Notes under the pieces: generated by a model
What the model was told of the DNA's origin: nothing
The model's input: only the letters and a program-made list of their open reading frames with translations
The model's database searches: none
Translations under genes and position numbers: made by a program
Part shown: one piece after another, positions 1-64,000 of the stretch
Layout of the letters: each line of letters opens with the position of its first letter
Numbering within the stretch: position 1 is the stretch's first letter
Source of the DNA: Minisyncoccota bacterium
GTDB taxonomy: Bacteria; Patescibacteriota; Minisyncoccia; Phycocordibacterales; UBA1006
Length of the DNA: 64,000 nucleotides
Direction: 5' to 3'
NCBI GenBank assembly: GCA_021734445.1
Contig: JAIPIY010000001.1
Span: 185,306 to 249,305 of the forward strand

Positions 1-178
1 TACCAATGAATCAACTAATACATGTGTTGTGCGAGATTCAGCAAAAACCGTTGCCGTACGAAAATCTTTTACTGCAGGTTGCACTACCCCAGCAACAACC
101 GCCAGACTGGTAAACATAAACACAATTACTGATGTAATTAATGCGGCGCCCTGATTATATTGTAAAGATTTTTTTTTC
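1..178 (-). CDS. Partial CDS running off the window start: small membrane/pilin-like protein. N-terminus is MKKKSLQYNQGAALITSVIVFMF...
   Basis: Reverse-complement translation of bases 1-178 gives an open frame starting at ATG 176-178, with a hydrophobic segment after a Gly. The position is immediately downstream of the pseudopilin genes. It is absent from the ORF track because it is truncated by the window edge. Confidence 0.3.
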
Positions 179-181
179 ATA

Positions 182-736
182 TTAATAACTACCTTTTATG
201 GTTACACCAAATAATGTATCAATATTTTTTGTTCGAGATCCAGCAAACGCAGTCATACCAATATCAAACGAAATAAAATTTGAATCAGCACCTTCTCCAG
301 CCATTGGATTTGCAGAAACTGATCGCACGAGAAATCGATCAAAGACCACTCCTGTTGGGTTCAATGGTCCTTGTACCACCCCATCTTGTTCTAATACCAA
401 AGATCCTGCATTATCCAAAAAGAAACTGGTAACCTGGGCTACATCATCTTCGGTGCGCGATACGGTCAAGATACTAGAATTCACGCTTAGTGTTGAATCT
501 TGCAATACAATAGTATCTGCATTTCGCACTTCGAATATCATCCGATCAAAACCACTGGTCGTTGTGTGCAATAATGCCCGGGCCATACGAATTTCTTGCA
601 AAGAACCCATTGTCGTAATCAGCGCAGTTACCATAATCCCAGACAACAGCGTAAATAATGCCATGTACATTAATGTCTCAATAAGTGTTACACCTTTTGT
701 ATAAAAACTATTGTTTTGTTTTTTTTGTATAGACAT
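182..736 (-). CDS. Prepilin-type N-terminal cleavage/methylation-domain protein (minor pilin / pseudopilin)
   Basis: The N-terminus KGVTLIETLMYMALFTLL fits the class III signal (G/FTLIE) followed by a hydrophobic helix. It is the last gene of the pilB-pilC-pilin operon. Confidence 0.7.
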   Translation of the reverse strand: MSIQKKQNNSFYTKGVTLIETLMYMALFTLLSGIMVTALITTMGSLQEIRMARALLHTTTSGFDRMIFEVRNADTIVLQDSTLSVNSSILTVSRTEDDVAQVTSFFLDNAGSLVLEQDGVVQGPLNPTGVVFDRFLVRSVSANPMAGEGADSNFISFDIGMTAFAGSRTKNIDTLFGVTIKGSY

Positions 737-739
737 AGA

Positions 740-1222
740 TTAATCGCGGAAAATATCAAAAACGTATCCTTCTTGAGTTTCGACCATTTCGCCCCCCTGC
801 CAAGAAACAGAAATTACCACCCGACGACCCTGCTCATCTTCGTCTCCAGAAGATGCAATGTTGCTATTACCATCTCGGTATACAGGATACAGAGTAATCG
901 CTCTGGAAAACTTACCAAATGAAGATGCGCCGGAAATAATTTCAAAAGCATTCCCATCCCACACAATATCGTACGGATTTTCTGTATCCATTTCTTCTAA
1001 CAATGAAAAGGAAGTATCGCGAGTAAATCGCACCAATTCAAAACCAGTCTCGGCCAATAGCTGAGCCTGTGCGCGGTCTAATGATAATTGATTCATACGT
1101 AAAGCCTGAACAGAAACAAACACCAATGAAATAATCACCGTCAATAATATGGCGCTACCAACAACAACCTCTACTAAACTTATCCCAAAAGATTTCAAAG
1201 TTGTATGTTGTTTATATTTCAT
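740..1222 (-). CDS. Prepilin-like pseudopilin
   Basis: The N-terminus FGISLVEVVVGSAILLTVI has the Gly followed by a hydrophobic stretch with Glu at +5. There is a 3-nt gap to the neighbouring pilin genes. Confidence 0.6.
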   Translation of the reverse strand: MKYKQHTTLKSFGISLVEVVVGSAILLTVIISLVFVSVQALRMNQLSLDRAQAQLLAETGFELVRFTRDTSFSLLEEMDTENPYDIVWDGNAFEIISGASSFGKFSRAITLYPVYRDGNSNIASSGDEDEQGRRVVISVSWQGGEMVETQEGYVFDIFRD

Positions 1223-1223
1223 A

Positions 1224-1685
1224 TTATGGTGATCTTTCTAATAATCCAGTAGGAGTTACTGTAAAGACATACTCTATTGTACCATCCGAAGACGAAAGAG
1301 TGAACTGTCCAGGATTTGTTATCGCACCAGAAAGACGCGCAAAAGAAAAATCATCCCCGCTGTTTAAATCAATGGAAGATAACGTAAACCCGGATTCAAA
1401 TACAAATTCTTCGATATCATTTGATCCCGTATAAGAATCTCCTTGAAAGAGAATAATAGATTCAGTATCTAGAGCAATTCCGTATGAAGATAATTCTTGT
1501 GAAGATATTGTTTTTGTACGAGCTTCAAAAAATAAACTCTCGATCATTTCAATATGAAATCTGGCAACCTGACGTTGTTCTACACCAGATAACCGAGGAA
1601 TCGTGATCGCAGTAATAATACCAATAATCGCAATGACAATCAGTAGTTCGATTAGAGTGAATCCCTTTTTCCATAATGCAATCAT
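1224..1685 (-). CDS. Type IV pilin / competence pseudopilin (major pilin candidate)
   Basis: Canonical N-terminus KKGFTLIELLIVIAIIGIITAI. It is separated from pilC by a 1-nt gap. Confidence 0.8.
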   Translation of the reverse strand: MIALWKKGFTLIELLIVIAIIGIITAITIPRLSGVEQRQVARFHIEMIESLFFEARTKTISSQELSSYGIALDTESIILFQGDSYTGSNDIEEFVFESGFTLSSIDLNSGDDFSFARLSGAITNPGQFTLSSSDGTIEYVFTVTPTGLLERSP

Positions 1686-1686
1686 A

Positions 1687-2901
1687 TTATGAAATTCCTT
1701 CCATTAACGAATACATCGGCGTAATCATAGATACCGCAAAAAATCCAACTGCACCCCCGACAAAAATCATAAGAATAGGTTCCACAATAGTAGATAAATC
1801 TTTTGTTGCAGCAGATACTTCTTCTTCGTAGAAATGTGCGATTTCCAATAACATGGTGGATAATTTTCCGGTTTCTTCTCCTACCTCCATCATTTCTCCT
1901 ACCATTAACGGATACCATCTGGTTGCACCCTTGAAAGCAATGGACAGGGTTTCTCCTTTTTCTACATTTTTTTGTGCTTCGATAATAATATTTTTATAGT
2001 GTACATTTTGTAACACGTCACGGGTAATTTCCAGTGATTGTCCCATGTTCACCCCAGAAGATAACAATGACGACAACGTACGTGCAGTTTGTGCAGCGTA
2101 TGACTGTTGTACAATGCCCCCAATTACAGGAATATGCGGAATAATCCAATCAAAAAAACGAGTTCCTTTTTCTGTTCTAGCCAACCAGGTAATTCCTGAA
2201 AAAAATGCAGCTACACCACCGATTAATAAAATAATATGATTACGCAACAAATCACTGACGGTCATAATAAATCTTGTACTTGCTGGTAATTCCATTTCCA
2301 TATCGGTAAACACTGCAGTTAATGTAGGAACAACATAAATCATCATAAGAACCCCAATAATAATAATTGCACATAATACAACCGCGGGATACATTAATGC
2401 TCCTTTTATTTTTCGTTTCAAGGTATAAGTTTTTTCCAAATGTACACTGATTTCAGAAAGTACGTCGGGCATACCTCCAGATTCTTCTCCTGAACGAACC
2501 ATAGAAATAAAAAATGGTTCGAATACTTTTGGATATTTTTCCAAACTTTGACTAAAGCTTTTCCCTGATTGAATATCAGCTTGAATATCATGCAAGATTG
2601 ATTTGAATAGTTTATTTTTTGTTTGTTTTTCTAAAATAGATAATGCACGTGACAATGCCAATCCGGCAGATAGCATCGATGAAACATTGTGGGTAAAAAA
2701 TATTTTTTCTTTCAAAGACACCTTTCCTAGAAACCGATCGGCGACATCTAACCAAGAACCTTTTTCTGATAATGGAGTCAATGACAAAACCGTTTCTTCT
2801 TTGTCTCGTAATTCCATTAATACAGCATGCTTGTCAGCACCTTCGATATCTCCGGTATTCATGGTGCCTGTTTTTGATTGTGAAACGTAATGAAATTTCA
2901 T
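1687..2901 (-). CDS. pilC: Type IV pilus assembly platform protein PilC / GspF family
   Basis: 404-aa polytopic membrane protein with the duplicated T2SS-F domain architecture. It lies directly downstream of the pilB ATPase. Confidence 0.9.
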   Translation of the reverse strand: MKFHYVSQSKTGTMNTGDIEGADKHAVLMELRDKEETVLSLTPLSEKGSWLDVADRFLGKVSLKEKIFFTHNVSSMLSAGLALSRALSILEKQTKNKLFKSILHDIQADIQSGKSFSQSLEKYPKVFEPFFISMVRSGEESGGMPDVLSEISVHLEKTYTLKRKIKGALMYPAVVLCAIIIIGVLMMIYVVPTLTAVFTDMEMELPASTRFIMTVSDLLRNHIILLIGGVAAFFSGITWLARTEKGTRFFDWIIPHIPVIGGIVQQSYAAQTARTLSSLLSSGVNMGQSLEITRDVLQNVHYKNIIIEAQKNVEKGETLSIAFKGATRWYPLMVGEMMEVGEETGKLSTMLLEIAHFYEEEVSAATKDLSTIVEPILMIFVGGAVGFFAVSMITPMYSLMEGIS

Positions 2902-2904
2902 AGA

Positions 2905-4650
2905 TTATTCTGAAACAACGCGTAGGACCTCTTCTTTTGTGGTCATTCCCTGTATTGCAAGAAAAATACCGTCTTCTAATAATGTCATCATGCCATCTTT
3001 TTTTGCTTGTTCTTCTATGTCGTCCCCTGTTGCACCCTGAATAATAAGATTTTTAATTGCCGGGGTGATAGGTAATACTTCGTGAATACCCATACGACCT
3101 TTGAATGCATCTTCTTCATGACCCGAGGTTGGACGATAAAAAGGAACTTTTTCCCAGGTAGCATTTGCATCTACCACATTTTCTTGTTTCAAAAATTGCA
3201 TCATACGGTCTAGATCAATTTCTTTGCCCAACATTGCGACTTCATCTTTATTTAAAAAATATTGCTCTTTTTCTTCTCCTAGTTTACGAACCAAACGTTG
3301 TCCAATAACAACATCTAGTGTTGATACCAAAAGAAAAGGTTCGATTCCCATATCAATCAATCGTGGAACTGACCCAGCAGAAGAATTCGTGTGTAATGTT
3401 GATAGAACAAGGTGTCCCGTCAAAGCAGCATTAGTAGCTAACGAAGCTGTTTCTGTATCTCGAATTTCACCCACCATGAGAATATCTGGATCTTGACGCA
3501 ACAATGAACGAAGGCCATTTGCAAACGTAAAACCAATATCCGCACGTACCTGGCTTTGGTTGATGCGTGGCATTTGGTATTCAATAGGATCTTCGACGGT
3601 TGAAATATTTACGTCCGGAGTATTTAAAATATCTAATAATGTATACAACGTTGTTGATTTTCCAGAACCCGTTGGCCCTGTTGCCAAAATCATTCCTGTT
3701 TTATGTTTCAATGCACGATGAATAGATTCCAATCCTTGCCCATGAAATCCAAGACCTTCTAATGTAAAACCAGAAACTGATTCACGCAATAAACGCATAA
3801 CAATTTTTTCACCATAGTAGGTTGGCAATATCGAAACACGGAATGAAACTTTTTCATTATTCAAATCAATTTTGAAACGACCATCTTGGGGCAATCTTTT
3901 TTCATCTAATTTCAAATTAGACAGAACCTTGATACGTGCAGACAATCCCGAACCAGCGGTTTTTGGTAATTCCATAGCATCCCGCAAAATACCATCGATA
4001 CGATACCTCACCACCACACCCTTTTCATGTGGTTCGATATGGATATCAGAAGCACCCTGTAAAATAGCATGTGATAACAAGGTATCTACAATTTTTACCA
4101 CCGGTAAATCTTCTGCTAATTTTTTCAAATCTTCTTCCGATTGATTATCAGAAACATCATCATTAATTTTTTCTAAATGGATAGATTCTTTTTTGATAAT
4201 ATCATCAAATTCCCCCTGTAGACTTTTTCGGTATTGTAGTAATACATTTTTAATAGATTCAGTAGATGTCAGACGTGGCAATACTCGCAGTCCAACCTTT
4301 TTTTTAATAAATTCTATCGCAGGTAAATCACCCACATCCAACATGGCAACCTCTAACCCTGCAGGCGTTTTACGATAAGCAACCAAATTATGATTGCGGG
4401 CAATAGGTTCAGGGATCAAAGACAATACATCCATAGAAATCTTTTCGTGCGACAAATCAACAAAAGGAATTCCTGTCGCCCAAGCTTTTACACGACGAAG
4501 ACCATCTTCGGAAACATCATTGTTCGACAATAACACTTCTTCAATTGTTTTTCCTGTTTTTTTCGCTTGGGTTTCTGCATTTTTTAATACAGCAGAAGAA
4601 ACCATTCCAGCATCAAGTAAAAATTCTTTTAGTCTGTCTTCAGGACTCAT
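2905..4650 (-). CDS. pilB: Type IV pilus assembly ATPase PilB / GspE family
   Basis: Has the Walker A motif GPTGSGKST and Asp/His boxes, plus the N-terminal GSPII_E domain. 581 aa. Confidence 0.9.
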   Translation of the reverse strand: MSPEDRLKEFLLDAGMVSSAVLKNAETQAKKTGKTIEEVLLSNNDVSEDGLRRVKAWATGIPFVDLSHEKISMDVLSLIPEPIARNHNLVAYRKTPAGLEVAMLDVGDLPAIEFIKKKVGLRVLPRLTSTESIKNVLLQYRKSLQGEFDDIIKKESIHLEKINDDVSDNQSEEDLKKLAEDLPVVKIVDTLLSHAILQGASDIHIEPHEKGVVVRYRIDGILRDAMELPKTAGSGLSARIKVLSNLKLDEKRLPQDGRFKIDLNNEKVSFRVSILPTYYGEKIVMRLLRESVSGFTLEGLGFHGQGLESIHRALKHKTGMILATGPTGSGKSTTLYTLLDILNTPDVNISTVEDPIEYQMPRINQSQVRADIGFTFANGLRSLLRQDPDILMVGEIRDTETASLATNAALTGHLVLSTLHTNSSAGSVPRLIDMGIEPFLLVSTLDVVIGQRLVRKLGEEKEQYFLNKDEVAMLGKEIDLDRMMQFLKQENVVDANATWEKVPFYRPTSGHEEDAFKGRMGIHEVLPITPAIKNLIIQGATGDDIEEQAKKDGMMTLLEDGIFLAIQGMTTKEEVLRVVSE

Positions 4651-4726
4651 AGTAGCTTTATTATATCATAGAACAGTCAAGAAAAAATATTTCTTGACTG
4701 TTCATAAATCAAAAAAGTGGGAATAC

Positions 4727-4751
4727 TAAAACCCCTCAAGATGAGGGGTTT
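4727..4751. terminator. Hairpin aaaacccctc-aagat-gaggggtttt between the surface-protein gene and pilB
   Basis: Perfect 10-bp stem flanked by A and T runs. It separates the 4873-7386 gene from the pilus operon. Confidence 0.5.
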
Positions 4752-4872
4752 TAGTAAAGAAATTTCTATATCAAGATTATATCATTTTGAATTTTCGTGG
4801 CAATGGTAATTATTAACTGTTGTTAACAAGAACTACCCTTTCTAATCCTTGGGTGTTTTTTGATTTATACTT

Positions 4873-7386
4873 TTAGTTCACTTTCAAACAAATAGCTTCT
4901 GCATGTGCATCATTTGATTCTGCACCAGAGCATTGAACCCGCCAACCTTGTACATTATTAAATCTTGGTGTATCTAAAATATTTGTTGGGGTACATGAAC
5001 CACCAGCACTCGCTCCGGTACCACTAGTAGAAGGACAATTACCATTCATAACAGGAACAGGTTGAGATATTTTTATTTCACTTTCACAATCTCCTCCACC
5101 ACCTATAACGATATAACCAACTGGACACCACGCATAGGCAACATGGACCGGATTATCTCGACGAACACGAACAATGGAATCACCCTGTATTAGACTACTA
5201 TTAATTGTTTTCCAAGCTGCACTACCTGTTGCATCTGATGTAAGGACTTTTCCATCACCAGGGTCACCACCTGTTATTTTTACTTTTCCTAATATATCTA
5301 ACTTTGTCTCTGTTAATTGAGATGAATGACCGATAACAGTTTTGGAATTTTGATTGGTTGACATAGACACATAATTGGGCATTGAAGTAAACGGTGTATT
5401 AATTTGTGTAGCATTAGTACTAGAACGAACTCCTGAATTACTAACCCATTCACCTTCACCAGGTGCAGTACTGACCCAAACCAGAGTAGATCCAAGACCT
5501 AATACAACATCACCATCTGGTAATGCATCTGATTCCCAAGTTGCAAGACCATTACTATCTGAAGTCAACACTTTTCCTTGACCAGGATTACCACCACGAA
5601 TTTTTACTAGTCCAGAAACGTCCAGACCAAGATTCTGATTAGTTACCGGAAGGCCAACATAGGTAATACTTCCATTAGACAGCCCTAAAATTGATGATCC
5701 TGCAACAATAAGATCTGAAGTACCCGACATTGTTGAACCAAGGTTGGCTCCAATACGAACTTTTCCAGATCCATTTGCAAGAAGAGTGTTATTAAGAACC
5801 CATGCAGTCCCATTCCAACGAAGAGTAGCGTCATTTGTTCCAGCAGGTAATGTGCTTGGGGCTGGACGCCATCGAGCATTACCACTAGAATCAATAGCTG
5901 TTAAGACATCTCCGGCCACAATAGCAGGACTAGCATTTGTGCTTCGAAATCTTACCTCTCCTGCAACATCAAGCATTGCATTAATACCACCAAAACTGAC
6001 CCCAGCATTAGAACCAGCTCCAACCTGAGTTGTATTTAATCCAACCCCAAGACCTTCTGGGAAAACACTAGTATTACGCGCATGTATCGCACCCTCTACG
6101 TCAAGTTTACGTAGAGGGTTTGCAATACCGATACCTACATTTCCTGTATTTTCTTTTATAACAAGAGCATTTTGTGCTTGAAAAGTATTTAATGATAACC
6201 CGGAACCATTTGTTGCACGGATAAATTGATGCTGATCACCAAGATAAAGAGAGGCATTGGTTCCTGACCCAGCCCAAGTACCACGAGCTCTAATATCTCC
6301 GCTAACATCTAATTTATAACCTGGGTTTGTAGCCCCGACACCAACACTTGTCCCATTATCAAACAATTGAGAATTTCCCAATGTAGTTCCGTCGGGTGTC
6401 CATTTTGAAAGATAATTAAGTGTTCCAGAACCAGTAATTCCTGTAACACCTACTGGTTGTTGAACAATCCAAGTTGTTCCATTCCAAACCAAGATATCCC
6501 CATTAGTAGAACCGTTAGGCAAACCATTTGGAGCTGGTTGCCATGTTGCATAACCTTGTGCGTCAGATGTTAACACGCTACCTGCGGCAGGTGTTACACC
6601 TCCAATGCCACGATATCTAAAAGTTCCTGCCAGATTTAATGTAGGAGATTGCCCCCCCATACCCTCAGCAGCAACAGATGCATTAGCAGGATTATACGCG
6701 TCAAATATTTTAACAGAATTACCAGAACTTGATAAGCCAGATTCTGCTGTCCAACCAAATACACCCGGTGAAATCACTCCATATCTTAGTGTTTGATTAA
6801 ATGTACCTGCAGGTAAATTAGTTCCACCAGAAGCAGGTGCCCAAGTCACTAATCCAGTTGAATCAACAGCAGTCAATACATCACCTGGATTATTAGGGGT
6901 CATTCCTCTTACCGAAAATTGACCATTTTGATTAACACTAATACCACTTAACGCATCAGCATCATTGACTTGCCCTGCACGGAAAACATCTATTGGATTA
7001 GAGGTCGACTGAAAAAAATTCGTCGATGTTTTCCATCCTGCAAAAGTTGATCCATTATTTTTAACAAAAAGAGCTATTGGATTAACACCAATACCGCCGG
7101 CCTTGAACAAATTATGACTACCAGTCGCACCAATATCACCACAAGATGTTCCACCACCAACCAAAACAGACCCTGACTGACAAGGCTGTATATCAACCTT
7201 GTGACTACCAAAAAATGGAGCACTTAGGATACCTTGTTTAATTTGTGCAAAAGGTCCAACGTTCAATGGTGCAATGTTTGCCCCACCTCCTGTTGGCGCT
7301 CCGCCTGGATAGGTAAAGGCAGATGTCTGTAATCCAAAAGCCAATACAGAGAATGCAAATAATGATGTGATAATAATTTTTTTCAT
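4873..7386 (-). CDS. Large secreted Gly/Thr/Asn-rich repeat protein with a Cys-rich C-terminal domain (candidate surface adhesin / fibre)
   Basis: Signal peptide MKKIIITSLFAFSVLAFGLQTSA. About seven copies of a GxVLTSDxxGxxxW(x)P module, for example GDVLTAVDSTGLVTWAP, GSVLTSDAQGYATWQP and GKVLTSDATGSAAWK. About 10 Cys in the last 90 aa. Confidence 0.6.
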   Translation of the reverse strand: MKKIIITSLFAFSVLAFGLQTSAFTYPGGAPTGGGANIAPLNVGPFAQIKQGILSAPFFGSHKVDIQPCQSGSVLVGGGTSCGDIGATGSHNLFKAGGIGVNPIALFVKNNGSTFAGWKTSTNFFQSTSNPIDVFRAGQVNDADALSGISVNQNGQFSVRGMTPNNPGDVLTAVDSTGLVTWAPASGGTNLPAGTFNQTLRYGVISPGVFGWTAESGLSSSGNSVKIFDAYNPANASVAAEGMGGQSPTLNLAGTFRYRGIGGVTPAAGSVLTSDAQGYATWQPAPNGLPNGSTNGDILVWNGTTWIVQQPVGVTGITGSGTLNYLSKWTPDGTTLGNSQLFDNGTSVGVGATNPGYKLDVSGDIRARGTWAGSGTNASLYLGDQHQFIRATNGSGLSLNTFQAQNALVIKENTGNVGIGIANPLRKLDVEGAIHARNTSVFPEGLGVGLNTTQVGAGSNAGVSFGGINAMLDVAGEVRFRSTNASPAIVAGDVLTAIDSSGNARWRPAPSTLPAGTNDATLRWNGTAWVLNNTLLANGSGKVRIGANLGSTMSGTSDLIVAGSSILGLSNGSITYVGLPVTNQNLGLDVSGLVKIRGGNPGQGKVLTSDSNGLATWESDALPDGDVVLGLGSTLVWVSTAPGEGEWVSNSGVRSSTNATQINTPFTSMPNYVSMSTNQNSKTVIGHSSQLTETKLDILGKVKITGGDPGDGKVLTSDATGSAAWKTINSSLIQGDSIVRVRRDNPVHVAYAWCPVGYIVIGGGGDCESEIKISQPVPVMNGNCPSTSGTGASAGGSCTPTNILDTPRFNNVQGWRVQCSGAESNDAHAEAICLKVN

Positions 7387-7449
7387 AATGTGTTTCTTTA
7401 TTAATAAAACTTGTCTTGTAATAATTGTACTATAAACGGTTATAAAATT

Positions 7450-8874
7450 CTATATCTCCTGGAATCCCGGTCGTGGAATCCCTCCTCCTGGTCCTGGGCC
7501 ACATTGTGGGGATATAACAATTATTGTGCTATCTGAAACCATTACCCCATTTGCGCCCGTACAACTCAGTGTATAAGAAGTAGGAGAAGTCGATGCAGTA
7601 ACGGATGCAGAATCTGGTCCGTTTGTAATTACCTGGGAAATGGATGGTGACATTGTACAATTACCTACAGCATTTGAAACATTCCAATTTAACGTTCCGT
7701 TGCTATCAGTAGTACAAGATGCAGATAAACTTACTGAAGCGCCACCCGCAGGACACATAGACAGTACAGTTTGCCCCGTATAAGAATTAATATCATTAAT
7801 ATCATTACTCATACAAGATGCGTAAAAGATAATATCTGGATTAAGATCTGTAGATTGAATAATATTCGTATTCATCATTGCATCGTTACTACCTGAATAG
7901 AAAGTTGATTGATCAAGAACATTAGGGCTTGACGTAAATTGACATGTACTCATATCAACATCTTGACCCTGTGCAATAATAATTGCTCCCTGGCCAGGAA
8001 TAATACAAGACGGTTTTGTATAAAGATTTATTTGAGGGTTAAAAGTTACAGAAGTATCTTTAATACACAATGTAGGATCGCTAGGATCAATCACATATCC
8101 TTGTGGAATAAAATAATGAGGTCCGCCTGTAACGTTTGTACAATATACTGGTGGATTTGGATTTAACTGAACCATGACACCTTTGAAAAATATCCAACCC
8201 AAATCAATATCACCCCACGCATATCCATATAATTCAGCCATTCCTGTTATTGGATCATAGCTAATCATATTCACACCATATGGTTGGCCGTTTTGTGCAA
8301 CTCCACCCAAACTAATCCATCCATCCCAACCACCACGTGCTAACGGATCTAATAACGCACCACTACATCCAGATTGAAAAACGGCGCACGCACGCGCCCA
8401 ACCTTCTAATCGTCCATTTTGAATATCTAAACGTGCCATTACTGCTGGAACAAAACCATCTGGAGTAACATCTCCTGCACCCTGAAATCGAATATACCCA
8501 CTGGCATTACCCATAATAACAGGGTTCATACCACCACTATGCGTTGCACCCAAAAAAGAAGAGTATGCATACCCTGTCATTTCTCCTGTATTAGGATTAA
8601 CCGTTACAGACCAAGTTTGTGAAGGAGGAGCCCAAGGAGGGGTTAATGTTGCAAAATCATCAGAATCAAAACTAATCCAACCACCACCACGTCCATATGC
8701 GCCACCTCCGGGAAAATTTGTTTGATCTGAAGGATCTCCTGCATCAGACCATGCAAAACCTGACATAGTGCCAGGAGTATTTTGTGCAAATACCGAAGTA
8801 TCCGCCAAAAATATAGCAAATACACCAATAAGAGAAGCTAGCCCGACGAACATCATGTGGCGAAAATGCATCAT
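7450..8874 (-). CDS. Secreted hypothetical protein, Cys-rich in the C-terminal half
   Basis: N-terminal signal peptide (MMHFRHMMFVGLASLIGVFAIFLA...AQ). Its start overlaps the upstream gene's stop by 4 nt, suggesting translational coupling. Confidence 0.5.
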   Translation of the reverse strand: MMHFRHMMFVGLASLIGVFAIFLADTSVFAQNTPGTMSGFAWSDAGDPSDQTNFPGGGAYGRGGGWISFDSDDFATLTPPWAPPSQTWSVTVNPNTGEMTGYAYSSFLGATHSGGMNPVIMGNASGYIRFQGAGDVTPDGFVPAVMARLDIQNGRLEGWARACAVFQSGCSGALLDPLARGGWDGWISLGGVAQNGQPYGVNMISYDPITGMAELYGYAWGDIDLGWIFFKGVMVQLNPNPPVYCTNVTGGPHYFIPQGYVIDPSDPTLCIKDTSVTFNPQINLYTKPSCIIPGQGAIIIAQGQDVDMSTCQFTSSPNVLDQSTFYSGSNDAMMNTNIIQSTDLNPDIIFYASCMSNDINDINSYTGQTVLSMCPAGGASVSLSASCTTDSNGTLNWNVSNAVGNCTMSPSISQVITNGPDSASVTASTSPTSYTLSCTGANGVMVSDSTIIVISPQCGPGPGGGIPRPGFQEI

Positions 8875-9233
8875 ATATTTGATTGGTTAAACATATTCAT
8901 AAATTCTTCATTTGATTGTTGTACTTTTTCTTGTTCAGCTGGATCAGTTACCGGTTCTGGTGTTTCTGAGGTATTTTCAACATCATTTGTGTTTTCTCCA
9001 GAAAATGCATCAAAGAAAAGTTCGTTTGATTGTGAAATCTCTTGTTGAATACGCATACTGTCTTCTTCTGTATAATTATATTCAGGTGCTGTCATCGTAG
9101 TAAAATCAACAGCAGGTACTGATTCATCAAATTTCTTTTGATCCTGAATAACAAAAATCACCACAAGGACAATAACAACCAAAAGAATGATTGTAATCCA
9201 GATCCATAGGTGTGGTGATTTTTTTTCTGGCAT
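8871..9233 (-). CDS. Small single-pass membrane protein with an acidic tail
   Basis: TM segment LWIWITIILLVVIVLVVIFVI followed by a D/E-rich tail. Sits in an operon with 7450-8874. Confidence 0.4.
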   Translation of the reverse strand: MPEKKSPHLWIWITIILLVVIVLVVIFVIQDQKKFDESVPAVDFTTMTAPEYNYTEEDSMRIQQEISQSNELFFDAFSGENTNDVENTSETPEPVTDPAEQEKVQQSNEEFMNMFNQSNI

Positions 9234-9236
9234 AGA

Positions 9237-9488
9237 TTAGTTTGATTGTGCTTCTAATTCTAACATTAACGCTGCGATTTCTTCTTCGGTCAAAGGTTCA
9301 GGAGCTGGCTGTGCTTCTAGTTCTGCCATGAGCTCCGAAACTTCTTCTTCGTTCATCGGTTCTGCTGATTGACCATCAGACAAAGAAGATTTTTTTGGTG
9401 CACGAAGTGCAATAATAATAACCACTAAGAGAAGAACACTGATAAGAAGAAGGATAATAGTACGAAACGATGAATTGCTTTTTTCCAT
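9237..9488 (-). CDS. Small single-pass membrane protein with an internal EEE(V/I)xxLMxELEAQ duplication
   Basis: TM segment IILLLISVLLLVVIIIAL followed by two acidic repeats. It resembles the protein at 60171-60434. Confidence 0.4.
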   Translation of the reverse strand: MEKSNSSFRTIILLLISVLLLVVIIIALRAPKKSSLSDGQSAEPMNEEEVSELMAELEAQPAPEPLTEEEIAALMLELEAQSN

Positions 9489-9555
9489 ATACTTTTTATT
9501 ATAACAGAAAAAAAATAAAACAACAGCAATGTGGGGAAAAGATTAGGAGATAGCT

Positions 9556-10803
9556 CTAAAGAACAAACTTACCATTTTTGTAGATGATAATTTCTTTACC
9601 ATCTTTTGTGTGTGCAACTACCGTTCGTGGTGTTGTGGAAATAATATCCGTATGTACCGAAGAATCATTGAATCCCAATTTTTTCCAACCAGCTGACGAA
9701 ACCGCAGTAGGATCACCATCATAACAATCATGATATGACATACCAACCGCAATATGTGTATTTCCGTTTGGCCCACCCATATTTTCATCAAATAATGTTT
9801 CAGCCATGAATTTTGTAATACGTGATAACCGTTTGTCAGTTAATGACCATTCTCCGACTTTGTTTGCGCCTGGGACCGCGATCATTTCACGTAATACATG
9901 TTGATTTTTGCTAGCTGTTGCTTCTACTACTAGACCTTTTTCAAATCGCAAGAAAATATCTGTAATCAAATTACCATATCTATATAATGGTTGATTGAAT
10001 TTTACCCAACCTTGTGCCCCTCGCCAATCTGGGGATGTAAACAATTCAAACGATGGAATATTACGACCTGAACCTCCTATGAATTTTCTTTTTTCTCCTG
10101 GGGTAATCCACAAATCAATATCAGGCCCGATAATATGAAATTTTTCTGTCTTTTTTGTAACTTCATTTAATTTCTTTTCATACACTGCCATATCTGCATA
10201 TAATTTTTTCCATACAGCAATGGGATCTTTTTTATCTAGATAACATGCACGGATAATCTGATCCCAATATTCTTGTACTGATAAATTTGCTTCGTCTGCC
10301 ATCGCCTGTGTGCCGTATAGTCCCAATGTCCAGGTAAATTTTCCCGCATTTTCTTTTTTCGTTAACCAATCACGAAAAGGTTTTACCGCACGACCTGATT
10401 GCATAATTTTCTTTGGATCTACACCGTGTAATGCATGCTTGTTTGCTTCGGAGACAATTGATATTTGATGATCAATAGTATCCGCCATCGCGCGAAGATA
10501 TTTTTTAGGGAAAAAATTTACCTGAGACTCGTCTGCATAATCAAAAAAATCTTTTGACATATTTAACGGTCGGTCATCCATACCAATATCATCGGGAACA
10601 TAATTTCCAATTACATGCCCACCTGATTTAATGACTGCTTTTTTTAATTCTGCATACAATGGTTTTGCAGATTCTGGACACGAAATACGCACCACGTCTC
10701 CACGTTTGATTCCCTTGCCGGAATTTAGTGCAAAATTAACCAGCACATTGGCATATTTTTCTAAAACTTTTTGTGGTGGGTGATACGGTATATTTTTTTT
10801 CAT
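9556..10803 (-). CDS. M29-family aminopeptidase (AmpS/PepS/aminopeptidase T-like)
   Basis: 415 aa. The N-terminus LEKYANVLVNFALNSGKGIKRGDVVRI and the C-terminal FDENMGGPNGNTHIAVG are conserved M29 motifs. Confidence 0.75.
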   Translation of the reverse strand: MKKNIPYHPPQKVLEKYANVLVNFALNSGKGIKRGDVVRISCPESAKPLYAELKKAVIKSGGHVIGNYVPDDIGMDDRPLNMSKDFFDYADESQVNFFPKKYLRAMADTIDHQISIVSEANKHALHGVDPKKIMQSGRAVKPFRDWLTKKENAGKFTWTLGLYGTQAMADEANLSVQEYWDQIIRACYLDKKDPIAVWKKLYADMAVYEKKLNEVTKKTEKFHIIGPDIDLWITPGEKRKFIGGSGRNIPSFELFTSPDWRGAQGWVKFNQPLYRYGNLITDIFLRFEKGLVVEATASKNQHVLREMIAVPGANKVGEWSLTDKRLSRITKFMAETLFDENMGGPNGNTHIAVGMSYHDCYDGDPTAVSSAGWKKLGFNDSSVHTDIISTTPRTVVAHTKDGKEIIIYKNGKFVL

Positions 10804-10851
10804 ATGTTGGTGATTATAGCAAAATCTGAAACATATGTCTTTTTCAATAAC

Positions 10852-10880
10852 AAAAAACCACCCTCGGGTGGTTTTTTGTT
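10852..10880. terminator. Rho-independent terminator aaaaaaccaccctcgggtggttttttg
   Basis: GC stem with symmetric A and T runs, downstream of the minus-strand gene 10896-11939. Confidence 0.6.
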
Positions 10881-10895
10881 TCTTTATAATTTTAA

Positions 10896-11939
10896 TTAAC
10901 TACTAGCTTGCATTGCTGAACTACGTGAACAAGTAAATTTAATTCTTCCAGCACCCCCTGAAAAACTTTCACCAAGGTTATTGTCTGTTTCAAATTCATG
11001 AGTACCGTTTAATAAGAAACCTCCCCCTGTTACTTCACAGGAATATACATAACGATGAGAACTTGGCATTACTGGTGTCGTTGGCTTGGTTTCATTATTG
11101 ATATCTTGTATATTTGCAACCACATGATTCATTTGATTCAAAGCTGTATAATTTGCAACACCTGTTACCGGAAAACCATATTTAGCCTGAAATGCACGTA
11201 TTTGGGCTTGAGTTTTTGGACCAGCTTTTCCATCTGCATTTCCAACATCAAAACCAGAACGATTTAATAACAATTGCAAATTCATTACATGAGATACTGG
11301 TAAAATTCTGTCATCTTGTAGATTTTCAGGATCCAAAGGACTTCCAGTAACATCAGTAATAGGATTTACACGTGCAGTAGTATTAACTTGTACTGGAGGC
11401 AATACGCAAGCACCAATAGAAACACTCCAAATTTGTCCTACTGGACATGATGGATTAGTACGCTGAGTAGTCGTTGTCATTGTATTTCCACTTGGCATTG
11501 TGATACTTGAAGAAGCATAACAACCCTGGCTAGCCCCACTGGATCCTACTGATGTACCCCATGAACCACCTGCGTCACGACAGATTTCCATACAAAGACT
11601 AAATGCAGATTGAGTTGATCCATTACAAGCATTAAATACATATGCCGTAGAAGGCGCTACTGTAACAGGGGAAATTACACAAGCACCAATTGTAACACTC
11701 CAAATCTGACCCGAAGGACAAGATGGATTAGTGCGAACTGTTGCATCTTTTGTTACCACGGGGTCAATCGTAGTAGTAGCCCGAGAAACCAATCCACCTA
11801 ATTGCAATCGGATTGATTCCAATTGTTGATACAGGTTTTGTAATACTGTTTGATCTGCGTTTGACTGTGCTTGTGCTGGATTTCCAAAAGAAAAAACCAA
11901 AGCAAAAACCAGAAATGCAGAAAAAATTATTTTTTTCAT
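10896..11939 (-). CDS. Secreted protein with an internal duplicated Cys module and a C-terminal peptidoglycan-binding-like domain
   Basis: Signal peptide MKKIIFSAFLVFALVFSFGNPAQA. Duplicated TNPSCP(S/V)GQIWSV(T/S)IGACV segments. The C-terminal LLLNRSGFDVGNADGKAGPKTQAQIRAFQAKYGFPVTGVANYTAL matches the PG_binding_1 pattern. Confidence 0.55.
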   Translation of the reverse strand: MKKIIFSAFLVFALVFSFGNPAQAQSNADQTVLQNLYQQLESIRLQLGGLVSRATTTIDPVVTKDATVRTNPSCPSGQIWSVTIGACVISPVTVAPSTAYVFNACNGSTQSAFSLCMEICRDAGGSWGTSVGSSGASQGCYASSSITMPSGNTMTTTTQRTNPSCPVGQIWSVSIGACVLPPVQVNTTARVNPITDVTGSPLDPENLQDDRILPVSHVMNLQLLLNRSGFDVGNADGKAGPKTQAQIRAFQAKYGFPVTGVANYTALNQMNHVVANIQDINNETKPTTPVMPSSHRYVYSCEVTGGGFLLNGTHEFETDNNLGESFSGGAGRIKFTCSRSSAMQASS

Positions 11940-12039
11940 AAAAAATTATACTAATTAATAATATCTAAACGAGAACACTTGCTACATATTGTAACCCCTT
12001 GATGGGATGTGTCAATGGTTATGAGGTGTATATGGGGAA

Positions 12040-12256
12040 AAGATGCTGTGGGGGTCTGCCCCCACAACTAGAGACTAATGACTAAAAGCTAGTAGCTAAT
12101 TTCTCCCCCTTTTCAAGGGGGAGATTAAGAGGGGGTTATGATATAAGGAAAGTTTAGGGATTATTGCCAGCTTTTAAGATTCCCGCTTACGCGGGAATGA
12201 CAACCGATGCTTTGTGGGGACAGACCCCGCAATGTGCGGGGTCTGTCCCCACTCAG
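12040..12256. repeat. Composite GC-rich palindromic intergenic repeat element, copy 1
   Basis: Ordered hairpins: tgtgggggtctgcccccaca, ctcccccttttcaagggggag, attcccgcttacgcgggaatgac, and ggggacagaccccgca-at-tgcggggtctgtcccc. The same module order and the same end (gtctgtcccc.ctcag.tat) recur at 26455-26685. Confidence 0.55.
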
Positions 12257-13792
12257 CTATGTATTTTTTGGGCGGTATTGCAATGCCTCTAGCACGTGTG
12301 ATTCTTGTATTTCTTCGGATTCATCCAAATCTGCAATAGTTCGTGCCAATTTGATAACCCGATGATACGCACGTGGGGAAAGTGATAATTTTTCTGCACT
12401 GGTTTGTAGTATCTTTTTTACATTTTCATCTAAATGAATTTTTTGAATATCTTTTGCAGATAATTCACTATTTTTCTTATTGTATCTTTGGTATTGTTTT
12501 TCTCTGGCCCGCTCTACGCGTTTTTTTATTGATTCTTGGGTCCCATGTGCATCAGGTTTTCTGTCGCCGGACAACGTATCATAATCAACATGTTCAACTT
12601 CGAGCCAAATATCAATACGATCCATAATAGGTCCAGATATTTTACGTTTGTATCGCGCAATTGCGCTGGGACTACATACACAGGTCTTTTTTCGTGACCC
12701 AAAAAATCCACACGGACACGGATTCATCGCTGACACCAATAGAAAATGTGCGGGAAATTTTGCACTGCCATGTGCACGAGAAATATGTACATGACGATCT
12801 TCTAATGGCTGACGTAATGATTCGATCACTCGTTTATCAAATTCAGGAAATTCATCGAGAAACAGAACACCTTTGTGTGCCAAGGTAACTTCGCCGGGCT
12901 TTGGAATTGATCCGCCCCCTATTACTGCAATATGACTGGATGTATGATGAGGGGAACGAAATGGAGGATGCATAATGACTTCTTTTTCCAATGTTCCCGA
13001 CAATGAATGAATACCTGTGATTTCTAATATTTCATCTCGAGACAACGCTGGCAAGATTCCAGAAAAAGCACGGGCCAACATGGTTTTTCCTGTACCCGGT
13101 GGTCCATACATACCAACATTATGTCCGCCCGCTGCGGCGATTTCTAATCCTCGTTTTGCATGTTCTTGGCTTTGCACATCATCAAAAGAAACGGGCGGAA
13201 CATATTGTGAGATATCTAATACAGTTTCGGGTTGTGGAGCCAGTGAAAACATTTCCATTGATTCAGTATTTTGTTTTGGTTGCAGATGACGCACAATATC
13301 AGACAATGTGCGGACGGGATACACAGTGATTCCAGAAACCAACGCAGCCTCTTTTGCATTATGTGAAGGAACATAAAATTCGGTAAATCCTTCTCGTAGT
13401 GCCATTTGTGCCAACAGTAATGCACCACGGATAGGTTGCAATTCGCCATTTAATGCCAGTTCACCGACAAATAATTTCTTTTCTGGATTAAAAGATAATT
13501 CTTCGGATGCCATCAAATATCCTAATGCAATAGGAACATCAAAAAATGAACCTTCTTTTTTTACTTCTGCTGGAGCCAAAGAAACAACTGTTTTTTGATT
13601 GGTATGTTTTGGAGAAGAGAATCCAGAATTTTTTAATGCAGATCCAACACGGTCGCGAGATTCTTCGACAGCCTTGTCTGGTAATCCAACCAACGTAAAT
13701 GCATTTAGTCCTGTTGCCAAATCAACCTCGACGGTTATTAGGTTACCCTGTGTTACATGTGGTTGTGCAGAATATACACGAGCAAATGCCAT
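12257..13792 (-). CDS. comM: YifB/ComM family Mg-chelatase-like AAA+ ATPase
   Basis: MAFARVYSA...LVGLPDKAVEESRDRV at the N-terminus and Walker A GPPGTGKT. The start is placed at the internal Met; the longer ORF N-terminus is an AT-rich read-through. Confidence 0.85.
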   Translation of the reverse strand: MAFARVYSAQPHVTQGNLITVEVDLATGLNAFTLVGLPDKAVEESRDRVGSALKNSGFSSPKHTNQKTVVSLAPAEVKKEGSFFDVPIALGYLMASEELSFNPEKKLFVGELALNGELQPIRGALLLAQMALREGFTEFYVPSHNAKEAALVSGITVYPVRTLSDIVRHLQPKQNTESMEMFSLAPQPETVLDISQYVPPVSFDDVQSQEHAKRGLEIAAAGGHNVGMYGPPGTGKTMLARAFSGILPALSRDEILEITGIHSLSGTLEKEVIMHPPFRSPHHTSSHIAVIGGGSIPKPGEVTLAHKGVLFLDEFPEFDKRVIESLRQPLEDRHVHISRAHGSAKFPAHFLLVSAMNPCPCGFFGSRKKTCVCSPSAIARYKRKISGPIMDRIDIWLEVEHVDYDTLSGDRKPDAHGTQESIKKRVERAREKQYQRYNKKNSELSAKDIQKIHLDENVKKILQTSAEKLSLSPRAYHRVIKLARTIADLDESEEIQESHVLEALQYRPKNT

Positions 13793-13894
13793 AGATATAT
13801 TTATTGTATAAAAAATAAAATAAATATACAAGAACACTGTGTATAAAAAATACACACATCATAAATATGGTGCGTATATTTAAAAAGATTCTTT

Positions 13895-14284
13895 TTATTT
13901 CATATGAGCAATAGAAGTCGGGGCAGCAGGATTTGCTTCTAGTCGTTCTATTTCAATAGGTTCACCAGATACTTCACAAATACCAAAAGTTCCATCATTC
14001 AATGCAATTTTTTGCAGTGCCTTGTCTACTTCACCCAATCGAATTTCTAATTCAGACAATGAGGCAACTCTTTCTTGGAAATCAACCACATTATCTGCTT
14101 GATCAACGAAATCTGGTTCTTGGGCATCTTGGTGTGCTGGTTGTGCCTCCCAATCATCCTTGTATCCTGTTGGGTGACCACTGTCACCTAATTCTTGTAA
14201 AAGAACCTTTCGTTCTTCTTCAAGTAATTTTTGAAAGTGTGCTATATCTAAATCATTTCTTTTCATATAGGCAAAGTGTACCAT
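13895..14284 (-). CDS. DksA/TraR-like protein with an incomplete zinc finger
   Basis: Coiled-coil region plus a C-terminal CEVSGEPIEIERLEANPAAPTSI that resembles the DksA C4 region but carries a single Cys. Family assignment is tentative. Confidence 0.4.
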   Translation of the reverse strand: MVHFAYMKRNDLDIAHFQKLLEEERKVLLQELGDSGHPTGYKDDWEAQPAHQDAQEPDFVDQADNVVDFQERVASLSELEIRLGEVDKALQKIALNDGTFGICEVSGEPIEIERLEANPAAPTSIAHMK

Positions 14285-14305
14285 AGTGAAAATAAAAAGA
14301 GAAGC

Positions 14306-16225
14306 CTAACGAAATTGCAAAAATGTTGATCTTGCCATTCTACGAATAGCCTCTTCCAACACGCTTTCATGGGTCGTAATCAGTAGGGTGTTTTCATTGA
14401 GAAAAGTATACAGCAAAACGGTTTCTTGTTCGTCATAAGTCGGCACAAATTGTGATTCTGTATCGAGAATAATTTTTTCCACATACTGATCCAAAGATTC
14501 TAAAAACCTCACCACCATTTCATCCGTAGAATTTGTCTGGGCAACCAATACATCTTCTTCTCCTATGCGGGCACATGCATTTACTCGATAGGTTGCCGCT
14601 GACAATCCCTGCAGTGATTGTTCAACAACGGAATCTGGCAATAGAGGACAACTGTTTGATCTATCAATAATCAAATCATCTCCTGATGGCGTAGTGAACA
14701 ACAGGGGAAAAATAATCGGTGCAGAAATTTCTTCTTCTAAGACAACACCTACAATAACTCCGTCATCTTGTACAGAAACTTCTTCTGTAGTTTCTTCTAT
14801 TACTTCTTCTGTAGTAATAGGTTCTTCGGTAGTATTTTCAGATTCAGAATTTGATTCCAGTCCAATATCAGACTCAACTCCATCTCCATCCAAAGAAATC
14901 TCAGAATCTTCTTGTGTTTCAACAACCGGCATATAAGTGCCTTGTAATAGAATAGTTTCTGGATACCAAATTAAAATATCTGATATCGCAAAAGATTCTA
15001 ACCGTGTATTTTCAAATGTTCGAGGTATCGCATCTGTTTCTCGAGAAACCAAAGCAGTATTAAACTGTGCACGTCTAATGTTGCGATTTTTCCAAAGAAC
15101 ATTTTCAAAAGGTGCACGTTCATAGGTCATACGCAAAGCATCGGGAGGTAATCCAAAAAGATTTTTTACATCAGCAATTAATGTATCTTCCCAAATTTGC
15201 ATTCCAGAAAATGCATTATCATAGGTGCTTACTCGAAGAACCATAAACGGATAATTTTGTGCACCAGAAAAAATACCATACATAAATGGAGATTCTTCCA
15301 ATGTTCCCAAAAATCCTAATGGTGCTTTTATTTGTAATGTCTCCAAGAATTGTTTGCTGGTCAACGGTCGGCTTCCTAAGCCTTCTGGAATAACAGGATG
15401 TAATGCAATAACAGAATTAAAAGTATATGCAGAAGAAAGAACTTCTTTTATTTTTGTTGCACTATCTAATAATGCAATACCTACGGGAAATGATATTACT
15501 GCATAATCATCAGAAGGTAGCAGTGTTGGTGCGCCTGCCTGATTATTTTGTTGCAACAAATTAATATTGGTAAATTTTGGTAGAACAAAAAACATTACAA
15601 TAAAGATGGCGCCAGCAAAAAATAAAAATGACCCAATGCCATAAAAAATGTTTTTTGTTGTAAATTTTGCATCTTGTTTTTTTTGTTGCTCTTCTTCATG
15701 CACAGTATCAAAAACGGTTGCAATCGTTGTTGGGTCACTGGTGGTGGTTACATGTTGTACATCACTGAAGTATGTTCGCATTGCAGAATCTTTTTTGGGC
15801 ATCAGCGTAGGATCACGCAATGGATCTTTTTGTCGTTCACGCTCATAGTCTTCGAATGAAACTTTTTCAGCATGCAGTGCATCGGCAAATTCTGGATGTT
15901 CGGTTGCAACCGTATCACCCGCACGAAGAACATCCACCAACGCAGGATCAGATGCATGTTCTAGCATGGTTACATCAACTACAGATTCTTTATCTTCTTC
16001 GGGAGTAACAGCATCTTCTCCTTGGGGAACAGAAAAGGAAATACCACCTACATCTTCTTGTTCTGCGTTTACTAATTCTTCATCTTGCTTGTTTACGATA
16101 CGAGAAGGTTCAATAGTATTATTAACATCAAACAAAGGATTATATTCCTGAGTTTCATCAAAAGATGTCGGTATAAAAAATTTCGCCTTTTTGAGAGAAG
16201 ATTGTGCATCTTTTTCATTGTCCAT
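14306..16225 (-). CDS. Hypothetical membrane protein with an acidic low-complexity region
   Basis: 639 aa with one clear TM segment (FYGIGSFLFFAGAIFIVMFFVLP) and an E/T/S-rich segment. No recognisable domain. Confidence 0.45.
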   Translation of the reverse strand: MDNEKDAQSSLKKAKFFIPTSFDETQEYNPLFDVNNTIEPSRIVNKQDEELVNAEQEDVGGISFSVPQGEDAVTPEEDKESVVDVTMLEHASDPALVDVLRAGDTVATEHPEFADALHAEKVSFEDYERERQKDPLRDPTLMPKKDSAMRTYFSDVQHVTTTSDPTTIATVFDTVHEEEQQKKQDAKFTTKNIFYGIGSFLFFAGAIFIVMFFVLPKFTNINLLQQNNQAGAPTLLPSDDYAVISFPVGIALLDSATKIKEVLSSAYTFNSVIALHPVIPEGLGSRPLTSKQFLETLQIKAPLGFLGTLEESPFMYGIFSGAQNYPFMVLRVSTYDNAFSGMQIWEDTLIADVKNLFGLPPDALRMTYERAPFENVLWKNRNIRRAQFNTALVSRETDAIPRTFENTRLESFAISDILIWYPETILLQGTYMPVVETQEDSEISLDGDGVESDIGLESNSESENTTEEPITTEEVIEETTEEVSVQDDGVIVGVVLEEEISAPIIFPLLFTTPSGDDLIIDRSNSCPLLPDSVVEQSLQGLSAATYRVNACARIGEEDVLVAQTNSTDEMVVRFLESLDQYVEKIILDTESQFVPTYDEQETVLLYTFLNENTLLITTHESVLEEAIRRMARSTFLQFR

Positions 16226-16315
16226 ACTTATATAGTATCACGAGACCAAATAGAATCACAATCATTTTTAAATGTAATAGGCATTTTTTTCATTTTTTAA
16301 AAACTATGATACACT

Positions 16316-16765
16316 TTGATCATGGATAATTTTTTAAACCGATTTTTAAAATCAAAACGAGACGGCGAAAATACCAATAAACCCACTTCTCCAGAATCTG
16401 GATTAGACGTTCCCCCATCTGTTGACCCTGCATATTTTTCAGAAATATTACACCATCTTGAATCAAATGGATTTGATCAATCAAAAGCTTCTGCCAGCAT
16501 TATCAGAAATCTTGGGGCAGAGAGTACAAAAACTGGTGAATATGTTTCATTTAGTGATATCACTATCAAACAAGCAACGGAAATTGCTCTTGACCCATCG
16601 CATCCAATCCATAAAGAAATAATTGATAAGAAAAAAGGAATTAGTGAATCAAAAAGAAACATGCTTGGAAAAGCATATGATGAGACATTCAACCCTAATC
16701 AACAATTTGCAGATCTGGGTGACACGATAGAAAACGAAGAAAAGGGAGGCACTCGAATCGATTAA
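16316..16765 (+). CDS. Hypothetical protein, paralog of the gene at 59694-60146
   Basis: Shares ALDPSHPIHKEI...EKGGTRID with ILDPNSPVHKLF...LKGGSRVD in the other copy. Followed by a terminator. Confidence 0.5.
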   Translation: MIMDNFLNRFLKSKRDGENTNKPTSPESGLDVPPSVDPAYFSEILHHLESNGFDQSKASASIIRNLGAESTKTGEYVSFSDITIKQATEIALDPSHPIHKEIIDKKKGISESKRNMLGKAYDETFNPNQQFADLGDTIENEEKGGTRID

Positions 16766-16774
16766 GAACCTATA

Positions 16775-16810
16775 ACAAAAAACAAGCAAGAAAATCTTGC
16801 TTGTTTTTTG
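16775..16810. terminator. Bidirectional terminator aaaaaacaagcaag-aaaat-cttgcttgttttttg
   Basis: 9-bp stem with flanking A and T runs, between the convergent genes 16316-16765 (+) and pnp (-). Confidence 0.55.
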
Positions 16811-16834
16811 TTATATATACATTAATATGTATTT

Positions 16835-18973
16835 TTATTTTTTCTGAACAATAAACTCAGGGTTATCTTTTTTGATAGATAAACTAATTCGGTCACGCTC
16901 TTTGTCGATAGCAACAACGGTTACCGGAACCATTTGTCCTTCTGTTAAATAATCAGAAACCTTTTCAATACGAAATGGTGCGATTTCAGAAACATGCACT
17001 AACCCATCAGCAAAAGGAGATATACTGACGATAGCACCAATTTCCAAAACTTTGCGAACGGTTCCTTGTGCAGTTTCACCCACAGTCCATTCTTTTGTCA
17101 TATTTGCAATCATGTCACGAGCCATTTCTGCAGATCCATTTTTTCCAATACAATATACCAAACCATCTTCTTCGATAGTAATTTCTGCACCAGTTTTTTC
17201 ACGAATTTCATTTATTGTTTTTCCTCCGGAACCAATCACCATACCAATTTGTGATGGATAAATACGCAATGAAACAATCTTGGGCGCATGCAAAGAAACA
17301 TCTAACCGAGGTTCTGCAATTGTTTGTTGTAGTACATCCAAAATCTGCAAACGAGCTTTTTTAGCTGAACCTAATGCATCAACCAAAATATCCACAGGAA
17401 TTCCATCTAATTTAATATCCAATTGAATTGCTGTAATTCCATTTCTTGTTCCAGCAACCTTGAAATCCATATCACCATAATGATCTTCTACACCCTGAAT
17501 GTCAGTTAACAATGCATACTGTGAAACATCTTCCGTGTTTAACATTAATCCAACAGAAATTCCCGCAACTGGCGCCAACAATGGAACACCTCCATCCATT
17601 AATGCCAATGTCGATGCGCACACCGACGCCTGTGACGTAGAACCATTTGATGCCATACATTCAGAAACCACACGAATCGTATATGGGAAAACTTCTTTCG
17701 ATGGAATGACAGAAACCAATGCTTTTTCTGCCAATGCACCATGACCAATTTCACGCCGATTTAATCCACCAAAACGCCCCGTTTCTCCAACAGAAAATGG
17801 AGGAAAATTATAATGATGCATGAAACGTTTTATACCTTTTGTTTCCATGCCATCCATCGTGTACGCATCTTCTGGACCACCCAATGTTAATACGGACAAC
17901 ACATGAGTTTCTCCTCGGTAAAAAATTCCTGTTCCGTGTAATAATGGTGACAACCCACCCGCCTGTGCATACAAATCACGCACCTGATCTAATGTGCGAC
18001 CATCGGCACGTTTTCCATGAGAAAGAGCTAATTCATGTACCATCGCATCAACCGTTATTTCATAATAATGATGTGCTTGAGCAAAAATATCATCACGGTC
18101 TACATACTGTTCACGTAATGCATTTCTGTATGTTTCTTCTACTTCGTGAAACACTTTTTTATCAGCAGTACCATTTTCTAAATGGTTCCACAAAATATCT
18201 CGTACGGTGGTGTGAAACACGTCAGCTAATTCTGTTGGCACCACCGGTAGGGGGATATCGCGTTTTTCTTTTGCAATCTTTGCAATAATATCTTTTTGAA
18301 ATTGTTCCAGTGTGGCAATCGCAGAAATAGCATCGGTAAAACTTTGTGCCATAATTTCTTCTGAAACCTGACATGCCATAGATTCAATCATCGTAATACG
18401 ACCTTGGCGCGCACACACCAACAAATCAAAATCATAATCGTATTCAGAAGTAGATTTTTCTGTAGATCGTACGTATCGATTTAATGCAATATCTTTTTCT
18501 CCTACAGGACGACGCAATGCCACCGCACCCACGGGTCCGTTCCACGGAATATCAGAAACCGCCAATGCCAACGATGCAGCATTGATACCCAGAATCACTG
18601 GATCAAACGATCCTACAGATAATACGGTTACCACAATTTGAATTGAATTTTTTATATGATGAGAAAACAACGGACGCAATGTTCGGTCAATAATACGACA
18701 TGCCAAAATTGCTGTTTCAGATGGACGACCTTCACGTCGCATAAAACGACTGCCTAATATTTCCCCACTAGCATAAAATTTTTCTTGGTATTCAACCTGC
18801 AAATTAAAGAACCCTGGATTATGATCTCCGTTTGCAGACATACATGCTGTTGCTAATACAACAGTATCACCCGATCGCATAATTACTGCACCATGAGCCT
18901 GGTCTACCAAATTAGAAAATTCGGCAACAATCTCGTGTTCACCCAATTGCACTTTGTATTCTTGTTTTATCAT
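16835..18973 (-). CDS. pnp: Polynucleotide phosphorylase (PNPase)
   Basis: 712 aa with two RNase PH domains and C-terminal KH and S1 domains. Highly conserved N-terminus. Confidence 0.95.
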   Translation of the reverse strand: MIKQEYKVQLGEHEIVAEFSNLVDQAHGAVIMRSGDTVVLATACMSANGDHNPGFFNLQVEYQEKFYASGEILGSRFMRREGRPSETAILACRIIDRTLRPLFSHHIKNSIQIVVTVLSVGSFDPVILGINAASLALAVSDIPWNGPVGAVALRRPVGEKDIALNRYVRSTEKSTSEYDYDFDLLVCARQGRITMIESMACQVSEEIMAQSFTDAISAIATLEQFQKDIIAKIAKEKRDIPLPVVPTELADVFHTTVRDILWNHLENGTADKKVFHEVEETYRNALREQYVDRDDIFAQAHHYYEITVDAMVHELALSHGKRADGRTLDQVRDLYAQAGGLSPLLHGTGIFYRGETHVLSVLTLGGPEDAYTMDGMETKGIKRFMHHYNFPPFSVGETGRFGGLNRREIGHGALAEKALVSVIPSKEVFPYTIRVVSECMASNGSTSQASVCASTLALMDGGVPLLAPVAGISVGLMLNTEDVSQYALLTDIQGVEDHYGDMDFKVAGTRNGITAIQLDIKLDGIPVDILVDALGSAKKARLQILDVLQQTIAEPRLDVSLHAPKIVSLRIYPSQIGMVIGSGGKTINEIREKTGAEITIEEDGLVYCIGKNGSAEMARDMIANMTKEWTVGETAQGTVRKVLEIGAIVSISPFADGLVHVSEIAPFRIEKVSDYLTEGQMVPVTVVAIDKERDRISLSIKKDNPEFIVQKK

Positions 18974-19164
18974 ATTTTACAAGAAAGCCCTCAGACCTTA
19001 GTTTTGTATCAAAACAGATACAACACTACCCGTCCAAAGACTTTCTCTGGTTATATACTAATGTGCACAATTGTATCCTAGCATGAATTTTGATAATGAG
19101 TAATATACCTATATATTGTTCATATGCAAAAAAACTGACTGTTAGTCGTATAATTTGTGACTGC

Positions 19165-19193
19165 TTGACAATTAACTTTATATATGCTATATT
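19165..19193 (+). promoter_or_regulatory. Candidate sigma-70 promoter: TTGACA, 17-nt spacer, TATATT
   Basis: Near-consensus -35 and -10 elements about 70 nt upstream of the 19266 gene. Confidence 0.35.
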
Positions 19194-19265
19194 ACTACCA
19201 GAACATCACCTAATCTCTAACAAGAAAGGGTGACAATAGTTGCCCTTTCATAACAATCATACACC

Positions 19266-19727
19266 ATGAAGAATACTATTGAACTCTTCAATTCTTTTTC
19301 CATCCCAACCAGATCAATTTGGTCATTGTTGGGATTCATTGCGATTTGCGGGTTTGGATATCTACAGTTTGTGCATTTCCTGGTTCCAGGGTTTGTAGAG
19401 ATTTTCTCATACAATGATTTGGACAATCCCATGGATATTTCAACCGCCTGGAAACTGATGTGGGTGCCGATTCTGACCTACACTATTGCAGGCACTGGAA
19501 TGTGCCTACTGATCAATATCTTCAAAAAATTGAAGGGATCCAATAAAAAAGGTCTCATTCGAGGCTTGATTCGAGGTTTCATTGTGGGTATGATTTCTAG
19601 CCTCTCCTTCGGTCTCTTCTTAGGTCTTCTTATGGGTTCCGCCTTGATATTCGTTATAGCATTAATTTCTGGTCTCTTTTTAGGTTTTTTCCTTGGTTTA
19701 ACGGTATTCTCATTTATGAAAAAATGA
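19266..19727 (+). CDS. Four-TM membrane protein with a Gly-zipper-rich C-terminal half; paralog of 59103-59579
   Basis: ...PTRSIWSLLGFIAICGFGYLQFVHFLVPG... aligns with ...STRSIWSMLGFITICGFGYLQAVYFIIPG... in the other copy. Confidence 0.55.
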   Translation: MKNTIELFNSFSIPTRSIWSLLGFIAICGFGYLQFVHFLVPGFVEIFSYNDLDNPMDISTAWKLMWVPILTYTIAGTGMCLLINIFKKLKGSNKKGLIRGLIRGFIVGMISSLSFGLFLGLLMGSALIFVIALISGLFLGFFLGLTVFSFMKK

Positions 19728-19744
19728 GTGCCCTAAAACAACAT

Positions 19745-19778
19745 CCTCTGTCACTGCAAAGTGGCAGAGGATTTTTTA
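19745..19778 (+). terminator. Rho-independent terminator cctctgtcactgcaaagtggcagagg + TTTTTT
   Basis: Stem-loop plus T-run immediately after the 19727 stop. Confidence 0.55.
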
Positions 19779-20221
19779 TTAATGGACTATCTCCTAGTAG
19801 CTAGTTACTAGGAGATAGCATGTAGTTCCCCGACCCTGCACAAAAAGACGCCAAGAAAACAATTCGAAAAGTACTAACTATGAATTGCATTTCTCGACCC
19901 TGCATGAGAAAGCGTTAAAAAAATCACCTCAAAAGTCTGTAAAGCAAAACATATGTTTGAGTAAAACGAGTTTATGTTTTGTAAGACTTTTGAGGTGATT
20001 TTTAGCTTTCGAGTGCGGGTCTGGTTTTTTTGTATTACTTTTTTGCCACCAAAAAAGTAATGATGTTAAATTTGAAATTGAAATAATAGAATATTCGTTG
20101 CATATCAAAACCCACCTTATCCCCCCTTCACAAAGCGAGGAAAATGCAATTCGTAGTTTTTTAGAATTTAAAACTTTTTATCAAAAAGGTACAAAACAAA
20201 ATTATTTGCTATACTGTCCCC

Positions 20222-21391
20222 ATGTCATCAAAAGAATTTTATACAAACCTTCCGGCCAGCCCAAAACACTTTGTCGATATCGTAGAACAAGAACACGGTG
20301 TGCCGTTACCAGACTCTTGGCACATTATTGTCACTGACGTCGAAGATTCCAGTGCACAGCTAGAACACTATCAACAGGTAAATATTCTCGCTGCAAGCAG
20401 CGTGGTATCGGTTTTGAATATTGTTGAATCACATCAATTACAAATTCCTTTTATTTACGGTGGTGATGGTGCAACGTTATGTGTTCCCGAAGAAACTCTG
20501 GCAGAATGTTTAGCAACATTACACGCATTAAAAAGTCACGCCTGGAATCAATTCAAAGTTATCCTACGTGTGGGGCATGTACAAATATCTGACGTACGAG
20601 CGCGTGGTCACGAAGTGTCTGTAGAAAAATTCCGCGTTAACCAAGCCTACACCCAAGCAATATTTTTTGGAACAGGAACCTATTTTGCAGAACGTCATGT
20701 CAAAGACGATACCACAACACAAATGTACAATGGCCCATTGGCAGTCAGTTTAGATTTGCATGGATTAGAATGCAAATGGTCTGAGATTCATCCACCCCTG
20801 CACACCGAAGAAGTTATCGCATTAATCATACAATCAACGGAAACAAAAAATTCACAGAGCGTCTATACAAAAATCCTTCGTGATTTGGATACCATTTATG
20901 GAAACTTTGAACAACGTCACCCCGTTGATCATGCACAACTGACCCCAACAAAAGATTTACGAACAATTTTGTATGCGTCACGTATTAAATTTGGAAAGAT
21001 AAAATGGAATTATATTTTCTATTGGTCTCTTCGTGGATTCTTTGGTCCATTGAAACAAAAATTTCAATATATGTTTCGTCTGGGAAAATATAAACATCTT
21101 GAAATCAGTGCAGATTTGATGACCGCCAGTGATACATTAAAGGTCAGTGGAAACCTGATGACTATTTTTGCAGGAACTCATGAAATGCGTAAAAAATTTT
21201 TTCAAATATTAGATGATATGGAAAGTCTAGGGATTATTTATTATGGTCATTCAATATCAAAAACCGCAGTGATGACCTGTTATATTGATCGCGGAAACAG
21301 TACCCATATTAATTTCTTGGATGGATTTGGTGGTGGATACAGTCGGGCCGCATTGGAATTAAAAGCAAAAACAAAACAGGCAAAAAAATAA
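20222..21391 (+). CDS. DUF3095-like protein (predicted nucleotidyl-cyclase-like fold)
   Basis: The N-terminal pattern FY..LP...F.DIV....VPLPDSWHIIVTDVEDSSAQLE..YQQVN..AASSVVSVLN matches, from memory, the conserved DUF3095 N-terminal region. Not verifiable here. Confidence 0.45.
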   Translation: MSSKEFYTNLPASPKHFVDIVEQEHGVPLPDSWHIIVTDVEDSSAQLEHYQQVNILAASSVVSVLNIVESHQLQIPFIYGGDGATLCVPEETLAECLATLHALKSHAWNQFKVILRVGHVQISDVRARGHEVSVEKFRVNQAYTQAIFFGTGTYFAERHVKDDTTTQMYNGPLAVSLDLHGLECKWSEIHPPLHTEEVIALIIQSTETKNSQSVYTKILRDLDTIYGNFEQRHPVDHAQLTPTKDLRTILYASRIKFGKIKWNYIFYWSLRGFFGPLKQKFQYMFRLGKYKHLEISADLMTASDTLKVSGNLMTIFAGTHEMRKKFFQILDDMESLGIIYYGHSISKTAVMTCYIDRGNSTHINFLDGFGGGYSRAALELKAKTKQAKK

Positions 21392-21428
21392 CCCGACCGC
21401 ATAGTGCATGCAGTCGGGTCTATTCATT
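21392..21428 (+). terminator. Weak terminator hairpin cccgac...gtcggg + tctattcatt
   Basis: 6-bp GC stem followed by a T-rich stretch after the 21391 stop. Confidence 0.35.
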
Positions 21429-21636
21429 GATGACTCTTTAATCATCAGAAGGAAACATTAATCTTACGGGGTAGAAAATAAACCCCGGATAAGATTTTTC
21501 CATTGTATAGAATGCAAAGGGTGTAAACCCAAATACCTTCCAGAATAAGATTTGAACAACTTCTGCAAAGAGCTTCATGGCGGGTGAGATTAGTTTATTT
21601 CACCATATCAAAAAACAAACAATCTGACAAGATTCT

Positions 21637-22149
21637 TTACCTTCCTCGGGAGATTAAATATTTCTTAGGGTTATCTGACAAATCAATAAAATCATCAACT
21701 ACTTCACGTAATTTTCCTGATGTCGATTTTCCAAACGAAGCAACCTCTACCTGGATAGCATGAATCTGAAGATATTTTACCAACGGCACATAATCTCCGT
21801 CACCAGAAACCAATACGATTGCATCTACTTTTGGTGCAATAGTAATTGCATCCACAGTTAATCCAACATCCCAGTCACCTTTTTTTGCTCCACCAGAAAA
21901 TATCTGTAGATCTTTTGTTTTTGTTTCAATACCAATTTTAGTTAATGCATCAAAAAAACCTTTTTCATCTCCTGCTTCGGATGTAATCACATACGCGATT
22001 ACACGGACAACTTTTCTTCCGGCAACAGCTTCTTTTACAATAGCACCAAAATCTACTTTTCGTTTGTATAAATTTTTTGCACTGTGATATAAATTTTGTG
22101 CATCAATAAAAACAGCAACACGCTGTTCTTTGTGTTTAATAATACTCAT
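21637..22149 (-). CDS. NYN-domain (LabA-like) predicted RNase
   Basis: VAVFIDAQNLYHS... DVGLTVDAI... DAIVLVSGDGDYVPLV are classic NYN/PIN-like acidic motifs. Confidence 0.8.
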   Translation of the reverse strand: MSIIKHKEQRVAVFIDAQNLYHSAKNLYKRKVDFGAIVKEAVAGRKVVRVIAYVITSEAGDEKGFFDALTKIGIETKTKDLQIFSGGAKKGDWDVGLTVDAITIAPKVDAIVLVSGDGDYVPLVKYLQIHAIQVEVASFGKSTSGKLREVVDDFIDLSDNPKKYLISRGR

Positions 22150-22270
22150 ATATAAAAATTATGTTTTTAAAAAATCTGCTTACAGTATACCAAACAATCC
22201 CAATAATAAAAAAGACCTCTATGCACAATAAACACAAATGCCACCAATTTGGTGACATGTGCAAGATTGA

Positions 22271-22537
22271 TTATCGTTTTAGATCCAATTCTTTTAGTAC
22301 TTTTTTGTACATTTTTTCGTCGTGTTTTTTCAAATATTCCAAATGTTTTCTTCGATCAGCAACCATTTTCAAAAGACCTCGTTTAGAATGCAAATCTTTT
22401 GCATGAGTTTTCAAATGAAGTGTTAATTCGTGAATCTGTCGAGTCAACAATGCAACCTGTACAGCAGAAGAACCAGTATCCTCGTCACTGACTTGGAATT
22501 TTTTAATGATGTTTTGTTTTACTTTTTTCGTAAGCAT
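22271..22537 (-). CDS. rpsO: 30S ribosomal protein S15
   Basis: 88 aa: MLTKKVKQNIIKKFQVSDEDTGSSAVQVALLTRQIHELTLHLKTHAKDLHSKRGLLKMVADRRKHLEYL. The longer track ORF (to 22732) is read-through, so the start is placed at the internal Met. Confidence 0.9.
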   Translation of the reverse strand: MLTKKVKQNIIKKFQVSDEDTGSSAVQVALLTRQIHELTLHLKTHAKDLHSKRGLLKMVADRRKHLEYLKKHDEKMYKKVLKELDLKR

Positions 22538-22599
22538 GAGTGTATCATAGCATAGATAACGTTTTTTTGCAAGCCCTAATATGAGGGTAATGTGTATAT

Positions 22600-22636
22600 A
22601 AAAAAGACCCCCGAAGCGTGTTAGCGTCGGGGGGTG
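22600..22636 (-). terminator. Minus-strand rho-independent terminator or attenuator about 60 nt upstream of rpsO
   Basis: On the minus strand it reads cccccgacgctaacacgcttcggggg followed by TCTTTTTTAT. Whatever minus-strand transcript precedes it would end here. Confidence 0.5.
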
Positions 22637-23405
22637 ATGGCGATTGCATTGCGGTTCAAAAACCAGCAAGCGGGCGCTCATCGGGTCTACTCGAACATAA
22701 GGTGCCTCTCGTAAGAGGTCTCGTCTTAACAAACTTGTGTATTGTTTCTTCGAAAAGAAATCAACTGGGGGATCAGCCCAACCACAAGATGATCGGTAGT
22801 CGTTTTAAAAATGATTACCAGTGCATATAGTTTTCCGGTCGAGGATTCCGCAGTACCCTTTTGGTCACTGCGGGGTTGGATGTGAACTTGATTTGCTGTG
22901 CTATTTAGCTCTCTCTCGAAGAGAAACTTCAGGGTGGTCAGCCCGCGCACGACCTTTTGTAAAGAGCATTTTTTTACTTTGCCGTAAAGTGTTTGGCAGA
23001 CAAAGTAAGGTTAGTACCATGAGAGGATTTTCCTCTCACTTTATTCAACTCCCAGGCCAAGACGGCAGCGGGATAAAAATGAGACGAGAGTTTTTGTGAT
23101 TTTGATGCTTTTTGGTGTGAAGCTGTTACACCTTTGGATTTTTAGTGCTACATGCGCACAACGAAGCAATCGCTGTATCACACACTAAAAATCCTACGCT
23201 TTCTTTATTAAATGCATTACCTATCACAAAGAACACCTCATCTCTGGATACAAGTATAGCATATCCACAAGATTTGTCAAGCAATTTTCTGCTTTTTATT
23301 ATTTTCTTTTTCCAAATCCTAAAAAACTATTATAAAATAAGGATTTTTTCACTGTATAAAAAAATCACCCCGCCGTTCGCAAACGACAGGGTGGTGGGAT
23401 TCATG

Positions 23406-23969
23406 TTAGATTCCCAATATTTGATACTCTCGTGTTCTGATGATTCCAAAAATAGATGCTGGAACCATCTTTTTTACACGATCATAATCATGTTCGACAA
23501 TCGCCCGCTGAACAGCATCCAGCGTTACTCGCGACCTCCTTTCTCCTTTAACCAAAAAATTCTGAACCTCTGGAAAAAGAAACTTTGAAAAGAAGATCTG
23601 AAGCCTCTTTTTTAGGTATCCCCAACTGTATGCAGGGATAACCCCATACACACAATCTCTGGCACCAAAACGAGAAGCAATTTCACTAGGCGAGAAAAAA
23701 TTTTTAGAATATCCTTCAACCGAAATCAACGGATTTTCATATCCTGCCTCTGCAAGAAAATCCTCGACCATAGCGATTCTCAGTTCGTGCTTGTATAAAT
23801 ATGTTCCCATGGGTTCATTAGGCACCACGATGATCAAATGAAAGCCTTCTTGTTTGGAACAATGTTGCAAGATTCTCAGCATTGCACTATCTGATTTTGT
23901 GAGTGGATCAAATTGATTCACAAATAACACTTTATTTTCTGTACCACTGGGCAAGCTTTGATTTTCCAT
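23406..23969 (-). CDS. Cytidylyltransferase-superfamily protein, NadD-like but with a degenerate HxGH motif
   Basis: N-terminal VLFVNQFDPLTKSDSAML resembles GGTFDPxHxGH with H.GH replaced. The C-terminal VTLDAVQRAIVEHDYDRVKKMVPASIFGII resembles the NadD ISSTxIR...VP..V region. Confidence 0.3.
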   Translation of the reverse strand: MENQSLPSGTENKVLFVNQFDPLTKSDSAMLRILQHCSKQEGFHLIIVVPNEPMGTYLYKHELRIAMVEDFLAEAGYENPLISVEGYSKNFFSPSEIASRFGARDCVYGVIPAYSWGYLKKRLQIFFSKFLFPEVQNFLVKGERRSRVTLDAVQRAIVEHDYDRVKKMVPASIFGIIRTREYQILGI

Positions 23970-24065
23970 GATTTCCAGTTTTTGGTGAAACTTTGAAATG
24001 AAAAAGAACTATCTCCATATAACCAAATATACTCTACAAAGTCAAGAAAAAATTGTAATATCTAA

Positions 24066-25038
24066 ACACTTCTGGCACTTTTTACTAAAATTAGTAAATG
24101 TCAGTACAAATGCCAAAAACTACACAAGAAGAACGATTACGATGGATATTACCCATCATTAACAAAGAAATGAAGCTCATTGAGGTAGCCAAGATATGCC
24201 CTCATTCACCCCGAAGTTTAAAACGATGGAAGAAGGCATATGATCTCCATGGAATGCAAGGACTCATACCACAAAGTACAAAACCAAAGACTCACCCGAA
24301 TGAAACCCCCATACGTATCAAAGAACAGGTCATTGCAAAGAGAAAAGAGACCAAACTCTGTGCATTGAAGATACATTGGAAACTTAAAAAACAAGGGATC
24401 ATTGTTCCCATCAGTACCACAAGTAAAATCCTCAAAGATGCAGGGCTTGTGAAGAAATACCGAACCAAGAAAATCAAATACAAACATATTAAGGTACAAC
24501 GACAACCAGGAGAACTCGTCGAAATTGATGTCAAACATGTCCCTGGTGGCATACAAGGCAAGAAATACTACCAATATACTGCCATTGATACTGCATCACG
24601 ATGGAGACATCTCGAGATATTTGATCAAGAGAGTACGTTCCACTCAGTTTCCTTTTTAAAGATGGTGATGCAGAAATTTCCCTACACCATCAAAGCAATC
24701 AAAACAGACAATCACGCTACGTTCACAAACTACTACCTTGGTACCAACAAACGGAGTGATGTGACCGTGAAGACACTCCATGCTTTAGATGTGTTCTGTA
24801 TGGAAAACAACATGGTGCACTACCTCATTGATCCAGGAAAGCCAACCCAAAATGGTACCGTTGAACGAAGTCATGGTGAAGACAATCGAAAGTTCTACCA
24901 GCAAGAGTCATTCTCTTCAGTGCATCAGCTCAAAAACAAGATTCGTATTTGGAATACCTATTACAATGATCTTGAACATTGTAGCTTAGGTGGAAAAACT
25001 CCTAATGAGGTGTTAGAATTAAAGTGACAGAAGTGGTT
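24066..25038 (+). mobile_element. IS481-family insertion sequence, about 0.97 kb
   Basis: Imperfect terminal inverted repeats acacttctgGcacttt (24067-24082) and aaagtgaCagaagtgg (25021-25036; 15/16 match) bracket a single DDE transposase gene. The right IR overlaps the ORF stop. Confidence 0.6.
24098..25027 (+). CDS. IS481-family DDE transposase (HTH + rve integrase core)
   Basis: N-terminal HTH (LIEVAKICPHSPRSLKRW) and an rve core containing ...YTAIDTASRW...IKTDNHATF...NGTVERSHGEDNR... Confidence 0.85.
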   Translation: MSVQMPKTTQEERLRWILPIINKEMKLIEVAKICPHSPRSLKRWKKAYDLHGMQGLIPQSTKPKTHPNETPIRIKEQVIAKRKETKLCALKIHWKLKKQGIIVPISTTSKILKDAGLVKKYRTKKIKYKHIKVQRQPGELVEIDVKHVPGGIQGKKYYQYTAIDTASRWRHLEIFDQESTFHSVSFLKMVMQKFPYTIKAIKTDNHATFTNYYLGTNKRSDVTVKTLHALDVFCMENNMVHYLIDPGKPTQNGTVERSHGEDNRKFYQQESFSSVHQLKNKIRIWNTYYNDLEHCSLGGKTPNEVLELK

Positions 25039-25101
25039 AGAGAGGACAAAATTACCCCCGCCAAGAATGCATGGCAGGGGTACAATAGGTGCAAATAAGA
25101 C

Positions 25102-25506
25102 TCATTCATTTATATTCTCGAAACACATCAATTCAATAAATGCTACCAATTGGGTCTTTGTTGTGTGTCGATGAGTATCCTGAAGATACGTTTCCGTATC
25201 TCGATCATTTTCGGTACGGAATTTGTGCGCCAACGTATGAATTGCATATTCATACGCCTGCTGATAAAAATCATTTGCCGACTGTCGCGACATTCTACTT
25301 GATTCATATGTACAATAATCGATAAACTGATCAAAACATTGCTTTACTTGATCATTATTTTCATATGTCACACAATCTTCAAATACAGATAGTACCTCTA
25401 AAAATGAGGATTTACACGAATCAAATGCAATTTGCTGTTCTGATTCCTGTGCGAAAACAGAAAAAGAAATGCAAAAAAGGGTCAAGGTAAACCAAGCTGT
25501 TTTCAT
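25102..25506 (-). CDS. Small secreted Cys-containing hypothetical protein
   Basis: Signal peptide MKTAWFTLTLFCISFSVFAQ. 6 Cys. Confidence 0.4.
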   Translation of the reverse strand: MKTAWFTLTLFCISFSVFAQESEQQIAFDSCKSSFLEVLSVFEDCVTYENNDQVKQCFDQFIDYCTYESSRMSRQSANDFYQQAYEYAIHTLAHKFRTENDRDTETYLQDTHRHTTKTQLVAFIELMCFENINE

Positions 25507-25730
25507 GGTGTATGGGTTTGAGTTCAAAGGGCAAAGGTTAATTTATCTACATGAAATCATGTTTCAAATACAAAGTCAATGAGGGTATTGACAAACTTTG
25601 TGAGTATGCTATAATACGTTACAAGTTCGTAGTACTTTGAAATACAGCTTTGAAACAGTATCGCTCGTTTTTTTCGCAAAGATTGTTGAAAAAACGAGCG
25701 ATATTGCTCGAACTTCAAAAACCTTTCACA

Positions 25731-26348
25731 GTGAAAACATTCACCATCAGTCCTGACCTCAAGGTCACAAAGGGAATTGCCGTTTCCCTTGACGATAACG
25801 GCAAACTTGTTCTGAACCTCGGGGGAAAGAAGCGCATGCCAATCTTCCAAGGGGATATCGATGACGTGGCCAGTGGTCGGGTATCTAATCTTCACGCCTG
25901 GATCAAAGAGGGCAAGTTTCTCGAGCTCTACCGCCAAGACACCGACCCAGCAAAAATGGCCAAGAGCGATGCTCACGGCATCCTGGTCAAAGTTCAGGAA
26001 CCCGGCTTCCTCAAGGAGCCGAACCTAGGCAAGCGTCAGTGGCTTCAGAACACCCACAAGATGGGTGGCAACGAGGCGTTGATCCTGATGCGGTTCAATG
26101 ATGATGGTGTGTTGGCCTTTCAGGCTGGCGACCGCCATTTCGTAGCATCGAATCAGCATGCCGGAGTCCTGGTGGCCATGGACGGCCAAGCCTACAACAA
26201 GATGGCACGTGCTGCCATTAAGAAGGCCGAACCGTCCCAGGCACTGACCCAGCAGATCCACAAAGTCTGCCAGGAACGCGCCAACCAGTCGGCCAAGTCC
26301 GCCTCCAAGAAGGAGGTGGGAGATGCAGAACTGAAGAAGGTCGCCTAA
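25731..26348 (+). CDS. Hypothetical protein encoded by a markedly GC-rich (about 55%) gene; start uncertain
   Basis: The open frame 25650-26348 has a 5' part that is a 15-bp-stem hairpin (25659-25703), so the start is more likely GTG 25731 or ATG 25836. Codon usage is G/C-ending, unlike the host genes. A strong terminator follows. Confidence 0.5.
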   Translation: MKTFTISPDLKVTKGIAVSLDDNGKLVLNLGGKKRMPIFQGDIDDVASGRVSNLHAWIKEGKFLELYRQDTDPAKMAKSDAHGILVKVQEPGFLKEPNLGKRQWLQNTHKMGGNEALILMRFNDDGVLAFQAGDRHFVASNQHAGVLVAMDGQAYNKMARAAIKKAEPSQALTQQIHKVCQERANQSAKSASKKEVGDAELKKVA

Positions 26349-26367
26349 AAACGACTGACCTCAGTTG

Positions 26368-26403
26368 CCCCGTTACGCGCAATTCGCGTAACGGGTTTTT
26401 TTA
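26368..26403 (+). terminator. Rho-independent terminator cccgttacgcg-caatt-cgcgtaacggg + TTTTTTT
   Basis: Perfect 11-bp stem plus T-run directly after the 26348 stop. Confidence 0.65.
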
Positions 26404-26454
26404 TTTCAGAATTTATAAATTATGTACACCCCTTATACAAACAAATAAACATCT

Positions 26455-26685
26455 ATAACCCCCTCTTGGTCTCCCCCTTGAAAAGGGGGATAGGTAAATG
26501 AATTTACTAGTTTTTCCTCCCCTTGTGAAGGGGAGGGTTAGGGTGGGGTTTTTCACTTCATAGCCACTCCTGTCATTCCCGCGTAGGTGGGAATCTAAAA
26601 AATAATATGCGTAATTACAAAAACAAACCCCCGTATGAATTGTGGGCGGGTCTGTCCCCCCTCAGTATATTTTAGAAATCAACAA
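26455..26685. repeat. Composite GC-rich palindromic intergenic repeat element, copy 2
   Basis: tctcccccttgaaaagggggata, ctccccttgtgaaggggag, gtcattcccgcgtaggtgggaatc and gggcgggtctgtcccccctcagtat appear in the same order and with the same end as copy 1 at 12040-12256. Confidence 0.55.
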
Positions 26686-26708
26686 AAAGAATATGCTACA
26701 ATAGCAGT

Positions 26709-27635
26709 ATGAAAACCCTCCAAGAATGGAAACGAGAATTTCTTGAATATTTGGAAATCGAAAAAGGTCGAGCCATAAAAACAATTCAGAACTATGATCA
26801 TTATCTGACTGTTTTTATCAATCAGACAAAAGTCACCACACCCGAAGATGTCACATCTCCATTGGTTCGGGATTTTCGACTGTGGTTAAATAGACAGTCA
26901 TCAGGAAACAATCGCGCCACAGGTGCGACCATGTCAAAAAAAACTCAGAATTATTATTTGATTGCTATTCGTTCTTTTCTCAAATACATGACAAAACATG
27001 GTTGCAAAACAATGTCTGCAGATCAAATAGAATTAGCAAAAATAGGAGAACGATCTATTGATATTATTTCTGATACAGAATTACAAAGATTATTAGATGC
27101 ACCAGATGCCGAAGAAAATACTGAAATCAAATACCGAGACAAAGCAATTTTAGAAATGCTTTTTTCTACAGGGTTACGTGTATCTGAATTATGCTCTTTG
27201 ACCAACGACATTGATTTGTCTCGTGATGAATTTTCTGTACGCGGAAAAGGTGGCAAAGTTCGTGTAGTATTTTTATCCCCTGATGCAAAAACTGCCTTAC
27301 AAAAATATTTCAAAGAACGCAAGGATTTTTCAGATGCACTATTTGTCAGCGTTTCACAAAATAAAAACAAGGTAGATGCGAACAAAGGATTAGATAGAAG
27401 ATCTATTGAACGTATTGTAAAAAGATACGCAACTCTTGCTGGTATTACAAAAAAAGTAACCCCCCATGTTATCAGACATTGCTTTGCTACAGACCTTCTA
27501 TCCAACGGAGCTGACATTCGATCGGTGCAGGTAATGTTGGGTCATGCCGATATTTCAACCACCCAGATTTACACGCACGTTACGGATGCAAAACTAAAAG
27601 AGGTACATCAAAGATTTCATGGGAAGAAAAAATAG
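26709..27635 (+). CDS. Tyrosine site-specific recombinase (XerC/XerD-like)
   Basis: N-terminal SAM-like core-binding domain. The C-terminal catalytic motifs include the arginine in ...TGLRVSELCSL... and ...HVIRHCFATDLLSNGADIRSVQVMLGHADISTTQIYTHV (H-x-x-R ... Y). Confidence 0.85.
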   Translation: MKTLQEWKREFLEYLEIEKGRAIKTIQNYDHYLTVFINQTKVTTPEDVTSPLVRDFRLWLNRQSSGNNRATGATMSKKTQNYYLIAIRSFLKYMTKHGCKTMSADQIELAKIGERSIDIISDTELQRLLDAPDAEENTEIKYRDKAILEMLFSTGLRVSELCSLTNDIDLSRDEFSVRGKGGKVRVVFLSPDAKTALQKYFKERKDFSDALFVSVSQNKNKVDANKGLDRRSIERIVKRYATLAGITKKVTPHVIRHCFATDLLSNGADIRSVQVMLGHADISTTQIYTHVTDAKLKEVHQRFHGKKK

Positions 27636-27655
27636 AGAATTGTTTCCAGGATAAC

Positions 27656-28414
27656 CTATTTTTGGATTTGCCTTGCACCCAACCAAGCAAGTTCAAATAT
27701 TTTTCTTTGTGCATCAGTTATTTCTTTACTCTCTACAACAACTGCAAATTTTTCTTTCCAGGAAATTACCAGCAACTTATTATCATAAATATTTGTTTCT
27801 GTCGTAAAATAAAAATCATTTTTGGGAACCAATAGTGATTCTCGTAAATTTTCTTTATCATATTTTATAATTTCTTTACTGACTTCATCATCGGGTGCAA
27901 TAACCCTGACCTTGATATTTCTAGATGCTTTTTTCTTTGAATATTCTTTGAAATATTCTGGATCAATTGCATCAAACATACTTGTTCCAACAGCATAGAC
28001 CAGTATTTCAGTTTTTGATTGTAATGTATCTTCAAAAGCTTCTTTTATTTCTTGTATTCCTGTATAAAATTTTACAGAGGGTTTCTCTTTTTCATAAAAC
28101 AGAGATAACAATTCAGGTAACAGCGTAACAGCATTTTTTAGTTTTTTTTCTTCTTGTTCAAGGCTTTGTTCTAAAAAAGAAACTAATTTCCGAGGATTTT
28201 CTGCTATAAATTTTTGTATTTTTGCATTATTTTGAATCGTGACAACTTTTTTTCTGATAAGGTTTTCCAAAATATCGTAACACGTGGTACGATTTATTTT
28301 TGATTTCCTGGCAATAACAGTTGCCGTAGCAGGCCCCAATTCTAATAATGCCAAATATACATCAGCTTCACGAGAGCTAAAACCCAGTTGTATTAATTGT
28401 GATGAAGTAACCAT
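27656..28414 (-). CDS. TrmB-family transcriptional regulator
   Basis: N-terminal wHTH LGFSSREADVYLALLELGPATATVIARKSKINRTTCYDILENL plus the TrmB C-terminal domain. The start is placed at the internal Met. Confidence 0.7.
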   Translation of the reverse strand: MVTSSQLIQLGFSSREADVYLALLELGPATATVIARKSKINRTTCYDILENLIRKKVVTIQNNAKIQKFIAENPRKLVSFLEQSLEQEEKKLKNAVTLLPELLSLFYEKEKPSVKFYTGIQEIKEAFEDTLQSKTEILVYAVGTSMFDAIDPEYFKEYSKKKASRNIKVRVIAPDDEVSKEIIKYDKENLRESLLVPKNDFYFTTETNIYDNKLLVISWKEKFAVVVESKEITDAQRKIFELAWLGARQIQK

Positions 28415-28774
28415 GGCTGCATTATATACTATATGACATATATTGTCGATTAATATCCACACATATTTTTATCTATTTAGATATTATAAAATAATGGTTT
28501 ATTGATATTCTGATATAATTTTGTCGTATATAATTGACAAATACTTATTTTATTACTATAATAATAGTGAACTTAATGAACCTTAAAAACAAAAAAATGA
28601 ATCCAGAAATCTTAAATGACGTTAATATTGATACCGTGCTTAATGCACTACTTATTCACTTAATTGTAACTACTATAATTATTAGTATTTTGACGAGTGG
28701 TCCATCTAAACCAAAAGATAAGAACGAGGAAGAGGATTAATATAAACAATCTTTAAACTAAAAACAGATTTAAA

Positions 28775-29485
28775 ATGAAAACCATATTTGTATCACTCTT
28801 AATACTTTTATTATTAATACTAGGTACTCTTGTTTTTGGTGTACTTATATTGAGAAAGCCTGACATCTTTAAAAAACTAATAAGAGAATCCAAGTACAAA
28901 TTTCGAAATACAGAGATTTTTGTTACTGTCGGAACTTTTCTTATGGGAGACCTTCTAAGATCAAACAATGATAAATTCACCATTGATGATCTTGTATTAC
29001 AAGACATCTCGAGCAGGAACTTGTTGCTGAAGCCCTATAAAAAACTACAAAGATACCAGCTCGTACCTTTAACCTTGGACAAAATTGGAATTGTTAATAC
29101 TGAAAAGAAAGACTTTTTCAATCTTGAGGAAATTTATCATGAGGCAGAGCTCCATGGTTATGGCGTCATTCCTGACATTGTTGCTCTTCATTTTGTTAAT
29201 TTCTATAGTGCAGAAATTCTTTACTATGGAAACGCCCAACTAAGGTCGAACTTGGCAATCCATCCCGTTCGGTGTTTTATACCATATCCTATTTTCTCTG
29301 GTTACTCTAAGACTATCTGGTCCCTCTCTGCCAATAAAAAAAGTGAAAAGGTTCGCTTGATTCGTAGTGGAGATGCAGGAAGTATTGATATGAGCAACAG
29401 ACAAGAAATAGAAAGAATTTGGTGGTTTGTTCAACTAAAGAAACCCTGGACGGATGAATTGAGAGACTTTCTTAGAAACGAATGA
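28775..29485 (+). CDS. N-terminally membrane-anchored hypothetical protein
   Basis: TM segment IFVSLLILLLLILGTLVFGVLIL. Preceded by a 300-bp AT-rich region and followed by a terminator. Confidence 0.45.
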   Translation: MKTIFVSLLILLLLILGTLVFGVLILRKPDIFKKLIRESKYKFRNTEIFVTVGTFLMGDLLRSNNDKFTIDDLVLQDISSRNLLLKPYKKLQRYQLVPLTLDKIGIVNTEKKDFFNLEEIYHEAELHGYGVIPDIVALHFVNFYSAEILYYGNAQLRSNLAIHPVRCFIPYPIFSGYSKTIWSLSANKKSEKVRLIRSGDAGSIDMSNRQEIERIWWFVQLKKPWTDELRDFLRNE

Positions 29486-29501
29486 TTATTGACCTCATCA
29501 G

Positions 29502-29531
29502 AGCCTGACCAAATTGGTCAGGCTTTTTTAC
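29502..29531 (+). terminator. Rho-independent terminator agcctgacc-aaatt-ggtcaggct + TTTTTT
   Basis: 9-bp stem plus T-run after the 29485 stop. Confidence 0.55.
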
Positions 29532-29625
29532 TGAGACATAACCAGATACTTGAATTACTATTTTAAAAATTAGCCAGCGACCATTTTTTCTTTTCCCTTG
29601 TTCATTCTCGTGATACTATGTACAC

Positions 29626-30300
29626 ATGAATCACAAAGACCAACTACAATCTTTGAAAGACTATTTTACCCAAGCATATGTAACTGGTACCGACGTATGG
29701 ACACACATTCCCTACCAAGACACAGCGTTTGGAATTTTATCGCAAACTGATTTACCCAAAGATCCTTTTGTATTAGACATTGGTGCAGGTCGTGGACGTT
29801 GGGGTTTGAAACTGGTTGAAGCTGGTGCAAAAGTTATCGGTATCGACATTGTCCCTGAAATTGTAAAAAAAGCAAATGAAGAAATAAAACATCTGGGCAA
29901 AGAATCTCGTATTCGTTTTGTCGAAGCAGATGTATTTGATATACCATTGGCAGATACCAGTTTTGATATGGCAACCGATATTGGCACGTTACAACATATT
30001 CCCCATACCACGTGGCAACATTATGCTGACGAAGTAGTTCGTATTTTGAAACCACGTGGGTATTATTTTAATGTATCTTTATCACGTGCAACCCCAAGAT
30101 TTTTTGATACTCTGCCACCAACATTAGAAGAAGGTCATGTTACAAAATTTGGTGTTCCTTATCATTTTTTTACCAAACACGAAATCCGCGAACTGTTTGA
30201 ACCTGAATTAGAATGCATTGATCAGGATGTGGTGTTTATTAATACAAAAAATGGCCCAGAAAAACAAATCGCATTATTGTTCTCGCTGTTTCAAAAATAA
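29626..30300 (+). CDS. Class I SAM-dependent methyltransferase
   Basis: Motif I VLDIGAGRGRWGLKL, an acidic loop at IGIDI, and the motif post-I/II spacing. Confidence 0.75.
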   Translation: MNHKDQLQSLKDYFTQAYVTGTDVWTHIPYQDTAFGILSQTDLPKDPFVLDIGAGRGRWGLKLVEAGAKVIGIDIVPEIVKKANEEIKHLGKESRIRFVEADVFDIPLADTSFDMATDIGTLQHIPHTTWQHYADEVVRILKPRGYYFNVSLSRATPRFFDTLPPTLEEGHVTKFGVPYHFFTKHEIRELFEPELECIDQDVVFINTKNGPEKQIALLFSLFQK

Positions 30301-30659
30301 ATAATAACCCCAACCACCTGATCTTTTTCTATTTTTAGCTTATTTTAACATTCTACCATTCGTGCGAAAGGTTCCATATATAAAAAGAGCTGTTTTATTT
30401 CGATTAAAATAAAAGACCCCCACCGAAATGATGAAGGTCCTCGATACGAAATGATTGGGGTCATACGCACATCCATATAGCAATACATCCAACAAGAACG
30501 TAGGGCCAATACTGAATAGTGGTCAGAATACACCAAGCAAATACAAAAAGAGCAATTATTGTTTTCATGTACATCAATTAAGGTTCGCGACCAAATGTAA
30601 CACAATCATGAATCAGATGCAATCACTATCAAGAAAGTATGTGATATACTAGTAATTAT

Positions 30660-31457
30660 ATGAAAATCATCTCATGGAACGTAAATGGTATTCGTGCTGT
30701 GCATAGAAAAAATCTTTTGGTGCCTTTTATCACCGAACATGATCCAGACATTATTTGTTTCCAAGAAACAAAAGCACAACAATCTGAATCTCCTGTTAAT
30801 ATTCCTGTATACCAAGAATATTGGAATTCTGCAGAAAAAAAAGGATACAGTGGTACTGCAATTTTTACCAAAGAAAAACCCATTTCTGTTACCTATGGTT
30901 TTTCTGAATCGGTGAATAAAAAATATAATTTCAAAGATTCTTTTGGAGACACATCAAAAGAAGGTCGTGTCATAACAGCTGAATATAAAAAATTCTTCTT
31001 GGTAAATGTATACACACCAAACGCAAAAGATGACCTGGGGCGATTACCTATGAGGTATGATAATTGGGATCCAGCTTTTCTAGAACACTGTAATGAATTG
31101 CAAAAGAAAAAACCCGTCATCATGTGTGGAGATTTTAATGTAGCTCATACCGAAGATGATTTGGCCCGACCAAAACAAAATATTGGTAACAAAGGTTTCA
31201 CCAACAAAGAACGAATCGGAATCGACAACATTATCACAGCTGGTTTTGCAGATACATTTCGATTATTCACCCAAGGTAACGGACACTACACCTGGTGGAG
31301 TCATTTTGGAAAATCACGAGAAAGAAACGTTGGATGGAGAATAGATTATTTTTTTGCTTCAAAAAAACTGACATCAAAAATTAACCAAGCAAAAATATTG
31401 CCAGATATCATGGGTTCTGACCATTGCCCTGTTTCTCTTGAAATTGACTTGGGTTAA
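30660..31457 (+). CDS. xth: Exodeoxyribonuclease III / AP endonuclease
   Basis: MKIISWNVNGIRA...ICFQETK... and C-terminal ...DYFFAS...SDHCPV are EEP-family Xth hallmarks. Confidence 0.9.
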   Translation: MKIISWNVNGIRAVHRKNLLVPFITEHDPDIICFQETKAQQSESPVNIPVYQEYWNSAEKKGYSGTAIFTKEKPISVTYGFSESVNKKYNFKDSFGDTSKEGRVITAEYKKFFLVNVYTPNAKDDLGRLPMRYDNWDPAFLEHCNELQKKKPVIMCGDFNVAHTEDDLARPKQNIGNKGFTNKERIGIDNIITAGFADTFRLFTQGNGHYTWWSHFGKSRERNVGWRIDYFFASKKLTSKINQAKILPDIMGSDHCPVSLEIDLG

Positions 31458-31494
31458 CCCGCATGATATTGTAAAAATAGATAAAACTTGAACC

Positions 31495-31926
31495 TTGGAA
31501 ATCATGAACGGACAAAAAGTTCCTCAAAGATATAATCTGATGAAGATTACTATCTGGTGTGCATTATTTGCACCCCTATTTTTCGAAATTTTTAATGCGT
31601 GTACGGGGTTTGTCCTTGTAAAGCATGGTGTTATGGAACGTTGGCCAATATTTGCCTATATGACCATCCCATTTATTGCTGGGGCAATCATCCAAAAATT
31701 ACAGCACATAAGGCCCGACATTCTCACTAGAATATTTCTCATGATGTGTTGGGTATTAGCATTCTTTGTATCTTCCCTGTTTTGGGAAAGCCTCTTACGG
31801 CAAACCCCGCAAGGAATTCAGGCAGTAAGGATGCTGGTAATGTACCCAACATTAATTACTGGTATTTGCTTTGCTTTTGGCCTAAGCATTAGGGCAACCA
31901 ACTTATTTCAAACACAGACCAAATAG
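31495..31926 (+). CDS. Hypothetical polytopic membrane protein
   Basis: Four predicted TM segments and no recognisable domain. Confidence 0.45.
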   Translation: MEIMNGQKVPQRYNLMKITIWCALFAPLFFEIFNACTGFVLVKHGVMERWPIFAYMTIPFIAGAIIQKLQHIRPDILTRIFLMMCWVLAFFVSSLFWESLLRQTPQGIQAVRMLVMYPTLITGICFAFGLSIRATNLFQTQTK

Positions 31927-31936
31927 TTCATATCAT

Positions 31937-32009
31937 CCCGCCACAGAACATCGTGGCGGGATTTTTTATACATAAAAATATGCCCGTGGTCGCTGTTGCA
32001 ACCACGGGC
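31937..32009. terminator. Back-to-back terminators: cccgccacagaacatcgtggcggg+T7 and gcccgtggtcgctgttgcaaccacgggc
   Basis: Two GC-rich hairpins between the convergent genes 31495-31926 (+) and 32032-32667 (-). Confidence 0.55.
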
Positions 32010-32031
32010 ATTTGATTTTCAGGAGCTTTTT

Positions 32032-32667
32032 TCAGGATCCGAATTCCTGCCGATAAAGAAGGGCTATGTCACCCATCTGATCTTTAAAAGCAACCAGTTT
32101 ATCGCGAAAATTTGCAGCCTCTTCATAGTGGTGCTCCCTTACTAATCTGTCTTTTTCAGAATTCAAACGGTCAATCTCCAGAAAATTTGGATACTGTGGA
32201 TTCAAAAAATCCAGTCGCTTCTGAATACCTTTCAAGTAATCTTGCGAATCTTTTGATGCGACCAGTTCTACCGAGAAAGAAAAATCGGGCGACCAATAAC
32301 CCAAATCTTTGAATTCGATTAAAATCTCAGCGAGACCTTTTCCGATGCGGAATGCCTCCCTCATTTTTCTGAACTGAATACGACCAGCCCCTGACCCTTC
32401 TTCAATCCAGACATTTGAGATGTCGGAAAAAGAAAACGGCGGAATTTCTTCTCTGTTCTGCAAAATAAATACGACAGATTGTATTTCTTCTGTCGAAGCT
32501 GTCACCGGATTCAATACAGATCCACTGCAAAGCAAATTAATCTGCCAAGCAAAATCTTTCGATTGTGAATTAATACCAATTTTCGGTTGATCCAAGACTA
32601 GACGGAGCAACAAAAGGTTCAAAGCGTTCATGGTGTAGCTGTTAATGGAACAATAATTTAAAAACAC
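32032..32667 (-). CDS. Hypothetical protein with a C-terminal UVR (UvrB/UvrC-type) motif
   Basis: The C-terminal LEIDRLNSEKDRLVREHHYEEAANFRDKLVAFKDQ fits the UVR-domain consensus. The true start is probably at Met 32631. Confidence 0.45.
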   Translation of the reverse strand: MFLNYCSINSYTMNALNLLLLRLVLDQPKIGINSQSKDFAWQINLLCSGSVLNPVTASTEEIQSVVFILQNREEIPPFSFSDISNVWIEEGSGAGRIQFRKMREAFRIGKGLAEILIEFKDLGYWSPDFSFSVELVASKDSQDYLKGIQKRLDFLNPQYPNFLEIDRLNSEKDRLVREHHYEEAANFRDKLVAFKDQMGDIALLYRQEFGS

Positions 32668-32763
32668 TTTTACATATTTATTTCATAATGTCAATTTGTG
32701 TATTTTTATTTCATCAATATACCAAAAGGTTTTTAAAAATAGGAATTAAATACTGTAATGATT

Positions 32764-33540
32764 TTAAACTTTTGGTAAAGAATTCCAAAGCAATTTGAAC
32801 ATTGCTTGTAATAAACCTTGCATAACATTGTCTCTAATAAGAACAATCTTTATTTCTTTGCCATCTGCACGAATAAGACCAATAGTATTTCCAAATATTA
32901 TAAATACACCCGGAATAGAAACCTTTTCTTCGAGAAAACGAAAATCTCGAAATTTTCCAATTCTTTCACTCATTTTTTTATATTTAAGAACAGATCTATC
33001 AGTAATAGAATATGCTGTCGTGTTAAATTCCATTCTGCGCAAAGAGTATAGTTTATATAGCTGCTCAACAGAAAAAACATTAAACATCGTATCCATAGTA
33101 CCGAACCAATAGACATCAGATCTCTCATTTAGCATTTTTTCAATTAAAACTAGGATGCCAGGTTTTCCTTCAAGGGTTTCAACATCAGTTTTTTCATTAA
33201 CATTTTTATCTAAATTTTCTACAAGAGAAATCATATTTTCTACAAAACCTTCTTTTCTTTGCAACTCTTCTTTTTCTTCATTTATGAATACGCGAAGCGT
33301 CTGTGGTTCTGCGATGCCGAGGAGCGTTCTCTTCCCTTTTCTTTTTTCAATAAGCAATCCTTTCTTTTTTAATTCTTCAAGCTCAAGATACACAGTAGTC
33401 CTTTTTATATTTATCAAGCGTGAAATTTGCGAAGGATTCAAAAATCCTTCTTTTGCAAGCACGCTATATACAAGAGATTGTTTTTCAGTTAATCCCAGAG
33501 CCTTCTTTGCTAAGCTATTTATTTCCTTAAGTGTCGACAT
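32764..33540 (-). CDS. TrmB-family transcriptional regulator (second copy)
   Basis: wHTH LTEKQSLVYSVLAKEGFLNPSQISRLINIKRTTVYLELEEL plus the TrmB C-terminal domain. Confidence 0.65.
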   Translation of the reverse strand: MSTLKEINSLAKKALGLTEKQSLVYSVLAKEGFLNPSQISRLINIKRTTVYLELEELKKKGLLIEKRKGKRTLLGIAEPQTLRVFINEEKEELQRKEGFVENMISLVENLDKNVNEKTDVETLEGKPGILVLIEKMLNERSDVYWFGTMDTMFNVFSVEQLYKLYSLRRMEFNTTAYSITDRSVLKYKKMSERIGKFRDFRFLEEKVSIPGVFIIFGNTIGLIRADGKEIKIVLIRDNVMQGLLQAMFKLLWNSLPKV

Positions 33541-33708
33541 ATTATGTCACTTTATTATATGTATAATATCCTTATTTTGCAAGTTATTTAAAGATTTATT
33601 TATAATAAATAATAACTTATTCATATCTATTGGCATTCTTTTGAGATTCAAGATATTGTGTGTTTAGAAACTAGGGAATAGTTCCTTGATAATTAAATAG
33701 AAAATAAG

Positions 33709-33984
33709 ATGACAATCTTCACTTTTATCTGTTTAATCCTCTACTCTTGCGTGGGATTTCTAGGATTATATTCTTGCTTTAAGGCAACAAAACGCGTTAA
33801 AAGGATTTATTCAAAAAAAGCACTCCTGATTATTGCACCCGCTATGTACATGCTGGAATTTATTCCATTAGTATTTTTAAGTGCATTAATTGCGGTGCCA
33901 AATGGTTGGCTCACTGTGTTGTTACTCTTATTACCATTGGTGTTGAATATAGTGGTTGTCAAAATTGCTTCTATTAAAAGATGA
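33709..33984 (+). CDS. Small three-TM membrane protein
   Basis: 91 aa, entirely hydrophobic helices. Divergent from the TrmB gene. Confidence 0.35.
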   Translation: MTIFTFICLILYSCVGFLGLYSCFKATKRVKRIYSKKALLIIAPAMYMLEFIPLVFLSALIAVPNGWLTVLLLLLPLVLNIVVVKIASIKR

Positions 33985-34027
33985 CAGACATACTAGCCCT
34001 ACAGACAATTATGTCTGTAGGGCTTCT

Positions 34028-35542
34028 TTATTTCTTTACTCCATGCTTTTTGTGAAGTTTCGCTTTTTCTTCTTCATCAACGGTTTCTTTTTTTTCTTTC
34101 CCTTGATCCCCTAATTGTTTCAATTCCCCATCAGATAATTTTTCTAATTCTGTTACACGTGAAACAAGATATTCAATAGTATTTTTTGTAGGATCTTCTA
34201 TGATTTCTTCTAACAATGCATGTAGCATCCAACCCATACGTGGACCCGGTTTCATATGCATTTCTTTGATCATATAACCACCATCGATTTTTAGCTGTGA
34301 AACACTGATTGGGTCGCGCAAAGTCTCTTCGATCATTGCAAAATATTTTCGCAGACGGTATGGAGCTTCTTTTTTCTTCATACCTACACGGTCACATTCG
34401 CGAATGCGCATTAATTCCCAAATAGCATGATCTTCACGTGAAACATCTTTTTCTACATCTGTTGGTGCCATATTATTAATCATTCTTCGCACGGGAGATA
34501 GGGTTATTATTTCGGTATCCGAGAAAAACATATGCCAACGAACCAGCCGTGAAACTATTTCAATATCTTTTTTAGGGAATTTCAATCGTGACATAATATC
34601 TTTTGCCATTCGTGCACCCACTACCTCGTGCCCAAAGAAAGTATACTTATCTTTGTTTTTATCATATCGTCTGGTTCGTGGTTTTCCAATGTCATGAAAC
34701 AATGCAGCCAGTTTCACATGAAACGAATAGTTTTTATCAGCAGCATGCTGTAATGCATGACAAAGATGATCAAACACATCATATATATGTGCACCTTTTT
34801 GTTCGCATTTTATTCCCTCTAATAGTTCAGGAATAATATATTGCATCAGCCCTAGTTTCACGAGAAACCCAATACCCACGGATGGTTCACGTGAAACAAT
34901 AATTTTTACAAATTCATCACGAATTCTTTCACGTGAAACCTTTTCCAATAGATTAGCATTCTCGAAAATTGCCTGCATTGTTTCATGTGAAACAGAAAAC
35001 CCTAATTGAGCCGAAAAACGTACTGCTCGCATCATACGTAATGCATCTTCTTTGAATCTTTCGTCAGGATTTCCCACTGCTCTAACGGACATGTCTTTTA
35101 TATCCTCATGTCCTTTATATAAATCAATCAAATGTCCGATAGACAGATCGTACGCCATGGCGTTTATGGTAAAGTCCCGACGCATCAAATCGTCCTCTAA
35201 TTTTTTACTGAATACTACCTGATCAGGATGTCGATGGTCGGTGTATCCAACGTCTAGACGATATGGGGTAATTTCCACGGTACGAATATTCGAATCAGCA
35301 TCTTCGGTTTCATCTACAATACCCACCGTCCCAAATGTATTTTCATACACAACCCGAAAACCAGCGGTTTCAAAAACCTGCATAATTTGTTCAGGGTTTG
35401 CATCAGTTGTAATATCCCAATCATTTGGGGTTCGCCCCATAATCATGTCACGTACACAACCACCCACCAGATATGCTTCGTATCCAACTGATTGCAATGT
35501 CTTTATTTGAGCTATAATTTTTTCTGGCACCTGAAATTCCAT
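34028..35542 (-). CDS. cca: CCA-adding tRNA nucleotidyltransferase with an HD domain
   Basis: Pol-beta NT motif YLVGGCVRD...DWD and the HD motif LAALFHDIGKP. 504 aa. Confidence 0.9.
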   Translation of the reverse strand: MEFQVPEKIIAQIKTLQSVGYEAYLVGGCVRDMIMGRTPNDWDITTDANPEQIMQVFETAGFRVVYENTFGTVGIVDETEDADSNIRTVEITPYRLDVGYTDHRHPDQVVFSKKLEDDLMRRDFTINAMAYDLSIGHLIDLYKGHEDIKDMSVRAVGNPDERFKEDALRMMRAVRFSAQLGFSVSHETMQAIFENANLLEKVSRERIRDEFVKIIVSREPSVGIGFLVKLGLMQYIIPELLEGIKCEQKGAHIYDVFDHLCHALQHAADKNYSFHVKLAALFHDIGKPRTRRYDKNKDKYTFFGHEVVGARMAKDIMSRLKFPKKDIEIVSRLVRWHMFFSDTEIITLSPVRRMINNMAPTDVEKDVSREDHAIWELMRIRECDRVGMKKKEAPYRLRKYFAMIEETLRDPISVSQLKIDGGYMIKEMHMKPGPRMGWMLHALLEEIIEDPTKNTIEYLVSRVTELEKLSDGELKQLGDQGKEKKETVDEEEKAKLHKKHGVKK

Positions 35543-35628
35543 ATAGCATAAAGTGTATACTAATTGGGTTGATTTTCAAAGCAAAACAGTATACACTTTG
35601 AAAGTCTTATCAAAGATGTGCAATATAT

Positions 35629-35700
35629 GCACCTGTGGTGAAATGGATATCACAACGGTCTTCGGAACCGTTATTCTAGGTTCGAATCCTGGCAGGTGCA
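35629..35700 (+). tRNA. tRNA-Arg (anticodon TCG), CCA not encoded
   Basis: Hand-folded cloverleaf: acceptor gcacctg/caggtgc, D-arm gtga-aatggata-tcac, anticodon arm acggt-cTTCGGa-accgt, T-arm ctagg-ttcgaat-cctgg, discriminator A. Confidence 0.75.
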
Positions 35701-35868
35701 CAAAAACAATCGAATACAATACAACGTATTTTATACGTATTGCTTTTGCAATGTGTCAGGATTTGAAAAAGTCGCCCGCAAAGCCGACAAAGTCGTAGGC
35801 GACGACGGGGTCGAGCGAATGAGATATTTTAAGTCCGCGCGACGGACGAAAAAATATCCATGAGGGTG

Positions 35869-35895
35869 ACTGAATCCTGGCAGGTGCACAAATAA
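35869..35895 (+). repeat. Direct repeat of the 3' 21-23 nt of tRNA-Arg (gaatcctggcaggtgcacaaa), about 170 bp downstream
   Basis: Exact match to 35682-35704. att-site-like duplication of the tRNA 3' end. Confidence 0.5.
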
Positions 35896-36001
35896 ATATA
35901 AAACAGTGAAACATACTATGTTTCACTGTTTTATATTTAGAGTAATAAAATAAAAAAAACCGCCAGCATTACCTGAAACGGATTTGGAGTCTCCCCCTAA
36001 A

Positions 36002-36280
36002 TTAATTATTCTTTGGAATTCTTTGTTCAAGTAGGTACACAGCAAGCCATAACAATGAAACAATAACCACTGACCAAAAAAACAAGCAACCGACACTTGC
36101 CATCACAAAAATAGCAAATATATTAAGAATATCAAAACTTTCAATGAATCGAATAAGTAATTTGAAAAGATCAAAAGTGCCATCCTTAAAAAAGATCCAA
36201 TATGGAACATAATAAAAAACAAAAAGGATGCACGTCCAAAAAAGAAAACTGAGAATTCCAGGAACAATTTTTGCCTTCAT
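36002..36280 (-). CDS. Small hydrophobic membrane protein (hypothetical)
   Basis: 92 aa, three TM-like stretches. AT-rich, so it may be spurious. Confidence 0.3.
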   Translation of the reverse strand: MKAKIVPGILSFLFWTCILFVFYYVPYWIFFKDGTFDLFKLLIRFIESFDILNIFAIFVMASVGCLFFWSVVIVSLLWLAVYLLEQRIPKNN

Positions 36281-36391
36281 GAATGCATGATGTTGGTTTC
36301 ATTTAGTGTCACTTTTTTATTAAATAAAGTCAATATATTAAGTAAAAAGATTGCATATTCATAAAAAAATAGCTATACTACAAAACGTTAT

Positions 36392-36407
36392 GCGGGTATG
36401 GTTTAGT
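36392..36407 (+). repeat. Duplicate of the first 16 nt of tRNA-Gly(GCC) (gcgggtatggtttagt), about 90 nt upstream of the intact gene
   Basis: Exact 16-nt match to 36479-36494, followed by an unrelated hairpin tccgccagaaaacaaggcgga. Confidence 0.4.
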
Positions 36408-36478
36408 TCCGCCAGAAAACAAGGCGGATAAAGTCCGAACACGTACGGTTAACATAATTACATAAAGCAACGACAAAT

Positions 36479-36549
36479 GCGGGTATGGTTTAGTGGTAGA
36501 ACACGTCCTTGCCAAGGATGAGTCGGGAGTTCGATTCTCCCTACCCGCA
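36479..36549 (+). tRNA. tRNA-Gly (anticodon GCC), CCA not encoded
   Basis: Acceptor gcgggta/tacccgc, anticodon arm cgtcc-tTGCCAa-ggatg, T-arm gggag-ttcgatt-ctccc. Followed by a long hairpin terminator at 36555-36594. Confidence 0.85.
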
Positions 36550-37303
36550 CAAAAACACAAAAGTCTGAATATTATAATATTCAGACTTTTGTGTTTAACC
36601 CAGAAAGAAAATGAATCAAAATAAGATGATCAGCTGGAGATTATATAAATTGCTTTAAAGTACATCTATAGAATCTAACGGACATATGTGATACATGTCC
36701 GTTATTACCACGTTTTTCTTTAGATTAATACAATAATAAAAGACACCATCCTGAAAAATCCCCTGAAATCAACAAATTGTGGATATCTCTGTGTACACGG
36801 TGCACAAATAACACATTTTTATAAACGACACAAGATGTCTTTTATACTAAAAACCGTAAAAAAGCCTTATCCTACAACACCCCACCGTTTTTTCACATAA
36901 ATATTGTTTTTTAAGGGATTTTTACTATTCACAGATATCAAAGTGTTTCACGTGAAACATATGTAAAAATACACAAAATGTTACATGTGAAACACTATTT
37001 TTATACTAAAAGCTGCTGACATAGTTTCACGTGGCACAAATTAGAGATATTTAGTCTGAGCATATTAAAAAGTTTCATGTGAAGCAAAACTCTGGTTCAT
37101 AAATTAGTTTAACATGAAACTTTTATAAGAAATCAAAAATCCCAGATTCCCGAATACTCGGGAATGACAAATGAGACATAATAGTCCATCTCCATCACTT
37201 TCAGCGAATAAAAATAACTTATGGCAAATAAAATCCCGATACATATACTTGTTTCACATGAAACGCAAAAGTAGTATAATAAAAACACCTGAAAAGGTTT
37301 CAC

Positions 37304-37708
37304 ATGAAACAATTTACATCAAAAACACAGAAAATAGGGGAAATTGGTGAATCTTTGGCTTGCAAGTTTCTCGTGAAACATGGTTTTTCGATTATTGAGA
37401 GAAATCACACAAGAAAATGGGGTGAAATCGATATTATTGCGGAAAAGAGCAGCGTTTTGCATTTTGTCGAGGTAAAAACAGTTTCATGTGAAACAATTGA
37501 TAAAATAGGGAATGATCCAAAGTATATGCAAGTGATTCAGAACGTGCACACAAAGAAAGTTTCTCGTATGAAAAAGATTATTCAAACATACCTATTAGAG
37601 AATAACGTTTCACATGAAACCAAATGGCAATTTGATATTATTGCTGTTCATCTGGAAAAAGATCACAATCGTGCAAAAATTACTATACTAGAGAATATCA
37701 TCCTTTAA
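37304..37708 (+). CDS. YraN-family (UPF0102) predicted endonuclease
   Basis: GEIGESLACKFLVKHGFSIIERNHTRKWGEIDIIAEK...HFVEVKT matches the YraN core and has an insertion. The ATG is at the centre of a GTTTCACATGAAAC palindrome. Confidence 0.7.
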   Translation: MKQFTSKTQKIGEIGESLACKFLVKHGFSIIERNHTRKWGEIDIIAEKSSVLHFVEVKTVSCETIDKIGNDPKYMQVIQNVHTKKVSRMKKIIQTYLLENNVSHETKWQFDIIAVHLEKDHNRAKITILENIIL

Positions 37709-37856
37709 TATTATAAGGAGAGGTACCTTTATTTGATTTGCGTTTTCGACGTTCTTCATGTATCATTGTTGTGTACTTTGAGAAAATATGAGAATAGAGA
37801 ACAATGGTAAATATGTTAATTTTAAAGAGTGAAACATTTTATTTTTTGTGACATAT

Positions 37857-37896
37857 GTCGGGGTGTGGTGTAACGGCTAACATGCTGGTTTTGGGG
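37857..37896 (+). repeat. Copy of the 5' half (about 40 nt) of tRNA-Pro, 30 nt upstream of the intact gene
   Basis: tcggggtgtggtgtaacggctaacatgctggttttggg is identical to 37926-37965, then diverges. Confidence 0.55.
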
Positions 37897-37926
37897 AATA
37901 ATAGAATGTACTTTTATAATTTGTGT

Positions 37927-37999
37927 CGGGGTGTGGTGTAACGGCTAACATGCTGGTTTTGGGTACCAGTGACTCTGGGTTCGAATCCCAGCACCCCGA
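37927..37999 (+). tRNA. tRNA-Pro (anticodon TGG), CCA not encoded
   Basis: Acceptor cggggtg/caccccg, anticodon arm ctggt-tTTGGGt-accag, T-arm ctggg-ttcgaat-cccag, discriminator A. Confidence 0.85.
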
Positions 38000-38055
38000 C
38001 AGAGATTGTAATGTGCTTTGTGTATTATTCCAGATGTCCGGGGGACATCTGTGGC

Positions 38056-38088
38056 CCAAAGGGCAGTGACTCTGGGTTCGAATCCCAG
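38056..38088 (+). repeat. Copy of the 3' 33 nt of tRNA-Pro (variable loop, T-arm and acceptor), about 55 nt downstream of the intact gene
   Basis: gtgactctgggttcgaatcccagcaccccgaca is identical to 37969-38001, with no matching 5' acceptor strand. Confidence 0.55.
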
Positions 38089-38207
38089 CACCCCGACATA
38101 CGCCGTAAGAAATTTTGTTGTTCTTATTCATATGTGCAAGAAATCTCATTACTGTAACTAGGTTTATAATTTATTAAAAATTACACAAAACCCTAACAAT
38201 AATCATT

Positions 38208-38501
38208 ATGTCTCCAGAGGCATACCAATTTTTAAAAACAAGAACCGCCGAAACCAACCCTCCAGAGATTGAAGGTGTTTTTTCTTTTCAGGAACTTTCT
38301 CAAAAACTTGCAGATGCAAAGGATTTTCAAACAGCTCGTGAGATATATCAAACAAGTATTACTTGTGCACAAAATGAATCCATTACAGAAATAGATAGAG
38401 ACGAATTACAAGTGTGGGCGCTAGGAAAAATGACTGAATTTGCAAAATCAGAAGAAGAAAAATCTATCATCGAGGATTACTATAAAGCAAACAACTCATA
38501 A
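38208..38501 (+). CDS. Hypothetical acidic protein
   Basis: 97-aa ORF in an otherwise empty interval. No recognisable domain. Confidence 0.35.
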   Translation: MSPEAYQFLKTRTAETNPPEIEGVFSFQELSQKLADAKDFQTAREIYQTSITCAQNESITEIDRDELQVWALGKMTEFAKSEEEKSIIEDYYKANNS

Positions 38502-38601
38502 AAAATAATTTTTCACTAAAATTGTTTTGACAAATAGTCTCATACATGCTAAAAAGTACTTAGCTTGTACTTTTGCAGGTGAACCTTAACAATCAGATCA
38601 A

Positions 38602-39915
38602 ATGGACGTAGTCTTAATCATGGCGATTTTTGTGTTTGGTTATCTAACCATAACCCTTGAGCATGTTGTCAAAGTTGACAAACTGGTACCTGCCCTCATT
38701 ATGATGGCATTATTGTGGACAGTAGTAGCGGTCTTTCATGTACCGGTATTTACTATTATTGATGGTTTAGTGCCATCACACATGGACGAGATGCTGGTAC
38801 ACCATCTGGGCAAGACAGCCGAGATATTGGTGTTTCTTATCGGTGCTATGACCATAGTGGAAATCACCGACCATTTCAATGGCTTCGGTGCGATCAAACA
38901 GTTCGTGAGAACAAAAGATAAAAAAGTGCTATTGTGGATTATGGGCGGTCTGGCGTTTATCCTTTCCGCTATCATCGATAATCTCACAGCAACCATCGTG
39001 CTCATCACCATTCTGAAAAAACTGGTGCCTGATGCCAGGTCGCGCATGTGGTATGCAGGTATGATCATTATCGGTGCGAATGCCGGTGGCGCATGGTCAC
39101 CGATTGGTGATGTTACCACAACCATGCTTTGGATAGGAGACAAAGTGACTGCCGGGAAACTGGTCACGAACCTACTGCTCCCATCTTTCATTTGCATGGC
39201 ACTGCCAACATTTATTGCGTCACTTCTACCAGCCTTCAAGGGTCGAATTGAGATTCCTGAAACTAATGCCGAGGATAGAAAGGCAAGCCTGAGCATGTTG
39301 ATCATCGGTCTGGGTGCGATTGCATTCGTACCGATTTTCAAGACCCTCACGCATCTTCCGCCTTATATCGGCATGATGTTATCGCTTGCGATTGTTGCCA
39401 TTGTTGCCGAGATAAAGAGCAACCGTGAATTCAGGATGTCTGAGAGGGGTGAAGGGACAGCGCATCATAGCTCTGTCCATAAGTCACTGAGCAAGATCGA
39501 GATGCCCAGTATCCTGTTCTTTCTGGGGATTTTGATGGCCGTTGCAGCCCTGGAAAGTGTGGGTATGATCTTCCGAGCTGGAGAATCAGTGCGTGCCGTT
39601 ATTCCCGATGAGGTGTTCGTGGTGTTGCTGGGTTTTGGCTCGGCAATCATCGACAACGTGCCTCTAGTTGCGGCTAGTATGGGTATGTTCAATTTGCCAA
39701 CTGACCACGCCACCTGGCATTTCATTGCATTCTCTGCCGGAACAGGTGGAAGTATGCTGATCATCGGTTCGGCAGCGGGCGTGGTGGCAATGGGCATGGA
39801 GAAGATCAGCTTCATGTGGTATCTGAAAAACATCGCATGGCTTGCCATGATTGGGTTCTTGTCTGGATGCGGTGTGTTTCTTTGTATGGTGCGTCCAGAA
39901 GTGCTTGGATTTTAA
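38602..39915 (+). CDS. ArsB/NhaD-superfamily ion transporter (NhaD-like Na+/H+ antiporter or anion permease)
   Basis: 437 aa with 11 or more TM helices. The internal duplicated ...IIDNLTATIVLITIL... / ...AIIDNVPLVAA... motifs are typical of this permease superfamily. Confidence 0.6.
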   Translation: MDVVLIMAIFVFGYLTITLEHVVKVDKLVPALIMMALLWTVVAVFHVPVFTIIDGLVPSHMDEMLVHHLGKTAEILVFLIGAMTIVEITDHFNGFGAIKQFVRTKDKKVLLWIMGGLAFILSAIIDNLTATIVLITILKKLVPDARSRMWYAGMIIIGANAGGAWSPIGDVTTTMLWIGDKVTAGKLVTNLLLPSFICMALPTFIASLLPAFKGRIEIPETNAEDRKASLSMLIIGLGAIAFVPIFKTLTHLPPYIGMMLSLAIVAIVAEIKSNREFRMSERGEGTAHHSSVHKSLSKIEMPSILFFLGILMAVAALESVGMIFRAGESVRAVIPDEVFVVLLGFGSAIIDNVPLVAASMGMFNLPTDHATWHFIAFSAGTGGSMLIIGSAAGVVAMGMEKISFMWYLKNIAWLAMIGFLSGCGVFLCMVRPEVLGF

Positions 39916-39927
39916 GTGCTTCAAACC

Positions 39928-39964
39928 AGCCCGGTCTCTGTTATGGAGGTCGGGCTATTTTTTA
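39928..39964 (+). terminator. Terminator-like hairpin gcccggtctctgttatggaggtcgggc + ATTTTTTAT
   Basis: GC stem plus T-run after the 39915 stop. Supports a downstream start for mgtE. Confidence 0.45.
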
Positions 39965-40000
39965 TATATGAAAACAAATGCTATACTCTTATCATTCATT

Positions 40001-41341
40001 ATGGATATCCAATTGCAAACAATACAAAAATATATCAAAGAAAAAAATCTCCAGGGATTAAAAAATATCTATGGAGATATTCCACCTGCGGACCTTACCA
40101 CATTATTTCACCAATTGAATCCTGGTGAACGATTATTCTTTTTTCGATCATTACCCAGACTGGTTGCGGCCCAAGTTTTTTCTCATTTGGATCCTGACGA
40201 AGAGAATAGTTTAATTTTAAAATTAACTGACAAAGAAGCCCGTCAATTATTACATGATTTGGACCCTGATGACCGTACAGAATTTTTTGAAGAATTACCA
40301 GGTCGTCTTACACAAAAAATTCTTAATTTATTAGATGATGAAAATGTTGCAGAGATACGCATGCTATTAGGATATGCAGAAGATACCGTAGGCAGATTTA
40401 TGACACCTGATTATATAGCAGTACGTCCATCGTGGACAGCCGTTCAGGCAATGAATCATGTCCGAGAATGGGGAAATGAAAGTGAAACCAGTGATGTGAT
40501 TTATGTAACCAATGCATCTTGGGAATTACAGGGTGCTATCAGTCTACGTCACCTTGTACTATCAGATCCAGAAACATCTGTTGAATCAATTATGAAATCA
40601 CCAGCCATTGCAATTCACGCACACGAAGATCAAGAATCAGCTGTCCATATGATGCAAAAATATGATGTTAGCGTTCTTCCAGTTATAGATGCACATAATA
40701 TTTTAGTTGGAATCATTACTGTTGATGATGTGTTGGATATTGCAGAAGAAGAAACTACCGAAGACTTTCACCGAAGTTCTGCTATTGATGCATTCCAAGA
40801 AAGCTTCTTAAAAACATCTATATTTTTTCTCTATAAAAAACGTATTGGCTGGCTGGTATTATTAACGTTTGTGAATATATTATCAGGAGCAATCATTATG
40901 AGCTACGAAGCGACATTGCAACAAGCAATTGCATTAGTTGCATTTTTACCTCTTTTGATTGGTAGCGCAGGAAACTCAGGATCGCAATCAGCGACATTAA
41001 CCATTCGTGCAATGGCAACAGGGGATGTGCACATGGGGGATTGGTTGATCGTTATCTGGAGAGAATTAAGAACAGCTCTTTTGTTAGGTAGTACCATGGG
41101 TGCAGTTGTTTGGGGATTGGGTATTTTTCGATCAGGAGAAACAGTAGCTCTGATTGTTGCACTGACCATGGTTATGATTGTGTTGTTGGGAAGTTTATTG
41201 GGTGTATGTTTACCATTTGTTTTATCAAAGCTAAAATTAGATCCTGCTACAGCTAGTTCACCATTGGTTACATCAATCGCTGATATTTTGGGGGTGTTTA
41301 TTTATTTGATTATTGCAAAAGCTTTGTTGGGAATAGCGTAA
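40001..41341 (+). CDS. mgtE: Magnesium transporter MgtE
   Basis: MgtE N-domain, tandem CBS domains and a 5-TM MgtE channel domain (...AFLPLLIGSAGNSGSQSATL...). The start is placed at MDIQLQ; the longer ORF overlaps the upstream gene and terminator. Confidence 0.8.
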   Translation: MDIQLQTIQKYIKEKNLQGLKNIYGDIPPADLTTLFHQLNPGERLFFFRSLPRLVAAQVFSHLDPDEENSLILKLTDKEARQLLHDLDPDDRTEFFEELPGRLTQKILNLLDDENVAEIRMLLGYAEDTVGRFMTPDYIAVRPSWTAVQAMNHVREWGNESETSDVIYVTNASWELQGAISLRHLVLSDPETSVESIMKSPAIAIHAHEDQESAVHMMQKYDVSVLPVIDAHNILVGIITVDDVLDIAEEETTEDFHRSSAIDAFQESFLKTSIFFLYKKRIGWLVLLTFVNILSGAIIMSYEATLQQAIALVAFLPLLIGSAGNSGSQSATLTIRAMATGDVHMGDWLIVIWRELRTALLLGSTMGAVVWGLGIFRSGETVALIVALTMVMIVLLGSLLGVCLPFVLSKLKLDPATASSPLVTSIADILGVFIYLIIAKALLGIA

Positions 41342-41342
41342 A

Positions 41343-42497
41343 TTACAGATGACTATGTCCGTGCCCATGTGTATCTTGTGGTCCTTCTTCTTGAATTTTT
41401 TTATAAATTTCTTTTCTTCGTTTTCCTAAAATTACCACTGCAAGAAATGTTGTAACGGGCACCGTAAAAATCAATCCTATCGAACCCACAATGGTTCGCA
41501 CAATTTCTGTAGCAATTACTTCTTGGTTCATAACAATATCAAATGATGCCTGGGATGTTGCCATATATAATAGCAAGGGAAGACTAACTCCAACATACGC
41601 CAATACTAGTGTATTTACCAGTGCACCCACGTGTTCCTTACCTACACGTAATGCTTTTTTATATACTTCTTTTTCGGAAACTTTTTCGTCCATACCATAT
41701 AATTCATGTACTACCGCTGTTTGTGTAATCGCAATATCATCCAACACACCCAATACACCAATAATAATTCCTCCCAATAAAAGCCCAACGAAATCCAAAT
41801 TACCTAATGTATTAAAATTCAAATACACGGATTCTTCTGATGCAAAACCAGATAACTGTGTCCATGAAATTGCCATCTGCGCCAATAATCCAGTCAATAA
41901 AACCGTCCCAACGGTACCAGCCAATGCAATATGTGATCGTATATGAAATCCATGGGTAAAATAAATAGCAAACAAAAGTATCAACGAAGCCACCGATACA
42001 CTGACAAAAACCGGAGGATATCCCTTGAGCAACAAGGGAACCAAAACAAAAATAATAGCTAACAAACTAGCAACCAAAGAAACCAAAGATCGCACCCCTT
42101 GGAATTTTCCAAAAATCAAAATAATTCCCGCAAACAGTAATCCTAATAACAACAAAGATTTTGTTCTGTTTATCTCGTGTACCTGAAAATATTCACTACC
42201 GTCTGTGGCAATAAAATAACGAATAAAAAATGCATCACCTTTTTCCAGAGGTCGATAGTCGTTGGTAAAAGAAACAATTCTATTTTTTTCTTCACCTTCT
42301 TGAATTTGTGCTTTGACTTGTTGCAACGTTACATCACCAATACCCGTCATAAATTCAGTTGTCTCACTGGTAATTTCCAGAACCCTGGCTCGCCAGATCC
42401 CCTGAGACGTATCAATAATTTCTTGTGCAAAAAGAGAAGGCGCGTACGAACCAAAGAAAGCTGTAAAGAACAAAATTGTAAAGAAAGTTCTTTTCAT
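41343..42497 (-). CDS. YibE/F-like polytopic membrane protein with a His-rich C-terminal tail
   Basis: Signal/anchor plus an about 100-aa extracytoplasmic domain, then 6-7 TM. The C-terminus is ...GPQDTHGHGHSHL. Co-directional with and adjacent to the Fur-family gene. Confidence 0.35.
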   Translation of the reverse strand: MKRTFFTILFFTAFFGSYAPSLFAQEIIDTSQGIWRARVLEITSETTEFMTGIGDVTLQQVKAQIQEGEEKNRIVSFTNDYRPLEKGDAFFIRYFIATDGSEYFQVHEINRTKSLLLLGLLFAGIILIFGKFQGVRSLVSLVASLLAIIFVLVPLLLKGYPPVFVSVSVASLILLFAIYFTHGFHIRSHIALAGTVGTVLLTGLLAQMAISWTQLSGFASEESVYLNFNTLGNLDFVGLLLGGIIIGVLGVLDDIAITQTAVVHELYGMDEKVSEKEVYKKALRVGKEHVGALVNTLVLAYVGVSLPLLLYMATSQASFDIVMNQEVIATEIVRTIVGSIGLIFTVPVTTFLAVVILGKRRKEIYKKIQEEGPQDTHGHGHSHL

Positions 42498-42500
42498 AAA

Positions 42501-42941
42501 TTATTTTTTACGTGTGCATGTTTTACAAGTACCAAAAAATTCTAACATATGATCTGCTATGGTAGAAAATTTATGCGAACCCCGAGTAACAGACTGTATA
42601 TTTTTACCCAATACACATGCCGACACTGGTTCGACATCATGACACTGTGTGCACACAATATGATGATGGTGATGATCAGACATAATTTCAAAAAAAGTTT
42701 TGCCTGTCTGAAAATACATTTTTCGAACCAACTCTTTTTCAACAAATTGTTCGATGATACGATATGCCGTTGATTCATTCATGTCGACAGGTGACAGTGA
42801 TAAAATATTTGGAATAGAAAGTGCACATTTTTTCTTTATGAGAATATCGTACACCGCGATACGTTGCTCTGTTGCACGCAATCCGACAGAACGTAAAACG
42901 TCCACAGTGGTTGTCGGGTTTTTTGATAGCAGTTGATGCAT
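42501..42941 (-). CDS. Fur-family metalloregulator (Zur/Fur)
   Basis: DNA-binding N-domain (...LRATEQRIAVYDIL...) and a metal-site cluster HHHHHIVCTQC ... CKTC. The start is placed at the internal Met. Confidence 0.75.
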   Translation of the reverse strand: MHQLLSKNPTTTVDVLRSVGLRATEQRIAVYDILIKKKCALSIPNILSLSPVDMNESTAYRIIEQFVEKELVRKMYFQTGKTFFEIMSDHHHHHIVCTQCHDVEPVSACVLGKNIQSVTRGSHKFSTIADHMLEFFGTCKTCTRKK

Positions 42942-43047
42942 ATCTATACAGTACGCAAAAATACACAAAACTGCAAGCAATATAGTTGCAAGTAATTTGC
43001 AAGTATGCTACTTTGAAACTATTATCATTAAGAGCAATCTGTATAAT

Positions 43048-43914
43048 ATGAATATAACAATGATTCTCTCAGCTCTGTTTATTTCTCTTACCTCTTTTTC
43101 TGGGGCACTATTTGCTTCACAAAAAGCATACTCTTGGCTTTTTGAAAAAAAGAACATCAAATTTTTAATTACTTTCTCTGCAGGTATTTTTGGAACAACT
43201 GCAATTTTACTATCTTTTGAGACTTTTGAAATGTTGTCAAAAACTCAAGCTCTGATTGCGGTAATTTCTGGTTTTGTATTCATGTTAATATTGCACAAAT
43301 TATTACCAGAAAGTCATCATCATGATACTAAATGTCCCAACTGTGAACCAAAAATAAAGAAGACGGGGATTAAAATTTTAGTAGGAGACACTATTCATAA
43401 TATTGCCGATGGTCTTGTTCTTATCTCTGCATTTAGTGTTTCAAAAGAATTTGGTTTTTTTGTCACGATAAGTATTTTGATTCATGAAATCATCCAAGAA
43501 ATTTCTGAATATTTTGTTTTACGAGATTCTGGTTTCTCAAGAAAGAAAGCTCTAGCTTTTAACTTCTTGTCATCTTTGTCTATCTTTGTTGGGATTTTAA
43601 TTGGATATGTATTAATCCAAAATGAAACAATCCAAGCAGTCTTGTTAGGTTTTTCAGCTGGTATATTTTTACACATCGTCTTTCATGATCTGCTTCCGTA
43701 TCACGAACTACAAAAAAATGATACTAAAAATTCTTGGAAACATATTCTGGTTTTATGTTTGGGTATTGGAATTATGATATTAATTAATATTGCAACACCG
43801 CATACTCATACACACAATGATGCAGAACATATGCGTGAAACAAATACCGATCATACACATTTTGAAGATGAAATGATGCATGAAGATAGTTTAGATCATC
43901 ATCATATAGATTAA
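43048..43914 (+). CDS. ZIP-family divalent metal transporter (ZupT-like) with a His-rich C-terminus
   Basis: IHNIADGLVL and LIHEIIQEISEYFVL correspond to the ZIP HNxxDG and HExxxE metal-binding helices. Divergent from the Fur-family gene. Confidence 0.65.
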   Translation: MNITMILSALFISLTSFSGALFASQKAYSWLFEKKNIKFLITFSAGIFGTTAILLSFETFEMLSKTQALIAVISGFVFMLILHKLLPESHHHDTKCPNCEPKIKKTGIKILVGDTIHNIADGLVLISAFSVSKEFGFFVTISILIHEIIQEISEYFVLRDSGFSRKKALAFNFLSSLSIFVGILIGYVLIQNETIQAVLLGFSAGIFLHIVFHDLLPYHELQKNDTKNSWKHILVLCLGIGIMILINIATPHTHTHNDAEHMRETNTDHTHFEDEMMHEDSLDHHHID

Positions 43915-44234
43915 TCGACTTTTGATGACTATTTTTGCATTAAGTTCACGCACTATATTCATGTCATTCGCTTTCACGAAAATAATACATATGAAACATA
44001 ATAGATAAACTTGTTTCACACACTGTGAAACTCTACATAAGCCCATGAATCGTATAATAATGAATCATAGTATCTTTTTTAATGAGATATAAGTTTCACA
44101 AAACATAAGAACATTGCTTTTATGTGAACAAGGTCTACAAGAGCTGTGTTTCACGAAAAATCATGCCAGGGGGTGCAAAAAAATCTAAAATGTGTATAAT
44201 AGAAATGTTCAAGAAGGTGCAACAGCCAAATAAT

Positions 44235-44308
44235 GCGGGACTAGTTTAGTGGTAGAATGACTGCCTTCCAAGCAGTAGACAAGAGTTCGATTCTCTTGTC
44301 CCGCACCA
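44235..44308 (+). tRNA. tRNA-Gly (anticodon TCC) with encoded CCA
   Basis: Acceptor gcgggac/gtcccgc, anticodon arm actgc-cTTCCAa-gcagt, T-arm aagag-ttcgatt-ctctt, discriminator A then CCA. Confidence 0.85.
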
Positions 44309-44369
44309 TAACATACATACTTTTTGTATAACACATATAACACTTCCGATATGGAAAATTTCGTAAAAT

Positions 44370-46451
44370 GTGTATAATATACATATGAACGAGAGAATCC
44401 CATTAAACAGTAAAGCTCTCCAACAAGAAGGTGCCCCTGAGACCTTTTTAGACGAGATCTCAGAAAAAGCACGACATGACAATATAGAAGATGAATATTT
44501 AAGTTTTAAAAACGGTTTAAGTAAATATAATCTATCTAATCCAAATCTAAAATCTTATGTTCAAGAAGTTTTTTCTAACAGGGATTTAACCCTGCAGTTA
44601 AGTTTCCTATTAGAGATTTATCCAATAATGATGGGAGTAAGCGATACAATCAGTGATATTTTAGATAGTATATCAGACTTTGAGCTAAAAGATTCTCATT
44701 CTTTTGAAAGAAAGTATTATAAACATGTTGAATCGGAGGTTATGAATCTTAAAAAGCTTTTTGATATATTATCGGGAATTAAGTTAGACAAAGATGCTCC
44801 GGCTTTCGTAAGTCTTCTAAAAAAGATAGCAGAGAAAGAAATACTCGAAGCATTTTTATACCACAGCAATCATAATCCGGACACAAAACTCCATGAATAT
44901 TATTCTGAAAAAAGTAGCGAATATAATCAAGAGTATGTATATCCTGGTTTACCAGTTTATAATATCTACCCACAAAAAATTTCAAATGATTTTTGGGGTT
45001 ACACAGAAGATGGTAAACTTATGATTGCTCGTTCTTCACCAGAAAAAACGTTAGCACTTGAAAATTTAGAAAGAGAAATAAATACTAAATTATCTAATGT
45101 AAAAGAGTCTGTAAGTTTATCTAATTTATTTTCAAAAAGAAATAATATTCTTAAAGAAATAGAAAAAAGAAAAGCTAAACCTATCACAGTGAATGATGTA
45201 TATCGTAGTTCTACTATAGAAAAAACATCAGAAGAGCTCACAAAAGAATTTATGTTCCTAAAGAACATGAGTGGTTTTTTAGGAAGTTATTTAAAAGTTG
45301 ATTTCTTAAAATTGTCATTAGGTGAAACTTTTTTGGTTTTACAATATTTGGAAACCAAGAACGAGGAATCCTTAAACAAAGTTTTAAAAATTGCAAGTAA
45401 ATTTCCAGCAAACAATAATTTTTGGAAGACCTTTCTCTCTATTGAACATGGCGGGCAAGAAATGGGAGATAAGATTCTCACCATTGGTGAAAAATTACCA
45501 AAAAATATCGCAGAAAAAGTGTTTACAAAATATAGTGAATATATTGATGCAGTTGAAAACACAGATAATTTTGTTACTGAACTATATACAAAACAAAAAC
45601 CAAAACCCGAAGTAGTACAAAAAATCAAAGAAAACCTTCTTGTAAAAGGGAAGAATATATTACTTTCTCAATATGAAAAAATCCAAACGGGAACATTTGA
45701 TGAAAAAAAATTCCAAGAGTTTATAGATGGGGCAAAAGCGGATATTGACCTATTCAAAAATACATTCAAAATTACCCTAGAAGAAAATCCTGACACAAAT
45801 TTTGAAGATTTTTTGGGAATGAGAACAGAGATGAAACCTGGTACAGAAATCGAGCAATCGACCATACAAAGCATTGACACTATAATCGAAAAGAATTACA
45901 AAGAAGAAGAACTTCGAAATTCAGTTAAAAATTCATTTCATCAATCTCTTCATCATCCAACAACCCAAGTTTCAGTATTAAAACGAGAAGATAAGATTAT
46001 CGCATCAAATCGAATTGATTTCAAAGAAGATGGTACATTGTATTTTGGTACATTTAATGTTGACCCAGATTATTGTAGTTCTAAAATAGGTGATGCGTTT
46101 TTCAAAGCGACGATACTTCCTTATATGGAAAAACACGTCATCCAAGCAGATTGTTCTGCCCGTCAACCTATTAGCGCATATTATATTGAATCTGGATTTA
46201 TTGGTACTGCATTATATGATTATAATGGTGAACCATCTCTTTCAATAGAAACAACTTTGGATTCAGTTTTTGATTCAAAAAAACTTTCAAAAAAAGAGGT
46301 ACTCGACCTCCTTGACTCTGGTGATACAAAATATACTATAAGAAAGTTCGCTAACCAAGAAGATATTACCCACAACTATCCTGCTGATAAAAAATTAACC
46401 CGATTTTTCTTTGATAGAAATTCTAAAGAATGGATTGCTCTTTGGGAGTAA
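44370..46451 (+). CDS. Large Lys/Glu-rich hypothetical protein
   Basis: 693-aa uninterrupted ORF with no recognisable motif. Its 3' end overlaps the convergent TrmB gene by 29 nt. Confidence 0.45.
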   Translation: MYNIHMNERIPLNSKALQQEGAPETFLDEISEKARHDNIEDEYLSFKNGLSKYNLSNPNLKSYVQEVFSNRDLTLQLSFLLEIYPIMMGVSDTISDILDSISDFELKDSHSFERKYYKHVESEVMNLKKLFDILSGIKLDKDAPAFVSLLKKIAEKEILEAFLYHSNHNPDTKLHEYYSEKSSEYNQEYVYPGLPVYNIYPQKISNDFWGYTEDGKLMIARSSPEKTLALENLEREINTKLSNVKESVSLSNLFSKRNNILKEIEKRKAKPITVNDVYRSSTIEKTSEELTKEFMFLKNMSGFLGSYLKVDFLKLSLGETFLVLQYLETKNEESLNKVLKIASKFPANNNFWKTFLSIEHGGQEMGDKILTIGEKLPKNIAEKVFTKYSEYIDAVENTDNFVTELYTKQKPKPEVVQKIKENLLVKGKNILLSQYEKIQTGTFDEKKFQEFIDGAKADIDLFKNTFKITLEENPDTNFEDFLGMRTEMKPGTEIEQSTIQSIDTIIEKNYKEEELRNSVKNSFHQSLHHPTTQVSVLKREDKIIASNRIDFKEDGTLYFGTFNVDPDYCSSKIGDAFFKATILPYMEKHVIQADCSARQPISAYYIESGFIGTALYDYNGEPSLSIETTLDSVFDSKKLSKKEVLDLLDSGDTKYTIRKFANQEDITHNYPADKKLTRFFFDRNSKEWIALWE

Positions 46452-47205
46452 TAGACCAAAGATATTCAAAAACCGCTTTGTGCATTTTGTAGATAGAAGC
46501 ATCTTCGATAATAACTCCGATCATTGAATTTTCTTTTAACGTTATATAGGATATTTTATTTTCATAAATTTGCATAATCGTTTCAAATTCAAGGGCGTCA
46601 AATTTTGCAAATTTTGTTTCTGTTATTTCTGTATGGTATTCTTTGATCGTTGCACGAGCCTGTGGTGTATCCAACATCATACCTTTTTTCTGTATTCCTA
46701 TTTTTTTTCTTTCCTGTGTATATTCTTCGTTTATTTTAGGAATATATTTCATGACAGCGTCTAAATCAACATAGGTGTATATTACTGTTTCTTTAGGAAC
46801 AGTCAGAGTATCCCACAACACCTTTCGTATCCCACTTAGCCCTTCATAAAACTGAATATTGGGTTTATCTGACAGTAAATTATATTTTGAAACAAATGAT
46901 CCCAAAGAAACAGCCACGGTTTCTTTTGATAAGGTGATTGCTTTTTCTTTTTGTTCAATAAAGCGCAGTATCTGAGAAGGGTGCTCTGGAAAAAAAACTG
47001 CAACGCTACCAGAACCACCTTTTTTTGAAACTAACAACATTCCCTCTAATTGTTCTAACACCTTGTATACTAGACTTCTTTTGATTCCAGTCCATGTTGC
47101 TAATACACTGGCCTTTTGTGGACCTTTTTCTAATAGGGCATTATAAATCAATGCTTGTTCTTCAGACAAACCAGCTTCGATAAGTATATTTTCTTCAGCA
47201 ATCAT
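46423..47205 (-). CDS. TrmB-family transcriptional regulator (third copy)
   Basis: wHTH LSEEQALIYNALLEKGPQKASVLATWTGIKRSLVYKVLEQL plus the TrmB C-terminal domain. Confidence 0.65.
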   Translation of the reverse strand: MIAEENILIEAGLSEEQALIYNALLEKGPQKASVLATWTGIKRSLVYKVLEQLEGMLLVSKKGGSGSVAVFFPEHPSQILRFIEQKEKAITLSKETVAVSLGSFVSKYNLLSDKPNIQFYEGLSGIRKVLWDTLTVPKETVIYTYVDLDAVMKYIPKINEEYTQERKKIGIQKKGMMLDTPQARATIKEYHTEITETKFAKFDALEFETIMQIYENKISYITLKENSMIGVIIEDASIYKMHKAVFEYLWSITPKEQSIL

Positions 47206-48309
47206 ACAAAAAGTATAGCATATATTATATTGTTATGCAAATATGACAATATGATTATTAAATATATGTTATAAAATAAGGGCTTTTTATATATAAAAGT
47301 GTTTTTGTTATCATAACATTGACAGATAGAGAAATAAATGCTATACTGTAGCCAGAAGATTGATTAGTTCTTTAAGAGATATGTTCAAAACATCTGGAGT
47401 TCACTCAAACGGTCAGGGGAGCCAAAAACACCCCAATCAAGGCAATAGCCAAGATGAGGAGAGAGTAACTCGTGAAAAATAGATGCTTCAACCATATCTG
47501 TTTGCGACAGACCTTTGGATGACAACAGCAAACTTGTCAGAAAAAGGAACCACCTGTCACCCGGTATCATCACACAAGATACAACGCTATCGTGAAGATA
47601 TTGACTGGGACAGCAAGAAATTAACCCGTCTTGCTCCCAGAAATATCTTTAGGATCTCAATCTGCCTTCGCTAAAGCTACGGCATGATAAAGAGGAGAGA
47701 ATAAAGAGAGAAAGCACTTTGACAACAAAATAAAAACAGGCGCATAGCATCTGCACAGGTGACATATTCACGACAGGATGATCTGCGAGCCTGAACCTAA
47801 AATGTATTTAAACGGTATTCATATGACAAGAGAGAGTGTGATATGGATACCGCGGATACAAAGGTGTCGTATCGAATATATGTCCAAGTAGTATCTTTTT
47901 GTAGATTTCCTTGGACACAGGACAAAACTAACTGTTCGAGGAGATCTACAAAAATCTCTCTCCTCGAAGATAATTACACATAACATATATTCCATACGTA
48001 GACATCTTTGTATCCGCGGTGAAAGCCGTTGTCATTCCAACTGACATAAAACAGTGGACGCGAAAAGTAATCAGTGCGAGAAACGATTGCAGTTACATTC
48101 TTGTTCAATTTGGCAAAAGTGATAAGTTTTTACAAAAAAGATTTATCACTTTTGCCAAAGAAAACCCATGCGGTGAGTATCTTGCGTAAAACAAATCCGA
48201 AAAAGGCATGCCAGCCAGCAAGTCGGATAGGTAAGAGTTGACTGCAGGGGAAAGACCTGATGTAAATCCCAGATAAACTTCAAATCCTCGACTGGGCGAG
48301 GTGAAAAAA

Positions 48310-49665
48310 ATGAGAGGAACAACGCACAATGGCAGTCATTTCGCCAACAAAGGAACATCTCGATCTAGTGGAGAGAGTATGTTTTCAGTTGGCAATCTTG
48401 TGGCATTTCGCTACAACTATTATTCTTCTCCAGACGGGAGAAGCAGTAGTCGAGGTTTATGTCCGACTACAAACCATTATCTGCTTCAAGAGGAGATTCT
48501 CCTCGAAGAGTACGACAACACAAGCCATGACGGCTATGGGGGTGGAGATTACGACATCCGAGAGATTGTTGAAATGTCGGACATTTTCTGGCACGAATAT
48601 TCAGCAGATGTTGTACTTAAGACATTCTTGCTCCAGGTTTTGGAGACCAACAAGAATATTTTTTTCAACAACTTCATCTCCGGTGATATTGCCGAGGTGA
48701 GAAATCACCCAGGCAGATTTCTTCATATTTACGAAATCCCGGAAGGGTATCGTGAATGTGAAGCTGAGACATTCGAGGCAACTGTCGAAAAAATCAACCT
48801 ACAGAAAAAGCAGGAAGATGATTTCGAGGTTGAGAAAGTAGCAAAGCGTTACCGCGGAATTGAGCTTGTTTTTGGTATCACCGCCAATGGGTGGTACGCT
48901 AGTCGTGCATCATTCGGGAAGCATTCTGTGCAACTCCAACATAAACATGATGACACTCGCAGAAGTCACTACAGGTTGGTGATTATGCCCTGCGTACCAA
49001 ATGGTAGTTATCAGTTTTATATTGGTGGAACTCCTATGTACTTGCATTTACAAGACGGAAGAGAGCCATCAATTGACACATTGACTAACACCCATTGGGC
49101 CAACAGCCAAAGCTGGAAGTATTGCGAAATTCAGACCTTAACAATTGAGAAAGGCTGGATATTCATTAATGGAGAGGATGTGTTTGAAAACACAAAGAAA
49201 ATCATTGATGAACTACGGGCGTCTCAAAAAAGTGCCCGTAATAATAAGTTTGAGGAACTTTCAAAAATCGTTGCTGAAAAGCATAGTGAAGGAATTCTCA
49301 AGCTTGTACTTCGCAAGAAGGGTTCAGTTCTTGCAATTTTGAAAGTGTTGAGCGAAAGTCCGACACAAGTAGAAATTGTTGATCTGGTAAAAATCCTAGA
49401 GCTATCAAGCTCTGCACCAGTAATTGCCAATCTCATAGATTTTGTAGCCAGTAAAGTAAACCCTTTCAAAGCAGCGAAAGTTGCCGAGAAAGCATACGCC
49501 TGGTCATACCTTCGAAACGCCTTACCGGGCGTTGGGTTCACTGGATACTTTGAAGACGCCAGTACGGCGTTACAGATTTATTCAAAGAACTGGAAAGCAG
49601 AAACCAGAAGCGGAGATAACTCCGCAATGGAAGATGCTCTTTGGAGGGCAGGGTTAATAAAATAA
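48310..49665 (+). CDS. Hypothetical protein in a GC-elevated island
   Basis: RBS gaggtg lies 7 nt before ATG 48310. About 450 aa, no recognisable domain, codon usage unlike the host genes. Confidence 0.45.
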   Translation: MRGTTHNGSHFANKGTSRSSGESMFSVGNLVAFRYNYYSSPDGRSSSRGLCPTTNHYLLQEEILLEEYDNTSHDGYGGGDYDIREIVEMSDIFWHEYSADVVLKTFLLQVLETNKNIFFNNFISGDIAEVRNHPGRFLHIYEIPEGYRECEAETFEATVEKINLQKKQEDDFEVEKVAKRYRGIELVFGITANGWYASRASFGKHSVQLQHKHDDTRRSHYRLVIMPCVPNGSYQFYIGGTPMYLHLQDGREPSIDTLTNTHWANSQSWKYCEIQTLTIEKGWIFINGEDVFENTKKIIDELRASQKSARNNKFEELSKIVAEKHSEGILKLVLRKKGSVLAILKVLSESPTQVEIVDLVKILELSSSAPVIANLIDFVASKVNPFKAAKVAEKAYAWSYLRNALPGVGFTGYFEDASTALQIYSKNWKAETRSGDNSAMEDALWRAGLIK

Positions 49666-49846
49666 CGGGTTAGGGTTAATCAAAGGGCAAGCGACATAAA
49701 AATCGCTTGCCCTCGTTATTGAAATCTTGAGTTGTAAAAGATTCGAGGTTTCATTGCGAGTTAAGTTGAACTAAAAACTTTACACAATCCGGGTGTAGAA
49801 TTCTTGCTTGTGCAAGTTTTGTAGTCGAGAGGCAACGGAAGAAAGA

Positions 49847-50266
49847 ATGGTAAAAAAAAATTTGAATTTTTTGCAACTTGTTGAGGTTCTCGATGGATTT
49901 GGAGGACCACTCCTTGGAATGATTTCTCTGTTTATCAAACAACAATGGGAAATCCTTGTCTGTGTTGAAAAAGCAGACCAGATCTGCCGAGAATACTTAC
50001 TTGAAGAGGTTGATGGATTCATAACCGTCAATATTGATTATGCTTTCGAATATGATGCGAGTGAACTTATAATCCACTACAATTCCCGTAGTGGGAAATA
50101 TTATAAGTTTACCATCTCAAGAGAGTTTGGATTTCCACGTGGTGGACTGTGTCACAGCATGGAATATCCTGAAGATTCAGCGCTGGCTGATTTTATTCAA
50201 GAAGTGTCTTCTTTATCAGGGAGACATCCAAATCCTCTTTTTCGCGGGAGAGAAACCAATGAATAG
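49847..50266 (+). CDS. Hypothetical protein (island gene 2)
   Basis: RBS ggaag lies 6 nt before ATG 49847. Preceded and followed by the ggttagggttaa + hairpin module. Confidence 0.4.
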   Translation: MVKKNLNFLQLVEVLDGFGGPLLGMISLFIKQQWEILVCVEKADQICREYLLEEVDGFITVNIDYAFEYDASELIIHYNSRSGKYYKFTISREFGFPRGGLCHSMEYPEDSALADFIQEVSSLSGRHPNPLFRGRETNE

Positions 50267-50395
50267 TGGTTAGGGTTAAACTGGGCGAGCTCAACGTAGC
50301 TCGCCCTTTCTATATCAATACGAAACACTTTTTGGTGTTGATTAGAGAGAGATTGACTTATTTTGTCTGGATGATATTGTAAAGATAAACCAACC

Positions 50396-50749
50396 TTGTC
50401 AGCTATGAACAATCAAGATGTAATTGCACGATTTGATCGACCCAACAAACAATGGAACGTCTCAGCACCGGACTTTATGGGAGCCCTTGATACTTGTATC
50501 ATTAGCGGATGCACCATTGAAATTCCTGAAGATGCTACAGGTATCCAGGATGTAATATTCCACGGGTCACACCTTCAAAACCCCGAAGAGATGGAATTGT
50601 CTGGAGAGATTACTTCCGTCCTCTTTAACTCTGAAACAAAGCGTTTCGAGGATACCAGTGGTAAAGAAGTTGTCATCAATGGACAACATGTTCTTTGTTC
50701 TGAAATTGGAATGGTTTTCCACATATCGGAATCAGTTACACCCCAGTGA
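50396..50749 (+). CDS. Hypothetical protein (island gene 3)
   Basis: 117-aa ORF followed by a strong terminator. Confidence 0.4.
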   Translation: MSAMNNQDVIARFDRPNKQWNVSAPDFMGALDTCIISGCTIEIPEDATGIQDVIFHGSHLQNPEEMELSGEITSVLFNSETKRFEDTSGKEVVINGQHVLCSEIGMVFHISESVTPQ

Positions 50750-50754
50750 GCCCC

Positions 50755-50807
50755 GCCCTGTTGTCTGCACATTCGCAGGCGACAGGGCTTTTTTTTGACT
50801 TTACAGA
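50755..50807 (+). terminator. Rho-independent terminator gccctgttgtctgcacattcgcaggcgacagggc + T9
   Basis: Long GC stem plus TTTTTTTTT immediately after the 50749 stop. Confidence 0.65.
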
Positions 50808-50848
50808 ATCCACGTGCTATTCTAAAAAAGAACCAAAACCGACTGATC

Positions 50849-51205
50849 ATGTACCTTGTATACTGGAATTTGCTTGCAAAGAAGTGGGTATGCCATCATG
50901 CAGGAAAAACAACAGAAGAAACTTTTTTCTCTGGAACAAATGCAAATTTTTGGATAATCCCACAAAATCGCTTAACGGCATTGAGTCAAATAGAGACAAG
51001 GCCCGAGCTAATAGCCCCCAATGAACATGTTCATGCATTCATTGGACTGAGTACGATAGGACACCATCGACAATTTAAATCTCAGGAAGAGACTGAAGTG
51101 TACCATGATCTTACATCAGGTCTTTTCAAGAAGAAAGAAACGGGAGAAGAAATTCATAACGCACCTCAAATTCTTTTCACCGATTCTGGCAAGATGTTTG
51201 TCTAA
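50849..51205 (+). CDS. Hypothetical protein (island gene 4)
   Basis: The ORF begins inside the preceding terminator, so the start is placed at Met 50849 (MYLVYWNLL...). Followed by a terminator. Confidence 0.35.
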   Translation: MYLVYWNLLAKKWVCHHAGKTTEETFFSGTNANFWIIPQNRLTALSQIETRPELIAPNEHVHAFIGLSTIGHHRQFKSQEETEVYHDLTSGLFKKKETGEEIHNAPQILFTDSGKMFV

Positions 51206-51226
51206 TCTCAATCGGAAACCAATAAC

Positions 51227-51258
51227 CCGCACCCTATCAAGGGTGCGGTACTTTTTTA
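51227..51258 (+). terminator. Rho-independent terminator ccgcaccc-tatcaa-gggtgcgg + TACTTTTTT
   Basis: 8-bp GC stem plus T-run. Confidence 0.6.
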
Positions 51259-51329
51259 TACAAAAATTTTATAAAACAAAAACCCATCACGGGAGAGTAA
51301 CGGGTTTTTGTTTTATAGAGCAAGAAAAA

Positions 51330-51608
51330 TTATTTTCCAGCTACCAAATCTTTCAAAGCTTTTCCAGCTTGGAATTTTGGAACTTTTGTTGCAGCAACTT
51401 TTACCATTTCACCTGTTCGAGGGTTTCGAGCTTCACGTGCAGCACGTGGTTTTACTTTGAAAATCCCAAAACCAGCGATTGAAACATCTGTTCCTTTTTT
51501 CAAAGACCCAGCGATTGCTTCAAAAATTCCTGAAACAACACCTTCTGCTTGTACTTTTGTACCACCTAATTGTTGTTGTACCATTTCTATAAGATCATTT
51601 TTGTTCAT
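51330..51608 (-). CDS. hup: HU-family DNA-binding protein
   Basis: MNKNDLIEMVQQQ...GFGIFKVKPRAAREARNPRTGE is the signature HU arm. Confidence 0.9.
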   Translation of the reverse strand: MNKNDLIEMVQQQLGGTKVQAEGVVSGIFEAIAGSLKKGTDVSIAGFGIFKVKPRAAREARNPRTGEMVKVAATKVPKFQAGKALKDLVAGK

Positions 51609-51777
51609 ATGCGTATATAATTACTTTTAAAACTTGTTAATAATGATAGAGCATCACCAGAGCGATACTGCATCGATAGGAACCTTCATACGTTATTATA
51701 GGACATGGGTAAAAAAAGAGCAAGTGTTTTTTGAAAAAGGATGAATAAACACAAGGGTATTTTGCTGTCCATGTCAA

Positions 51778-53298
51778 CTATCTCGCGTATTCGATAATTC
51801 TTTGCTCTCGGATCAATGCAACTCGAATTTCTCCTGGATATTTTAGATCACTTTCAATTTTCTTTGCGATATCACGTGCTAATTGCTTGGCATGCAAATC
51901 AGAGACTTTTTCTGGGTATACAAACACACGAATTTCACGTCCTGCAGACAGTGCATACGATTTTTCAATACCTTCGAAGGAATTTGCGACGGCTTCTAGT
52001 TCTCGTAATCGTTTTAAATAGTTTTCTACGGTATCACGACGTGCCCCTGGGCGACCTCCTGATATCATATCGGCAGCCTGAACGATGATTGCCTCGATAG
52101 ATGCGTGTGGATAATCATCATGATGTGATTTCATTGCGTCAATAACCCGTTCATCTACGCCGAATTTTTGTAAAATACGAATTCCGATTTCAATATGAGT
52201 ACCCTGGACTTCATGATCCAATGCTTTTCCAATATCGTGTAATAATGCACCCGCTTTTGCTATGGCAACATCAGCGCCCAGTTCTTCGGCCAACATTCCT
52301 GCAATATGAGTCATTTCAATAGAATGCTGTAACACGTTTTGCCCATAGCTGGTTCGGAAATACAGTCGACCCACAATAGAAACAACCCGTGGATCCAAAT
52401 TGAATATACCACATTCATAAACCGCTTGTTCTCCTTTTTCTTTGATAATTTTATTGATTTCAGTTTTTGCTTTTTCAACTATTTCTTCTATTTTTGCTGG
52501 TTGAATACGTCCATCTAAAATAAGATTTTCCAATGCCAATCGTGCAATCTGACGACGAATAGGGTCAAATGATGAAATAACAATAGTTCCCGGAGTATCA
52601 TCAACAATCAATTCAACACCCGCTGTTCGTTCAAAAGCACGAATATTTCGTCCTTCTTTCCCAATAATTTTTCCTTTAACATCATCGTTCGGTATAGAAA
52701 CAGCCGTAGTGGTTACTTCGGATGCGGTCGAAGAAGCCAATCGGTTGATCACCGTAGCCAGTATATCTTTTGCTTTACGTTCGGTTTTTTCCTGCATAAA
52801 CAATTCTTGTTTTTGCATGTGGACCAACAAATCTTCTTCATATTGCTTTTCCACATCACGAAGCAATATATCCCGCGCTTCTTCTGATGATAATCGTGAT
52901 ATTTTTTCTAGTTCTTTTCTTTTTTCAAGTTCAGAATTTTGTATTCTTTCTTTGATTTTTTTTACTTCTTCTATCTTCACCTGCAATAACATTGATTCAC
53001 GATCCAAATCTGTTTGGCGCTTATCCAACAGTTCTTCTTTTTTCACCAATCGATCTTCAGTTTTTTTCAATTCAACCCGAGTTTCTTTTTCTTCTTGTTC
53101 CACCATCAATAGACGGTCTTCTGCTTTTTGTTTTGCTTCGTCTTTTATCTTTTGAGCATCATCTTTTGCTTGAAGGGTCATTTGTTTAACCTCGAGCTCT
53201 AAAGATTTTCGTTGCGAAATAGCAAAAAGATATCGCGCAATATACCCCAAAACACCCCCGACAATCAGGGTGACAAAAACGAGAATGATAGTATTCAT
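51778..53298 (-). CDS. rny: Ribonuclease Y
   Basis: N-terminal TM helix, coiled coil, a KH domain and the HD domain (LLHDIGKALDHE). The start is placed at MNTIIL. Confidence 0.9.
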   Translation of the reverse strand: MNTIILVFVTLIVGGVLGYIARYLFAISQRKSLELEVKQMTLQAKDDAQKIKDEAKQKAEDRLLMVEQEEKETRVELKKTEDRLVKKEELLDKRQTDLDRESMLLQVKIEEVKKIKERIQNSELEKRKELEKISRLSSEEARDILLRDVEKQYEEDLLVHMQKQELFMQEKTERKAKDILATVINRLASSTASEVTTTAVSIPNDDVKGKIIGKEGRNIRAFERTAGVELIVDDTPGTIVISSFDPIRRQIARLALENLILDGRIQPAKIEEIVEKAKTEINKIIKEKGEQAVYECGIFNLDPRVVSIVGRLYFRTSYGQNVLQHSIEMTHIAGMLAEELGADVAIAKAGALLHDIGKALDHEVQGTHIEIGIRILQKFGVDERVIDAMKSHHDDYPHASIEAIIVQAADMISGGRPGARRDTVENYLKRLRELEAVANSFEGIEKSYALSAGREIRVFVYPEKVSDLHAKQLARDIAKKIESDLKYPGEIRVALIREQRIIEYAR

Positions 53299-53550
53299 AT
53301 ATTTATAAGCACAGAACAAGGCTACACAAAAATGGACTACTCGCTTTCAAAAGAACCCGTGAACCTTTTCTTTGAACTATTTCAAAGAAGAAAGGTCTTT
53401 TACAAGGAATGGTACAAAAATCTCTGCATACACCCGTTATGTGCACCATACAATGAGATTAATAAAAAATACACGACATACTGAGAAAATACCATGAGAT
53501 GTGTATTAATCTCATGGTATCACAAAACATTGTAAATTGTCGAGAAAAAT

Positions 53551-54471
53551 CTAAAAATCGCCTTGATTCGAAGCAAAAGACTCTTGTGGCAACATAACCA
53601 TACTCAAAGACTGTGCAAATTCTTTTGAACGTCTTCGGAATGAATCTGGATACATAGGGAAATAGCTATTTCCTAATTCTGCAACTTTTGCCAAAGATTG
53701 TGACAATTGCAAAGCTAATTGATCTGCAAAAAGAGGATGATTTGATTTTTGATCAACAATAAATGCATACATTTCTTCTAATCGATTCGAATATTCATCC
53801 AAAGACAAATTTCGACACCAGTTTGTAACATTGTCTAGATCAAAAAAATGCAATTCTCGTGCGCGAACGTATTCATTCAAATACCCTTCTTTCAAAGGTT
53901 TTAATAATTCATTCACCTGATATGCCGTTATCGCCAATGCATCGCCTTCTTTATACACATCTCCAGCGCATTCTTTTGCTATTTCTGCCAATGGGCGTAT
54001 GTTTCGCACCATATCATAAAAATATTCTTCACGTCCTGTACCTGGTAATGAAGAAAACAATGTTGCCAAAGATTCTCGTACCAAATCAGCAAACGCTCGT
54101 CTGTCTTTTTCTCCAACCAGAGGTAATTTGGTATTTTCTAAAAATGATTTCAATTGATCAGTGTCTTCCAATGTCAACAAAAGTTCTTTTTGATAGGTAT
54201 TTTCATCTGAAAAAGAAGATTCTAACGAAACGCCGAAACCAGCATTTCGAAGAGTAGGGGCATATGCAATTTGAAATTTCTCCGGAGAAATTTGATTATG
54301 CAAAGGGTCTTTTGGGTCTGGGTGTTCATCACCCATATCACGACCAGAAGATGCATCTGGGGTATACATACGCGCACGATCTAATGCATCCAAGCAGTTT
54401 GCAATATTCTCCAATTCTGGAGACTGAAATGCTTCACGAGATTGAAAAACAGGAGTTCGTTCCATAGACAT
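53551..54471 (-). CDS. Hypothetical protein translationally coupled to clpP
   Basis: Its ATG overlaps the clpP stop (TAATG). 306 aa with no recognisable domain. It occupies the position where clpX usually lies. Confidence 0.5.
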   Translation of the reverse strand: MSMERTPVFQSREAFQSPELENIANCLDALDRARMYTPDASSGRDMGDEHPDPKDPLHNQISPEKFQIAYAPTLRNAGFGVSLESSFSDENTYQKELLLTLEDTDQLKSFLENTKLPLVGEKDRRAFADLVRESLATLFSSLPGTGREEYFYDMVRNIRPLAEIAKECAGDVYKEGDALAITAYQVNELLKPLKEGYLNEYVRARELHFFDLDNVTNWCRNLSLDEYSNRLEEMYAFIVDQKSNHPLFADQLALQLSQSLAKVAELGNSYFPMYPDSFRRRSKEFAQSLSMVMLPQESFASNQGDF

Positions 54472-55058
54472 TATTTACGTTTATCAATAATTTTATCAAC
54501 GATACCGTATTTTTTGGCATCTTCTGCATTCATATAAAAATCACGCTCTACATCGGTTTCAATTTTTTTAATAGCTTGTCCTGTATTTTTTGCAAGAATT
54601 TTATTCAAATTATCACGTGTTTGCAAAATATGTTTTGCAGTAATAGCGATATCGGTTGCCTGACCTTCGACACCACCTAATGGCTGATGAATCATGACTT
54701 CGGCGTTTGGTAGGATAAAACGTTTTCCTTTTTCTCCTGATGACAACAACAATGCCCCAGCCGAAGCAGCCATACCCACACAAATAGTCGAAACTGCGGG
54801 CTTAATAAAATGCATGGTGTCATAGATTGCCATCGCTGCAGTTACCGAACCCCCAGGGGAATTGATATACAACTGAATATCTTTTGTGCTGTCTTCGGAT
54901 TCAAGAAACAATAACTGGGCAATAATAATATTAGCTACATGGTCATTAATCGGGCCACCCAAGAAAATAATACGTTCACGCAATAATCGTGAATAAATAT
55001 CGTACGCACGTTCACCAAATTGTGATTTTTCGATAACGGTTGGAATAAGAATTGACAT
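54471..55058 (-). CDS. clpP: ATP-dependent Clp protease proteolytic subunit
   Basis: Catalytic triad context ...[11 protein letters not shown]... HQPLGG ...; 195 aa. Confidence 0.95.
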
Positions 55059-55132
55059 AATATTTAAAATAAAAGGAATAATCTGTATCTCACGTGGTTA
55101 GTATAACAGAATTGTATTAAAAAATCATTTCT

Positions 55133-56113
55133 TTAATACAAAGAGATTTTCAAGCTTTTTTGAAGATTATATGTATTCCCGTGGCTCAATAGCCCTCGAT
55201 ATGAATTTACTGTTTCAGGTTTTGGATAATTTCTAAGGTTTTTTATCACCTTTCGCTTGGTTGTTGTTCTTATCTGACGATAATGAGGAAAATGTACCCA
55301 GCCCAAGAAATCAACGCCCGAAGCATATGTTTTTATGTACACTTTATCTGGATGAAGCTGTAATTTTAACGTGTTATTTAAAAATAAGTTTATGTTAGAT
55401 AATAAATTTTCAAGATATTTTTTGTCTTGAGACAAAATAACGAAATCATCAGCATATCGAATATAATACCTTACCCGAAGTTCTTGTTTCATATACATAT
55501 CAAACTCATGCATATAAATATTCACAAGCAACTGCGATGTCAGATTCCCCAGTGGCAACCCAACACCTTCTCGAGTTATCTGAAAGCTTTTTATCACTTG
55601 ATGTATCAACCACAACATCTCATCATCTGCAATATGTCGTTTTAAAATAGATTTTAGTACATCATGATCAATACTTGCAAAAAATTTTCTCACGTCACAT
55701 TTTAAAACGTAACATGTTTTTGTATTATTTTTTGATACTTTATTTGCGAACACCTTAAATCTTTCAAACGCCCGATGGGTACCTTTATATTTACGACATG
55801 AATATGAGTCATAAATAAATCTATCATCAAAATACCAATACAATTCTTTATAAATTAAATGATGTACCACCCTATCACGAACAATTGCTTTATGAATATT
55901 TCTTGGTTTAGGGTCAGAAACATTAAATGCAAAATATCCTGAATGTTCGTAGGTTCTTGTATGTAACATAGTATGTAGTTCTATAATATTATCTGCAAGA
56001 TGTGCTTCAAATTCCATGACATCTTTTTTATTACGCTTGCCACGGATAAAACGCCCCCATGTCGAGAGAATATTTTCTATTGATATGATATTATGATAAG
56101 TATGAGTGAACAT
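55133..56113 (-). CDS. Diversity-generating retroelement (DGR) reverse transcriptase
   Basis: RT motifs 1-7 are present, including YADDFVIL. The DGR-specific motif-4 signature GLPLGNLTSQLLVNIY (SQ instead of SP) is also present. 326 aa, adjacent to the TR/VR pair. Confidence 0.8.
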   Translation of the reverse strand: MFTHTYHNIISIENILSTWGRFIRGKRNKKDVMEFEAHLADNIIELHTMLHTRTYEHSGYFAFNVSDPKPRNIHKAIVRDRVVHHLIYKELYWYFDDRFIYDSYSCRKYKGTHRAFERFKVFANKVSKNNTKTCYVLKCDVRKFFASIDHDVLKSILKRHIADDEMLWLIHQVIKSFQITREGVGLPLGNLTSQLLVNIYMHEFDMYMKQELRVRYYIRYADDFVILSQDKKYLENLLSNINLFLNNTLKLQLHPDKVYIKTYASGVDFLGWVHFPHYRQIRTTTKRKVIKNLRNYPKPETVNSYRGLLSHGNTYNLQKSLKISLY

Positions 56114-56495
56114 AATAAAAACATTAAATCTACCCCCCCCCCCGTTAGTATTGGTACGAGCAAAAGAAGTGTATCGTGTGTGGCACTTGCATCTTTCTCA
56201 TGTTAAACGAGTTGATCGTTATACTATTGGAACAAAAATTGATGATGAATTTATATCTATTCTTGAAATAATATTCCGAGCAACTTTTGCGTATGATAAA
56301 TTTGAAAAACTTTCTCTTGTGTCACAAGCTCTTGGTAAAAATGATCTTCTAAAATTCTTTCTGCAATTAGGTTGGGAACAAAAAGTTCTTAATCACACAA
56401 TATACGGACAACTCATTATTCTTTTGGATGAAGTTGGACGTATGTTAGGTGGTTGGAAGAAAAATCTCCAAGAAAAAACTCCCACCAACAAATAA
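56106..56495 (+). CDS. Avd-like accessory variability determinant, on the opposite strand to the RT
   Basis: The C-terminal LLDEVGRMLGGWKKNLQEK resembles the bAvd C-terminal EVGRILGSWI helix. About 125 aa with helical-bundle-like composition. A non-ATG (GTG/TTG) start is needed. Confidence 0.55.
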   Translation: MNIIKTLNLPPPPLVLVRAKEVYRVWHLHLSHVKRVDRYTIGTKIDDEFISILEIIFRATFAYDKFEKLSLVSQALGKNDLLKFFLQLGWEQKVLNHTIYGQLIILLDEVGRMLGGWKKNLQEKTPTNK

Positions 56496-56515
56496 GTTAG
56501 TGGGAGAAAAAAATG

Positions 56516-56637
56516 AGTAGCAGAAGCACAACAGGCAATTGTCACCGTCCCAGTCATTCTCGAAGTTCCCGAGGTTGAACTTCCAGTCACCGTCCGAGTT
56601 CCGGTTCACGTTCGGCACCCTGTGGTAACCGTCAGAG
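56516..56637 (-). repeat. DGR template repeat (TR)
   Basis: About 122 bp, aligning without gaps to the VR at 56983-57104. 20 of 22 mismatches are minus-strand A in the TR against another base in the VR. In frame it encodes an Asn(AAC)-rich segment NVNRNSDGDWKFNLGNFENDWDGDN. Confidence 0.75.
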
Positions 56638-56977
56638 GACGCCCAAGCTTTTTGTATGAAATATTGTCTATTCCACCACATCTAACACCAGTCAGACGTT
56701 GTATTTCATTTGGAGTTTAAAAACTCTCTCATATTTCACACCGACTTATTTTTGTTTTTTCATTCAAGGAGGCTCTCGTTTCAAAGGCGTACCCATCAAA
56801 CTTCTCGCCAAAACCCTGTACGAGATTTCAATGCCGTGAAGTCGTAACCGCACGTTCGTATCTACTTTCCAAAATCAGTATAACTGAAATATAAAAAATA
56901 AAAAAGAGCACTTGCTTTCGCAAGTGCTCAAAGGGTCAAAGACCCAAATTAGAAACAAGGTACCAAGTGCCAAAGGA

Positions 56978-57643
56978 CTATAAGTCGCAGAAGCACAACA
57001 GGCAACGGACACCGACCCAGTCAAGCCCGAAGTCCCCGAGGAGGAACCAACAGCCACCGTCCGAGCACCGGAACACGAGCGGCACCCTGCGGTAACCGTC
57101 AGAGTCTTTCCACAGAGAATCCTTTTCATCAAAGGACACTGTGTATTTACCCACCGGAAACTCGTCTGGCTTGTTGGCTTGCAACAAAGTGAGACCTTGT
57201 CCACCCACGAGGATGGCATGTTGCTTCGCAAGGAATCTCATACAATCTTCGCTGGTTACCGTTGCCAATATCGGGAAGATTCGCACGCGATACTTCTTGC
57301 TCGGCTCCAGCTCGTTGGTCGCTTTCGCAAAATTCTTGCTGGTAAGGGCATCATTGAAGTAATACGTGGTTGAAAGCAGTTTGGTCTTCCCGGCAAAGGT
57401 ATCGAGCTGGGTGTCGTGCTTGTAATCTGACGGCACCGTGAACTCGAAATCCTTTATTGCGGGACCGAAACGCTGGTCCACCATGGCAAGTTTTTGCAGG
57501 ATCGGCTTGATCTGTTTCTGCATTTCACCACCAGATTTGATAATTTCCTGAGCCTCTTCTTTTGAGAGGTTCAACGCCCTGAGACCATCTCGAAAGAGGT
57601 CGGTCAGACGATTTTCTTGGCTTGACGTGATCTTTTCAGTCAT
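56978..57643 (-). CDS. DGR target protein with the variable region at its C-terminus
   Basis: The last 41 codons (...DGYRRVPLVFRCSDGGCWFLLGDFGLDWVGVRCLLCFCDL) overlie the VR. A hairpin agcacttgctttcgcaagtgct lies 50 nt past the stop. Confidence 0.7.
   Translation of the reverse strand: MTEKITSSQENRLTDLFRDGLRALNLSKEEAQEIIKSGGEMQKQIKPILQKLAMVDQRFGPAIKDFEFTVPSDYKHDTQLDTFAGKTKLLSTTYYFNDALTSKNFAKATNELEPSKKYRVRIFPILATVTSEDCMRFLAKQHAILVGGQGLTLLQANKPDEFPVGKYTVSFDEKDSLWKDSDGYRRVPLVFRCSDGGCWFLLGDFGLDWVGVRCLLCFCDL
56983..57104 (-). other. DGR variable repeat (VR) inside the target gene's 3' end
   Basis: See the TR entry. The 3' 17 nt adjacent to the stop are near-identical to the TR (IMH-like), and the 5' 14 nt are identical. 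Confidence 0.75.
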
Positions 57644-57840
57644 CGTTCTTGTTTTTAAATCGTGAAAAAGGACTATTCCTGATTCTGGTATATCATAGCA
57701 TGAATGAGTATAAAAGTCAAATATTAGACTTGAATTCTTTGGGATTCCCTCATGCGCCTGCCTTTGCCGGCAAACAGGCGGGAATAACTGTTGGATGTGT
57801 TCAGATTCCCACCTACGTGGGAATGACAGCAGAGGAGGAG

Positions 57841-57870
57841 GAAAAACCCCGTCGCTCGCGAGCGACGGGG
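57841..57870 (-). terminator. tig terminator ccccgtcgctcgcgagcgacgggg + T-run on the minus strand
   Basis: Perfect 12-bp palindrome; on the minus strand it is followed by TTTTTC. The same hairpin family occurs at 59641-59672. Confidence 0.55.
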
Positions 57871-57876
57871 TTAAAC

Positions 57877-58947
57877 TTATTTCTTACCTCCTTTTTCCAA
57901 AAATCCAAAGACTTTTTGGTTGGTTACCACCTGATCCACATACGCACGCACATGTTGTTCATCAGCATCTTTGTAGTTTTCCATAACCTTTGTAACTTCT
58001 GGTAGTAATTCTTCTTCTGTTGCCTGCAATTTTTCTTCTTCTGCAATTTTGGTAACTACCATTTGCATCAAAGCTCGTTTTTCTGCATCTGGTCTCCAAT
58101 CGTTTCGTAGATCTTCTCGAGTTTTGTTAATATGCTGTAGATAATCATCTGTTTTGATACCCATGTTTGCGATATCTCCTTCCATGCGGTGCATCATGGT
58201 ATCCAATTCATGTTCTACAATAATATCTGGCAATTCTACCGCAGTTTTTTCCAAGATAGCATCCATGATCAACAGCCGTACACGGTCTGATTCTTTTTGT
58301 TCTTTTTCTACCAACATGTTTTCTTTGATTTTTGCAGTCAATTCATCCACTGTTTTAAAATCTCCAATAGTTTGTGCAAAAGCATCATCCAACACTGGCA
58401 AATCTTCTTCTTTTATTTCATCTTTTCCATGAGAACACTCTTCTCCTTCTTCACACGTATGAGGGCCTGCTTCTTTTTCTGCTCGCATTTTGCGTAATTG
58501 AAGAAGGGTTTTCTCCATTTCAGCATCTTCTACCGTGACTGTCTTTTTTTCTTTGAGATTTTTTTCTGCAATTTTTGTATATTCAGGAAGTTTGATTTCA
58601 GGCAAAACTGCAGTAACGATTTTGTATTCTACAGGATTTCCTACAGCCAATTTGGTCAGGGTAATTTCAGGTCGTCCAATAGCATCTATTTTGTGTTCCA
58701 TCAAAATATCCACATAATGTTTTCCTACTGCCAAATATGCCATTTCTTCTAAAATAGGGGTTTCACCAACCTTTGCAACAAGGATTTTTTCAGGAACTTC
58801 GCCTTTGCGAAAACCATCAATTTTTACATTTTCTGCAACACGTTTTACCGCTTGGGCGCGATATTTTTCCAACATATCAGCTGGAAGGGTTGCGGTTATC
58901 TCAACTTGGCTTTTTGGTAATGTTTGTATTTTTGCTTGTGTACTCAT
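57877..58947 (-). CDS. tig: Trigger factor (short form)
   Basis: N-terminal ribosome-binding domain (...ENVKIDGFRKGEVPEKIL...) plus PPIase/C-domain remnants. Upstream of clpP in the canonical arrangement. Confidence 0.8.
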   Translation of the reverse strand: MSTQAKIQTLPKSQVEITATLPADMLEKYRAQAVKRVAENVKIDGFRKGEVPEKILVAKVGETPILEEMAYLAVGKHYVDILMEHKIDAIGRPEITLTKLAVGNPVEYKIVTAVLPEIKLPEYTKIAEKNLKEKKTVTVEDAEMEKTLLQLRKMRAEKEAGPHTCEEGEECSHGKDEIKEEDLPVLDDAFAQTIGDFKTVDELTAKIKENMLVEKEQKESDRVRLLIMDAILEKTAVELPDIIVEHELDTMMHRMEGDIANMGIKTDDYLQHINKTREDLRNDWRPDAEKRALMQMVVTKIAEEEKLQATEEELLPEVTKVMENYKDADEQHVRAYVDQVVTNQKVFGFLEKGGKK

Positions 58948-59102
58948 AGTGTTGTATCTTAACCCCGAATGGCTGTTTTGTCAAAGCAAAGCAGTATAAA
59001 AGTTTGACACTTTGTACAACTGTGATATACTACACACAGAAGCATTGGAATCGTTCCACTGCACATAACAATAATTGTTGAACCTTAAAAAAATCAACCG
59101 CA

Positions 59103-59579
59103 ATGAACATGCAAGAAGCTGTTTCTGAGAACAAGAAAATTTCTTTCTCTATCTCCACACGATCTATCTGGTCGATGTTAGGATTCATTACCATCTGCGG
59201 GTTTGGATACCTGCAGGCGGTGTATTTCATCATTCCAGGAATAACAGAGTTTCTGTCTTATTTCGACAATGAACCTGTATCGATTGAAACGAGCGTGCGC
59301 CTGATTTGGGTGCCCATTATTGGCTATTTGATCATCGGAACAGGTATTTGTCTACTGGTGAATGCCTTCAAGAAATTGAATGGGTACACTGAAAAAGGTC
59401 TCATCTCGATTCTTGTAGTAGGTCTCATGATAAGTTTTATGGGGGCACTCTCTGGTATTATGACATCATTTATGATGGATAATGGAATTCCTTTTGGTTT
59501 AGTGGGAGGGCTTATACTAGGTGTTATGATAGGTCTTCTATGGGGTCTCGTGGTAGGGTTTATCGAAGAGTTCAAATAA
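59103..59579 (+). CDS. Four-TM membrane protein, paralog of 19266-19727
   Basis: See the 19266 entry. Followed by the terminator ccccgtcgaccatctttggttgacgggg + T7. Confidence 0.55.
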   Translation: MNMQEAVSENKKISFSISTRSIWSMLGFITICGFGYLQAVYFIIPGITEFLSYFDNEPVSIETSVRLIWVPIIGYLIIGTGICLLVNAFKKLNGYTEKGLISILVVGLMISFMGALSGIMTSFMMDNGIPFGLVGGLILGVMIGLLWGLVVGFIEEFK

Positions 59580-59693
59580 CCCCACACAACAACACACCCC
59601 GTCGACCATCTTTGGTTGACGGGGTATTTTTTTACTCATCATAAATCAAAACCCCGTCGTTCGCGAACGACGGGGTGATTGTTAAATTATTAG

Positions 59694-60146
59694 CTAGTCC
59701 ACCCGAGAACCTCCTTTTAATTCATTATCTAAATCATCATCAAGATCGATAAATGGTTGAGTGGGGTCAATTTCTTCTCCTTGAACTCTTTCAATAATAC
59801 CTCTTTTGGTATCAAATATCCCTTTTTCAACCTGACTAAAAAGTTTGTGTACAGGAGAATTTGGATCGAGAATAATTTGTTGAGCTTCTTTTATGTATTT
59901 TTCCATGTGGGGAATGTAATCACCGTATTTATCTACGGATTGTTTGTGATACGATTGTACATCTAATCCGTCTCTGCTTTTATACAAATGTTTACTGTCA
60001 CCAAAATCACCAGAAATATGTGCTACAATTTTCCAGAAATACTTTTCATCACAACCTGGGGGAACTGGACTGTTTTCTGGGTTCTTTTTATTTGGCAATC
60101 CTTCATGCATATCTATAATCGTATCATACAAAAAACACCCCGCCAA
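59694..60146 (-). CDS. Hypothetical protein, paralog of 16316-16765
   Basis: Shares the DP(N/S)(S/H)P(V/I)HK and C-terminal (L/E)KGG(S/T)R(V/I)D motifs. A terminator hairpin lies downstream. Confidence 0.5.
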   Translation of the reverse strand: MAGCFLYDTIIDMHEGLPNKKNPENSPVPPGCDEKYFWKIVAHISGDFGDSKHLYKSRDGLDVQSYHKQSVDKYGDYIPHMEKYIKEAQQIILDPNSPVHKLFSQVEKGIFDTKRGIIERVQGEEIDPTQPFIDLDDDLDNELKGGSRVD

Positions 60147-60170
60147 GGGGTGTTTTTTGTAGAGAATTTC

Positions 60171-60434
60171 TTATTCCATTTCTTCTAATTCGGCCAAATC
60201 AGCATCCAATTCTGCGAAATCCATTGATTCTAATTCTACCTCGAGAACCTCGGTAGATTCATCAGATGCATCTTGTTCGGCAATAGTTTCAGTATCTTCT
60301 ACGGCATACATGTCTTCTTGATCAGACACATTTGCACCTCGAATCCAAAGAAAAATTGCCAATAGCACAATAATGCCCATAACCGCCCACGCCCATGTAG
60401 TATTTTTTGTTGATTCTTGTGTTACTGGGTCCAT
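60171..60434 (-). CDS. Small single-pass membrane protein with an acidic tail
   Basis: TM segment WAWAVMGIIVLLAIFLWI plus a D/E-rich tail, similar in architecture to 9237-9488. Confidence 0.4.
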   Translation of the reverse strand: MDPVTQESTKNTTWAWAVMGIIVLLAIFLWIRGANVSDQEDMYAVEDTETIAEQDASDESTEVLEVELESMDFAELDADLAELEEME

Positions 60435-60435
60435 A

Positions 60436-61131
60436 TTATTCTTTTTGAGATTTTAGCATTGGTAATAGTTTTCCAAACGATTCACGCAATAAACCTAATT
60501 CTGCACGAATTTCTTTTGCTGAATCCATGAAGATTCCATGTTGTTCTCGTAATTCTTGGTTTAATTCTGATGGGGTAGATCCTGATATTTCAATATTACC
60601 AGCCAATACCGCCAACGCTTTTACTGAAACTTCTATTTCTGACAATTGTGTTCGCATATTAGCAACCAATGATTCTGCATCTGACGTATCCATACCTGCA
60701 GATTGCATTACGGTAATACGTTCTGATGCTCGATCCAGAAATCCCGATATTTTTTGCACAGCAGATTCAAAACCAAAGACCATACGACTGTGTATTTTTG
60801 TTGCCATTTCTGCACGTCGTTCCATCATGATTGTTTTTTCTTTTTCTATTCGTTCTTTTGTTTGCAGACGAATATCTTGTAACGCATCATGTTTTTCTTT
60901 GCGGAAATCAGCAACCTGCATCATACGTGCCTGAATATCTTCGGCATTATCGATACGTTGTTGCTGAATGTCTTGAATCGCTTTCATGCGTTCTTGCATC
61001 ATGTCAGCTTGTAATTGTTTTTGTTCCATACGCACAGACATATCTGCACGTACAGCAGTTTCTGCCTGGACAAATGAAATGCCCAGACCAAAAAAGACAA
61101 ACGCACTGGTGAAAAAAGTAATATATTTCAT
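60436..61131 (-). CDS. Secreted coiled-coil hypothetical protein
   Basis: Signal peptide MKYITFFTSAFVFFGLGISFVQA, then Q/E/R/M-rich heptad-like sequence. Confidence 0.45.
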   Translation of the reverse strand: MKYITFFTSAFVFFGLGISFVQAETAVRADMSVRMEQKQLQADMMQERMKAIQDIQQQRIDNAEDIQARMMQVADFRKEKHDALQDIRLQTKERIEKEKTIMMERRAEMATKIHSRMVFGFESAVQKISGFLDRASERITVMQSAGMDTSDAESLVANMRTQLSEIEVSVKALAVLAGNIEISGSTPSELNQELREQHGIFMDSAKEIRAELGLLRESFGKLLPMLKSQKE

Positions 61132-61200
61132 AAAAAATTGATTAATGAATAACCTAGAAGGAATCAATCCTTCGTCTTTTCATTATACCATATTCCCTAT

Positions 61201-61232
61201 AAACAAAAGAGCCCATCAGGGCTCTTTTGTTT
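61201..61232. terminator. Terminator aaagagccc-atca-gggctcttt with flanking A and T runs
   Basis: 9-bp stem downstream of ppa on the minus strand. Confidence 0.55.
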
Positions 61233-61245
61233 ATAATATGTTTCC

Positions 61246-61785
61246 TTATTTCCCAAATTTTTCTTTGTATAATTGAATCGATTTTTCTATCGCTTCGATG
61301 GCTTCTTGTTTACCGCCTATATGGGGAATAGTTACGATAACTTCTTCTCCATCTTTTTTTAATTTTTTGTAGGTTTCAAAAAAGTGTTTGTATTCTTTTA
61401 GTGTGTGTTTATTTACATCCTGCAAATCTTTGATATCTTCCCATCTTTTATCTTCTACAGGTACAGCAATAATTTTGTAATCAGATTCTCCATCATCAAC
61501 CATTTGCATCACTGCAACTGGTCGCACGCGGACCAACACGCCAGGGAACAATGGGTATGTAGTTAACACAACCACATCCAATGGATCATTATCATCCCAC
61601 AGTGTCTGCGGAACATATCCATAATCAAATGGGTATGCGGCTGCAGAATAATTTGCTCGATCTAATGCAATTAATCCTGTTTCTTTATCTATTTCATATT
61701 TGTTTGGAGAATTTTTTGGAATTTCAATAATTACATTTAATTCGTCCGGCGTATTCCCTCGAGAAACGTCATGCCATAAATTCAT
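61246..61785 (-). CDS. ppa: Inorganic pyrophosphatase (family I)
   Basis: ...VIIEIPKNSPNKYEIDKETG...DPLDVVVL... and ...HFFETYK are family I PPase signature regions. Confidence 0.9.
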   Translation of the reverse strand: MNLWHDVSRGNTPDELNVIIEIPKNSPNKYEIDKETGLIALDRANYSAAAYPFDYGYVPQTLWDDNDPLDVVVLTTYPLFPGVLVRVRPVAVMQMVDDGESDYKIIAVPVEDKRWEDIKDLQDVNKHTLKEYKHFFETYKKLKKDGEEVIVTIPHIGGKQEAIEAIEKSIQLYKEKFGK

Positions 61786-61807
61786 ATATTTTATATTAGA
61801 TAAATGA

Positions 61808-63148
61808 TTAATTAGTTTCCTCTGTATTAGATTCAGATGCTGCGATTTTTTCTTCAGCTTCTGATTCAGTCACATCGTCTACTGAAACTTCTTCTTGTGA
61901 TTCGGCATCAACAGTAGGCTCGTCCGTAGTTCCGTCATCAACAATTCCTTCTTCCAAAGTTTCTTCTGCATTATTTGATTCTTCTGGAGATTCTGTTCCT
62001 TTGATATCAATTCTCCATTCAGTTAATTTTGCAGCCAATCGTACGTTTTGACCGCCTTTTCCGATAGCTAATGACAATTGGTCTTCGGCAACTTCGATAT
62101 GTGCTGTTCGGTCTTCTTCGTTTAGTTGAATATCAATCACACGTGCAGGGGACAATGCAGAAGAAATAAATTCTGATGCATTTTCTGACCAAGGAATAAT
62201 ATCAATTTTTTCATTTCCTAATTCTCCCATCACGGTAACTACACGAATTCCTTTTTGACCAACACATGCACCAATAGGATCAATATTATCATCATTGGTG
62301 AATACTGCGATCTTTGTTCGAGAACCAGCTTCGCGTGCAATCGCTTTTATTTCTACGATACCGCTGGCAACCTCGGGAGATTCTAATGAAAACAATGCTT
62401 CGACAAATCGAGGATGACTACGAGACAATTTCAATGAAACACCTCGGGCACCTTCTTCTACTTGATACAAATACGCTCGGATACGTGATCCAACGCGGAA
62501 AATTTCTCCTGGTATTTGTTCTTCTCGTGGCAATACAGCGACTGCGCGGTTGATATCAATATAGATATTTCCTCGGTCTACACGTTGTACAATACCACTG
62601 ATAATTTCTCCTTCACGTCCAGAAAATTCTTGGACCACGACATCTCGTTCTGCTTCGCGGATACGTTGGATGATTACCTGTTTTGCGGTTTGTGCTGCAA
62701 TACGGCCAAAATCATCTTTTACTTCTAATGGGAAAATAATTTCTTCACCCAATGATGCATCGTTTTTCATACGACGTGCATCTTCGATCATAATATGTTG
62801 TTCTGGATTAAATCGTGTTCGTTCGTCATCTTCTGCACGTTCTTCGGGTTCTTCACCTGGGCCTGCCCGCTCGTGACTCGCAGTGGCAGACGGGACCGAT
62901 TCTTCCTCTGATTCTTCTGGTATCACATACACCAATGATTCATCGACAACGGTTTTTACTTGTTCGAATGCGGTTGTCCCATCGTCTAAATTAAATTGCG
63001 CACGAACAATTTGACCACGTTTTCCGTAGTCTTTTTTGTATGCAGCAGCCAAAGCCTGTTCGATTGCTTCGATTATTTTTTCTTTTGGAATGTTTCGCTC
63101 GTCTTCTAGTTGAGCTAATGTTGTGTTGAGTGCTTTTAAATCAAGCAT
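61808..63148 (-). CDS. nusA: Transcription termination/antitermination factor NusA
   Basis: N-terminal NusA domain, S1 and two KH domains, and an acidic C-terminal tail. 446 aa. Confidence 0.9.
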   Translation of the reverse strand: MLDLKALNTTLAQLEDERNIPKEKIIEAIEQALAAAYKKDYGKRGQIVRAQFNLDDGTTAFEQVKTVVDESLVYVIPEESEEESVPSATASHERAGPGEEPEERAEDDERTRFNPEQHIMIEDARRMKNDASLGEEIIFPLEVKDDFGRIAAQTAKQVIIQRIREAERDVVVQEFSGREGEIISGIVQRVDRGNIYIDINRAVAVLPREEQIPGEIFRVGSRIRAYLYQVEEGARGVSLKLSRSHPRFVEALFSLESPEVASGIVEIKAIAREAGSRTKIAVFTNDDNIDPIGACVGQKGIRVVTVMGELGNEKIDIIPWSENASEFISSALSPARVIDIQLNEEDRTAHIEVAEDQLSLAIGKGGQNVRLAAKLTEWRIDIKGTESPEESNNAEETLEEGIVDDGTTDEPTVDAESQEEVSVDDVTESEAEEKIAASESNTEETN

Positions 63149-63408
63149 GATAGTGGAAACACCAAAATAAAGATTATTCTTGTACCTTGCGTGTTTGTAT
63201 TTAATTGTTAAACCCTTTTAAAAAACAAAGCCCGTTTTTGACGGACTGGAAAAGGATGGTATCACTATATCAGAACGGGGGAGGTTTGTAAATAATGCGG
63301 CTTATGGACTTGTATTGTATGGATACCGGTGCAATTATTGACAAATCTATATAAAATGTTATCTTATTTCTGTAAGCAACTCAGCCTACACGCACATTAA
63401 AAAACCAA

Positions 63409-64000
63409 ATGACACAAGAACAACAGAAACTTTGGGACAAATTGTCGGGATACAATCTTGACAACCCCCAATCGGCATTACCATTCTCCAAACGCCTTGC
63501 GCGTGAGAACCACTGGTCGCAATCGTATACAAACAATGTGATCGAGGAGTACAAAAAATTCGCCTTTCTGGCGATGATTGCGGGACACCCCGTTACCCCT
63601 TCGGATGAAGTGGACCAAGTATGGCATCTGCACATGTTGTACAATGAGGAGTATTTTCAGAACTTCTGCGCGAACATTCTTCCTAAACCTTTGTACCATG
63701 GGCCAACAAAGGGTGGTCAGAACGAGAATGCCAAATATGACGACTGGTATTCAAAAACCAAGGAATCATACGAACGTATTTTCGAAATGAAACCACCAGA
63801 AAACATCTGGCCGGAGAACAGTGTTCGTTTTGGAAGAGTATTCGTACGCATTAACATGCACGAGCACGTTGTCATCAAAGCAGATGACTTTCCAATTCTC
63901 TCCCGCCTAATCATTTTCATCCTTGACCTCTTCCGCCCAAAAATTGCACCATCGTTGGTTCAGGTTGTGGGTCTATTTCTCGCGCTATTCCTTACCGGAT
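63409..64000 (+). CDS. Partial CDS running off the window end: hypothetical protein with a VWHLHML motif (possibly a GRDP/DUF1399-like domain)
   Basis: Stop-free frame from ATG 63409 to the window end (197 codons). Its C-terminal part is hydrophobic. Absent from the ORF track because it is truncated. Confidence 0.4.
   Translation, partial: MTQEQQKLWDKLSGYNLDNPQSALPFSKRLARENHWSQSYTNNVIEEYKKFAFLAMIAGHPVTPSDEVDQVWHLHMLYNEEYFQNFCANILPKPLYHGPTKGGQNENAKYDDWYSKTKESYERIFEMKPPENIWPENSVRFGRVFVRINMHEHVVIKADDFPILSRLIIFILDLFRPKIAPSLVQVVGLFLALFLTG

What the first reader, a model, noticed from the sequence alone, without database searches (positions are those of the whole stretch)
34430..37625. Local over-representation of the palindrome GTTTCAC(G/A)TGAAAC, including in-frame copies inside cca and yraN
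At least eight full copies occur at 34711, 34980, 36945, 37251, 37297, 37481 and 37607, with degenerate copies at 34434, 34885, 34927, 36981, 37025 and 37072. Many half-sites also lie within about 3.2 kb around the tRNA-Arg, tRNA-Gly and tRNA-Pro genes.
- Inside cca the motif recurs four times in the frame giving V-S-R-E (KVSRERI, IVSREPS, DVSREDH, SVSHET). In yraN it gives VSCET and VSHET.
- The third frame would create TGA, so only stop-free frames are used. This indicates selection at the DNA level despite coding constraints.
- Such behaviour is typical of protein-binding sites or uptake/recognition sequences.
- The motif is not evident in the first 30 kb of the window.
Basis: seen in the sequence. 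Interest (0 to 1): 0.6.

Follow-up and report, generated by a model that had tools for sequence, protein, structure and literature searches.

The report
Dense parS centromere array in Paceibacteria
The repeated palindrome is the standard bacterial centromere site parS, which the segregation protein ParB binds; 17 copies sit in and between the cca and yraN genes of a candidate-phyla-radiation bacterium, so this is a known kind of element in an unusually dense, conserved setting.

Summary
Seven exact copies and 17 copies with at most 2 mismatches of GTTTCACRTGAAAC lie between 34152 and 37620. Only one weak match occurs in the other 60 kb, and shuffles predict about 1.65 strand matches.

The motif is the core of the canonical 16-bp parS site (consensus TGTTNCACGTGAAACA). 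Positions 36944-36959 match the perfect palindrome TGTTTCACGTGAAACA 16/16.

The window comes from a Patescibacteria (Paceibacteria/Parcubacteria) genome. In 48 related genomes (GC 29-58%), 177 such sites lie almost only within -3 to +2.5 kb of the cca start. They sit inside a conserved block: tRNA-Gly(TCC), tRNA-Pro, yraN, tRNA-Gly(GCC)/tRNA-Arg, cca. Outgroups have none.

The clade encodes a canonical ParB carrying the parS-specific DNA-contact residues. On one 501-kb contig, parB and a yraN-cca parS array occur together, about 200 kb apart.

The best explanation is a chromosomal centromere array that loads ParB. "Uptake sequence" is wrong. The stop-codon argument is a tautology, although selection at the DNA level is supported by other evidence.

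This is a new member of a known kind, of moderate-to-low interest.

The parts
34151..34166 (.). parS-like site in cca (TGTTACACGTGAAACA, 1 mismatch to the 16-mer TGTTTCACGTGAAACA); codes VSRV
34430..34445 (.). degenerate parS in cca (ATCTTCACGTGAAACA, 3 mismatches; one perfect half-site); codes VSRE, in an insertion that most homologues lack
34710..34725 (.). parS in cca (AGTTTCACATGAAACG; 14-mer core exact); codes FHVK in the second stop-free frame
34854..34869 (.). parS-like site in cca (AGTTTCACGAGAAACC); codes FLVK
34883..34898 (.). parS in cca (TGGTTCACGTGAAACA, 1 mismatch); codes VSRE
34925..34940 (.). parS in cca (TCTTTCACGTGAAACC, 2 mismatches); codes VSRE within the conserved [VI]SxER motif
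34979..34994 (.). parS in cca (TGTTTCATGTGAAACA, 1 mismatch); codes VSHET, a peptide present in 60 of 121 aligned sequences (the query plus 120 homologues)
36944..36959 (.). perfect 16/16 consensus parS TGTTTCACGTGAAACA, intergenic
   Evidence: literature
36979..36994 (.). parS-like site, intergenic (TGTTACATGTGAAACA)
37023..37038 (.). degenerate parS, intergenic (AGTTTCACGTGGCACA)
37071..37086 (.). degenerate parS, intergenic (AGTTTCATGTGAAGCA)
37106..37121 (.). degenerate parS, intergenic (AGTTTAACATGAAACT)
37250..37265 (.). parS (TGTTTCACATGAAACG); its TTCACA is the -35 hexamer of the best promoter-like match upstream of yraN (TTCACA-N16-TATAAT, 37253-37280)
37296..37311 (.). parS (GGTTTCACATGAAACA) whose central ATG (37304) is the yraN start codon
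37365..37380 (.). parS-like site in yraN (AGTTTCTCGTGAAACA); codes FLVK
37480..37495 (.). parS in yraN (AGTTTCATGTGAAACA); codes VSCET
37606..37621 (.). parS in yraN (CGTTTCACATGAAACC); codes VSHET
34028..35542 (-). cca (CCA-adding tRNA nucleotidyltransferase with HD domain); hosts 7 sites
37304..37708 (+). yraN (UPF0102 family); hosts 3 sites plus one over its start codon; transcribed divergently from cca
35629..36550 (+). tRNA-Arg(TCG) 35629-35701 and tRNA-Gly(GCC) 36479-36550, with a 92-aa ORF between them; conserved occupants of the yraN-cca spacer across the clade
43835..44154 (.). secondary mini-cluster of parS half-sites and degenerate sites upstream of tRNA-Gly(TCC); includes the split palindrome GTTTCAC-N5-GTGAAAC at 44013-44031
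   Evidence: P(>=5 half-sites in 400 bp) about 2e-8 per 400-bp window at the background rate

Best explanation
The motif is parS, and the 3.5-kb cluster is the chromosomal centromere-like ParB loading region of a Patescibacteria (Paceibacteria) genome.

Inferred mechanism, from the established behaviour of ParB: ParB dimers recognise each 16-bp palindrome through their helix-turn-helix. They bind CTP, close into clamps and slide onto neighbouring DNA. This builds a partition complex that organises and segregates the region and probably loads SMC. Many sites packed together raise the loading rate and give redundancy.

The array occupies a gene block that is very stable in this clade: tRNA-Gly(TCC), tRNA-Pro, yraN, tRNA-Gly(GCC)/tRNA-Arg, cca. 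Sites were therefore written into the coding sequences of cca and yraN. They use the two stop-free readings, V-S-R/H-E-T and F-H/L-V-K, at positions where the proteins tolerate those residues.

Shown here: the sequence identity with parS; the extreme local confinement; conservation of the array at this locus across a class-level clade; the presence of a canonical ParB with parS-type contact residues in the clade; and both on one contig.

Inferred only: actual ParB binding, spreading, SMC loading, and proximity to the origin.
For: 1. Sequence identity.
- 36944-36959 is TGTTTCACGTGAAACA. That is the published parS of Hyphomonas and matches the general consensus TGTTNCACGTGAAACA.
- The other sites differ by 1-4 bases.
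- Across relatives, the flanking positions favour T at -1 and A at +14, each at 53%, so the conserved unit is the 16-mer.

2. Confinement.
- 17 of 18 sites lie in 3.5 kb.
- Half-sites elsewhere occur at the random rate.

3. Conservation of place.
- In 48 Paceibacteria cca loci (755 kb, GC 0.29-0.58), 177 sites with at most 1 mismatch lie between -3 kb and +2.5 kb of the cca start. One exception lies at about +4 kb.
- About 30 more distant Patescibacteria and non-Patescibacteria cca loci have none at that stringency.
- A relative with 95% identical cca has 18 sites in the same layout, although the spacer DNA is only about 80% identical.

4. Not a duplicated segment. Copies share only about 16-18 nt.

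5. DNA-level selection.

6. Cognate protein.
- A ParB family with ParB_N, HTH_ParB and ParB_C domains is labelled Candidatus Paceibacterota, Parcubacteria or Patescibacteria by NCBI.
- 178 of 181 members carry GKSR....N and GH.R at the spacing of Caulobacter R173/N178/G201/R204. The commonest specificity set is R-T-A-G, the same as in Caulobacter ParB (Jalal et al. 2020, PMC7383237).

7. Same replicon. JGI contig Ga0509788_07292 (501 kb) carries this parB at about 292 kb. It also carries a yraN-cca locus at about 492 kb with 11 parS-like sites in 2.5 kb. No site lies within 10 kb of parB.
Against: - No parB, parA or dnaA lies in the 64-kb window, nor within 10 kb of the locus in any of the 80 cca loci recovered from reference genomes. 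The cognate protein of this particular genome has therefore not been seen.
- Proximity to the origin is unproven. GC skew rises across the locus in 20 of 22 relatives and changes sign in the origin-like direction in 9. In the window the cumulative skew falls again after 51 kb. On the 501-kb contig the skew is negative on both sides of the locus.
- Most sites carry CACATG rather than CACGTG at the centre, which spoils the G1 contact of one half-site. Several intergenic copies have 3-4 mismatches, so some copies may bind weakly or not at all.
- The clade's ParB lacks the usual N-terminal GLGRGL peptide, and no parA lies beside it. A classical ParA-driven mechanism is therefore not assured.
Confidence: 0.9

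Rival explanations
1. The sites form an operator array for a transcription factor other than ParB, for example one of the TrmB-family HTH proteins encoded nearby. That factor would co-regulate yraN, cca and the tRNA genes.
For: - One site supplies the -35 hexamer of the best promoter-like match before yraN, and another covers its start codon.
- A TrmB-family gene lies just downstream of cca.
- Half-sites also precede tRNA-Gly(TCC).
Against: - The motif equals parS 16/16.
- Ten of the 17 copies lie inside ORFs, far from any promoter.
- The TrmB neighbour is not conserved beside the array in other genomes.
- A ParB with parS-type contact residues exists in the clade and on the same contig as such an array.
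- ParB could itself repress yraN, so a regulatory side effect does not need another factor.
Confidence: 0.04
2. The repeats belong to the replication origin, as non-canonical DnaA boxes or iterons. The parS resemblance is secondary.
For: - The 0.7-kb AT-rich spacer lies between divergent genes.
- The window has a local minimum of cumulative GC skew at about 36 kb.
- Skew rises across the locus in 20 of 22 relatives.
Against: - DnaA-box-like 9-mers are at chance level (25 against 23.9 expected), with only one in the spacer.
- No dnaA or dnaN lies within 10-30 kb.
- The skew does not switch at the locus on the 501-kb contig, and it falls again later in the window.
- Ten copies lie inside genes.
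- An origin nearby would be compatible with parS rather than an alternative to it.
Confidence: 0.03
3. The motif is a dispersed genomic repeat: a DNA uptake sequence, a REP/MITE-type element, or the product of a recent duplication of one segment.
For: It is a short, over-represented palindrome that also occurs in coding DNA, as uptake sequences do.
Against: - It is absent from the rest of the window and from the flanks of 48 related loci.
- Copies share no sequence beyond about 16-18 nt and have no terminal repeats or target duplications.
- Site positions inside cca and yraN are shared by homologues only 50-65% identical.
Confidence: 0.01
4. The enrichment is a by-product of protein sequence: conserved VSxE and FHVK peptides in cca and yraN happen to be encoded this way.
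For: - [VI]SxER and VSHET are conserved peptide contexts in cca homologues.
- The codons GTT, TCA, CGT/CAT and GAA are common in this genome.
Against: - Seven copies lie in non-coding DNA.
- 22 of 42 VS[RH]E peptides in the zone use exactly the parS codons, where codon usage predicts a few percent.
- Homologues without a site have unrelated residues at most of these columns, for example MSPEP or DSKNP in place of VSREP.
- Outgroup cca genes have no sites.
Confidence: 0.01

Closest known systems
Chromosomal parS sites of the ParB/Spo0J (ParABS) system, e.g. Bacillus subtilis, Caulobacter, Hyphomonas neptunium
   Same: The 16-bp palindrome is identical (TGTTTCACGTGAAACA is the Hyphomonas site; the consensus is TGTTNCACGTGAAACA). 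There are several copies on the chromosome and some lie inside genes. A ParB with the same HTH contact residues is present.
   Different: The copy density is much higher (17 in 3.5 kb, against 2-10 per genome in those species). The array is far from parB (about 200 kb on one related contig). Most copies have a CACATG centre.
Multi-site parS arrays, e.g. Myxococcus xanthus (22 sites); the Streptomyces coelicolor cluster is cited in the same review without a site count being read here
   Same: Many parS copies serve one chromosome (the review's Table 1, lists 22 for M. xanthus).
   Different: From my own knowledge, those arrays lie next to parAB near oriC. Here the array sits in a tRNA/yraN/cca block with no par genes nearby, in a genome likely under 1 Mb. 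Seven copies are packed into a single 1.5-kb gene.
Orphan ParB-parS of Streptococcus pneumoniae (no ParA)
   Same: parB has no adjacent parA. In S. pneumoniae the role of ParB is mainly SMC recruitment. That is a plausible model for these bacteria.
   Different: S. pneumoniae has 4 sites close to oriC. Whether Paceibacteria lack ParA altogether was not tested. Their ParB also lacks the N-terminal peptide and has a distinct conserved C-terminal tail.
Half-parS binding by Pseudomonas aeruginosa ParB
   Same: GTTTCAC heptamers are known ParB targets. The window has a half-site mini-cluster at 43.8-44.15 kb.
   Different: In P. aeruginosa there are hundreds of dispersed half-sites. Here half-sites are at background level except in two local clusters.

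Membership tests
parS / ParABS chromosomal centromere | 16-bp palindrome matching tGTTNCACGTGAAACa | tested here: met
   36944-36959 matches TGTTTCACGTGAAACA 16/16. Eleven sites are within 2 mismatches of that 16-mer and the rest within 3-4. Consensus.
parS / ParABS chromosomal centromere | Few, locally confined copies rather than genome-wide dispersal | tested here: met
   17 of 18 sites lie in 3.5 kb of 64 kb. In 48 related loci, 176 of 177 sites lie within -3 to +2.5 kb of the cca start.
parS / ParABS chromosomal centromere | A cognate ParB (ParB_N, HTH, C-terminal dimerisation domain) encoded in the same genome | not testable with these tools
   Only 64 kb of this genome is available and it holds no ParB. 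In a related genome, parB and the yraN-cca parS array lie on the same 501-kb contig. The ParB family is labelled Paceibacterota/Parcubacteria.
parS / ParABS chromosomal centromere | ParB HTH carries the parS-specific contact residues (R173 invariant, G201 preferred, N178 and R204 conserved; Caulobacter numbering) | tested here: met
   178 of 181 clade ParBs match GKSR....N-x22-GH.R. The commonest specificity set is R/T/A/G. Criteria are from PMC7383237.
parS / ParABS chromosomal centromere | [quoted passage not shown] | tested here: inconclusive
   A local skew minimum and a rise in skew across the locus appear in 20 of 22 relatives. There is no dnaA or DnaA-box cluster nearby, and no skew switch on the 501-kb contig.
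parS / ParABS chromosomal centromere | A ParA ATPase partner | tested here: inconclusive
   No parA lies beside parB in three Patescibacteria loci. No deviant Walker A motif was found in any held cca locus. All 181 ParBs lack the N-terminal GLGRGL-type peptide. Whole genomes were not searched.
parS / ParABS chromosomal centromere | ParB binds the sites and spreads in a CTP-dependent way | not testable with these tools
   Needs ChIP-seq, or in vitro loading assays.
DNA uptake sequences (DUS/USS) | Hundreds to thousands of copies spread over the whole genome | tested here: not met
   background density equals the random expectation outside the locus.
DnaA-box cluster / oriC | A cluster of TTATCCACA-like 9-mers in an AT-rich spacer, usually beside dnaA or dnaN | tested here: not met
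   25 matches against 23.9 expected, with one in the spacer. No dnaA found.
Noc-binding site (NBS) | The palindrome ATTTCCCGGGAAAT and a Noc protein with Q173/K179/K184/R201 | tested here: not met
   The sequence is parS-type (GTTTCAC half-site) and the clade's protein has R173 and G201.
REP / MITE-type repeats | Copies share an extended unit with terminal repeats or flanking duplications | tested here: not met
   Similarity ends at about 16-18 nt.

The most novel reading that the evidence does not exclude
In Paceibacteria the centromere has been moved away from parB and fixed in a conserved tRNA-yraN-cca block. It is served by an orphan ParB that has lost the ParA-activating N-terminal peptide and gained a conserved C-terminal tail, LYNI(N/K)NF(T/S)(I/V/L). 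That would point to a ParA-independent way of organising or anchoring the chromosome through an unknown partner. ParB would also gate expression of yraN, whose promoter and start codon lie inside parS sites, and perhaps of cca and the tRNA genes.
Probability: 0.2. Interest if true: 0.55.

Novelty: new member of a known kind. Interest (0 to 1): 0.3.

Why it matters
The finding places the centromere of a large, uncultivated bacterial lineage, the Paceibacteria/Parcubacteria of the candidate phyla radiation, at a defined and easily recognised locus. No paper in the searched library connects ParB or parS with these bacteria.

Practical uses:
- a marker for the segregation/SMC-loading region when finishing or orienting CPR genomes;
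- a natural case of many protein-binding sites written into two essential-looking genes, useful for studying how DNA-level and protein-level constraints are reconciled;
- a pointer to an atypical ParB (no N-terminal peptide, a new C-terminal tail, no adjacent parA) that is worth biochemical study.

It does not reveal a new kind of system.

Tried and rejected
- Origin of replication. I tested DnaA boxes, dnaA homology and GC skew in the window, in 22 relatives and on the 501-kb contig. The result is suggestive in some genomes but not consistent, so it is left as inconclusive.
- ParB, ParA or DnaA near the locus. Pfam scans of about 50 window ORFs, motif regexes and tblastn with Spo0J, Soj, DnaA and Thermus Spo0J sequences recalled from memory found nothing within the window or within 10 kb in the 80 cca loci from reference genomes.
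- Literature on ParB or parS in CPR bacteria turned up nothing relevant.
- Classifying metagenomic ParB loci by similarity of their neighbours to Paceibacteria proteins was uninformative. A cluster look-up of ten ParB ids for organism names returned no taxonomy.
- What worked: a codon-biased DNA pattern for AGERRxRA on metagenome contigs, then an exact cluster look-up, then two ParB homology searches, then matching contig lengths between the ParB and cca hit lists.
- TrmB neighbour as the binding protein: rejected, because the adjacency is not conserved.
- Segment duplication or MITE: rejected.
- Rfam found only the four tRNAs.


Full report
**Observation.** The pattern GTTTCACRTGAAAC occurs exactly at 34711, 34980, 36945, 37251, 37297, 37481 and 37607. 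Shuffles predict 0.01 matches. With up to two mismatches there are 18 distinct sites, and 17 lie between 34152 and 37620. That is 36 strand matches against 1.65 expected, with a maximum of 8 in shuffles. Seven sites are inside the minus-strand ORF 34028-35542. Pfam identifies that ORF as a CCA-adding enzyme with PolyA_pol head, RNA-binding, HD and tRNA_NucTran2_2 domains. Seven sites lie in the AT-rich non-coding stretch 36944-37311. Three lie inside ORF 37304-37708, a UPF0102/YraN protein. The heptamer half-sites number 37 in the window: 21 in 34-38 kb, 5 in 43.8-44.15 kb, and 11 elsewhere. Those 11 match the random expectation of 8 +/- 2.8.

**Identity of the motif.** Extended by one base on each side, the copy at 36944-36959 is TGTTTCACGTGAAACA. 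A full-text search for that 16-mer returns only ParB/parS papers. A review of chromosomal ParB gives TGTTNCACGTGAAACA as the general parS consensus. It lists TGTTTCACGTGAAACA as the Hyphomonas neptunium site and GTTTCACGTGAAAC as the Mycobacterium smegmatis site, and it names GTTTCAC as a half-parS bound by several ParBs. The finding is therefore an array of canonical parS sites, the centromere-like loading sites of ParB/Spo0J.

**Not a duplicated segment or mobile repeat.** Copies align over only about 16-18 nt and the flanks are unrelated.

**Organism and conservation.**
- The cca protein has thousands of homologues at 60-67% identity. Sources label them Patescibacteria or Candidatus Paceibacterota.
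- A scan of one genome per species returned 80 cca loci. I scored all of them for the motif.
- In 48 Paceibacteria-type loci, labelled Paceibacterota, Nomura-, Kaiser-, Taylor-, Adler- and Campbellbacteria, there are 177 sites with at most one mismatch. These loci total 755 kb and span GC 0.29-0.58.
- All but one of those sites lie between -3 kb and +2.5 kb of the cca start. About 490 kb of the surrounding DNA has none apart from that one site.
- More distant Patescibacteria have none at that stringency: Yanofsky-, Andersen-, Staskawicz-, Portnoy- and Dojkabacteria. Neither do Clostridium or spirochaete loci.
- The gene context is conserved. yraN is transcribed divergently from cca in nearly all of these genomes. 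The same four tRNA genes accompany them: Gly-TCC and Pro-TGG beyond yraN, and Gly-GCC and Arg-TCG between yraN and cca.
- A close relative (cca 95% identical in protein) has 18 sites: 4 in yraN, 8 in the spacer and 6 in cca. Its spacer DNA is only about 80% identical and has a different gene inserted.

**Selection at the DNA level.** Better evidence follows.
- At the cca columns that hold sites in the window, an alignment of 121 sequences (the window's cca plus 120 homologues) shows either the parS-compatible peptide or unrelated residues. VSHET occurs in 60 of 121, FHVKL in 51 and VSREP in 15. Examples of unrelated residues are MSPEP, DSKNP and LEIRL. One site sits in an insertion that most homologues lack.
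- In the Paceibacteria loci, the peptide VS[RH]E occurs 42 times in the locus zone against 4 times in the much larger flanks. Of the 42, 22 are encoded exactly as GTTTCAC[GA]TGAA. Codon usage in this genome predicts a few percent.
- Half of the window's well-matched copies are non-coding.

**The cognate protein.**
- Neither the window nor any of the 80 cca loci from the reference-genome scan (+/-10 kb) encodes ParB, ParA or DnaA.
- To test whether the lineage has ParB at all, I scanned metagenome contigs with a codon-biased pattern for the ParB box AGERRxRA. About 60 ParB genes were recovered.
- One is identical to a Candidatus Magasanikbacteria ParB. Three form a distinct family.
- Homology searches with that family return proteins with ParB_N, HTH_ParB and ParB_C domains. 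Sources name them parB of Patescibacteria group bacterium, Candidatus Paceibacterota bacterium and Parcubacteria group bacterium.
- Jalal et al. 2020 showed that parS versus NBS specificity depends on positions 173, 179, 184 and 201. R173 is invariant and G201 preferred for parS, and N178 and R204 are conserved contacts. In 178 of 181 family members these positions read R, N, G and R at the right spacing. The commonest four-residue set is R-T-A-G, as in Caulobacter ParB.
- One ParB (P0318) and one cca homologue (P0074, 64% identical to the window's) shared a longest-contig length of 501,087 bp. Look-ups confirmed that both lie on JGI contig Ga0509788_07292, with parB at about 292 kb and yraN-cca at about 492 kb.
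- That yraN-cca locus has 11 parS-like sites in 2.5 kb. The 21 kb around parB has none. The other four loci of this ParB family that were scanned (L202, L204, L156 and L103; L089 also has none) likewise have no site; the Magasanikbacteria ParB locus L179 has a single 2-mismatch match.
- So a parS-type ParB and the array co-occur on one replicon in this clade, about 200 kb apart. For the window's own genome this remains an inference.

**Mechanism.** From the established behaviour of ParB (reviews), the most likely function is this. ParB dimers nucleate at the sites, become CTP-bound clamps, slide onto flanking DNA and form the partition complex that marks and organises this region, probably loading SMC. 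The high site density would give a high loading rate and robustness to loss of single sites. This matters where AT-biased mutation erodes the central CG: CACATG centres outnumber CACGTG by 89 to 68 in relatives and 9 to 6 in the window. Two sites overlap yraN expression signals. The TTCACA of the site at 37250-37265 is the -35 hexamer of the best promoter-like match (TTCACA-N16-TATAAT, 11 of 12). The ATG at the centre of the site at 37296-37311 is the yraN start codon. ParB occupancy may therefore also damp yraN expression, but that is speculation.

**Open points.**
- Origin proximity, a usual property of parS, is unresolved. The window has a local skew minimum at the array, but skew falls again after 51 kb. 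Skew rises across the locus in 20 of 22 relatives (Wilcoxon p = 4e-5) and switches sign in the origin-like direction in 9, never in the opposite direction. This may reflect the divergent gene pair. DnaA boxes are at chance level. On the 501-kb contig the skew is negative on both sides.
- The clade's ParB is atypical. None of 181 members has the N-terminal GLGRGL-type peptide. From my own knowledge, that peptide carries the ParA-stimulating residue in other ParBs. No parA lies beside parB in three loci; miaA is the conserved neighbour. In 171 of 181 members the protein ends in a conserved tail, LYNI(N/K)NF(T/S)(I/V/L), after an acidic linker. This resembles the ParA-less situation of Streptococcus pneumoniae more than the classical tripartite system.

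**Rivals.**
- Operator array for another regulator: it fits poorly with ten intragenic copies, and the neighbouring TrmB-family gene is not conserved there.
- Origin repeats: they lack DnaA-box support.
- Uptake sequences and REP/MITE elements: excluded by the confinement and by the lack of extended similarity.
- A purely protein-driven origin: excluded by the intergenic copies and the codon test.

**Novelty and verdict.** parS and multi-site arrays are well known; Myxococcus xanthus has 22 sites. Three things are new here. First, the lineage: no paper in the library links ParB or parS to Patescibacteria. Second, the density: 17 sites in 3.5 kb, seven of them in one gene. Third, the array is fixed in a conserved tRNA-yraN-cca block far from parB. 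That makes it a new member of a known kind. Confidence that this is a ParB-loading parS array is about 0.9. Interest is about 0.3.

Noticed in passing
window 35684-35892; 36390-36494; 37844-38098: Partial copies of tRNA genes sit beside the intact genes. The last 21 nt of tRNA-Arg recur 167 nt downstream (35872-35892), after a GC-richer spacer with no Rfam match. The first 18 nt of tRNA-Gly(GCC) recur 87 nt upstream (36390-36407). tRNA-Pro is flanked by a 5' partial copy (37844-37895) and a 3' partial copy (38064-38098). The close relative L207 has a different arrangement of the Pro fragments. This suggests repeated integration/excision or recombination at these tRNA genes.
   Followed up: partly
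loci L002-L047, the spacer between yraN and cca: The tRNA-Arg(TCG)/tRNA-Gly(GCC) pair keeps its place between yraN and cca across the clade, but it changes strand and order from genome to genome. This indicates recurrent small inversions inside the centromere region.
   Followed up: no
window 43835-44154: A second, weaker cluster consists only of parS half-sites and degenerate copies, upstream of tRNA-Gly(TCC). It includes a split palindrome, GTTTCAC-N5-GTGAAAC, at 44013-44031. The relative L207 has three half-sites at the equivalent place.
   Followed up: partly
window 35895-35937: A hairpin with a 20-bp stem, terminator-like on the minus strand, is built from two half-parS heptamers in everted orientation (GTGAAAC...GTTTCAC).
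   Followed up: no
proteins P0121, P0165-P0344; loci L202, L204, L209: The Paceibacteria ParB family lacks the usual N-terminal GLGRGL peptide (0 of 181). It ends in a conserved C-terminal tail, LYNI(N/K)NF(T/S)(I/V/L) (171 of 181), after an acidic linker. It has no parA beside it and is usually next to miaA. It may be an atypical, ParA-independent ParB with an unknown partner.
   Followed up: partly
window 55133-56113 (-): A 326-aa reverse transcriptase (RVT_1) is encoded next to clpP. It could belong to a retron, a group II intron or a diversity-generating element. It was not examined.
   Followed up: no
window 24098-25027 (+), 26709-27635 (+): An rve-type transposase/integrase and a tyrosine recombinase (Phage_integrase) lie 7-10 kb from the array. 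The recombinase is conserved in the relatives L207 and L210.
   Followed up: no
window 27656-28462 (-), 32764-33540 (-), 46423-47205 (-): The 64 kb holds three TrmB-family HTH proteins of about 260 aa. One lies directly downstream of cca, but that adjacency is not conserved in other genomes.
   Followed up: partly
window 15036-15049: A lone palindrome, GTTTCTCGAGAAAC (2 mismatches to the motif), lies inside the 639-aa ORF 14306-16225. It is probably a chance match.
   Followed up: no

Follow-up and report, generated by a model that had tools for sequence, protein, structure and literature searches.

Three intact tRNA genes in the DNA of a Candidatus Nomurabacteria/Paceibacteria (CPR) bacterium lie beside partial copies of themselves, with short segments of other sequence in between. 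What are these copies, and how did they arise? An earlier note on this DNA had read them as footprints of integrase-mediated integration and excision, as decayed elements, or as the outcome of recombination among tRNA-proximal repeats. We analyzed the whole stretch (64,000 nt, hereafter the window) together with approximately 160 related loci.

tRNA genes and their partial copies

The genes and their copies are arranged as follows:

35629-35701, + strand: intact tRNA-Arg(TCG), without encoded CCA (ARAGORN; Rfam tRNA, 64.6 bits)
35872-35892, + strand: Arg 3' partial copy, 21 nt exact (direct repeat)
36390-36407, + strand: Gly 5' partial copy, 18 nt exact, comprising 2 leader nt and tRNA positions 1-16 (direct repeat)
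36479-36550, + strand: intact tRNA-Gly(GCC) (ARAGORN, Rfam)
37856-37895, + strand: Pro 5' partial copy, 40 nt exact, comprising TGT and tRNA positions 1-37 (direct repeat)
37927-38000, + strand: intact tRNA-Pro(TGG) (ARAGORN, Rfam)
38064-38098, + strand: Pro 3' partial copy, 35 nt exact, comprising tRNA positions 41-74 plus 1 (direct repeat)

All four partial copies listed in the earlier note were confirmed as exact direct repeats, terminating at mature tRNA ends. The Arg copy, given there as 21-23 nt at 35869-35895, about 170 bp downstream, runs from tRNA position 56 to 3 nt beyond the mature end and lies 170 nt downstream of tRNA-Arg; the 16-nt Gly duplicate (36392-36407) is exact and is preceded by the 2 leader nt. 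The Pro 5' copy, placed at 37857-37896, was essentially right; it ends in the anticodon loop, 31 nt ahead of tRNA-Pro. For the Pro 3' copy, described as 33 nt at 38056-38088 and 55 nt downstream, the exactness stood, but the coordinates were off by 8-10 nt and the length was too short: its 35 nt lie 63 nt downstream of tRNA-Pro, with T arm and acceptor 3' strand intact. In shuffled versions of the window, chance is expected to give at most 0.01 matches to the two shortest copies even with 2-3 mismatches allowed, and no further copies of the four tRNAs were found elsewhere in the 64 kb window.

Mis-joins at repeated tRNA sequence in a metagenome assembly could mimic such structures. In the related assembly L003, a scaffold gap of 100 N falls exactly on the Pro repeat, and Logan contigs break inside the Pro repeats, as repeats longer than k=31 would lead one to expect. 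However, an independent Logan assembly of run SRR12088350 matched the window exactly over 30351-36514, a span that includes both insert and copy at tRNA-Arg and at tRNA-Gly and thus gives the two structures base for base. Two other Logan contigs end within the Pro repeats and carry the same outer junctions, the left junction of the Pro 5' copy being seen in contig L002 and the right junction of the Pro 3' copy in contig L001. The spacers consist of sequence that is found nowhere else in the window, and the same module types recur in many independent assemblies. An assembly artefact is therefore extremely unlikely.

A structured module downstream of tRNA-Arg

The Arg unit spans 35702-35892 and consists of a 167-nt insert and the 21-nt copy. 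E1, E2 and E3 are names coined here for the module superfamily that holds this insert and copy. The parts of the unit, which is of E2 type, and the hairpin that follows it are:

35717-35742, + strand: AT-rich hairpin CAATACAACGTAT TTT ATACGTATTG, then CTTTTG (read from sequence)
35748-35755, + strand: GCAATGTG, a degenerate copy of tRNA-Arg positions 1-9 (GCACCTGTG) (read from sequence)
35757-35763, + strand: P1 5' strand CAGGATT, with 7/7 Watson-Crick pairs to AATCCTG in the 3' copy
35764-35871, + strand: E2-type core of junction TGAAAAA, P2, GG and P3, a segment order common to six distinct E2 units
35771-35806, + strand: P2 of the E2-type core, GTC/GAC closing a GC-rich hairpin
35809-35871, + strand: P3 of the E2-type core, a long, GC-tipped AT hairpin closed by GGTC...GACT
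35893-35939, no strand assigned: perfect 23-bp hairpin following the Arg copy, terminator-like on both strands

The E2 structure was derived from per-sequence folds and hand decomposition of six units, which MAFFT had misaligned. The Arg insert matched this plan segment by segment, with all seven P1 pairs and with P2a and P3 intact. Among the six units P2a covaries (GTC/GAC, GCC/GGT, GAC/GTC, GGC/GCC and ACC/GGT). The hairpin at 35717-35742 occupies the place of hairpin 1, often terminator-like, in the E2 modules of L029, L046 and L127. Segment 35748-35755 is the acceptor-5'-like part of the module, and at this place L046 and L084 have exact copies of tRNA positions 1-8 where the window has a degenerate one. 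The P1 5' strand differs from the T-stem 5' strand of tRNA-Arg (CTAGG) and was not copied from it, while the Arg 3' copy serves the module as the 3' strand of both P1 and the acceptor helix. Where relatives lack the insert, the hairpin at 35893-35939 lies directly 3' of tRNA-Arg.

The covariance model of E1 (R1) found no match in the window, and the Arg unit is therefore assigned only at the E2/superfamily level, on the basis of the hand-made structural alignment of six units. At that level it shows the superfamily characters: a position 3' of a tRNA on the same strand, a tRNA copy at its end, P1, the junction and two hairpin domains.

Related modules in other genomes

In the approximately 160 related loci, modules were present only directly 3' of tRNA-Arg, tRNA-Pro, tRNA-Gly(TCC) or tRNA-Gly(GCC), on the same strand. 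The E1 covariance-model search of these loci (1.9 Mb) gave 32 matches, all of which (32/32) start -4 to +9 nt from the 3' end of a tRNA or of another module; none lay away from such ends or on the opposite strand. The end copy runs from T-loop position 54-56 to A73-C in the 32 E1 matches and in the six distinct E2 units. Each module is predicted to form a three-way junction set in T-loop-like sequence, the duplicated tRNA 3' end pairing with a complementary stretch inside the module. The plan common to the superfamily is P1 (internal stretch and copy), GAAAG and two hairpin domains, the last of which closes at, or directly beside, the copy's first nucleotide.

The E1 alignment showed pairing in 98.8% of cells, compared with 37-62% when the partners were slid, and compensatory changes in 17 of the 24 pairs; 0/500 shuffles reached these pairing and covariation values. 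G-U pairs were commoner than other mismatches, and the junction motifs GAAAG and ACCTG were invariant. The internal complement was not copied from the T-stem 5' strand of the tRNA and pairs in a shifted register with G-U pairs. Since the P1 register differs between tRNA types, P1 helices were searched for in each E1 sequence separately, with a mean of 7.0 bp for the module's own copy versus 5.5 bp for those of other tRNA types, a weak discrimination because T arms resemble each other.

The copy carried the allele of its own tRNA in 27/27 cells (three variable sites, four tRNA-Pro 3' haplotypes). E1 sequences clustered by tRNA type and not by genome, and their divergence followed that of the Cca protein (Spearman 0.57 for Pro and 0.64 for Arg), E1 being kept in hosts with 10-28% amino-acid difference between their Cca proteins. 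Tandem arrays were also seen: locus L136 has tRNA-Pro followed by two module-plus-copy units, and L107 has two 5' units. Decayed module copies were present among the relatives. The modules co-diverge with their hosts and are often lost.

As to gene layout, E1 lies between tRNA-Pro and tRNA-Gly in several relatives, with tRNA-Gly beginning 4 nt past the copy. In the window, a promoter-like site stands upstream of the Gly 5' copy and the terminator-like hairpin lies past the Arg 3' copy. E2 units have a terminator-like hairpin between the tRNA and the module, so that E2 may be expressed only by read-through.

A search of Rfam 15 found no family for the window inserts (E up to 1), where the tRNAs alone scored, nor for E1 in L063 (E up to 10). 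No published description of such modules was found in the literature on CPR tRNA introns, tRNA-like RNAs and partial or truncated tRNAs. When compared by eye with the cores of self-cleaving ribozymes, the E1 and E2 junctions misfit the hammerhead in strand order and junction lengths, and no HDV-like, twister, pistol or hatchet core was recognisable in them.

The 5' copies and the tRNA-Pro locus

The features around tRNA-Gly and tRNA-Pro are as follows:

36351-36379, + strand: promoter-like TTGCAT, 17 nt, TATACT, ending 12 nt ahead of the Gly 5' copy (read from sequence)
36408-36478, + strand: Gly 5' module body, comprising a GC hairpin, a tRNA-like segment and an AT-rich spacer
36408-36428, + strand: GC hairpin TCCGCC..GGCGGA of this body, at the D-loop position
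36437-36446, + strand: GAACACGTAC of this body, a 9/10 match to tRNA positions 22-31
36553-36596: perfect hairpin 3' of tRNA-Gly(GCC)
37896-37926, + strand: spacer 1 of the Pro locus, with TATAAT at 37915-37920 (read from sequence)
38001-38063, + strand: spacer 2, between tRNA-Pro and the Pro 3' copy
38023-38031, + strand: TATTATTCC in spacer 2, the complement of GGAATAATA in spacer 1
38031-38051, + strand: hairpin CAGATGTCC GGG GGACATCTG in spacer 2
38054-38064, + strand: mini-hairpin GCCC AAA GGGC in spacer 2

The Gly 5' copy and the body behind it form a truncated pseudo-tRNA leader. The promoter-like stretch was not listed by a consensus promoter scan, and a homologue of it stands directly 5' of tRNA-Gly in L003 and L083. 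A hairpin homologous to the D-loop hairpin was found at tRNA-Arg in L003.

At the Pro locus, the 15 nt before the 5' copy also resemble the leader of the real gene, giving 52 nt at 90% overall. The spacer 1 stretch GGAATAATA (37895-37903) is complementary to 38023-38031, and the remaining spacer 1 pairs imperfectly with the tRNA trailer. Spacer complementarity of at least 9 bp arose in just 13/5000 shuffles. The intergenic stretch of spacer 2 showed no homology to L003 or L083, and the Pro 3' unit has no relatives in the data (approximately 160 loci).

These features raise the possibility that the outer Pro halves (positions 1-37 and 41-74) together make a single functional tRNA-like gene, nested or split, whose loop holds the intact tRNA. 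The complementary spacers would join the halves, which would act as a processing scaffold or as spare halves. The 256-nt region does fold as one long nested stem (z-score -5.9), the 9-bp spacer complementarity is rare in shuffles, as stated above, and the inner tRNA has a leader and a trailer that pair with each other as well. Some of the fold energy is trivial, however, coming from the duplicated acceptor strands; positions 38-40 are missing, L083 has neither half, and no homologous arrangement occurred in the approximately 160 loci. Bacteria are also not known to have a tRNA splicing endonuclease. A nested gene is accordingly highly improbable.

The copies could also be neutral debris of a mutational hot spot, in which slippage and template switching at highly transcribed, hairpin-rich tRNA genes leave partial tandem duplications with filler DNA that have neither function nor selfish propagation. 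The duplicated leader sequence of the 5' units, the tandem arrays and clean deletions, the variable copy lengths and the uniqueness of the Pro 3' unit agree with this. Such debris would nevertheless lack homologous cores at different tRNAs, the covarying pairs and the invariant GAAAG and ACCTG, and would not last across hosts as divergent in Cca as those that keep E1. As a general explanation it appears unlikely, although the Pro 5' and 3' copies of the window, taken by themselves, may be such debris.

Filled and empty sites in close relatives

The earlier note had proposed aligning the orthologous tRNA loci of relatives, and variants with and without inserts were indeed found between close relatives. 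The two closest, L003 and L083, have clean empty sites for most of the window inserts, and their flanks are otherwise collinear with the window. L003, a same-species MAG (98% Cca amino-acid identity), has no insert at Arg-3', Gly-5' or Pro-3' and carries an Arg-5' module not present in the window; its Pro 5' copy is ambiguous because the 100-N scaffold gap lies there. All four inserts are absent from L083 (Cca 91% amino-acid identity). In both relatives tRNA-Arg continues straight into the following hairpin, without the 3' copy. Exact-protein look-ups returned only contigs of the same run and no strain variants. On the tree ((window, L003), L083), gains of the window inserts are more parsimonious than losses, which favors recent insertion. 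A conserved structured leader and variable insert boundaries had been set against each other as outcomes in the earlier note; the first, which was to refute its reading, was half borne out, the modules being both conserved in structure and variable in presence.

These data bear on whether the modules are non-autonomous mobile elements that insert into tRNA loops (T-, D- or anticodon loop) and duplicate the target from the insertion point to the tRNA end. The copy would then be a long target-site-like duplication, the mover would be an enzyme encoded elsewhere (a recombinase guided by RNA or by structure, or a reverse transcriptase that works on tRNA-like RNA), and the internal segments complementary to the tRNA would be a targeting guide. 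Presence and absence vary among strains at 87-94% nucleotide identity, with the preference for gains noted above, and the homologous core stands beside four tRNA types. The D-loop hairpin module that the window has at tRNA-Gly and the one that L003 has at tRNA-Arg are homologous, and neither genome carries the other's. The fixed copy boundaries at loop positions 54-56 in all E1 and E2 units, the internal complement that was not copied from a tRNA strand, and the tandem arrays point the same way.

Against mobility, E1 sequences cluster with tRNA type and diverge together with the host, and transposition between sites must therefore be rare. The modules have no terminal inverted repeats such as those of MITE or IS transposons, and the duplications of 16-40 nt are too varied for a single staggered-cut mechanism. 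The copies track tRNA alleles long past any insertion, and the 5' units also duplicate approximately 10-15 nt of leader, like plain tandem duplications. No enzyme is encoded in or next to the modules: the reverse transcriptase of the window (55133-56113), 17 kb from the tRNAs, belongs to a DGR with its own template/variable repeat pair (56513-57104), which speaks against a retroelement product, and the only tyrosine recombinase is Xer-like and lies approximately 8 kb off (26709-27635). On balance we regard mobile elements of this kind as rather unlikely.

Integrase-mediated integration as a possible origin

The integrase reading of the earlier note takes the copies as attL/attR-type footprints of tyrosine-integrase elements in tRNA genes, and the tiny segments as what remains after decay or repeated integration and excision. 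The Arg (56 to 73 plus 3) and Pro 3' (41-74 plus 1) copies are loop-to-3'-end repeats of the att type, beginning in the T loop (Arg) or just past the anticodon loop (Pro) and continuing to the tRNA end. Starts in these two loops were reportedly described by Williams in 2002 as the classical sublocations for integrase crossover. In L111, a 1.1-kb cassette with a lipoprotein-like gene, and not an integrase, lies between tRNA-Gly(TCC) and its 3'-end copy; this was the only case among the approximately 160 loci of a tRNA-end copy at a distance above 400 nt or on the opposite strand. Most partial tRNA genes of prokaryotes stem from integrated elements (PMC9897764), which also counts in favor of this reading, as does the serial integration reported at ssrA in Dehalococcoides, where several short repeats are left (PMC3146451).

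Several observations do not fit. No integrase or recombinase gene adjoined any copy in the window or in the approximately 160 related loci, and the genes neighboring the tRNAs are ordinary (cca, a small membrane ORF, yraN, CitMHS, MgtE and others). The inserts are only 31-170 nt long, without foreign cargo or ORF remnants. The compensatory changes in E1 are unlike decaying DNA, the Arg insert is a conserved structured module that retains the E2 plan, and the copies co-vary with their tRNA over long divergence. An attP restores the tRNA 3' end and would not produce 5' copies, so the Gly and Pro 5' copies do not fit a 3'-end repeat. Among IMG/VR viral contigs the E1 motif gave 0 matches and the E2 motif 2, both in GC-rich phage coding sequence without a tRNA. 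We therefore consider footprints of integrases or decayed integrated elements a very unlikely source of the copies.

Proposed explanation

We propose, with our confidence evenly divided for and against, that the partial copies are the tRNA-derived arms of co-transcribed tRNA-mimic modules, which arose by local partial duplication and are homogenised and deleted through direct repeats. Each copy would be a module arm and not the edge of a lost large element. A 3' module, represented in the window by the Arg unit, would lie between the tRNA and the downstream terminator-like hairpin and mimic the acceptor/T-arm half of its own tRNA. Its putative order is a degenerate acceptor 5' strand, a complement of 6-10 nt to the T-stem 3' strand, (A)TTCGAAAG, a two-hairpin domain and the tRNA 3'-end duplicate; the last, from T-loop position 56 to A73-C, would close P1 of the three-way junction and give the acceptor 3' strand. 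The 5' modules (Gly and Pro) would be truncated pseudo-tRNA leaders between the promoter and the real tRNA, retaining the acceptor 5' strand and the D arm, sometimes with a D-loop GC hairpin, and stopping in or near the anticodon loop.

Such modules probably originated from local partial duplication of a tRNA gene with a structured insert in the loop of the pseudo-copy. They would be part of the tRNA transcript and would fold as RNA. Repeat and tRNA may stay identical because the direct repeats undergo unequal exchange or gene conversion, and the same repeats could delete a module cleanly to give the empty sites of sister strains; recombination among tRNA-proximal repeats, the third suggestion of the earlier note, fits both the tandem arrays and these clean empty sites. 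As for the module RNA itself, our guess is that it mimics a tRNA minihelix, is dispensable and is handled by the enzymes of tRNA processing, acting either as a hitch-hiker or as a decoy.

Several points count against this proposal, among them the terminator-like hairpin ahead of the module in E2 units, the greater parsimony of gains for the window inserts, the lack of relatives of the Pro 3' unit and the ambiguous Pro 5' copy of L003. The homologous core at four tRNA types needs past transfer between tRNA genes, for which local duplication alone is insufficient, and in which three interleaved segments came to match the new tRNA. Gene conversion over a 19-nt identity tract is inefficient. The Pro spacers form an inverted repeat around tRNA-Pro that the proposal does not lead one to expect.

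Comparison with known systems

The modules resemble integrase att duplications in repeating a tRNA 3' portion from a loop to the mature 3' end while the tRNA stays intact, in varying between strains and in allowing serial repeats. They differ in their small size without integrase or cargo, in being structured and covarying, in including 5' copies, and in that the repeat co-evolves with the tRNA and the module holds its complement. With the tRNA-like domains of tmRNA, YrlA/Y RNA, mascRNA and viral 3' structures they share an acceptor/T-arm coaxial helix built from distant segments and a retained T-loop-like UUCGA, and by analogy they would be plausible substrates of RNase P, RNase Z and CCA-adding enzyme. 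In contrast to those domains they have no Rfam family, carry the large domain in the T loop and not at the anticodon-arm position, copy the neighboring tRNA's own sequence, are fused to that gene and have mismatches in the acceptor helix.

Archaea are reported to have mobile tRNA introns as well as tRNA genes that are split or tri-split (Fujishima et al. 2010; Fujishima et al. 2009, as cited in PMC10714607). These share with the modules short structured inserts at several tRNA loop positions, related inserts in different tRNAs and, for split tRNAs, halves with complementary flanks. The differences are the bacterial host, for which no splicing endonuclease is known, the intact, high-scoring and uninterrupted tRNA always present at each site, and an interrupted copy that is a partial pseudo-copy; no bulge-helix-bulge motif was identified in the modules.

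A structured scaffold of approximately 100-170 nt followed by approximately 19-21 nt identical to part of a tRNA gene also resembles TnpB omega-RNA, IS110 bridge RNA and the homing guides with which CRISPR-transposons target tRNA genes, a likeness we take as a lead only. No TnpB, IscB, IS110 or Cas genes were found in a scan of 20 of the 38 ORFs with 180 aa or more and in precomputed Pfam calls for tRNA-flanking genes, and none stands inside or beside the modules. Unlike the guides of such transposon RNAs, that of the modules is base-paired internally, and there are no transposon ends.

A bolder and unlikely, though not negligible, reading makes the modules a new class of tRNA-gene-specific elements, in which a tRNA-minihelix-like RNA directs its own copying or maintenance at the cognate tRNA loop. 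The internal guide-like complement and the 3'-terminal tRNA copy would then direct copying into that loop, or maintenance there, by a mechanism that duplicates the tRNA end, for example RNA-templated or structure-guided insertion. Such elements would be a bacterial analogue of tRNA-derived SINEs or mobile tRNA introns.

Significance

Partial tRNA genes in prokaryotes are routinely taken as integration scars; here they are parts of conserved, covarying RNA-like modules, joined to tRNA genes, across a CPR lineage. The modules also offer a clean natural case in which a gene and its 19-nt satellite copy evolve in concert. The modules break assemblies and may mislead the annotation of tRNAs and islands in CPR genomes. 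If mobile, they would be a new kind of tRNA-targeting element. If expressed, they would add a new class of tRNA mimics, in organisms whose RNA-processing machinery is minimal.

Partial copies of tRNA genes in the window

Four tRNA genes were found in the window. Exact partial copies on the same strand adjoined three of them, which confirms the earlier note on the Pro, Gly and Arg tRNAs:

37856-37895, Pro 5' copy: TGT plus tRNA positions 1-37, ending 31 nt ahead of tRNA-Pro (37927-38000)
38064-38098, Pro 3' copy: tRNA positions 41-74 plus 1 nt (35 nt), 63 nt past tRNA-Pro
36390-36407, Gly 5' copy: 2 leader nt plus positions 1-16, 71 nt before tRNA-Gly(GCC)
35872-35892, Arg 3' copy: position 56 to 3 nt beyond the mature end, 170 nt after tRNA-Arg

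The Pro 3' copy exists as that note had reported, but its coordinates had been off by 8-10 nt. For the two shortest copies, shuffles gave at most 0.01 matches expected by chance, and no further copies of these tRNAs were found elsewhere in the 64 kb. tRNA-Gly(TCC) (44235-44308) has an encoded 3' CCA and no partial copies; tRNA-Arg, tRNA-Gly(GCC) and tRNA-Pro have no encoded CCA (all end A73-C-A), and all three carry modules.

The Logan assembly of run SRR12088350 matched the window base for base over 30351-36514, a stretch that holds both the Arg and the Gly structures. Two more Logan contigs, which end within the Pro repeats because these exceed k=31, had the same outer junctions as the window. 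Given this agreement, it is unlikely that the copy structures are an assembly artefact.

Filled and empty sites in related loci

Using the adjacent CCA-adding enzyme gene (cca; 34028-35542, minus strand) as the anchor, we retrieved 80 loci each from species-representative genomes and metagenomes (L-numbers below), all belonging to Candidatus Nomurabacteria or Paceibacteria (CPR). A cluster of tRNA-Arg(TCG), Gly(GCC), Pro(TGG) and Gly(TCC) beside cca was widely conserved in this set. Relative to cca, tRNA-Arg and tRNA-Gly(GCC) are flipped in some of these ~160 loci compared with others, which suggests repeated small inversions inside the cluster.

Exact partial copies were present beside tRNAs in about one quarter of the related loci. 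L003, a same-species MAG with 98% amino-acid identity, was without the Arg-3', Gly-5' and Pro-3' inserts (copy plus intervening sequence) and carried an Arg-5' module, made up of a 20-nt copy and a further 72 nt, that is absent from the window. The next relative, L083 (91%), had clean empty sites at all four window inserts. In loci free of the Arg insert, the hairpin that follows the window copy directly abutted tRNA-Arg, and in those free of the Gly insert, tRNA-Gly was directly preceded by a promoter-like region. Such a recent presence/absence pattern speaks for the main alternative explanation, a truly mobile element whose target is duplicated on insertion, which we consider unlikely overall.

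Conserved structure of the 3' inserts

The 3'-type copies lay 90-180 nt downstream and nearly always ran from T-loop position 54-56 to A73-C. Across genomes, the sequences separating copy from tRNA were homologous whether the tRNA was Arg, Pro, Gly(TCC) or Gly(GCC), and are named E1 here; that a single core has spread to four types of tRNA is a further point in favor of a mobile element. From 5' to 3', E1 begins with a short tail similar to the acceptor 5' strand. Hairpin 1 and a complement of the T-stem 3' strand follow, then (A)TTCGAAAG, hairpin 2, ACCTG, hairpin 3 and the tRNA copy. RNAalifold analysis of 12 sequences revealed the three hairpins, with compensation at 14 of 24 pairs. A covariance model detected 32 instances in 1.9 Mb; each followed a tRNA or another module on the same strand, with its start at -4 to +9 nt from the end of that tRNA or module. 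In the 32-sequence alignment, 98.8% of cells were paired, compared with 37-62% when partners were slid, and 17 of 24 pairs had changed on both sides; none of 500 shuffles reached the observed values. G-U pairs were much commoner than other mismatches, which favors the view that the tRNA-sense strand would fold as RNA. No Rfam family matched E1 or the window inserts.

The Arg insert of the window was a member of a second family, E2, which belongs to the same superfamily as E1 by its shared structural plan. We compared six distinct E2 units (window-Arg, L005-Arg, L029 and L127 Gly(TCC), L046-Pro and L046-Gly(GCC)), for which a three-way junction of helices P1, P2 and P3 is proposed. In P1, an internal complement pairs with the start of the copy and is followed by GAAAG. 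P2 starts as a 3-bp helix and continues through an internal loop, GGA/GA in most cases, into a GC-rich hairpin that varies, followed by GG; P3 is an AT hairpin closed by GGTC...GAC(C/T), and it ends either at the first nucleotide of the copy or next to it. P2 covaried among the six units (GTC/GAC, GCC/GGT, GAC/GTC, GGC/GCC, ACC/GGT). In the window, P1 is formed by CAGGATT (35757-35763) and AATCCTG of the Arg copy, with 7 of 7 pairs. CAGGATT is not a copy of the T-stem 5' strand of tRNA-Arg (CTAGG), and it pairs in a register shifted by one; the internal complement of E1 is likewise not such a copy, and its helices reach 12 bp including G-U. Ahead of the complement, tRNA positions 1-8 are copied exactly in L046 and L084; at this place the window Arg unit has a degenerate GCAATGTG. 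From the P1 complement and this acceptor-like segment, the Arg unit is a predicted mimic of the acceptor/T-arm half of its own tRNA, in which a T-loop-like UUCGA would contain the putative three-way junction. In a third family, E3 (L105, L114 and L117), the element of GTC, AT hairpin and GAC is used again.

5' units and the Pro locus

The window Gly unit and the L003 Arg unit were built alike. Each opens with tRNA positions 1-16 or 1-20, and a GC hairpin (CCGCC..GGCGGA) occupies the D-loop position; slightly diverged D-stem 3' and anticodon-stem 5' strands (9 of 10 and 11 of 12 matches) come next, and then an AT-rich spacer that is similar to the ancestral leader at its end. These two units are putative truncated pseudo-tRNA leaders downstream of a promoter-like site. 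Among 101 tRNA-Pro genes with enough flank, at least 11 distinct Pro 5' units were found; such units are common in other genomes, where they contain positions 1-30 exactly, an anticodon loop that is altered and larger than normal, positions 38-49 and a small hairpin, with no T arm.

Along with the window Pro 5' copy (positions 1-37), ~15 nt of leader was duplicated at lower identity; a tandem duplication homogenised later over the tRNA part alone would look like this. The window Pro trailer region was wholly unlike those of L003 and L083. The spacers on either side of tRNA-Pro are imperfect inverted repeats of each other; within them, GGAATAATA (37895-37903) pairs with TATTATTCC (38023-38031); a run at least this long occurred in 13 of 5000 shuffles. 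The whole 256-nt region was predicted to form a nested stem with the tRNA at its tip (z-score -5.9, partly trivial owing to the duplicated acceptor strands), and this arrangement was found at no other comparison locus.

Inheritance and turnover of the modules

E1 sequences grouped by tRNA type and not by genome (mean distance 0.21 within type versus 0.32 between), and their divergence correlated with that of the Cca protein (Spearman 0.57 for Pro, 0.64 for Arg). These results suggest that the modules were mostly inherited with their tRNA, among hosts differing by 10-28% in Cca protein. Their patchy distribution on the Cca similarity tree implies many probable losses or gains.

Copies were mostly exact and carried the allele of their own tRNA in 27 of 27 cells (three variable sites, four tRNA-Pro 3' haplotypes); decayed or truncated copies occurred in L036, L040, L071, L076 and L127. 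L136 (1-580, reverse strand) contains tRNA-Pro, two tandem E1-plus-copy units and then tRNA-Gly(TCC) with its own E1; the tandem units are ~93% alike, as read by eye rather than computed, and hairpin 1 differs between them by a compensatory change. L107 (4120-4400, reverse strand) has two tandem 92-nt 5' pseudo-tRNA units before tRNA-Pro. GC-rich hairpins (GCGGGCTTGYCCGCC...) also occurred upstream of several tRNAs in the L136/L107 set. We infer that unequal exchange between direct repeats would produce all three features: tandem arrays, homogenised copies and clean deletions, visible as the empty sites.

Mobile genes and the proposed integrase-mediated insertion

Pfam was scanned against 20 of the 38 window ORFs of at least 180 aa, and precomputed Pfam calls were used for tRNA-flanking genes. 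Genes around the window tRNAs were ordinary. The following mobile-type features were found:

24098-25027: IS481-family transposase (Pfam)
26709-27635: Xer-like tyrosine recombinase (XerD model 243 bits, below the 330-bit cutoff)
55133-56113, minus strand: reverse transcriptase ORF of a diversity-generating retroelement (DGR)
56513-56637: DGR template repeat
56980-57104: DGR variable repeat, at the 3' end of ORF 56978-57643 (minus strand)

The Xer-like protein was the only tyrosine recombinase among the ORFs scanned, and neither it, the transposase nor the reverse transcriptase lay near a tRNA copy. The segment 24098-27635 is slightly GC-richer, lies ~8 kb from tRNA-Arg and has no flanking tRNA fragments. 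In the DGR (55133-57643), template and variable repeats are 82% identical, with mismatches almost solely at template adenines on the coding strand.

Only L111 among ~160 loci had tRNA-end copies more than 400 nt away. There, on the reverse strand at 6201-7520 (plus-strand 2801-4040 being reverse-strand 6201-7440), tRNA-Gly(TCC) and ~100 nt downstream are repeated 1.14 kb on, enclosing a 296-aa ORF on the opposite strand with a lipoprotein-like N-terminus; it is the sole kilobase-scale insert at these tRNAs. Scanning a viral collection with the module motifs gave nothing relevant.

Partial tRNA genes are, as a general rule, derived from integrated elements (PMC9897764), but neither conserved, covarying inserts nor 5' copies are explained by this rule. 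The earlier note had read the duplicated tRNA ends as footprints of integrase-mediated integration and excision; this reading is only partly supported. The copies are exact and their presence varies, but an integrase origin does not fit the ordinary neighbors, the covarying inserts and, among the genes scanned, the lack of a nearby recombinase.

A palindrome near cca and yraN

A 14-bp palindrome, GTTTCACRTGAAAC, had 18 window sites with at most two mismatches (36 matches with both strands counted, versus an expectation of 1.65 counted in the same way). Almost all lay in two clusters (34152-34993 and 36945-37620), with another at 15036 and half-sites at 35903-35929 and 37828-37836. Seven sites were within the cca ORF and ten upstream of and inside yraN, reading V-S-H/C-E-T or F-H-V-K. 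In most related loci a single perfect copy lay ~500-600 nt upstream of cca; 5-17 matches per locus, both strands counted, occurred in the clade of the window (L003-L009, L021, L030, L032, L046, L047, L083-L086).

Origin of the modules and consequences for assembly

We hold with about even confidence that these units form a superfamily of small tRNA-appended, tRNA-mimicking modules. They would arise when part of the tRNA gene is duplicated locally and a structured segment is inserted in a loop, would most likely be co-transcribed with the tRNA, and would be homogenised and deleted through their direct repeats. A non-exhaustive search of Rfam and the searchable literature returned no earlier description of such modules.

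In L003 (CAZAZY010000001.1), a 100-N scaffold gap lies exactly at the repeat, between an apparent Pro 5' copy and tRNA-Pro. Because the contig ends flanking the gap have 40 nt in common, this apparent copy may be their unmerged overlap. Short-read assemblies break at such modules.

Follow-up and report, generated by a model that had tools for sequence, protein, structure and literature searches.

A candidate RNA-regulated expression locus beside a TrmB-family gene in Candidatus Paceibacteria

The block at 47206-51262 of the window (the whole 64,000-nucleotide stretch of DNA analysed here) joins a long hairpin-rich segment to four genes of obscure function, and raises the question of whether it was acquired horizontally or is a locus whose expression is governed by its own RNA. 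A preliminary description had allowed for both, naming a defence or phage-derived cassette and a large structured RNA with cargo genes. The latter comes close to the evidence presented below, which comprises an apparently promoter-driven structured leader, covarying elements and a 12-mer lying within a conserved RNA module. We lean towards an RNA-regulated expression locus conserved in the Candidatus Paceibacteria lineage, and not an acquired island; the supporting alignments contain 9-24 sequences, some from closely related genomes, and the CM-fitted ones are biased towards the modelled structure.

Composition, neighbourhood and genes of the block

The block has a GC content of 40.6%; the window as a whole stands at 37.6%, and the DNA outside the block at 37.4%. 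Among 4-kb windows the block ranks in the top 5%. The rise reported in the preliminary description is real, but the values given there (about 45% against 35%) were too high and the rise is not unique, as stretches at ~22.6 kb and ~56.4 kb reach 41.8% and 41.1%, respectively. The 693-aa gene directly upstream is AT-rich (30.6% GC) and sharpens the local contrast. Relative to the window mean, the GC of the block stands just 3 points higher.

The following genes were considered:

46423..47205, minus strand, TrmB-family regulator (Pfam TrmB, E = 1.2e-9), conserved left neighbour of the locus
48310..49665, plus strand, ORF1, 451 aa, member of a family without known function
49847..50266, plus strand, ORF2, 139 aa, orphan flanked by two copies of the R1 module; in-frame codon score +0.20
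50396..50749, plus strand, ORF3, 114-117 aa, no family match; codon score +0.21
50849..51205, plus strand, ORF4, 118 aa, orphan

The order of a large protein (plus strand), TrmB (minus strand), a gap of 0.8-1.3 kb and ORF1 (plus strand) recurs in related loci L009, L010, L012, L013, L015, L018 and L034, where the TrmB gene occupies the same position, divergent from the leader; these represent 7 of the 11 retrieved Paceibacteria contigs having gene calls. Since the block holds the same position in related Candidatus Paceibacteria genomes, it was not recently acquired. Presence in a syntenic position with ordinary housekeeping annotations had been named as evidence against acquisition; the position is found on these seven contigs, the housekeeping annotations are not. 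The array itself differs in gene content from one close relative to another, within flanks that remain syntenic.

ORF1 has 36 close homologues, and the MAGs among them with a named source are Pacebacteria/Paceibacterota; related genome contigs carry the labels Paceibacteria, Saccharibacteria and Nomurabacteria. The family counts 71 members among 1.84 billion representatives, so far only in Patescibacteria-labelled or unlabelled metagenome contigs. Its AF2 model (pLDDT 87.8) matched no fold in PDB or BFVD (viral) at E<0.001; likewise, the sequence gave no matches in Pfam or PDB.

As first described, the four genes lack recognisable domains, with none in Pfam, PHROGs, PADLOC or NCBIfam. Searches of the four proteins in PADLOC and PHROGs yielded no family at a meaningful score: PADLOC models did not match ORF1-3, and ORF4 gave a 17.7-bit partial match to PADLOC Cas3b over ~95 of 705 positions. 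ORF4 also matched Phage_L5_gp82 below threshold (E = 0.0013, 19 bits vs a cutoff of 27). For ORF2 and ORF4, homologues were sought among 5.8 billion proteins, and each returned only itself. In all four ORFs the in-frame codon usage score is positive and that of every other frame is negative. ORF2 to ORF4 are real genes, genome-specific in the case of ORF2 and ORF4 and presumably so in that of ORF3. A promoter-like site (50353-50380) and a plain terminator (50755-50788) belong to ORF3 itself, which lacks R1, and ORF4 has a promoter-like site at 50795-50823 and a terminator at 51227-51248, so neither gene needs read-through.

The leader RNA and the R2 element

The segment between TrmB and ORF1 is free of long ORFs, as had been noted, the longest ORF touching 47206-48300 being 74 aa. 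It contains the following features:

47230..47249, no strand assigned, palindrome TTGTTATGCAAATATGACAA, a conserved block of the intergenic alignment
47319..47347, plus strand, near-consensus sigma-70 promoter, TTGACA-17-TGcTATACT, extended -10
47354..47745, plus strand, conserved 5' part of the leader, with blocks common to L002, L009, L012, L013, L015, L018 and L034
47589..47655, plus strand, leader hairpin with apical loop UUAACCC at 47621-47627
47746..48108, plus strand, variable hairpin-rich part, not alignable across loci
48109..48312, plus strand, R2, about 200 nt, the 5'UTR element of ORF1

The palindrome, which lies between the TrmB gene and the promoter and inside inverted-repeat arms (47224-47236 and 47243-47255), is a putative operator. 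The promoter matches 11 of 12 consensus positions with the TG present, and is kept in 8 loci (relatives named: L002, L009, L010, L012, L013, L015 and L017). The leader of about 950 nt (959 nt folded as a whole, z = -21) would be transcribed from it and consists of three parts, namely the conserved 5' part, the variable part and R2. RNAalifold applied to 9 loci returned 24 pairs, 21 of them in the leader hairpin and 3 in a small upstream helix, with compensatory changes in 18 of the 24; the loop UAACCC is invariant in the 9 loci.

The inverted repeats and the hairpin reported earlier for this segment are borne out, the repeats on a larger scale than claimed: 47849-47883 and 47983-48020 form a stem that encloses inner hairpins, and the two 23-nt arms of the hairpin at 48109-48159 show 91% complementarity. 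The region 47840-48030 folds at -83.2 kcal/mol (z = -11.6) and includes a near-perfect long hairpin, 47848-48020. Within this hairpin lies ATCTCTCTCCTC (47954-47965), a motif of which relatives have a single copy in each locus, where the array ends, and which is here upstream of ORF1. Conversely, this window has no R1 upstream of ORF1, though relatives have one. The locus is therefore rearranged in this window relative to its relatives.

When the whole window was searched with the 4227 families of Rfam 15, only four tRNAs passed the gathering threshold. The block remained below threshold for all families, including OLE, GOLLD, ROOL, HEARO, raiA, EAR and the known riboswitches; its best scores (47150-51300) were 17-22 bits against thresholds of 40-208. 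R2 is thus new in the sense of being absent from Rfam. Its parts are:

48112-48120 and 48148-48156, plus strand, u and m strands of hairpin P0
48230-48238, plus strand, d strand; R2 also has a multi-helix core
48268-48272 (CCCAG) and 48292-48296 (CUGGG), plus strand, helix
48286-48290 (CCUCG) and 48297-48301 (CGAGG), plus strand, helix sequestering the Shine-Dalgarno sequence
48298-48304, plus strand, Shine-Dalgarno sequence of ORF1, with the ATG at 48310

The R2 model matched 18 of 18 ORF1 loci at 90-213 bits, among them L017, L032 and L033, in which ORF1 has a different genomic setting; nucleotide identity across all ORF1 loci is 72-81%. Its 31 pairs are formed in 97.8% of alignment cells and 22 of them change on both sides, while slide controls were 28-41% paired and none of 500 shuffles reached the observed values. 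Helix 6, which the model did not include, is likewise paired (100%), in 6 sequence variants. R2 contains two pairs of covarying helices whose members exclude each other. In one, the m strand pairs either with u, forming the long hairpin P0, or with d, closing the multi-helix core; the three strands covary together (e.g., ATATGAA in L004 and GACAA in L007), and P0 (-20 to -49 kcal/mol) is far stabler than the m-d helix. In the other, the alternatives are CUGGG pairing with CCCAG and the adjacent CGAGG, which shares bases with the Shine-Dalgarno sequence, pairing with CCUCG. Both of these helices are 100% paired and covarying, and they abut without a linker, so that by geometry they should not both form fully.

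A conserved, covarying structured domain with exclusive helices that affect the Shine-Dalgarno sequence places R2 among cis-regulatory 5'UTR RNAs in general. Because one of the exclusive helices hides the Shine-Dalgarno sequence, R2 resembles a riboswitch-type translational switch, and we infer that it acts on ORF1 in response to a ligand or factor. Its core has many invariant unpaired nucleotides, which are typical of ligand-binding RNAs. A protein- or RNA-responsive leader fits R2 equally well.

The R1 module

The 12-mer GGTTAGGGTTAA occurs exactly at 49668-49679 and 50268-50279. Its presence with a hairpin after each of the first two genes had been described correctly, at coordinates one base off. 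With up to one mismatch it has 2 matches in the window against 0.22 expected, a number reached in 2 of 100 shuffles. The 12-mer is part of R1, a ~95-nt RNA module in which an A/U stem clamps a terminator-like hairpin and a second hairpin follows. The copies in the window are:

49658..49758, plus strand, R1 copy 1 (85.2 bits, E = 4.5e-13): P1 49663-49668 with 49713-49718, including the ORF1 stop codon; 12-mer; P2 49685-49712; P3 49721-49752; AUUGCG 49753-49758
50259..50347, plus strand, R1 copy 2, degenerate (30.8 bits, E = 0.004): 12-mer; P2 terminator hairpin 50283-50306

In 13 related loci R1 is found both ahead of and behind array genes, invariably on the sense strand, and every locus has its copies grouped in the stretch from downstream of TrmB through the array genes. 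In the 64 kb of the window these are the only 2 copies, and switching filters off over 47000-51700 added none. A dispersed repeat of the REP/MITE type was ruled out by this confinement to the locus.

The alignment of 24 copies from 12 loci is 92.1% paired, and 24 of its 27 pairs covary. When read as antisense, pairing falls from 92.1% to 79.0% of cells; G·U pairs number 92 and A·C pairs 10, so the structure was selected on the transcribed strand. P1 is 79% paired, its outer stem being AAUAACG/CGUUAUU in some copies and AAUAAG/CUUAUU in many others. In P3, 99.6% of cells are paired and G·U positions are conserved. P2 stems vary by compensatory substitution between genomes. Genomes whose ORF1 proteins are only 39-55% identical share the exact 12-mer and the P3 flanks, and between L013 and L015 the elements are 82-92% identical and the genes 68-77%.

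With its U-rich tail, the first hairpin of R1 looks like an intrinsic terminator. In L013, all six P2 hairpins were independently called terminators, and the array there has a single promoter of 11/12 matches; the L013 copies at 5163, 6643 and 8439 share their P2 sequence. An independent scan for the consensus of a GC-rich hairpin with a U-rich tract also called P2 of copy 2 in the window terminator-like. Copy 1, with a weak U-tract (tail UCGUUAUU), is borderline and was not called.

A working model, its rivals and known systems

In the model that we propose, a single strong promoter beside the divergent TrmB gene would drive the long structured leader RNA, and R2 would open or hide the ribosome-binding site of ORF1 in response to a ligand or factor. 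RNase III typically acts on long perfect hairpins of the P0 kind, and P0 may be a processing site at which the ORF1 mRNA is detached from the leader. The R1 modules would act as checkpoints of regulated termination or processing between array genes, those without a promoter of their own being expressed only through read-through from the leader promoter. This read-through might be modulated by the conserved leader or by a factor that the leader or the 12-mer recruits.

Horizontal acquisition of the block as a defence or phage-derived module seems very improbable. It would agree with the modestly raised GC, the orphan status of ORF2 and ORF4, the weak Phage_L5_gp82 match and the variable array content. 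However, synteny of the core (TrmB, leader, R2-ORF1) extends across Paceibacteria, no PADLOC or PHROG family was matched at a meaningful score, codon usage is host-like in all four ORFs, and the edges of the block show no integrase, tRNA-flanked boundary or direct repeat; a scan for the 12-mer element in viral contigs gave 13 stretches in contexts unlike R1. The proposal of an acquired cassette thus finds little footing, and the genomic island class was rejected given core synteny in 7 loci, GC 3 points up and host-like codon usage. Also quite improbable is an integron-like cassette array without integrase (CALIN), in which R1 would be an attC-like DNA recombination site capturing promoterless orphans. 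Such an array would explain unrelated orphan genes in one direction behind one strong promoter, a structured repeat after each with the stop codon often inside its first stem, AAC...GTT in the outer stem of type-A R1 copies, and contents that differ between close relatives with syntenic flanks. Yet AAC/GTT becomes AAG/CTT in many copies, and no integrase lies near the array: the sole tyrosine recombinase in the 64 kb (26709-27629, tblastn with Xer/Int protein) is Xer-like, 20 kb away and 63% identical to a gene beside rpsO in L009, and relatives have no integrase beside their arrays except the Xer-like gene by rpsO in L009, L012 and L016. Moreover, attC recombines as a folded bottom strand, whereas the R1 fold is specific to the sense strand; P2 with its U-tract behaves as a terminator; and the ORF1 units elsewhere in genomes (L017, L032, L033) lack R1. 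The attC boxes RYYYAAC...GTTRRRY are not conserved, the outer stem being variable and P1 only 79% paired.

A third account, unlikely in our judgement though a possibility to be weighed, holds that R1 and the hairpins are ordinary terminators or stabilising or processing stem-loops and that R2 is a protein-bound autoregulatory leader and not a metabolite riboswitch; similarity among R1 copies would then come from gene conversion or recent duplication, and R2 could be bound, for example, by ORF1. The terminator consensus of P2 with its U-tract, the shared P2 in L013, the RNase III-like P0-type hairpins and the lack of a metabolic gene linked to R2 all accord with it. Ordinary terminators do not readily account for a 12-mer and P3 flanks that outlast the divergence of ORF1, for compensatory change in P2, for the near-complete pairing of P3 with conserved G·U, or for a module confined to the locus; and the invariant unpaired nucleotides of the R2 core resemble those of ligand-binding RNAs.

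Among known systems, integron and CALIN arrays share with the block the same-strand orphan array, the single promoter, the repeat over the stop codon and the variable content; the block differs in lacking an integrase and conserved AAC/GTT boxes, in the sense-strand fold and terminator-like character of R1, and in the fact that R1 does not travel with ORF1. The RNase III and stabiliser hairpins of the T7 early region and REP elements similarly place related stem-loops between polycistronic genes, with long, near-perfect stems (P0, 47848-48020). R1, in contrast, is confined to one locus and not dispersed through the genome, is linked to no RAYT-type transposase, and is conserved across genomes, with a single-stranded box of 12 nt plus a further hairpin. 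The strong promoter, long conserved structured leader and several terminators in a same-strand array recall cis-acting antitermination RNAs (HK022 put, Bacillus EAR) and nut-type sites, and the conserved 12-mer of R1 beside its variable hairpin would be comparable to the boxA and boxB arrangement of a linear box plus a hairpin. In its architecture the block would fit processive antitermination, without sequence or Rfam similarity to EAR or put, and the R1 box stands at every terminator and not once in the leader. With translational riboswitches, R2 shares a conserved multi-helix 5'UTR domain, strong covariation, invariant unpaired nucleotides, consistent attachment to a single gene family (18 of 18 loci) and exclusive helices, with the Shine-Dalgarno sequence masked by one of them. 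It differs from them in matching none of 4227 Rfam families, in regulating a gene family of no assigned function and in having a second, unusual switch, where the closing strand competes with an upstream, stabler hairpin of 20-25 bp.

Gene order, composition and gene content of the locus

The block at 47206-51262 was compared with related loci, designated here by L numbers, among them contigs of Candidatus Paceibacteria. Seven other Paceibacteria contigs have the same gene order, namely a large protein (+), TrmB (-), a gap of 0.8-1.3 kb with few or zero called genes and a member of the ORF1 family (+), often with the housekeeping genes hup, rny, clpP or tig on the 3' side. This shared order argues that the core of the block is inherited in place and was not recently acquired. 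The part that varies between genomes is the gene set around ORF1: three additional genes lie between the gap and ORF1 in L013 and one in L015, and L010 has two genes 3' of ORF1. Across all loci, the cargo genes of the array (the same-strand genes around ORF1) resemble neither each other nor ORF1, as judged by BLAST and the ORF1 HMM.

Features of the window discussed in the text
35629-35700, 36479-36549, 37927-37999 and 44235-44305, +, four tRNA genes
46423-47205, -, TrmB gene
47319-47347, leader promoter TTGACA-17-TGcTATACT, 11/12 matches, extended -10
47354 to about 47745, conserved 5' part of the leader, with conservation in blocks
47746-48108, variable part of the leader, not alignable between genomes, yet hairpin-rich in each
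48109-48312, R2, the third leader part, tied to ORF1
48310-49665, +, ORF1 (451 aa)
49658-49758, copy 1 of the RNA module R1, 85 bits
49847-50266, ORF2
50259-50347, copy 2 of R1, degenerate, 31 bits
50396-50749, ORF3
50849-51205, ORF4
55133-57643, diversity-generating retroelement (DGR)
about 55133-56017, -, RVT_1 reverse transcriptase of the DGR
about 56106-56495, bAvd gene of the DGR

The GC content of the block is 40.6% versus 37.6% for the window, and the contrast of 45% with 35% in the preliminary description was thus overstated. This value ranks among the highest 5% of 4-kb windows, and two other stretches of the window equal it. The step at the block looks larger because the AT-rich gene upstream, coding for 693 aa, has 30.6% GC. 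This gene (44370-46451), the real compositional outlier beside the block, lies directly downstream of the tRNA gene at 44235-44305 and is convergent and overlapping with the TrmB gene. In relatives, its counterparts code for 587-813 aa, show a weak GNAT acetyltransferase signal and are TrmB-linked in every case.

A further GC peak, at 56.7-57.5 kb, is part of the DGR. The template and variable repeats of this element (125 nt each, 56513-56637 and 56980-57104) are 82% identical, and 20 of their 23 mismatches fall at T on the + strand, that is at A on the - strand, which identifies the first copy as the template. A gene of 221 aa on the - strand (about 56978-57643) has the variable copy at its 3' end. 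The block was rejected as a target of this DGR, which has its own repeat pair and shares no repeat with the block. Near the related locus in L034, another RVT_1 reverse transcriptase and Transposase_mut were found (16050-17066), and near that in L015 an IS200-like Y1 transposase and a GIY-YIG nuclease (15787-16509 and 9643-9894). The only XerC/D-like tyrosine recombinase gene detected in the window (26709-27629) is 63% identical to a gene beside rpsO in L009.

As previously described, the four genes of the block carry no recognisable domains: none has an above-threshold match in Pfam, PHROG, PADLOC or NCBIfam. Codon-usage scores of all four are positive in frame and negative in each of the five alternative frames, which makes it probable that the genes are real. 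A set of 5.8 billion proteins contains no homologue of ORF2 or ORF4; ORF3 and ORF4 each have their own promoter-like site and plain terminator. In the protein database, ORF1 matches uncultured-bacterial entries only, and the 100%-identical NCBI entry is a hypothetical protein from a Candidatus Pacebacteria MAG. Its family counts 36 close members, and 71 among 1.84 billion cluster representatives, some of which share the N-terminal or the C-terminal part alone. The AlphaFold model is confident (pLDDT 87.8), beta-rich at residues 1-290 and helical at 292-446. Neither PDB nor BFVD contains a matching fold, and at sequence level ORF1 matches nothing in Pfam or PDB. Ten distant members with different domain combinations likewise contain no Pfam domain.

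The leader RNA and its R2 element

The locus has a conserved promoter, kept in eight loci, and a conserved structured leader. A conserved palindrome, TTGTYAYGCAAATNTGACAA, lies between the promoter and the TrmB gene and is a putative operator. From its presumed start to the ORF1 ATG the leader measures 959 nt (fold z = -21). The earlier observation that the segment 47206-48300 is ORF-free was correct, as no ORF longer than 74 aa touches it. Small conserved ORFs in the gap, a pseudogene and an alternative genetic code were all rejected, since the small gap ORFs of relatives share no similarity; the gap is conserved in patches with many indels, which also counts against coding readings. A leader peptide behind the conserved AAAGGAGAU was discarded after a by-eye alignment check, in which spacing and frames were inconsistent between loci.

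The clearest feature of the conserved 5' part is a hairpin at 47589-47655. RNAalifold predicted 24 pairs from nine loci, 21 of them in this hairpin, with compensatory changes at 18 of the 24; the apical loop contains UAACCC in all nine. In the window, the variable part contains a long near-perfect hairpin with ATCTCTCTCCTC at 47954-47965. The nested inverted repeats reported for this region are longer than claimed (47849-47883 pairs with 47983-48020); the predicted folding energy here is -83 kcal/mol (z = -11.6). Relatives carry a single gene-strand copy of ATCTCTCTCCTC per locus, within a large stem-loop of terminator-like form that ends the array, normally after the last R1 module (L003 8571, L005 2359, L007 3880, L009 8652, L013 9102, L015 10055, L018 9662). 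Since the motif stands upstream of ORF1 in the window, the window locus is rearranged relative to its relatives. The complement of ATCTCTCTCCTC, GAGGAGAGAG, is a conserved leader block.

The third part, R2, accompanies ORF1. Roughly 115-210 nt 5' of the ORF1 start share 72-81% nucleotide identity in every ORF1 locus, and R2 is kept also in L017, L032 and L033, where ORF1 has unrelated genomic contexts; in L017 the R2-ORF1 unit has its own copy of the leader-type promoter. A covariance model matched 18 of 18 loci at 90-213 bits. The consensus from 15 sequences comprises 31 pairs in seven helices, 97.8% paired, of which 22 change on both sides; shuffled controls were 83% and slid controls 28-41% paired.

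R2 contains two covarying pairs of alternative helices, one of which involves the Shine-Dalgarno sequence. In that switch, CCCAG (48268-48272) pairs with CUGGG (48292-48296), a helix outside the model that is still 100% paired with six sequence variants. The competing helix, CCUCG (48286-48290) with CGAGG (48297-48301), covaries as well, is likewise 100% paired, and sequesters the Shine-Dalgarno sequence GAGGUGA. Because the CUGGG and CGAGG strands abut without a linker, we read the two helices as unable to form fully together. In the other switch, strand m (ACUUUUGCC, 48148-48156) has two alternative partners. With the upstream strand u it forms P0, a hairpin of 20-25 bp, which corresponds to the 17-bp-stem hairpin already noticed at 48109-48159. 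With the downstream strand d (GGUAAGAGU, 48230-48238) it closes a multi-helix core. The three strands change together in L004 (AUAUGAA), L007 (GACAA) and L003 (UUACGA). As P0 is far more stable than the m-d helix, strand m would need to be freed, which might happen as the RNA folds during transcription or when RNase III cuts P0.

R2 has no Rfam match, and the block as a whole gave none at gathering threshold or at E <= 10. Judged from its comparative anatomy, R2 is riboswitch-like, as would suit a translational riboswitch or a factor-responsive leader; with its uncommon double switch, it has good support as a candidate new riboswitch-like class. A perfect complementarity of 13 nt (32 nt at 78%) was also noted between 48251-48263, AAAGACCUGAUGU where the ORF1 5'UTR is most conserved, and 51113-51125, ACAUCAGGUCUUU in the ORF4 coding region; this may be coincidental or reflect contact between RNAs.

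R1 modules and competing explanations of the array

The repeated 12-mer GGTTAGGGTTAA has two exact copies, at 49668 and 50268, as reported before, with 0.22 expected at no more than one mismatch. It proved to be the single-stranded box of R1, an element about 95 nt long. This module consists of an A/U-rich outer stem P1 (in the window UAACGG/UCGUUA, whose first three bases double as the stop codon of ORF1), the box GGUUAGGGUUAA, a GC-rich hairpin P2 of variable sequence, a second hairpin P3 and a 3' end of AUUGSG or AUAGGG. At a cut-off of E <= 0.05, below which weaker third and second copies in L003 and L005 fall, the model found 24 copies in 12 loci, and two more in L034 bring the loci to 13. 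All lie on the gene strand and flank array genes on both the 5' and the 3' side. L013 has six copies, L015 three, the window, L002, L003, L009, L012 and L034 two each, and L005, L007, L010, L016 and L018 one. No further copy was found in the window even with filters off, and the R1 copy upstream of R2 in relatives is absent there. The three loci with ORF1 outside the TrmB-leader context contain none.

R1 is a sense-strand RNA fold with a terminator-like hairpin, confined to this locus type. Its structure is 92.1% paired, with 24 of 27 pairs covarying; P3 reaches 99.6% pairing and keeps conserved wobbles. The excess of G·U over A·C (92 vs 10) indicates selection on the sense-strand fold, i.e. 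on RNA. An independent scan called P2 and the U-rich tail an intrinsic terminator in all six L013 copies and in window copy 2. The leader promoter is the only strong promoter of the L013 array. Between L013 and L015, R1 elements are 82-92% and genes 68-77% identical. A viral-contig scan for the 12-mer with TTATTGA returned 13 stretches, about the chance number, in unrelated contexts without R1 hairpins. Literature searches gave only telomere papers for the 12-mer, and nothing relevant on integrons or structured RNAs in Patescibacteria.

The architecture would fit an integron-like array in which R1 serves as the recombination site of cassettes, but this explanation fails the tests run: there is no integrase, the sole Xer-like gene lying 20 kb off; the AAC/GTT boxes are not conserved; and R1 folds on the sense strand, is terminator-like and does not move with ORF1. 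The acquired defence or phage island suggested by the preliminary description is contradicted by synteny in relatives, absent family matches and host-like codon usage, and this false lead can be set aside. For function, plain terminators combined with a protein-binding leader are a serious alternative, although they would leave the cross-genome conservation of the 12-mer and of the P3 flanks unexplained.

Possible regulatory roles and relation to known systems

We suggest that R2 gates ORF1 translation on a signal and that R1 modules act as termination or processing checkpoints. Expression of the promoterless array genes would then hang on read-through from the leader promoter, possibly tuned by the leader or by a recruited factor. 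A bolder reading, which we consider quite unlikely, makes the leader and R1 a platform for RNA-guided read-through (antitermination), with R2-ORF1 as a separate new riboswitch class built on a three-strand switch. Speculatively, the invariant leader loop YUAACCC would pair with the GGGUUAR boxes of R1, two overlapping copies of which occur in cGGGUUAGGGUUAA directly 5' of each R1 terminator, and the leader block GAGGAGAGA with AUCUCUCUCCUC of the end-of-array terminator. The window, L013, L015, L012 and L018 do have this loop-box complementarity (7-8 bp), which lacks discriminating covariation. These pairings are given a low probability: the complementary stretch is short, and L002, with its degenerate R1 boxes, does not have it. 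If antitermination holds, one highly expressed RNA would set how far transcription enters an exchangeable set of orphan genes.

The genomes of CPR (Candidate Phyla Radiation) bacteria are tiny, and gene regulation in these organisms is hardly known. About a quarter of this 4-kb locus is conserved structured RNA described in no database. R2 would guard a protein family so far seen only in these bacteria, for which neither the PDB nor viral fold libraries offer a match, and a ligand, if identified, would be the first functional handle on the ORF1 family. A single promoter combined with numerous conserved terminator modules and exchangeable orphan genes may be a new mode of organisation and gating for a variable gene set. 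The leader, R1 and R2 are all absent from Rfam, and literature searches gave no description of them. Cis-regulatory leaders are known kinds of element, and so are intercistronic hairpins for termination or processing; their particular combination and the double three-strand switch are not.
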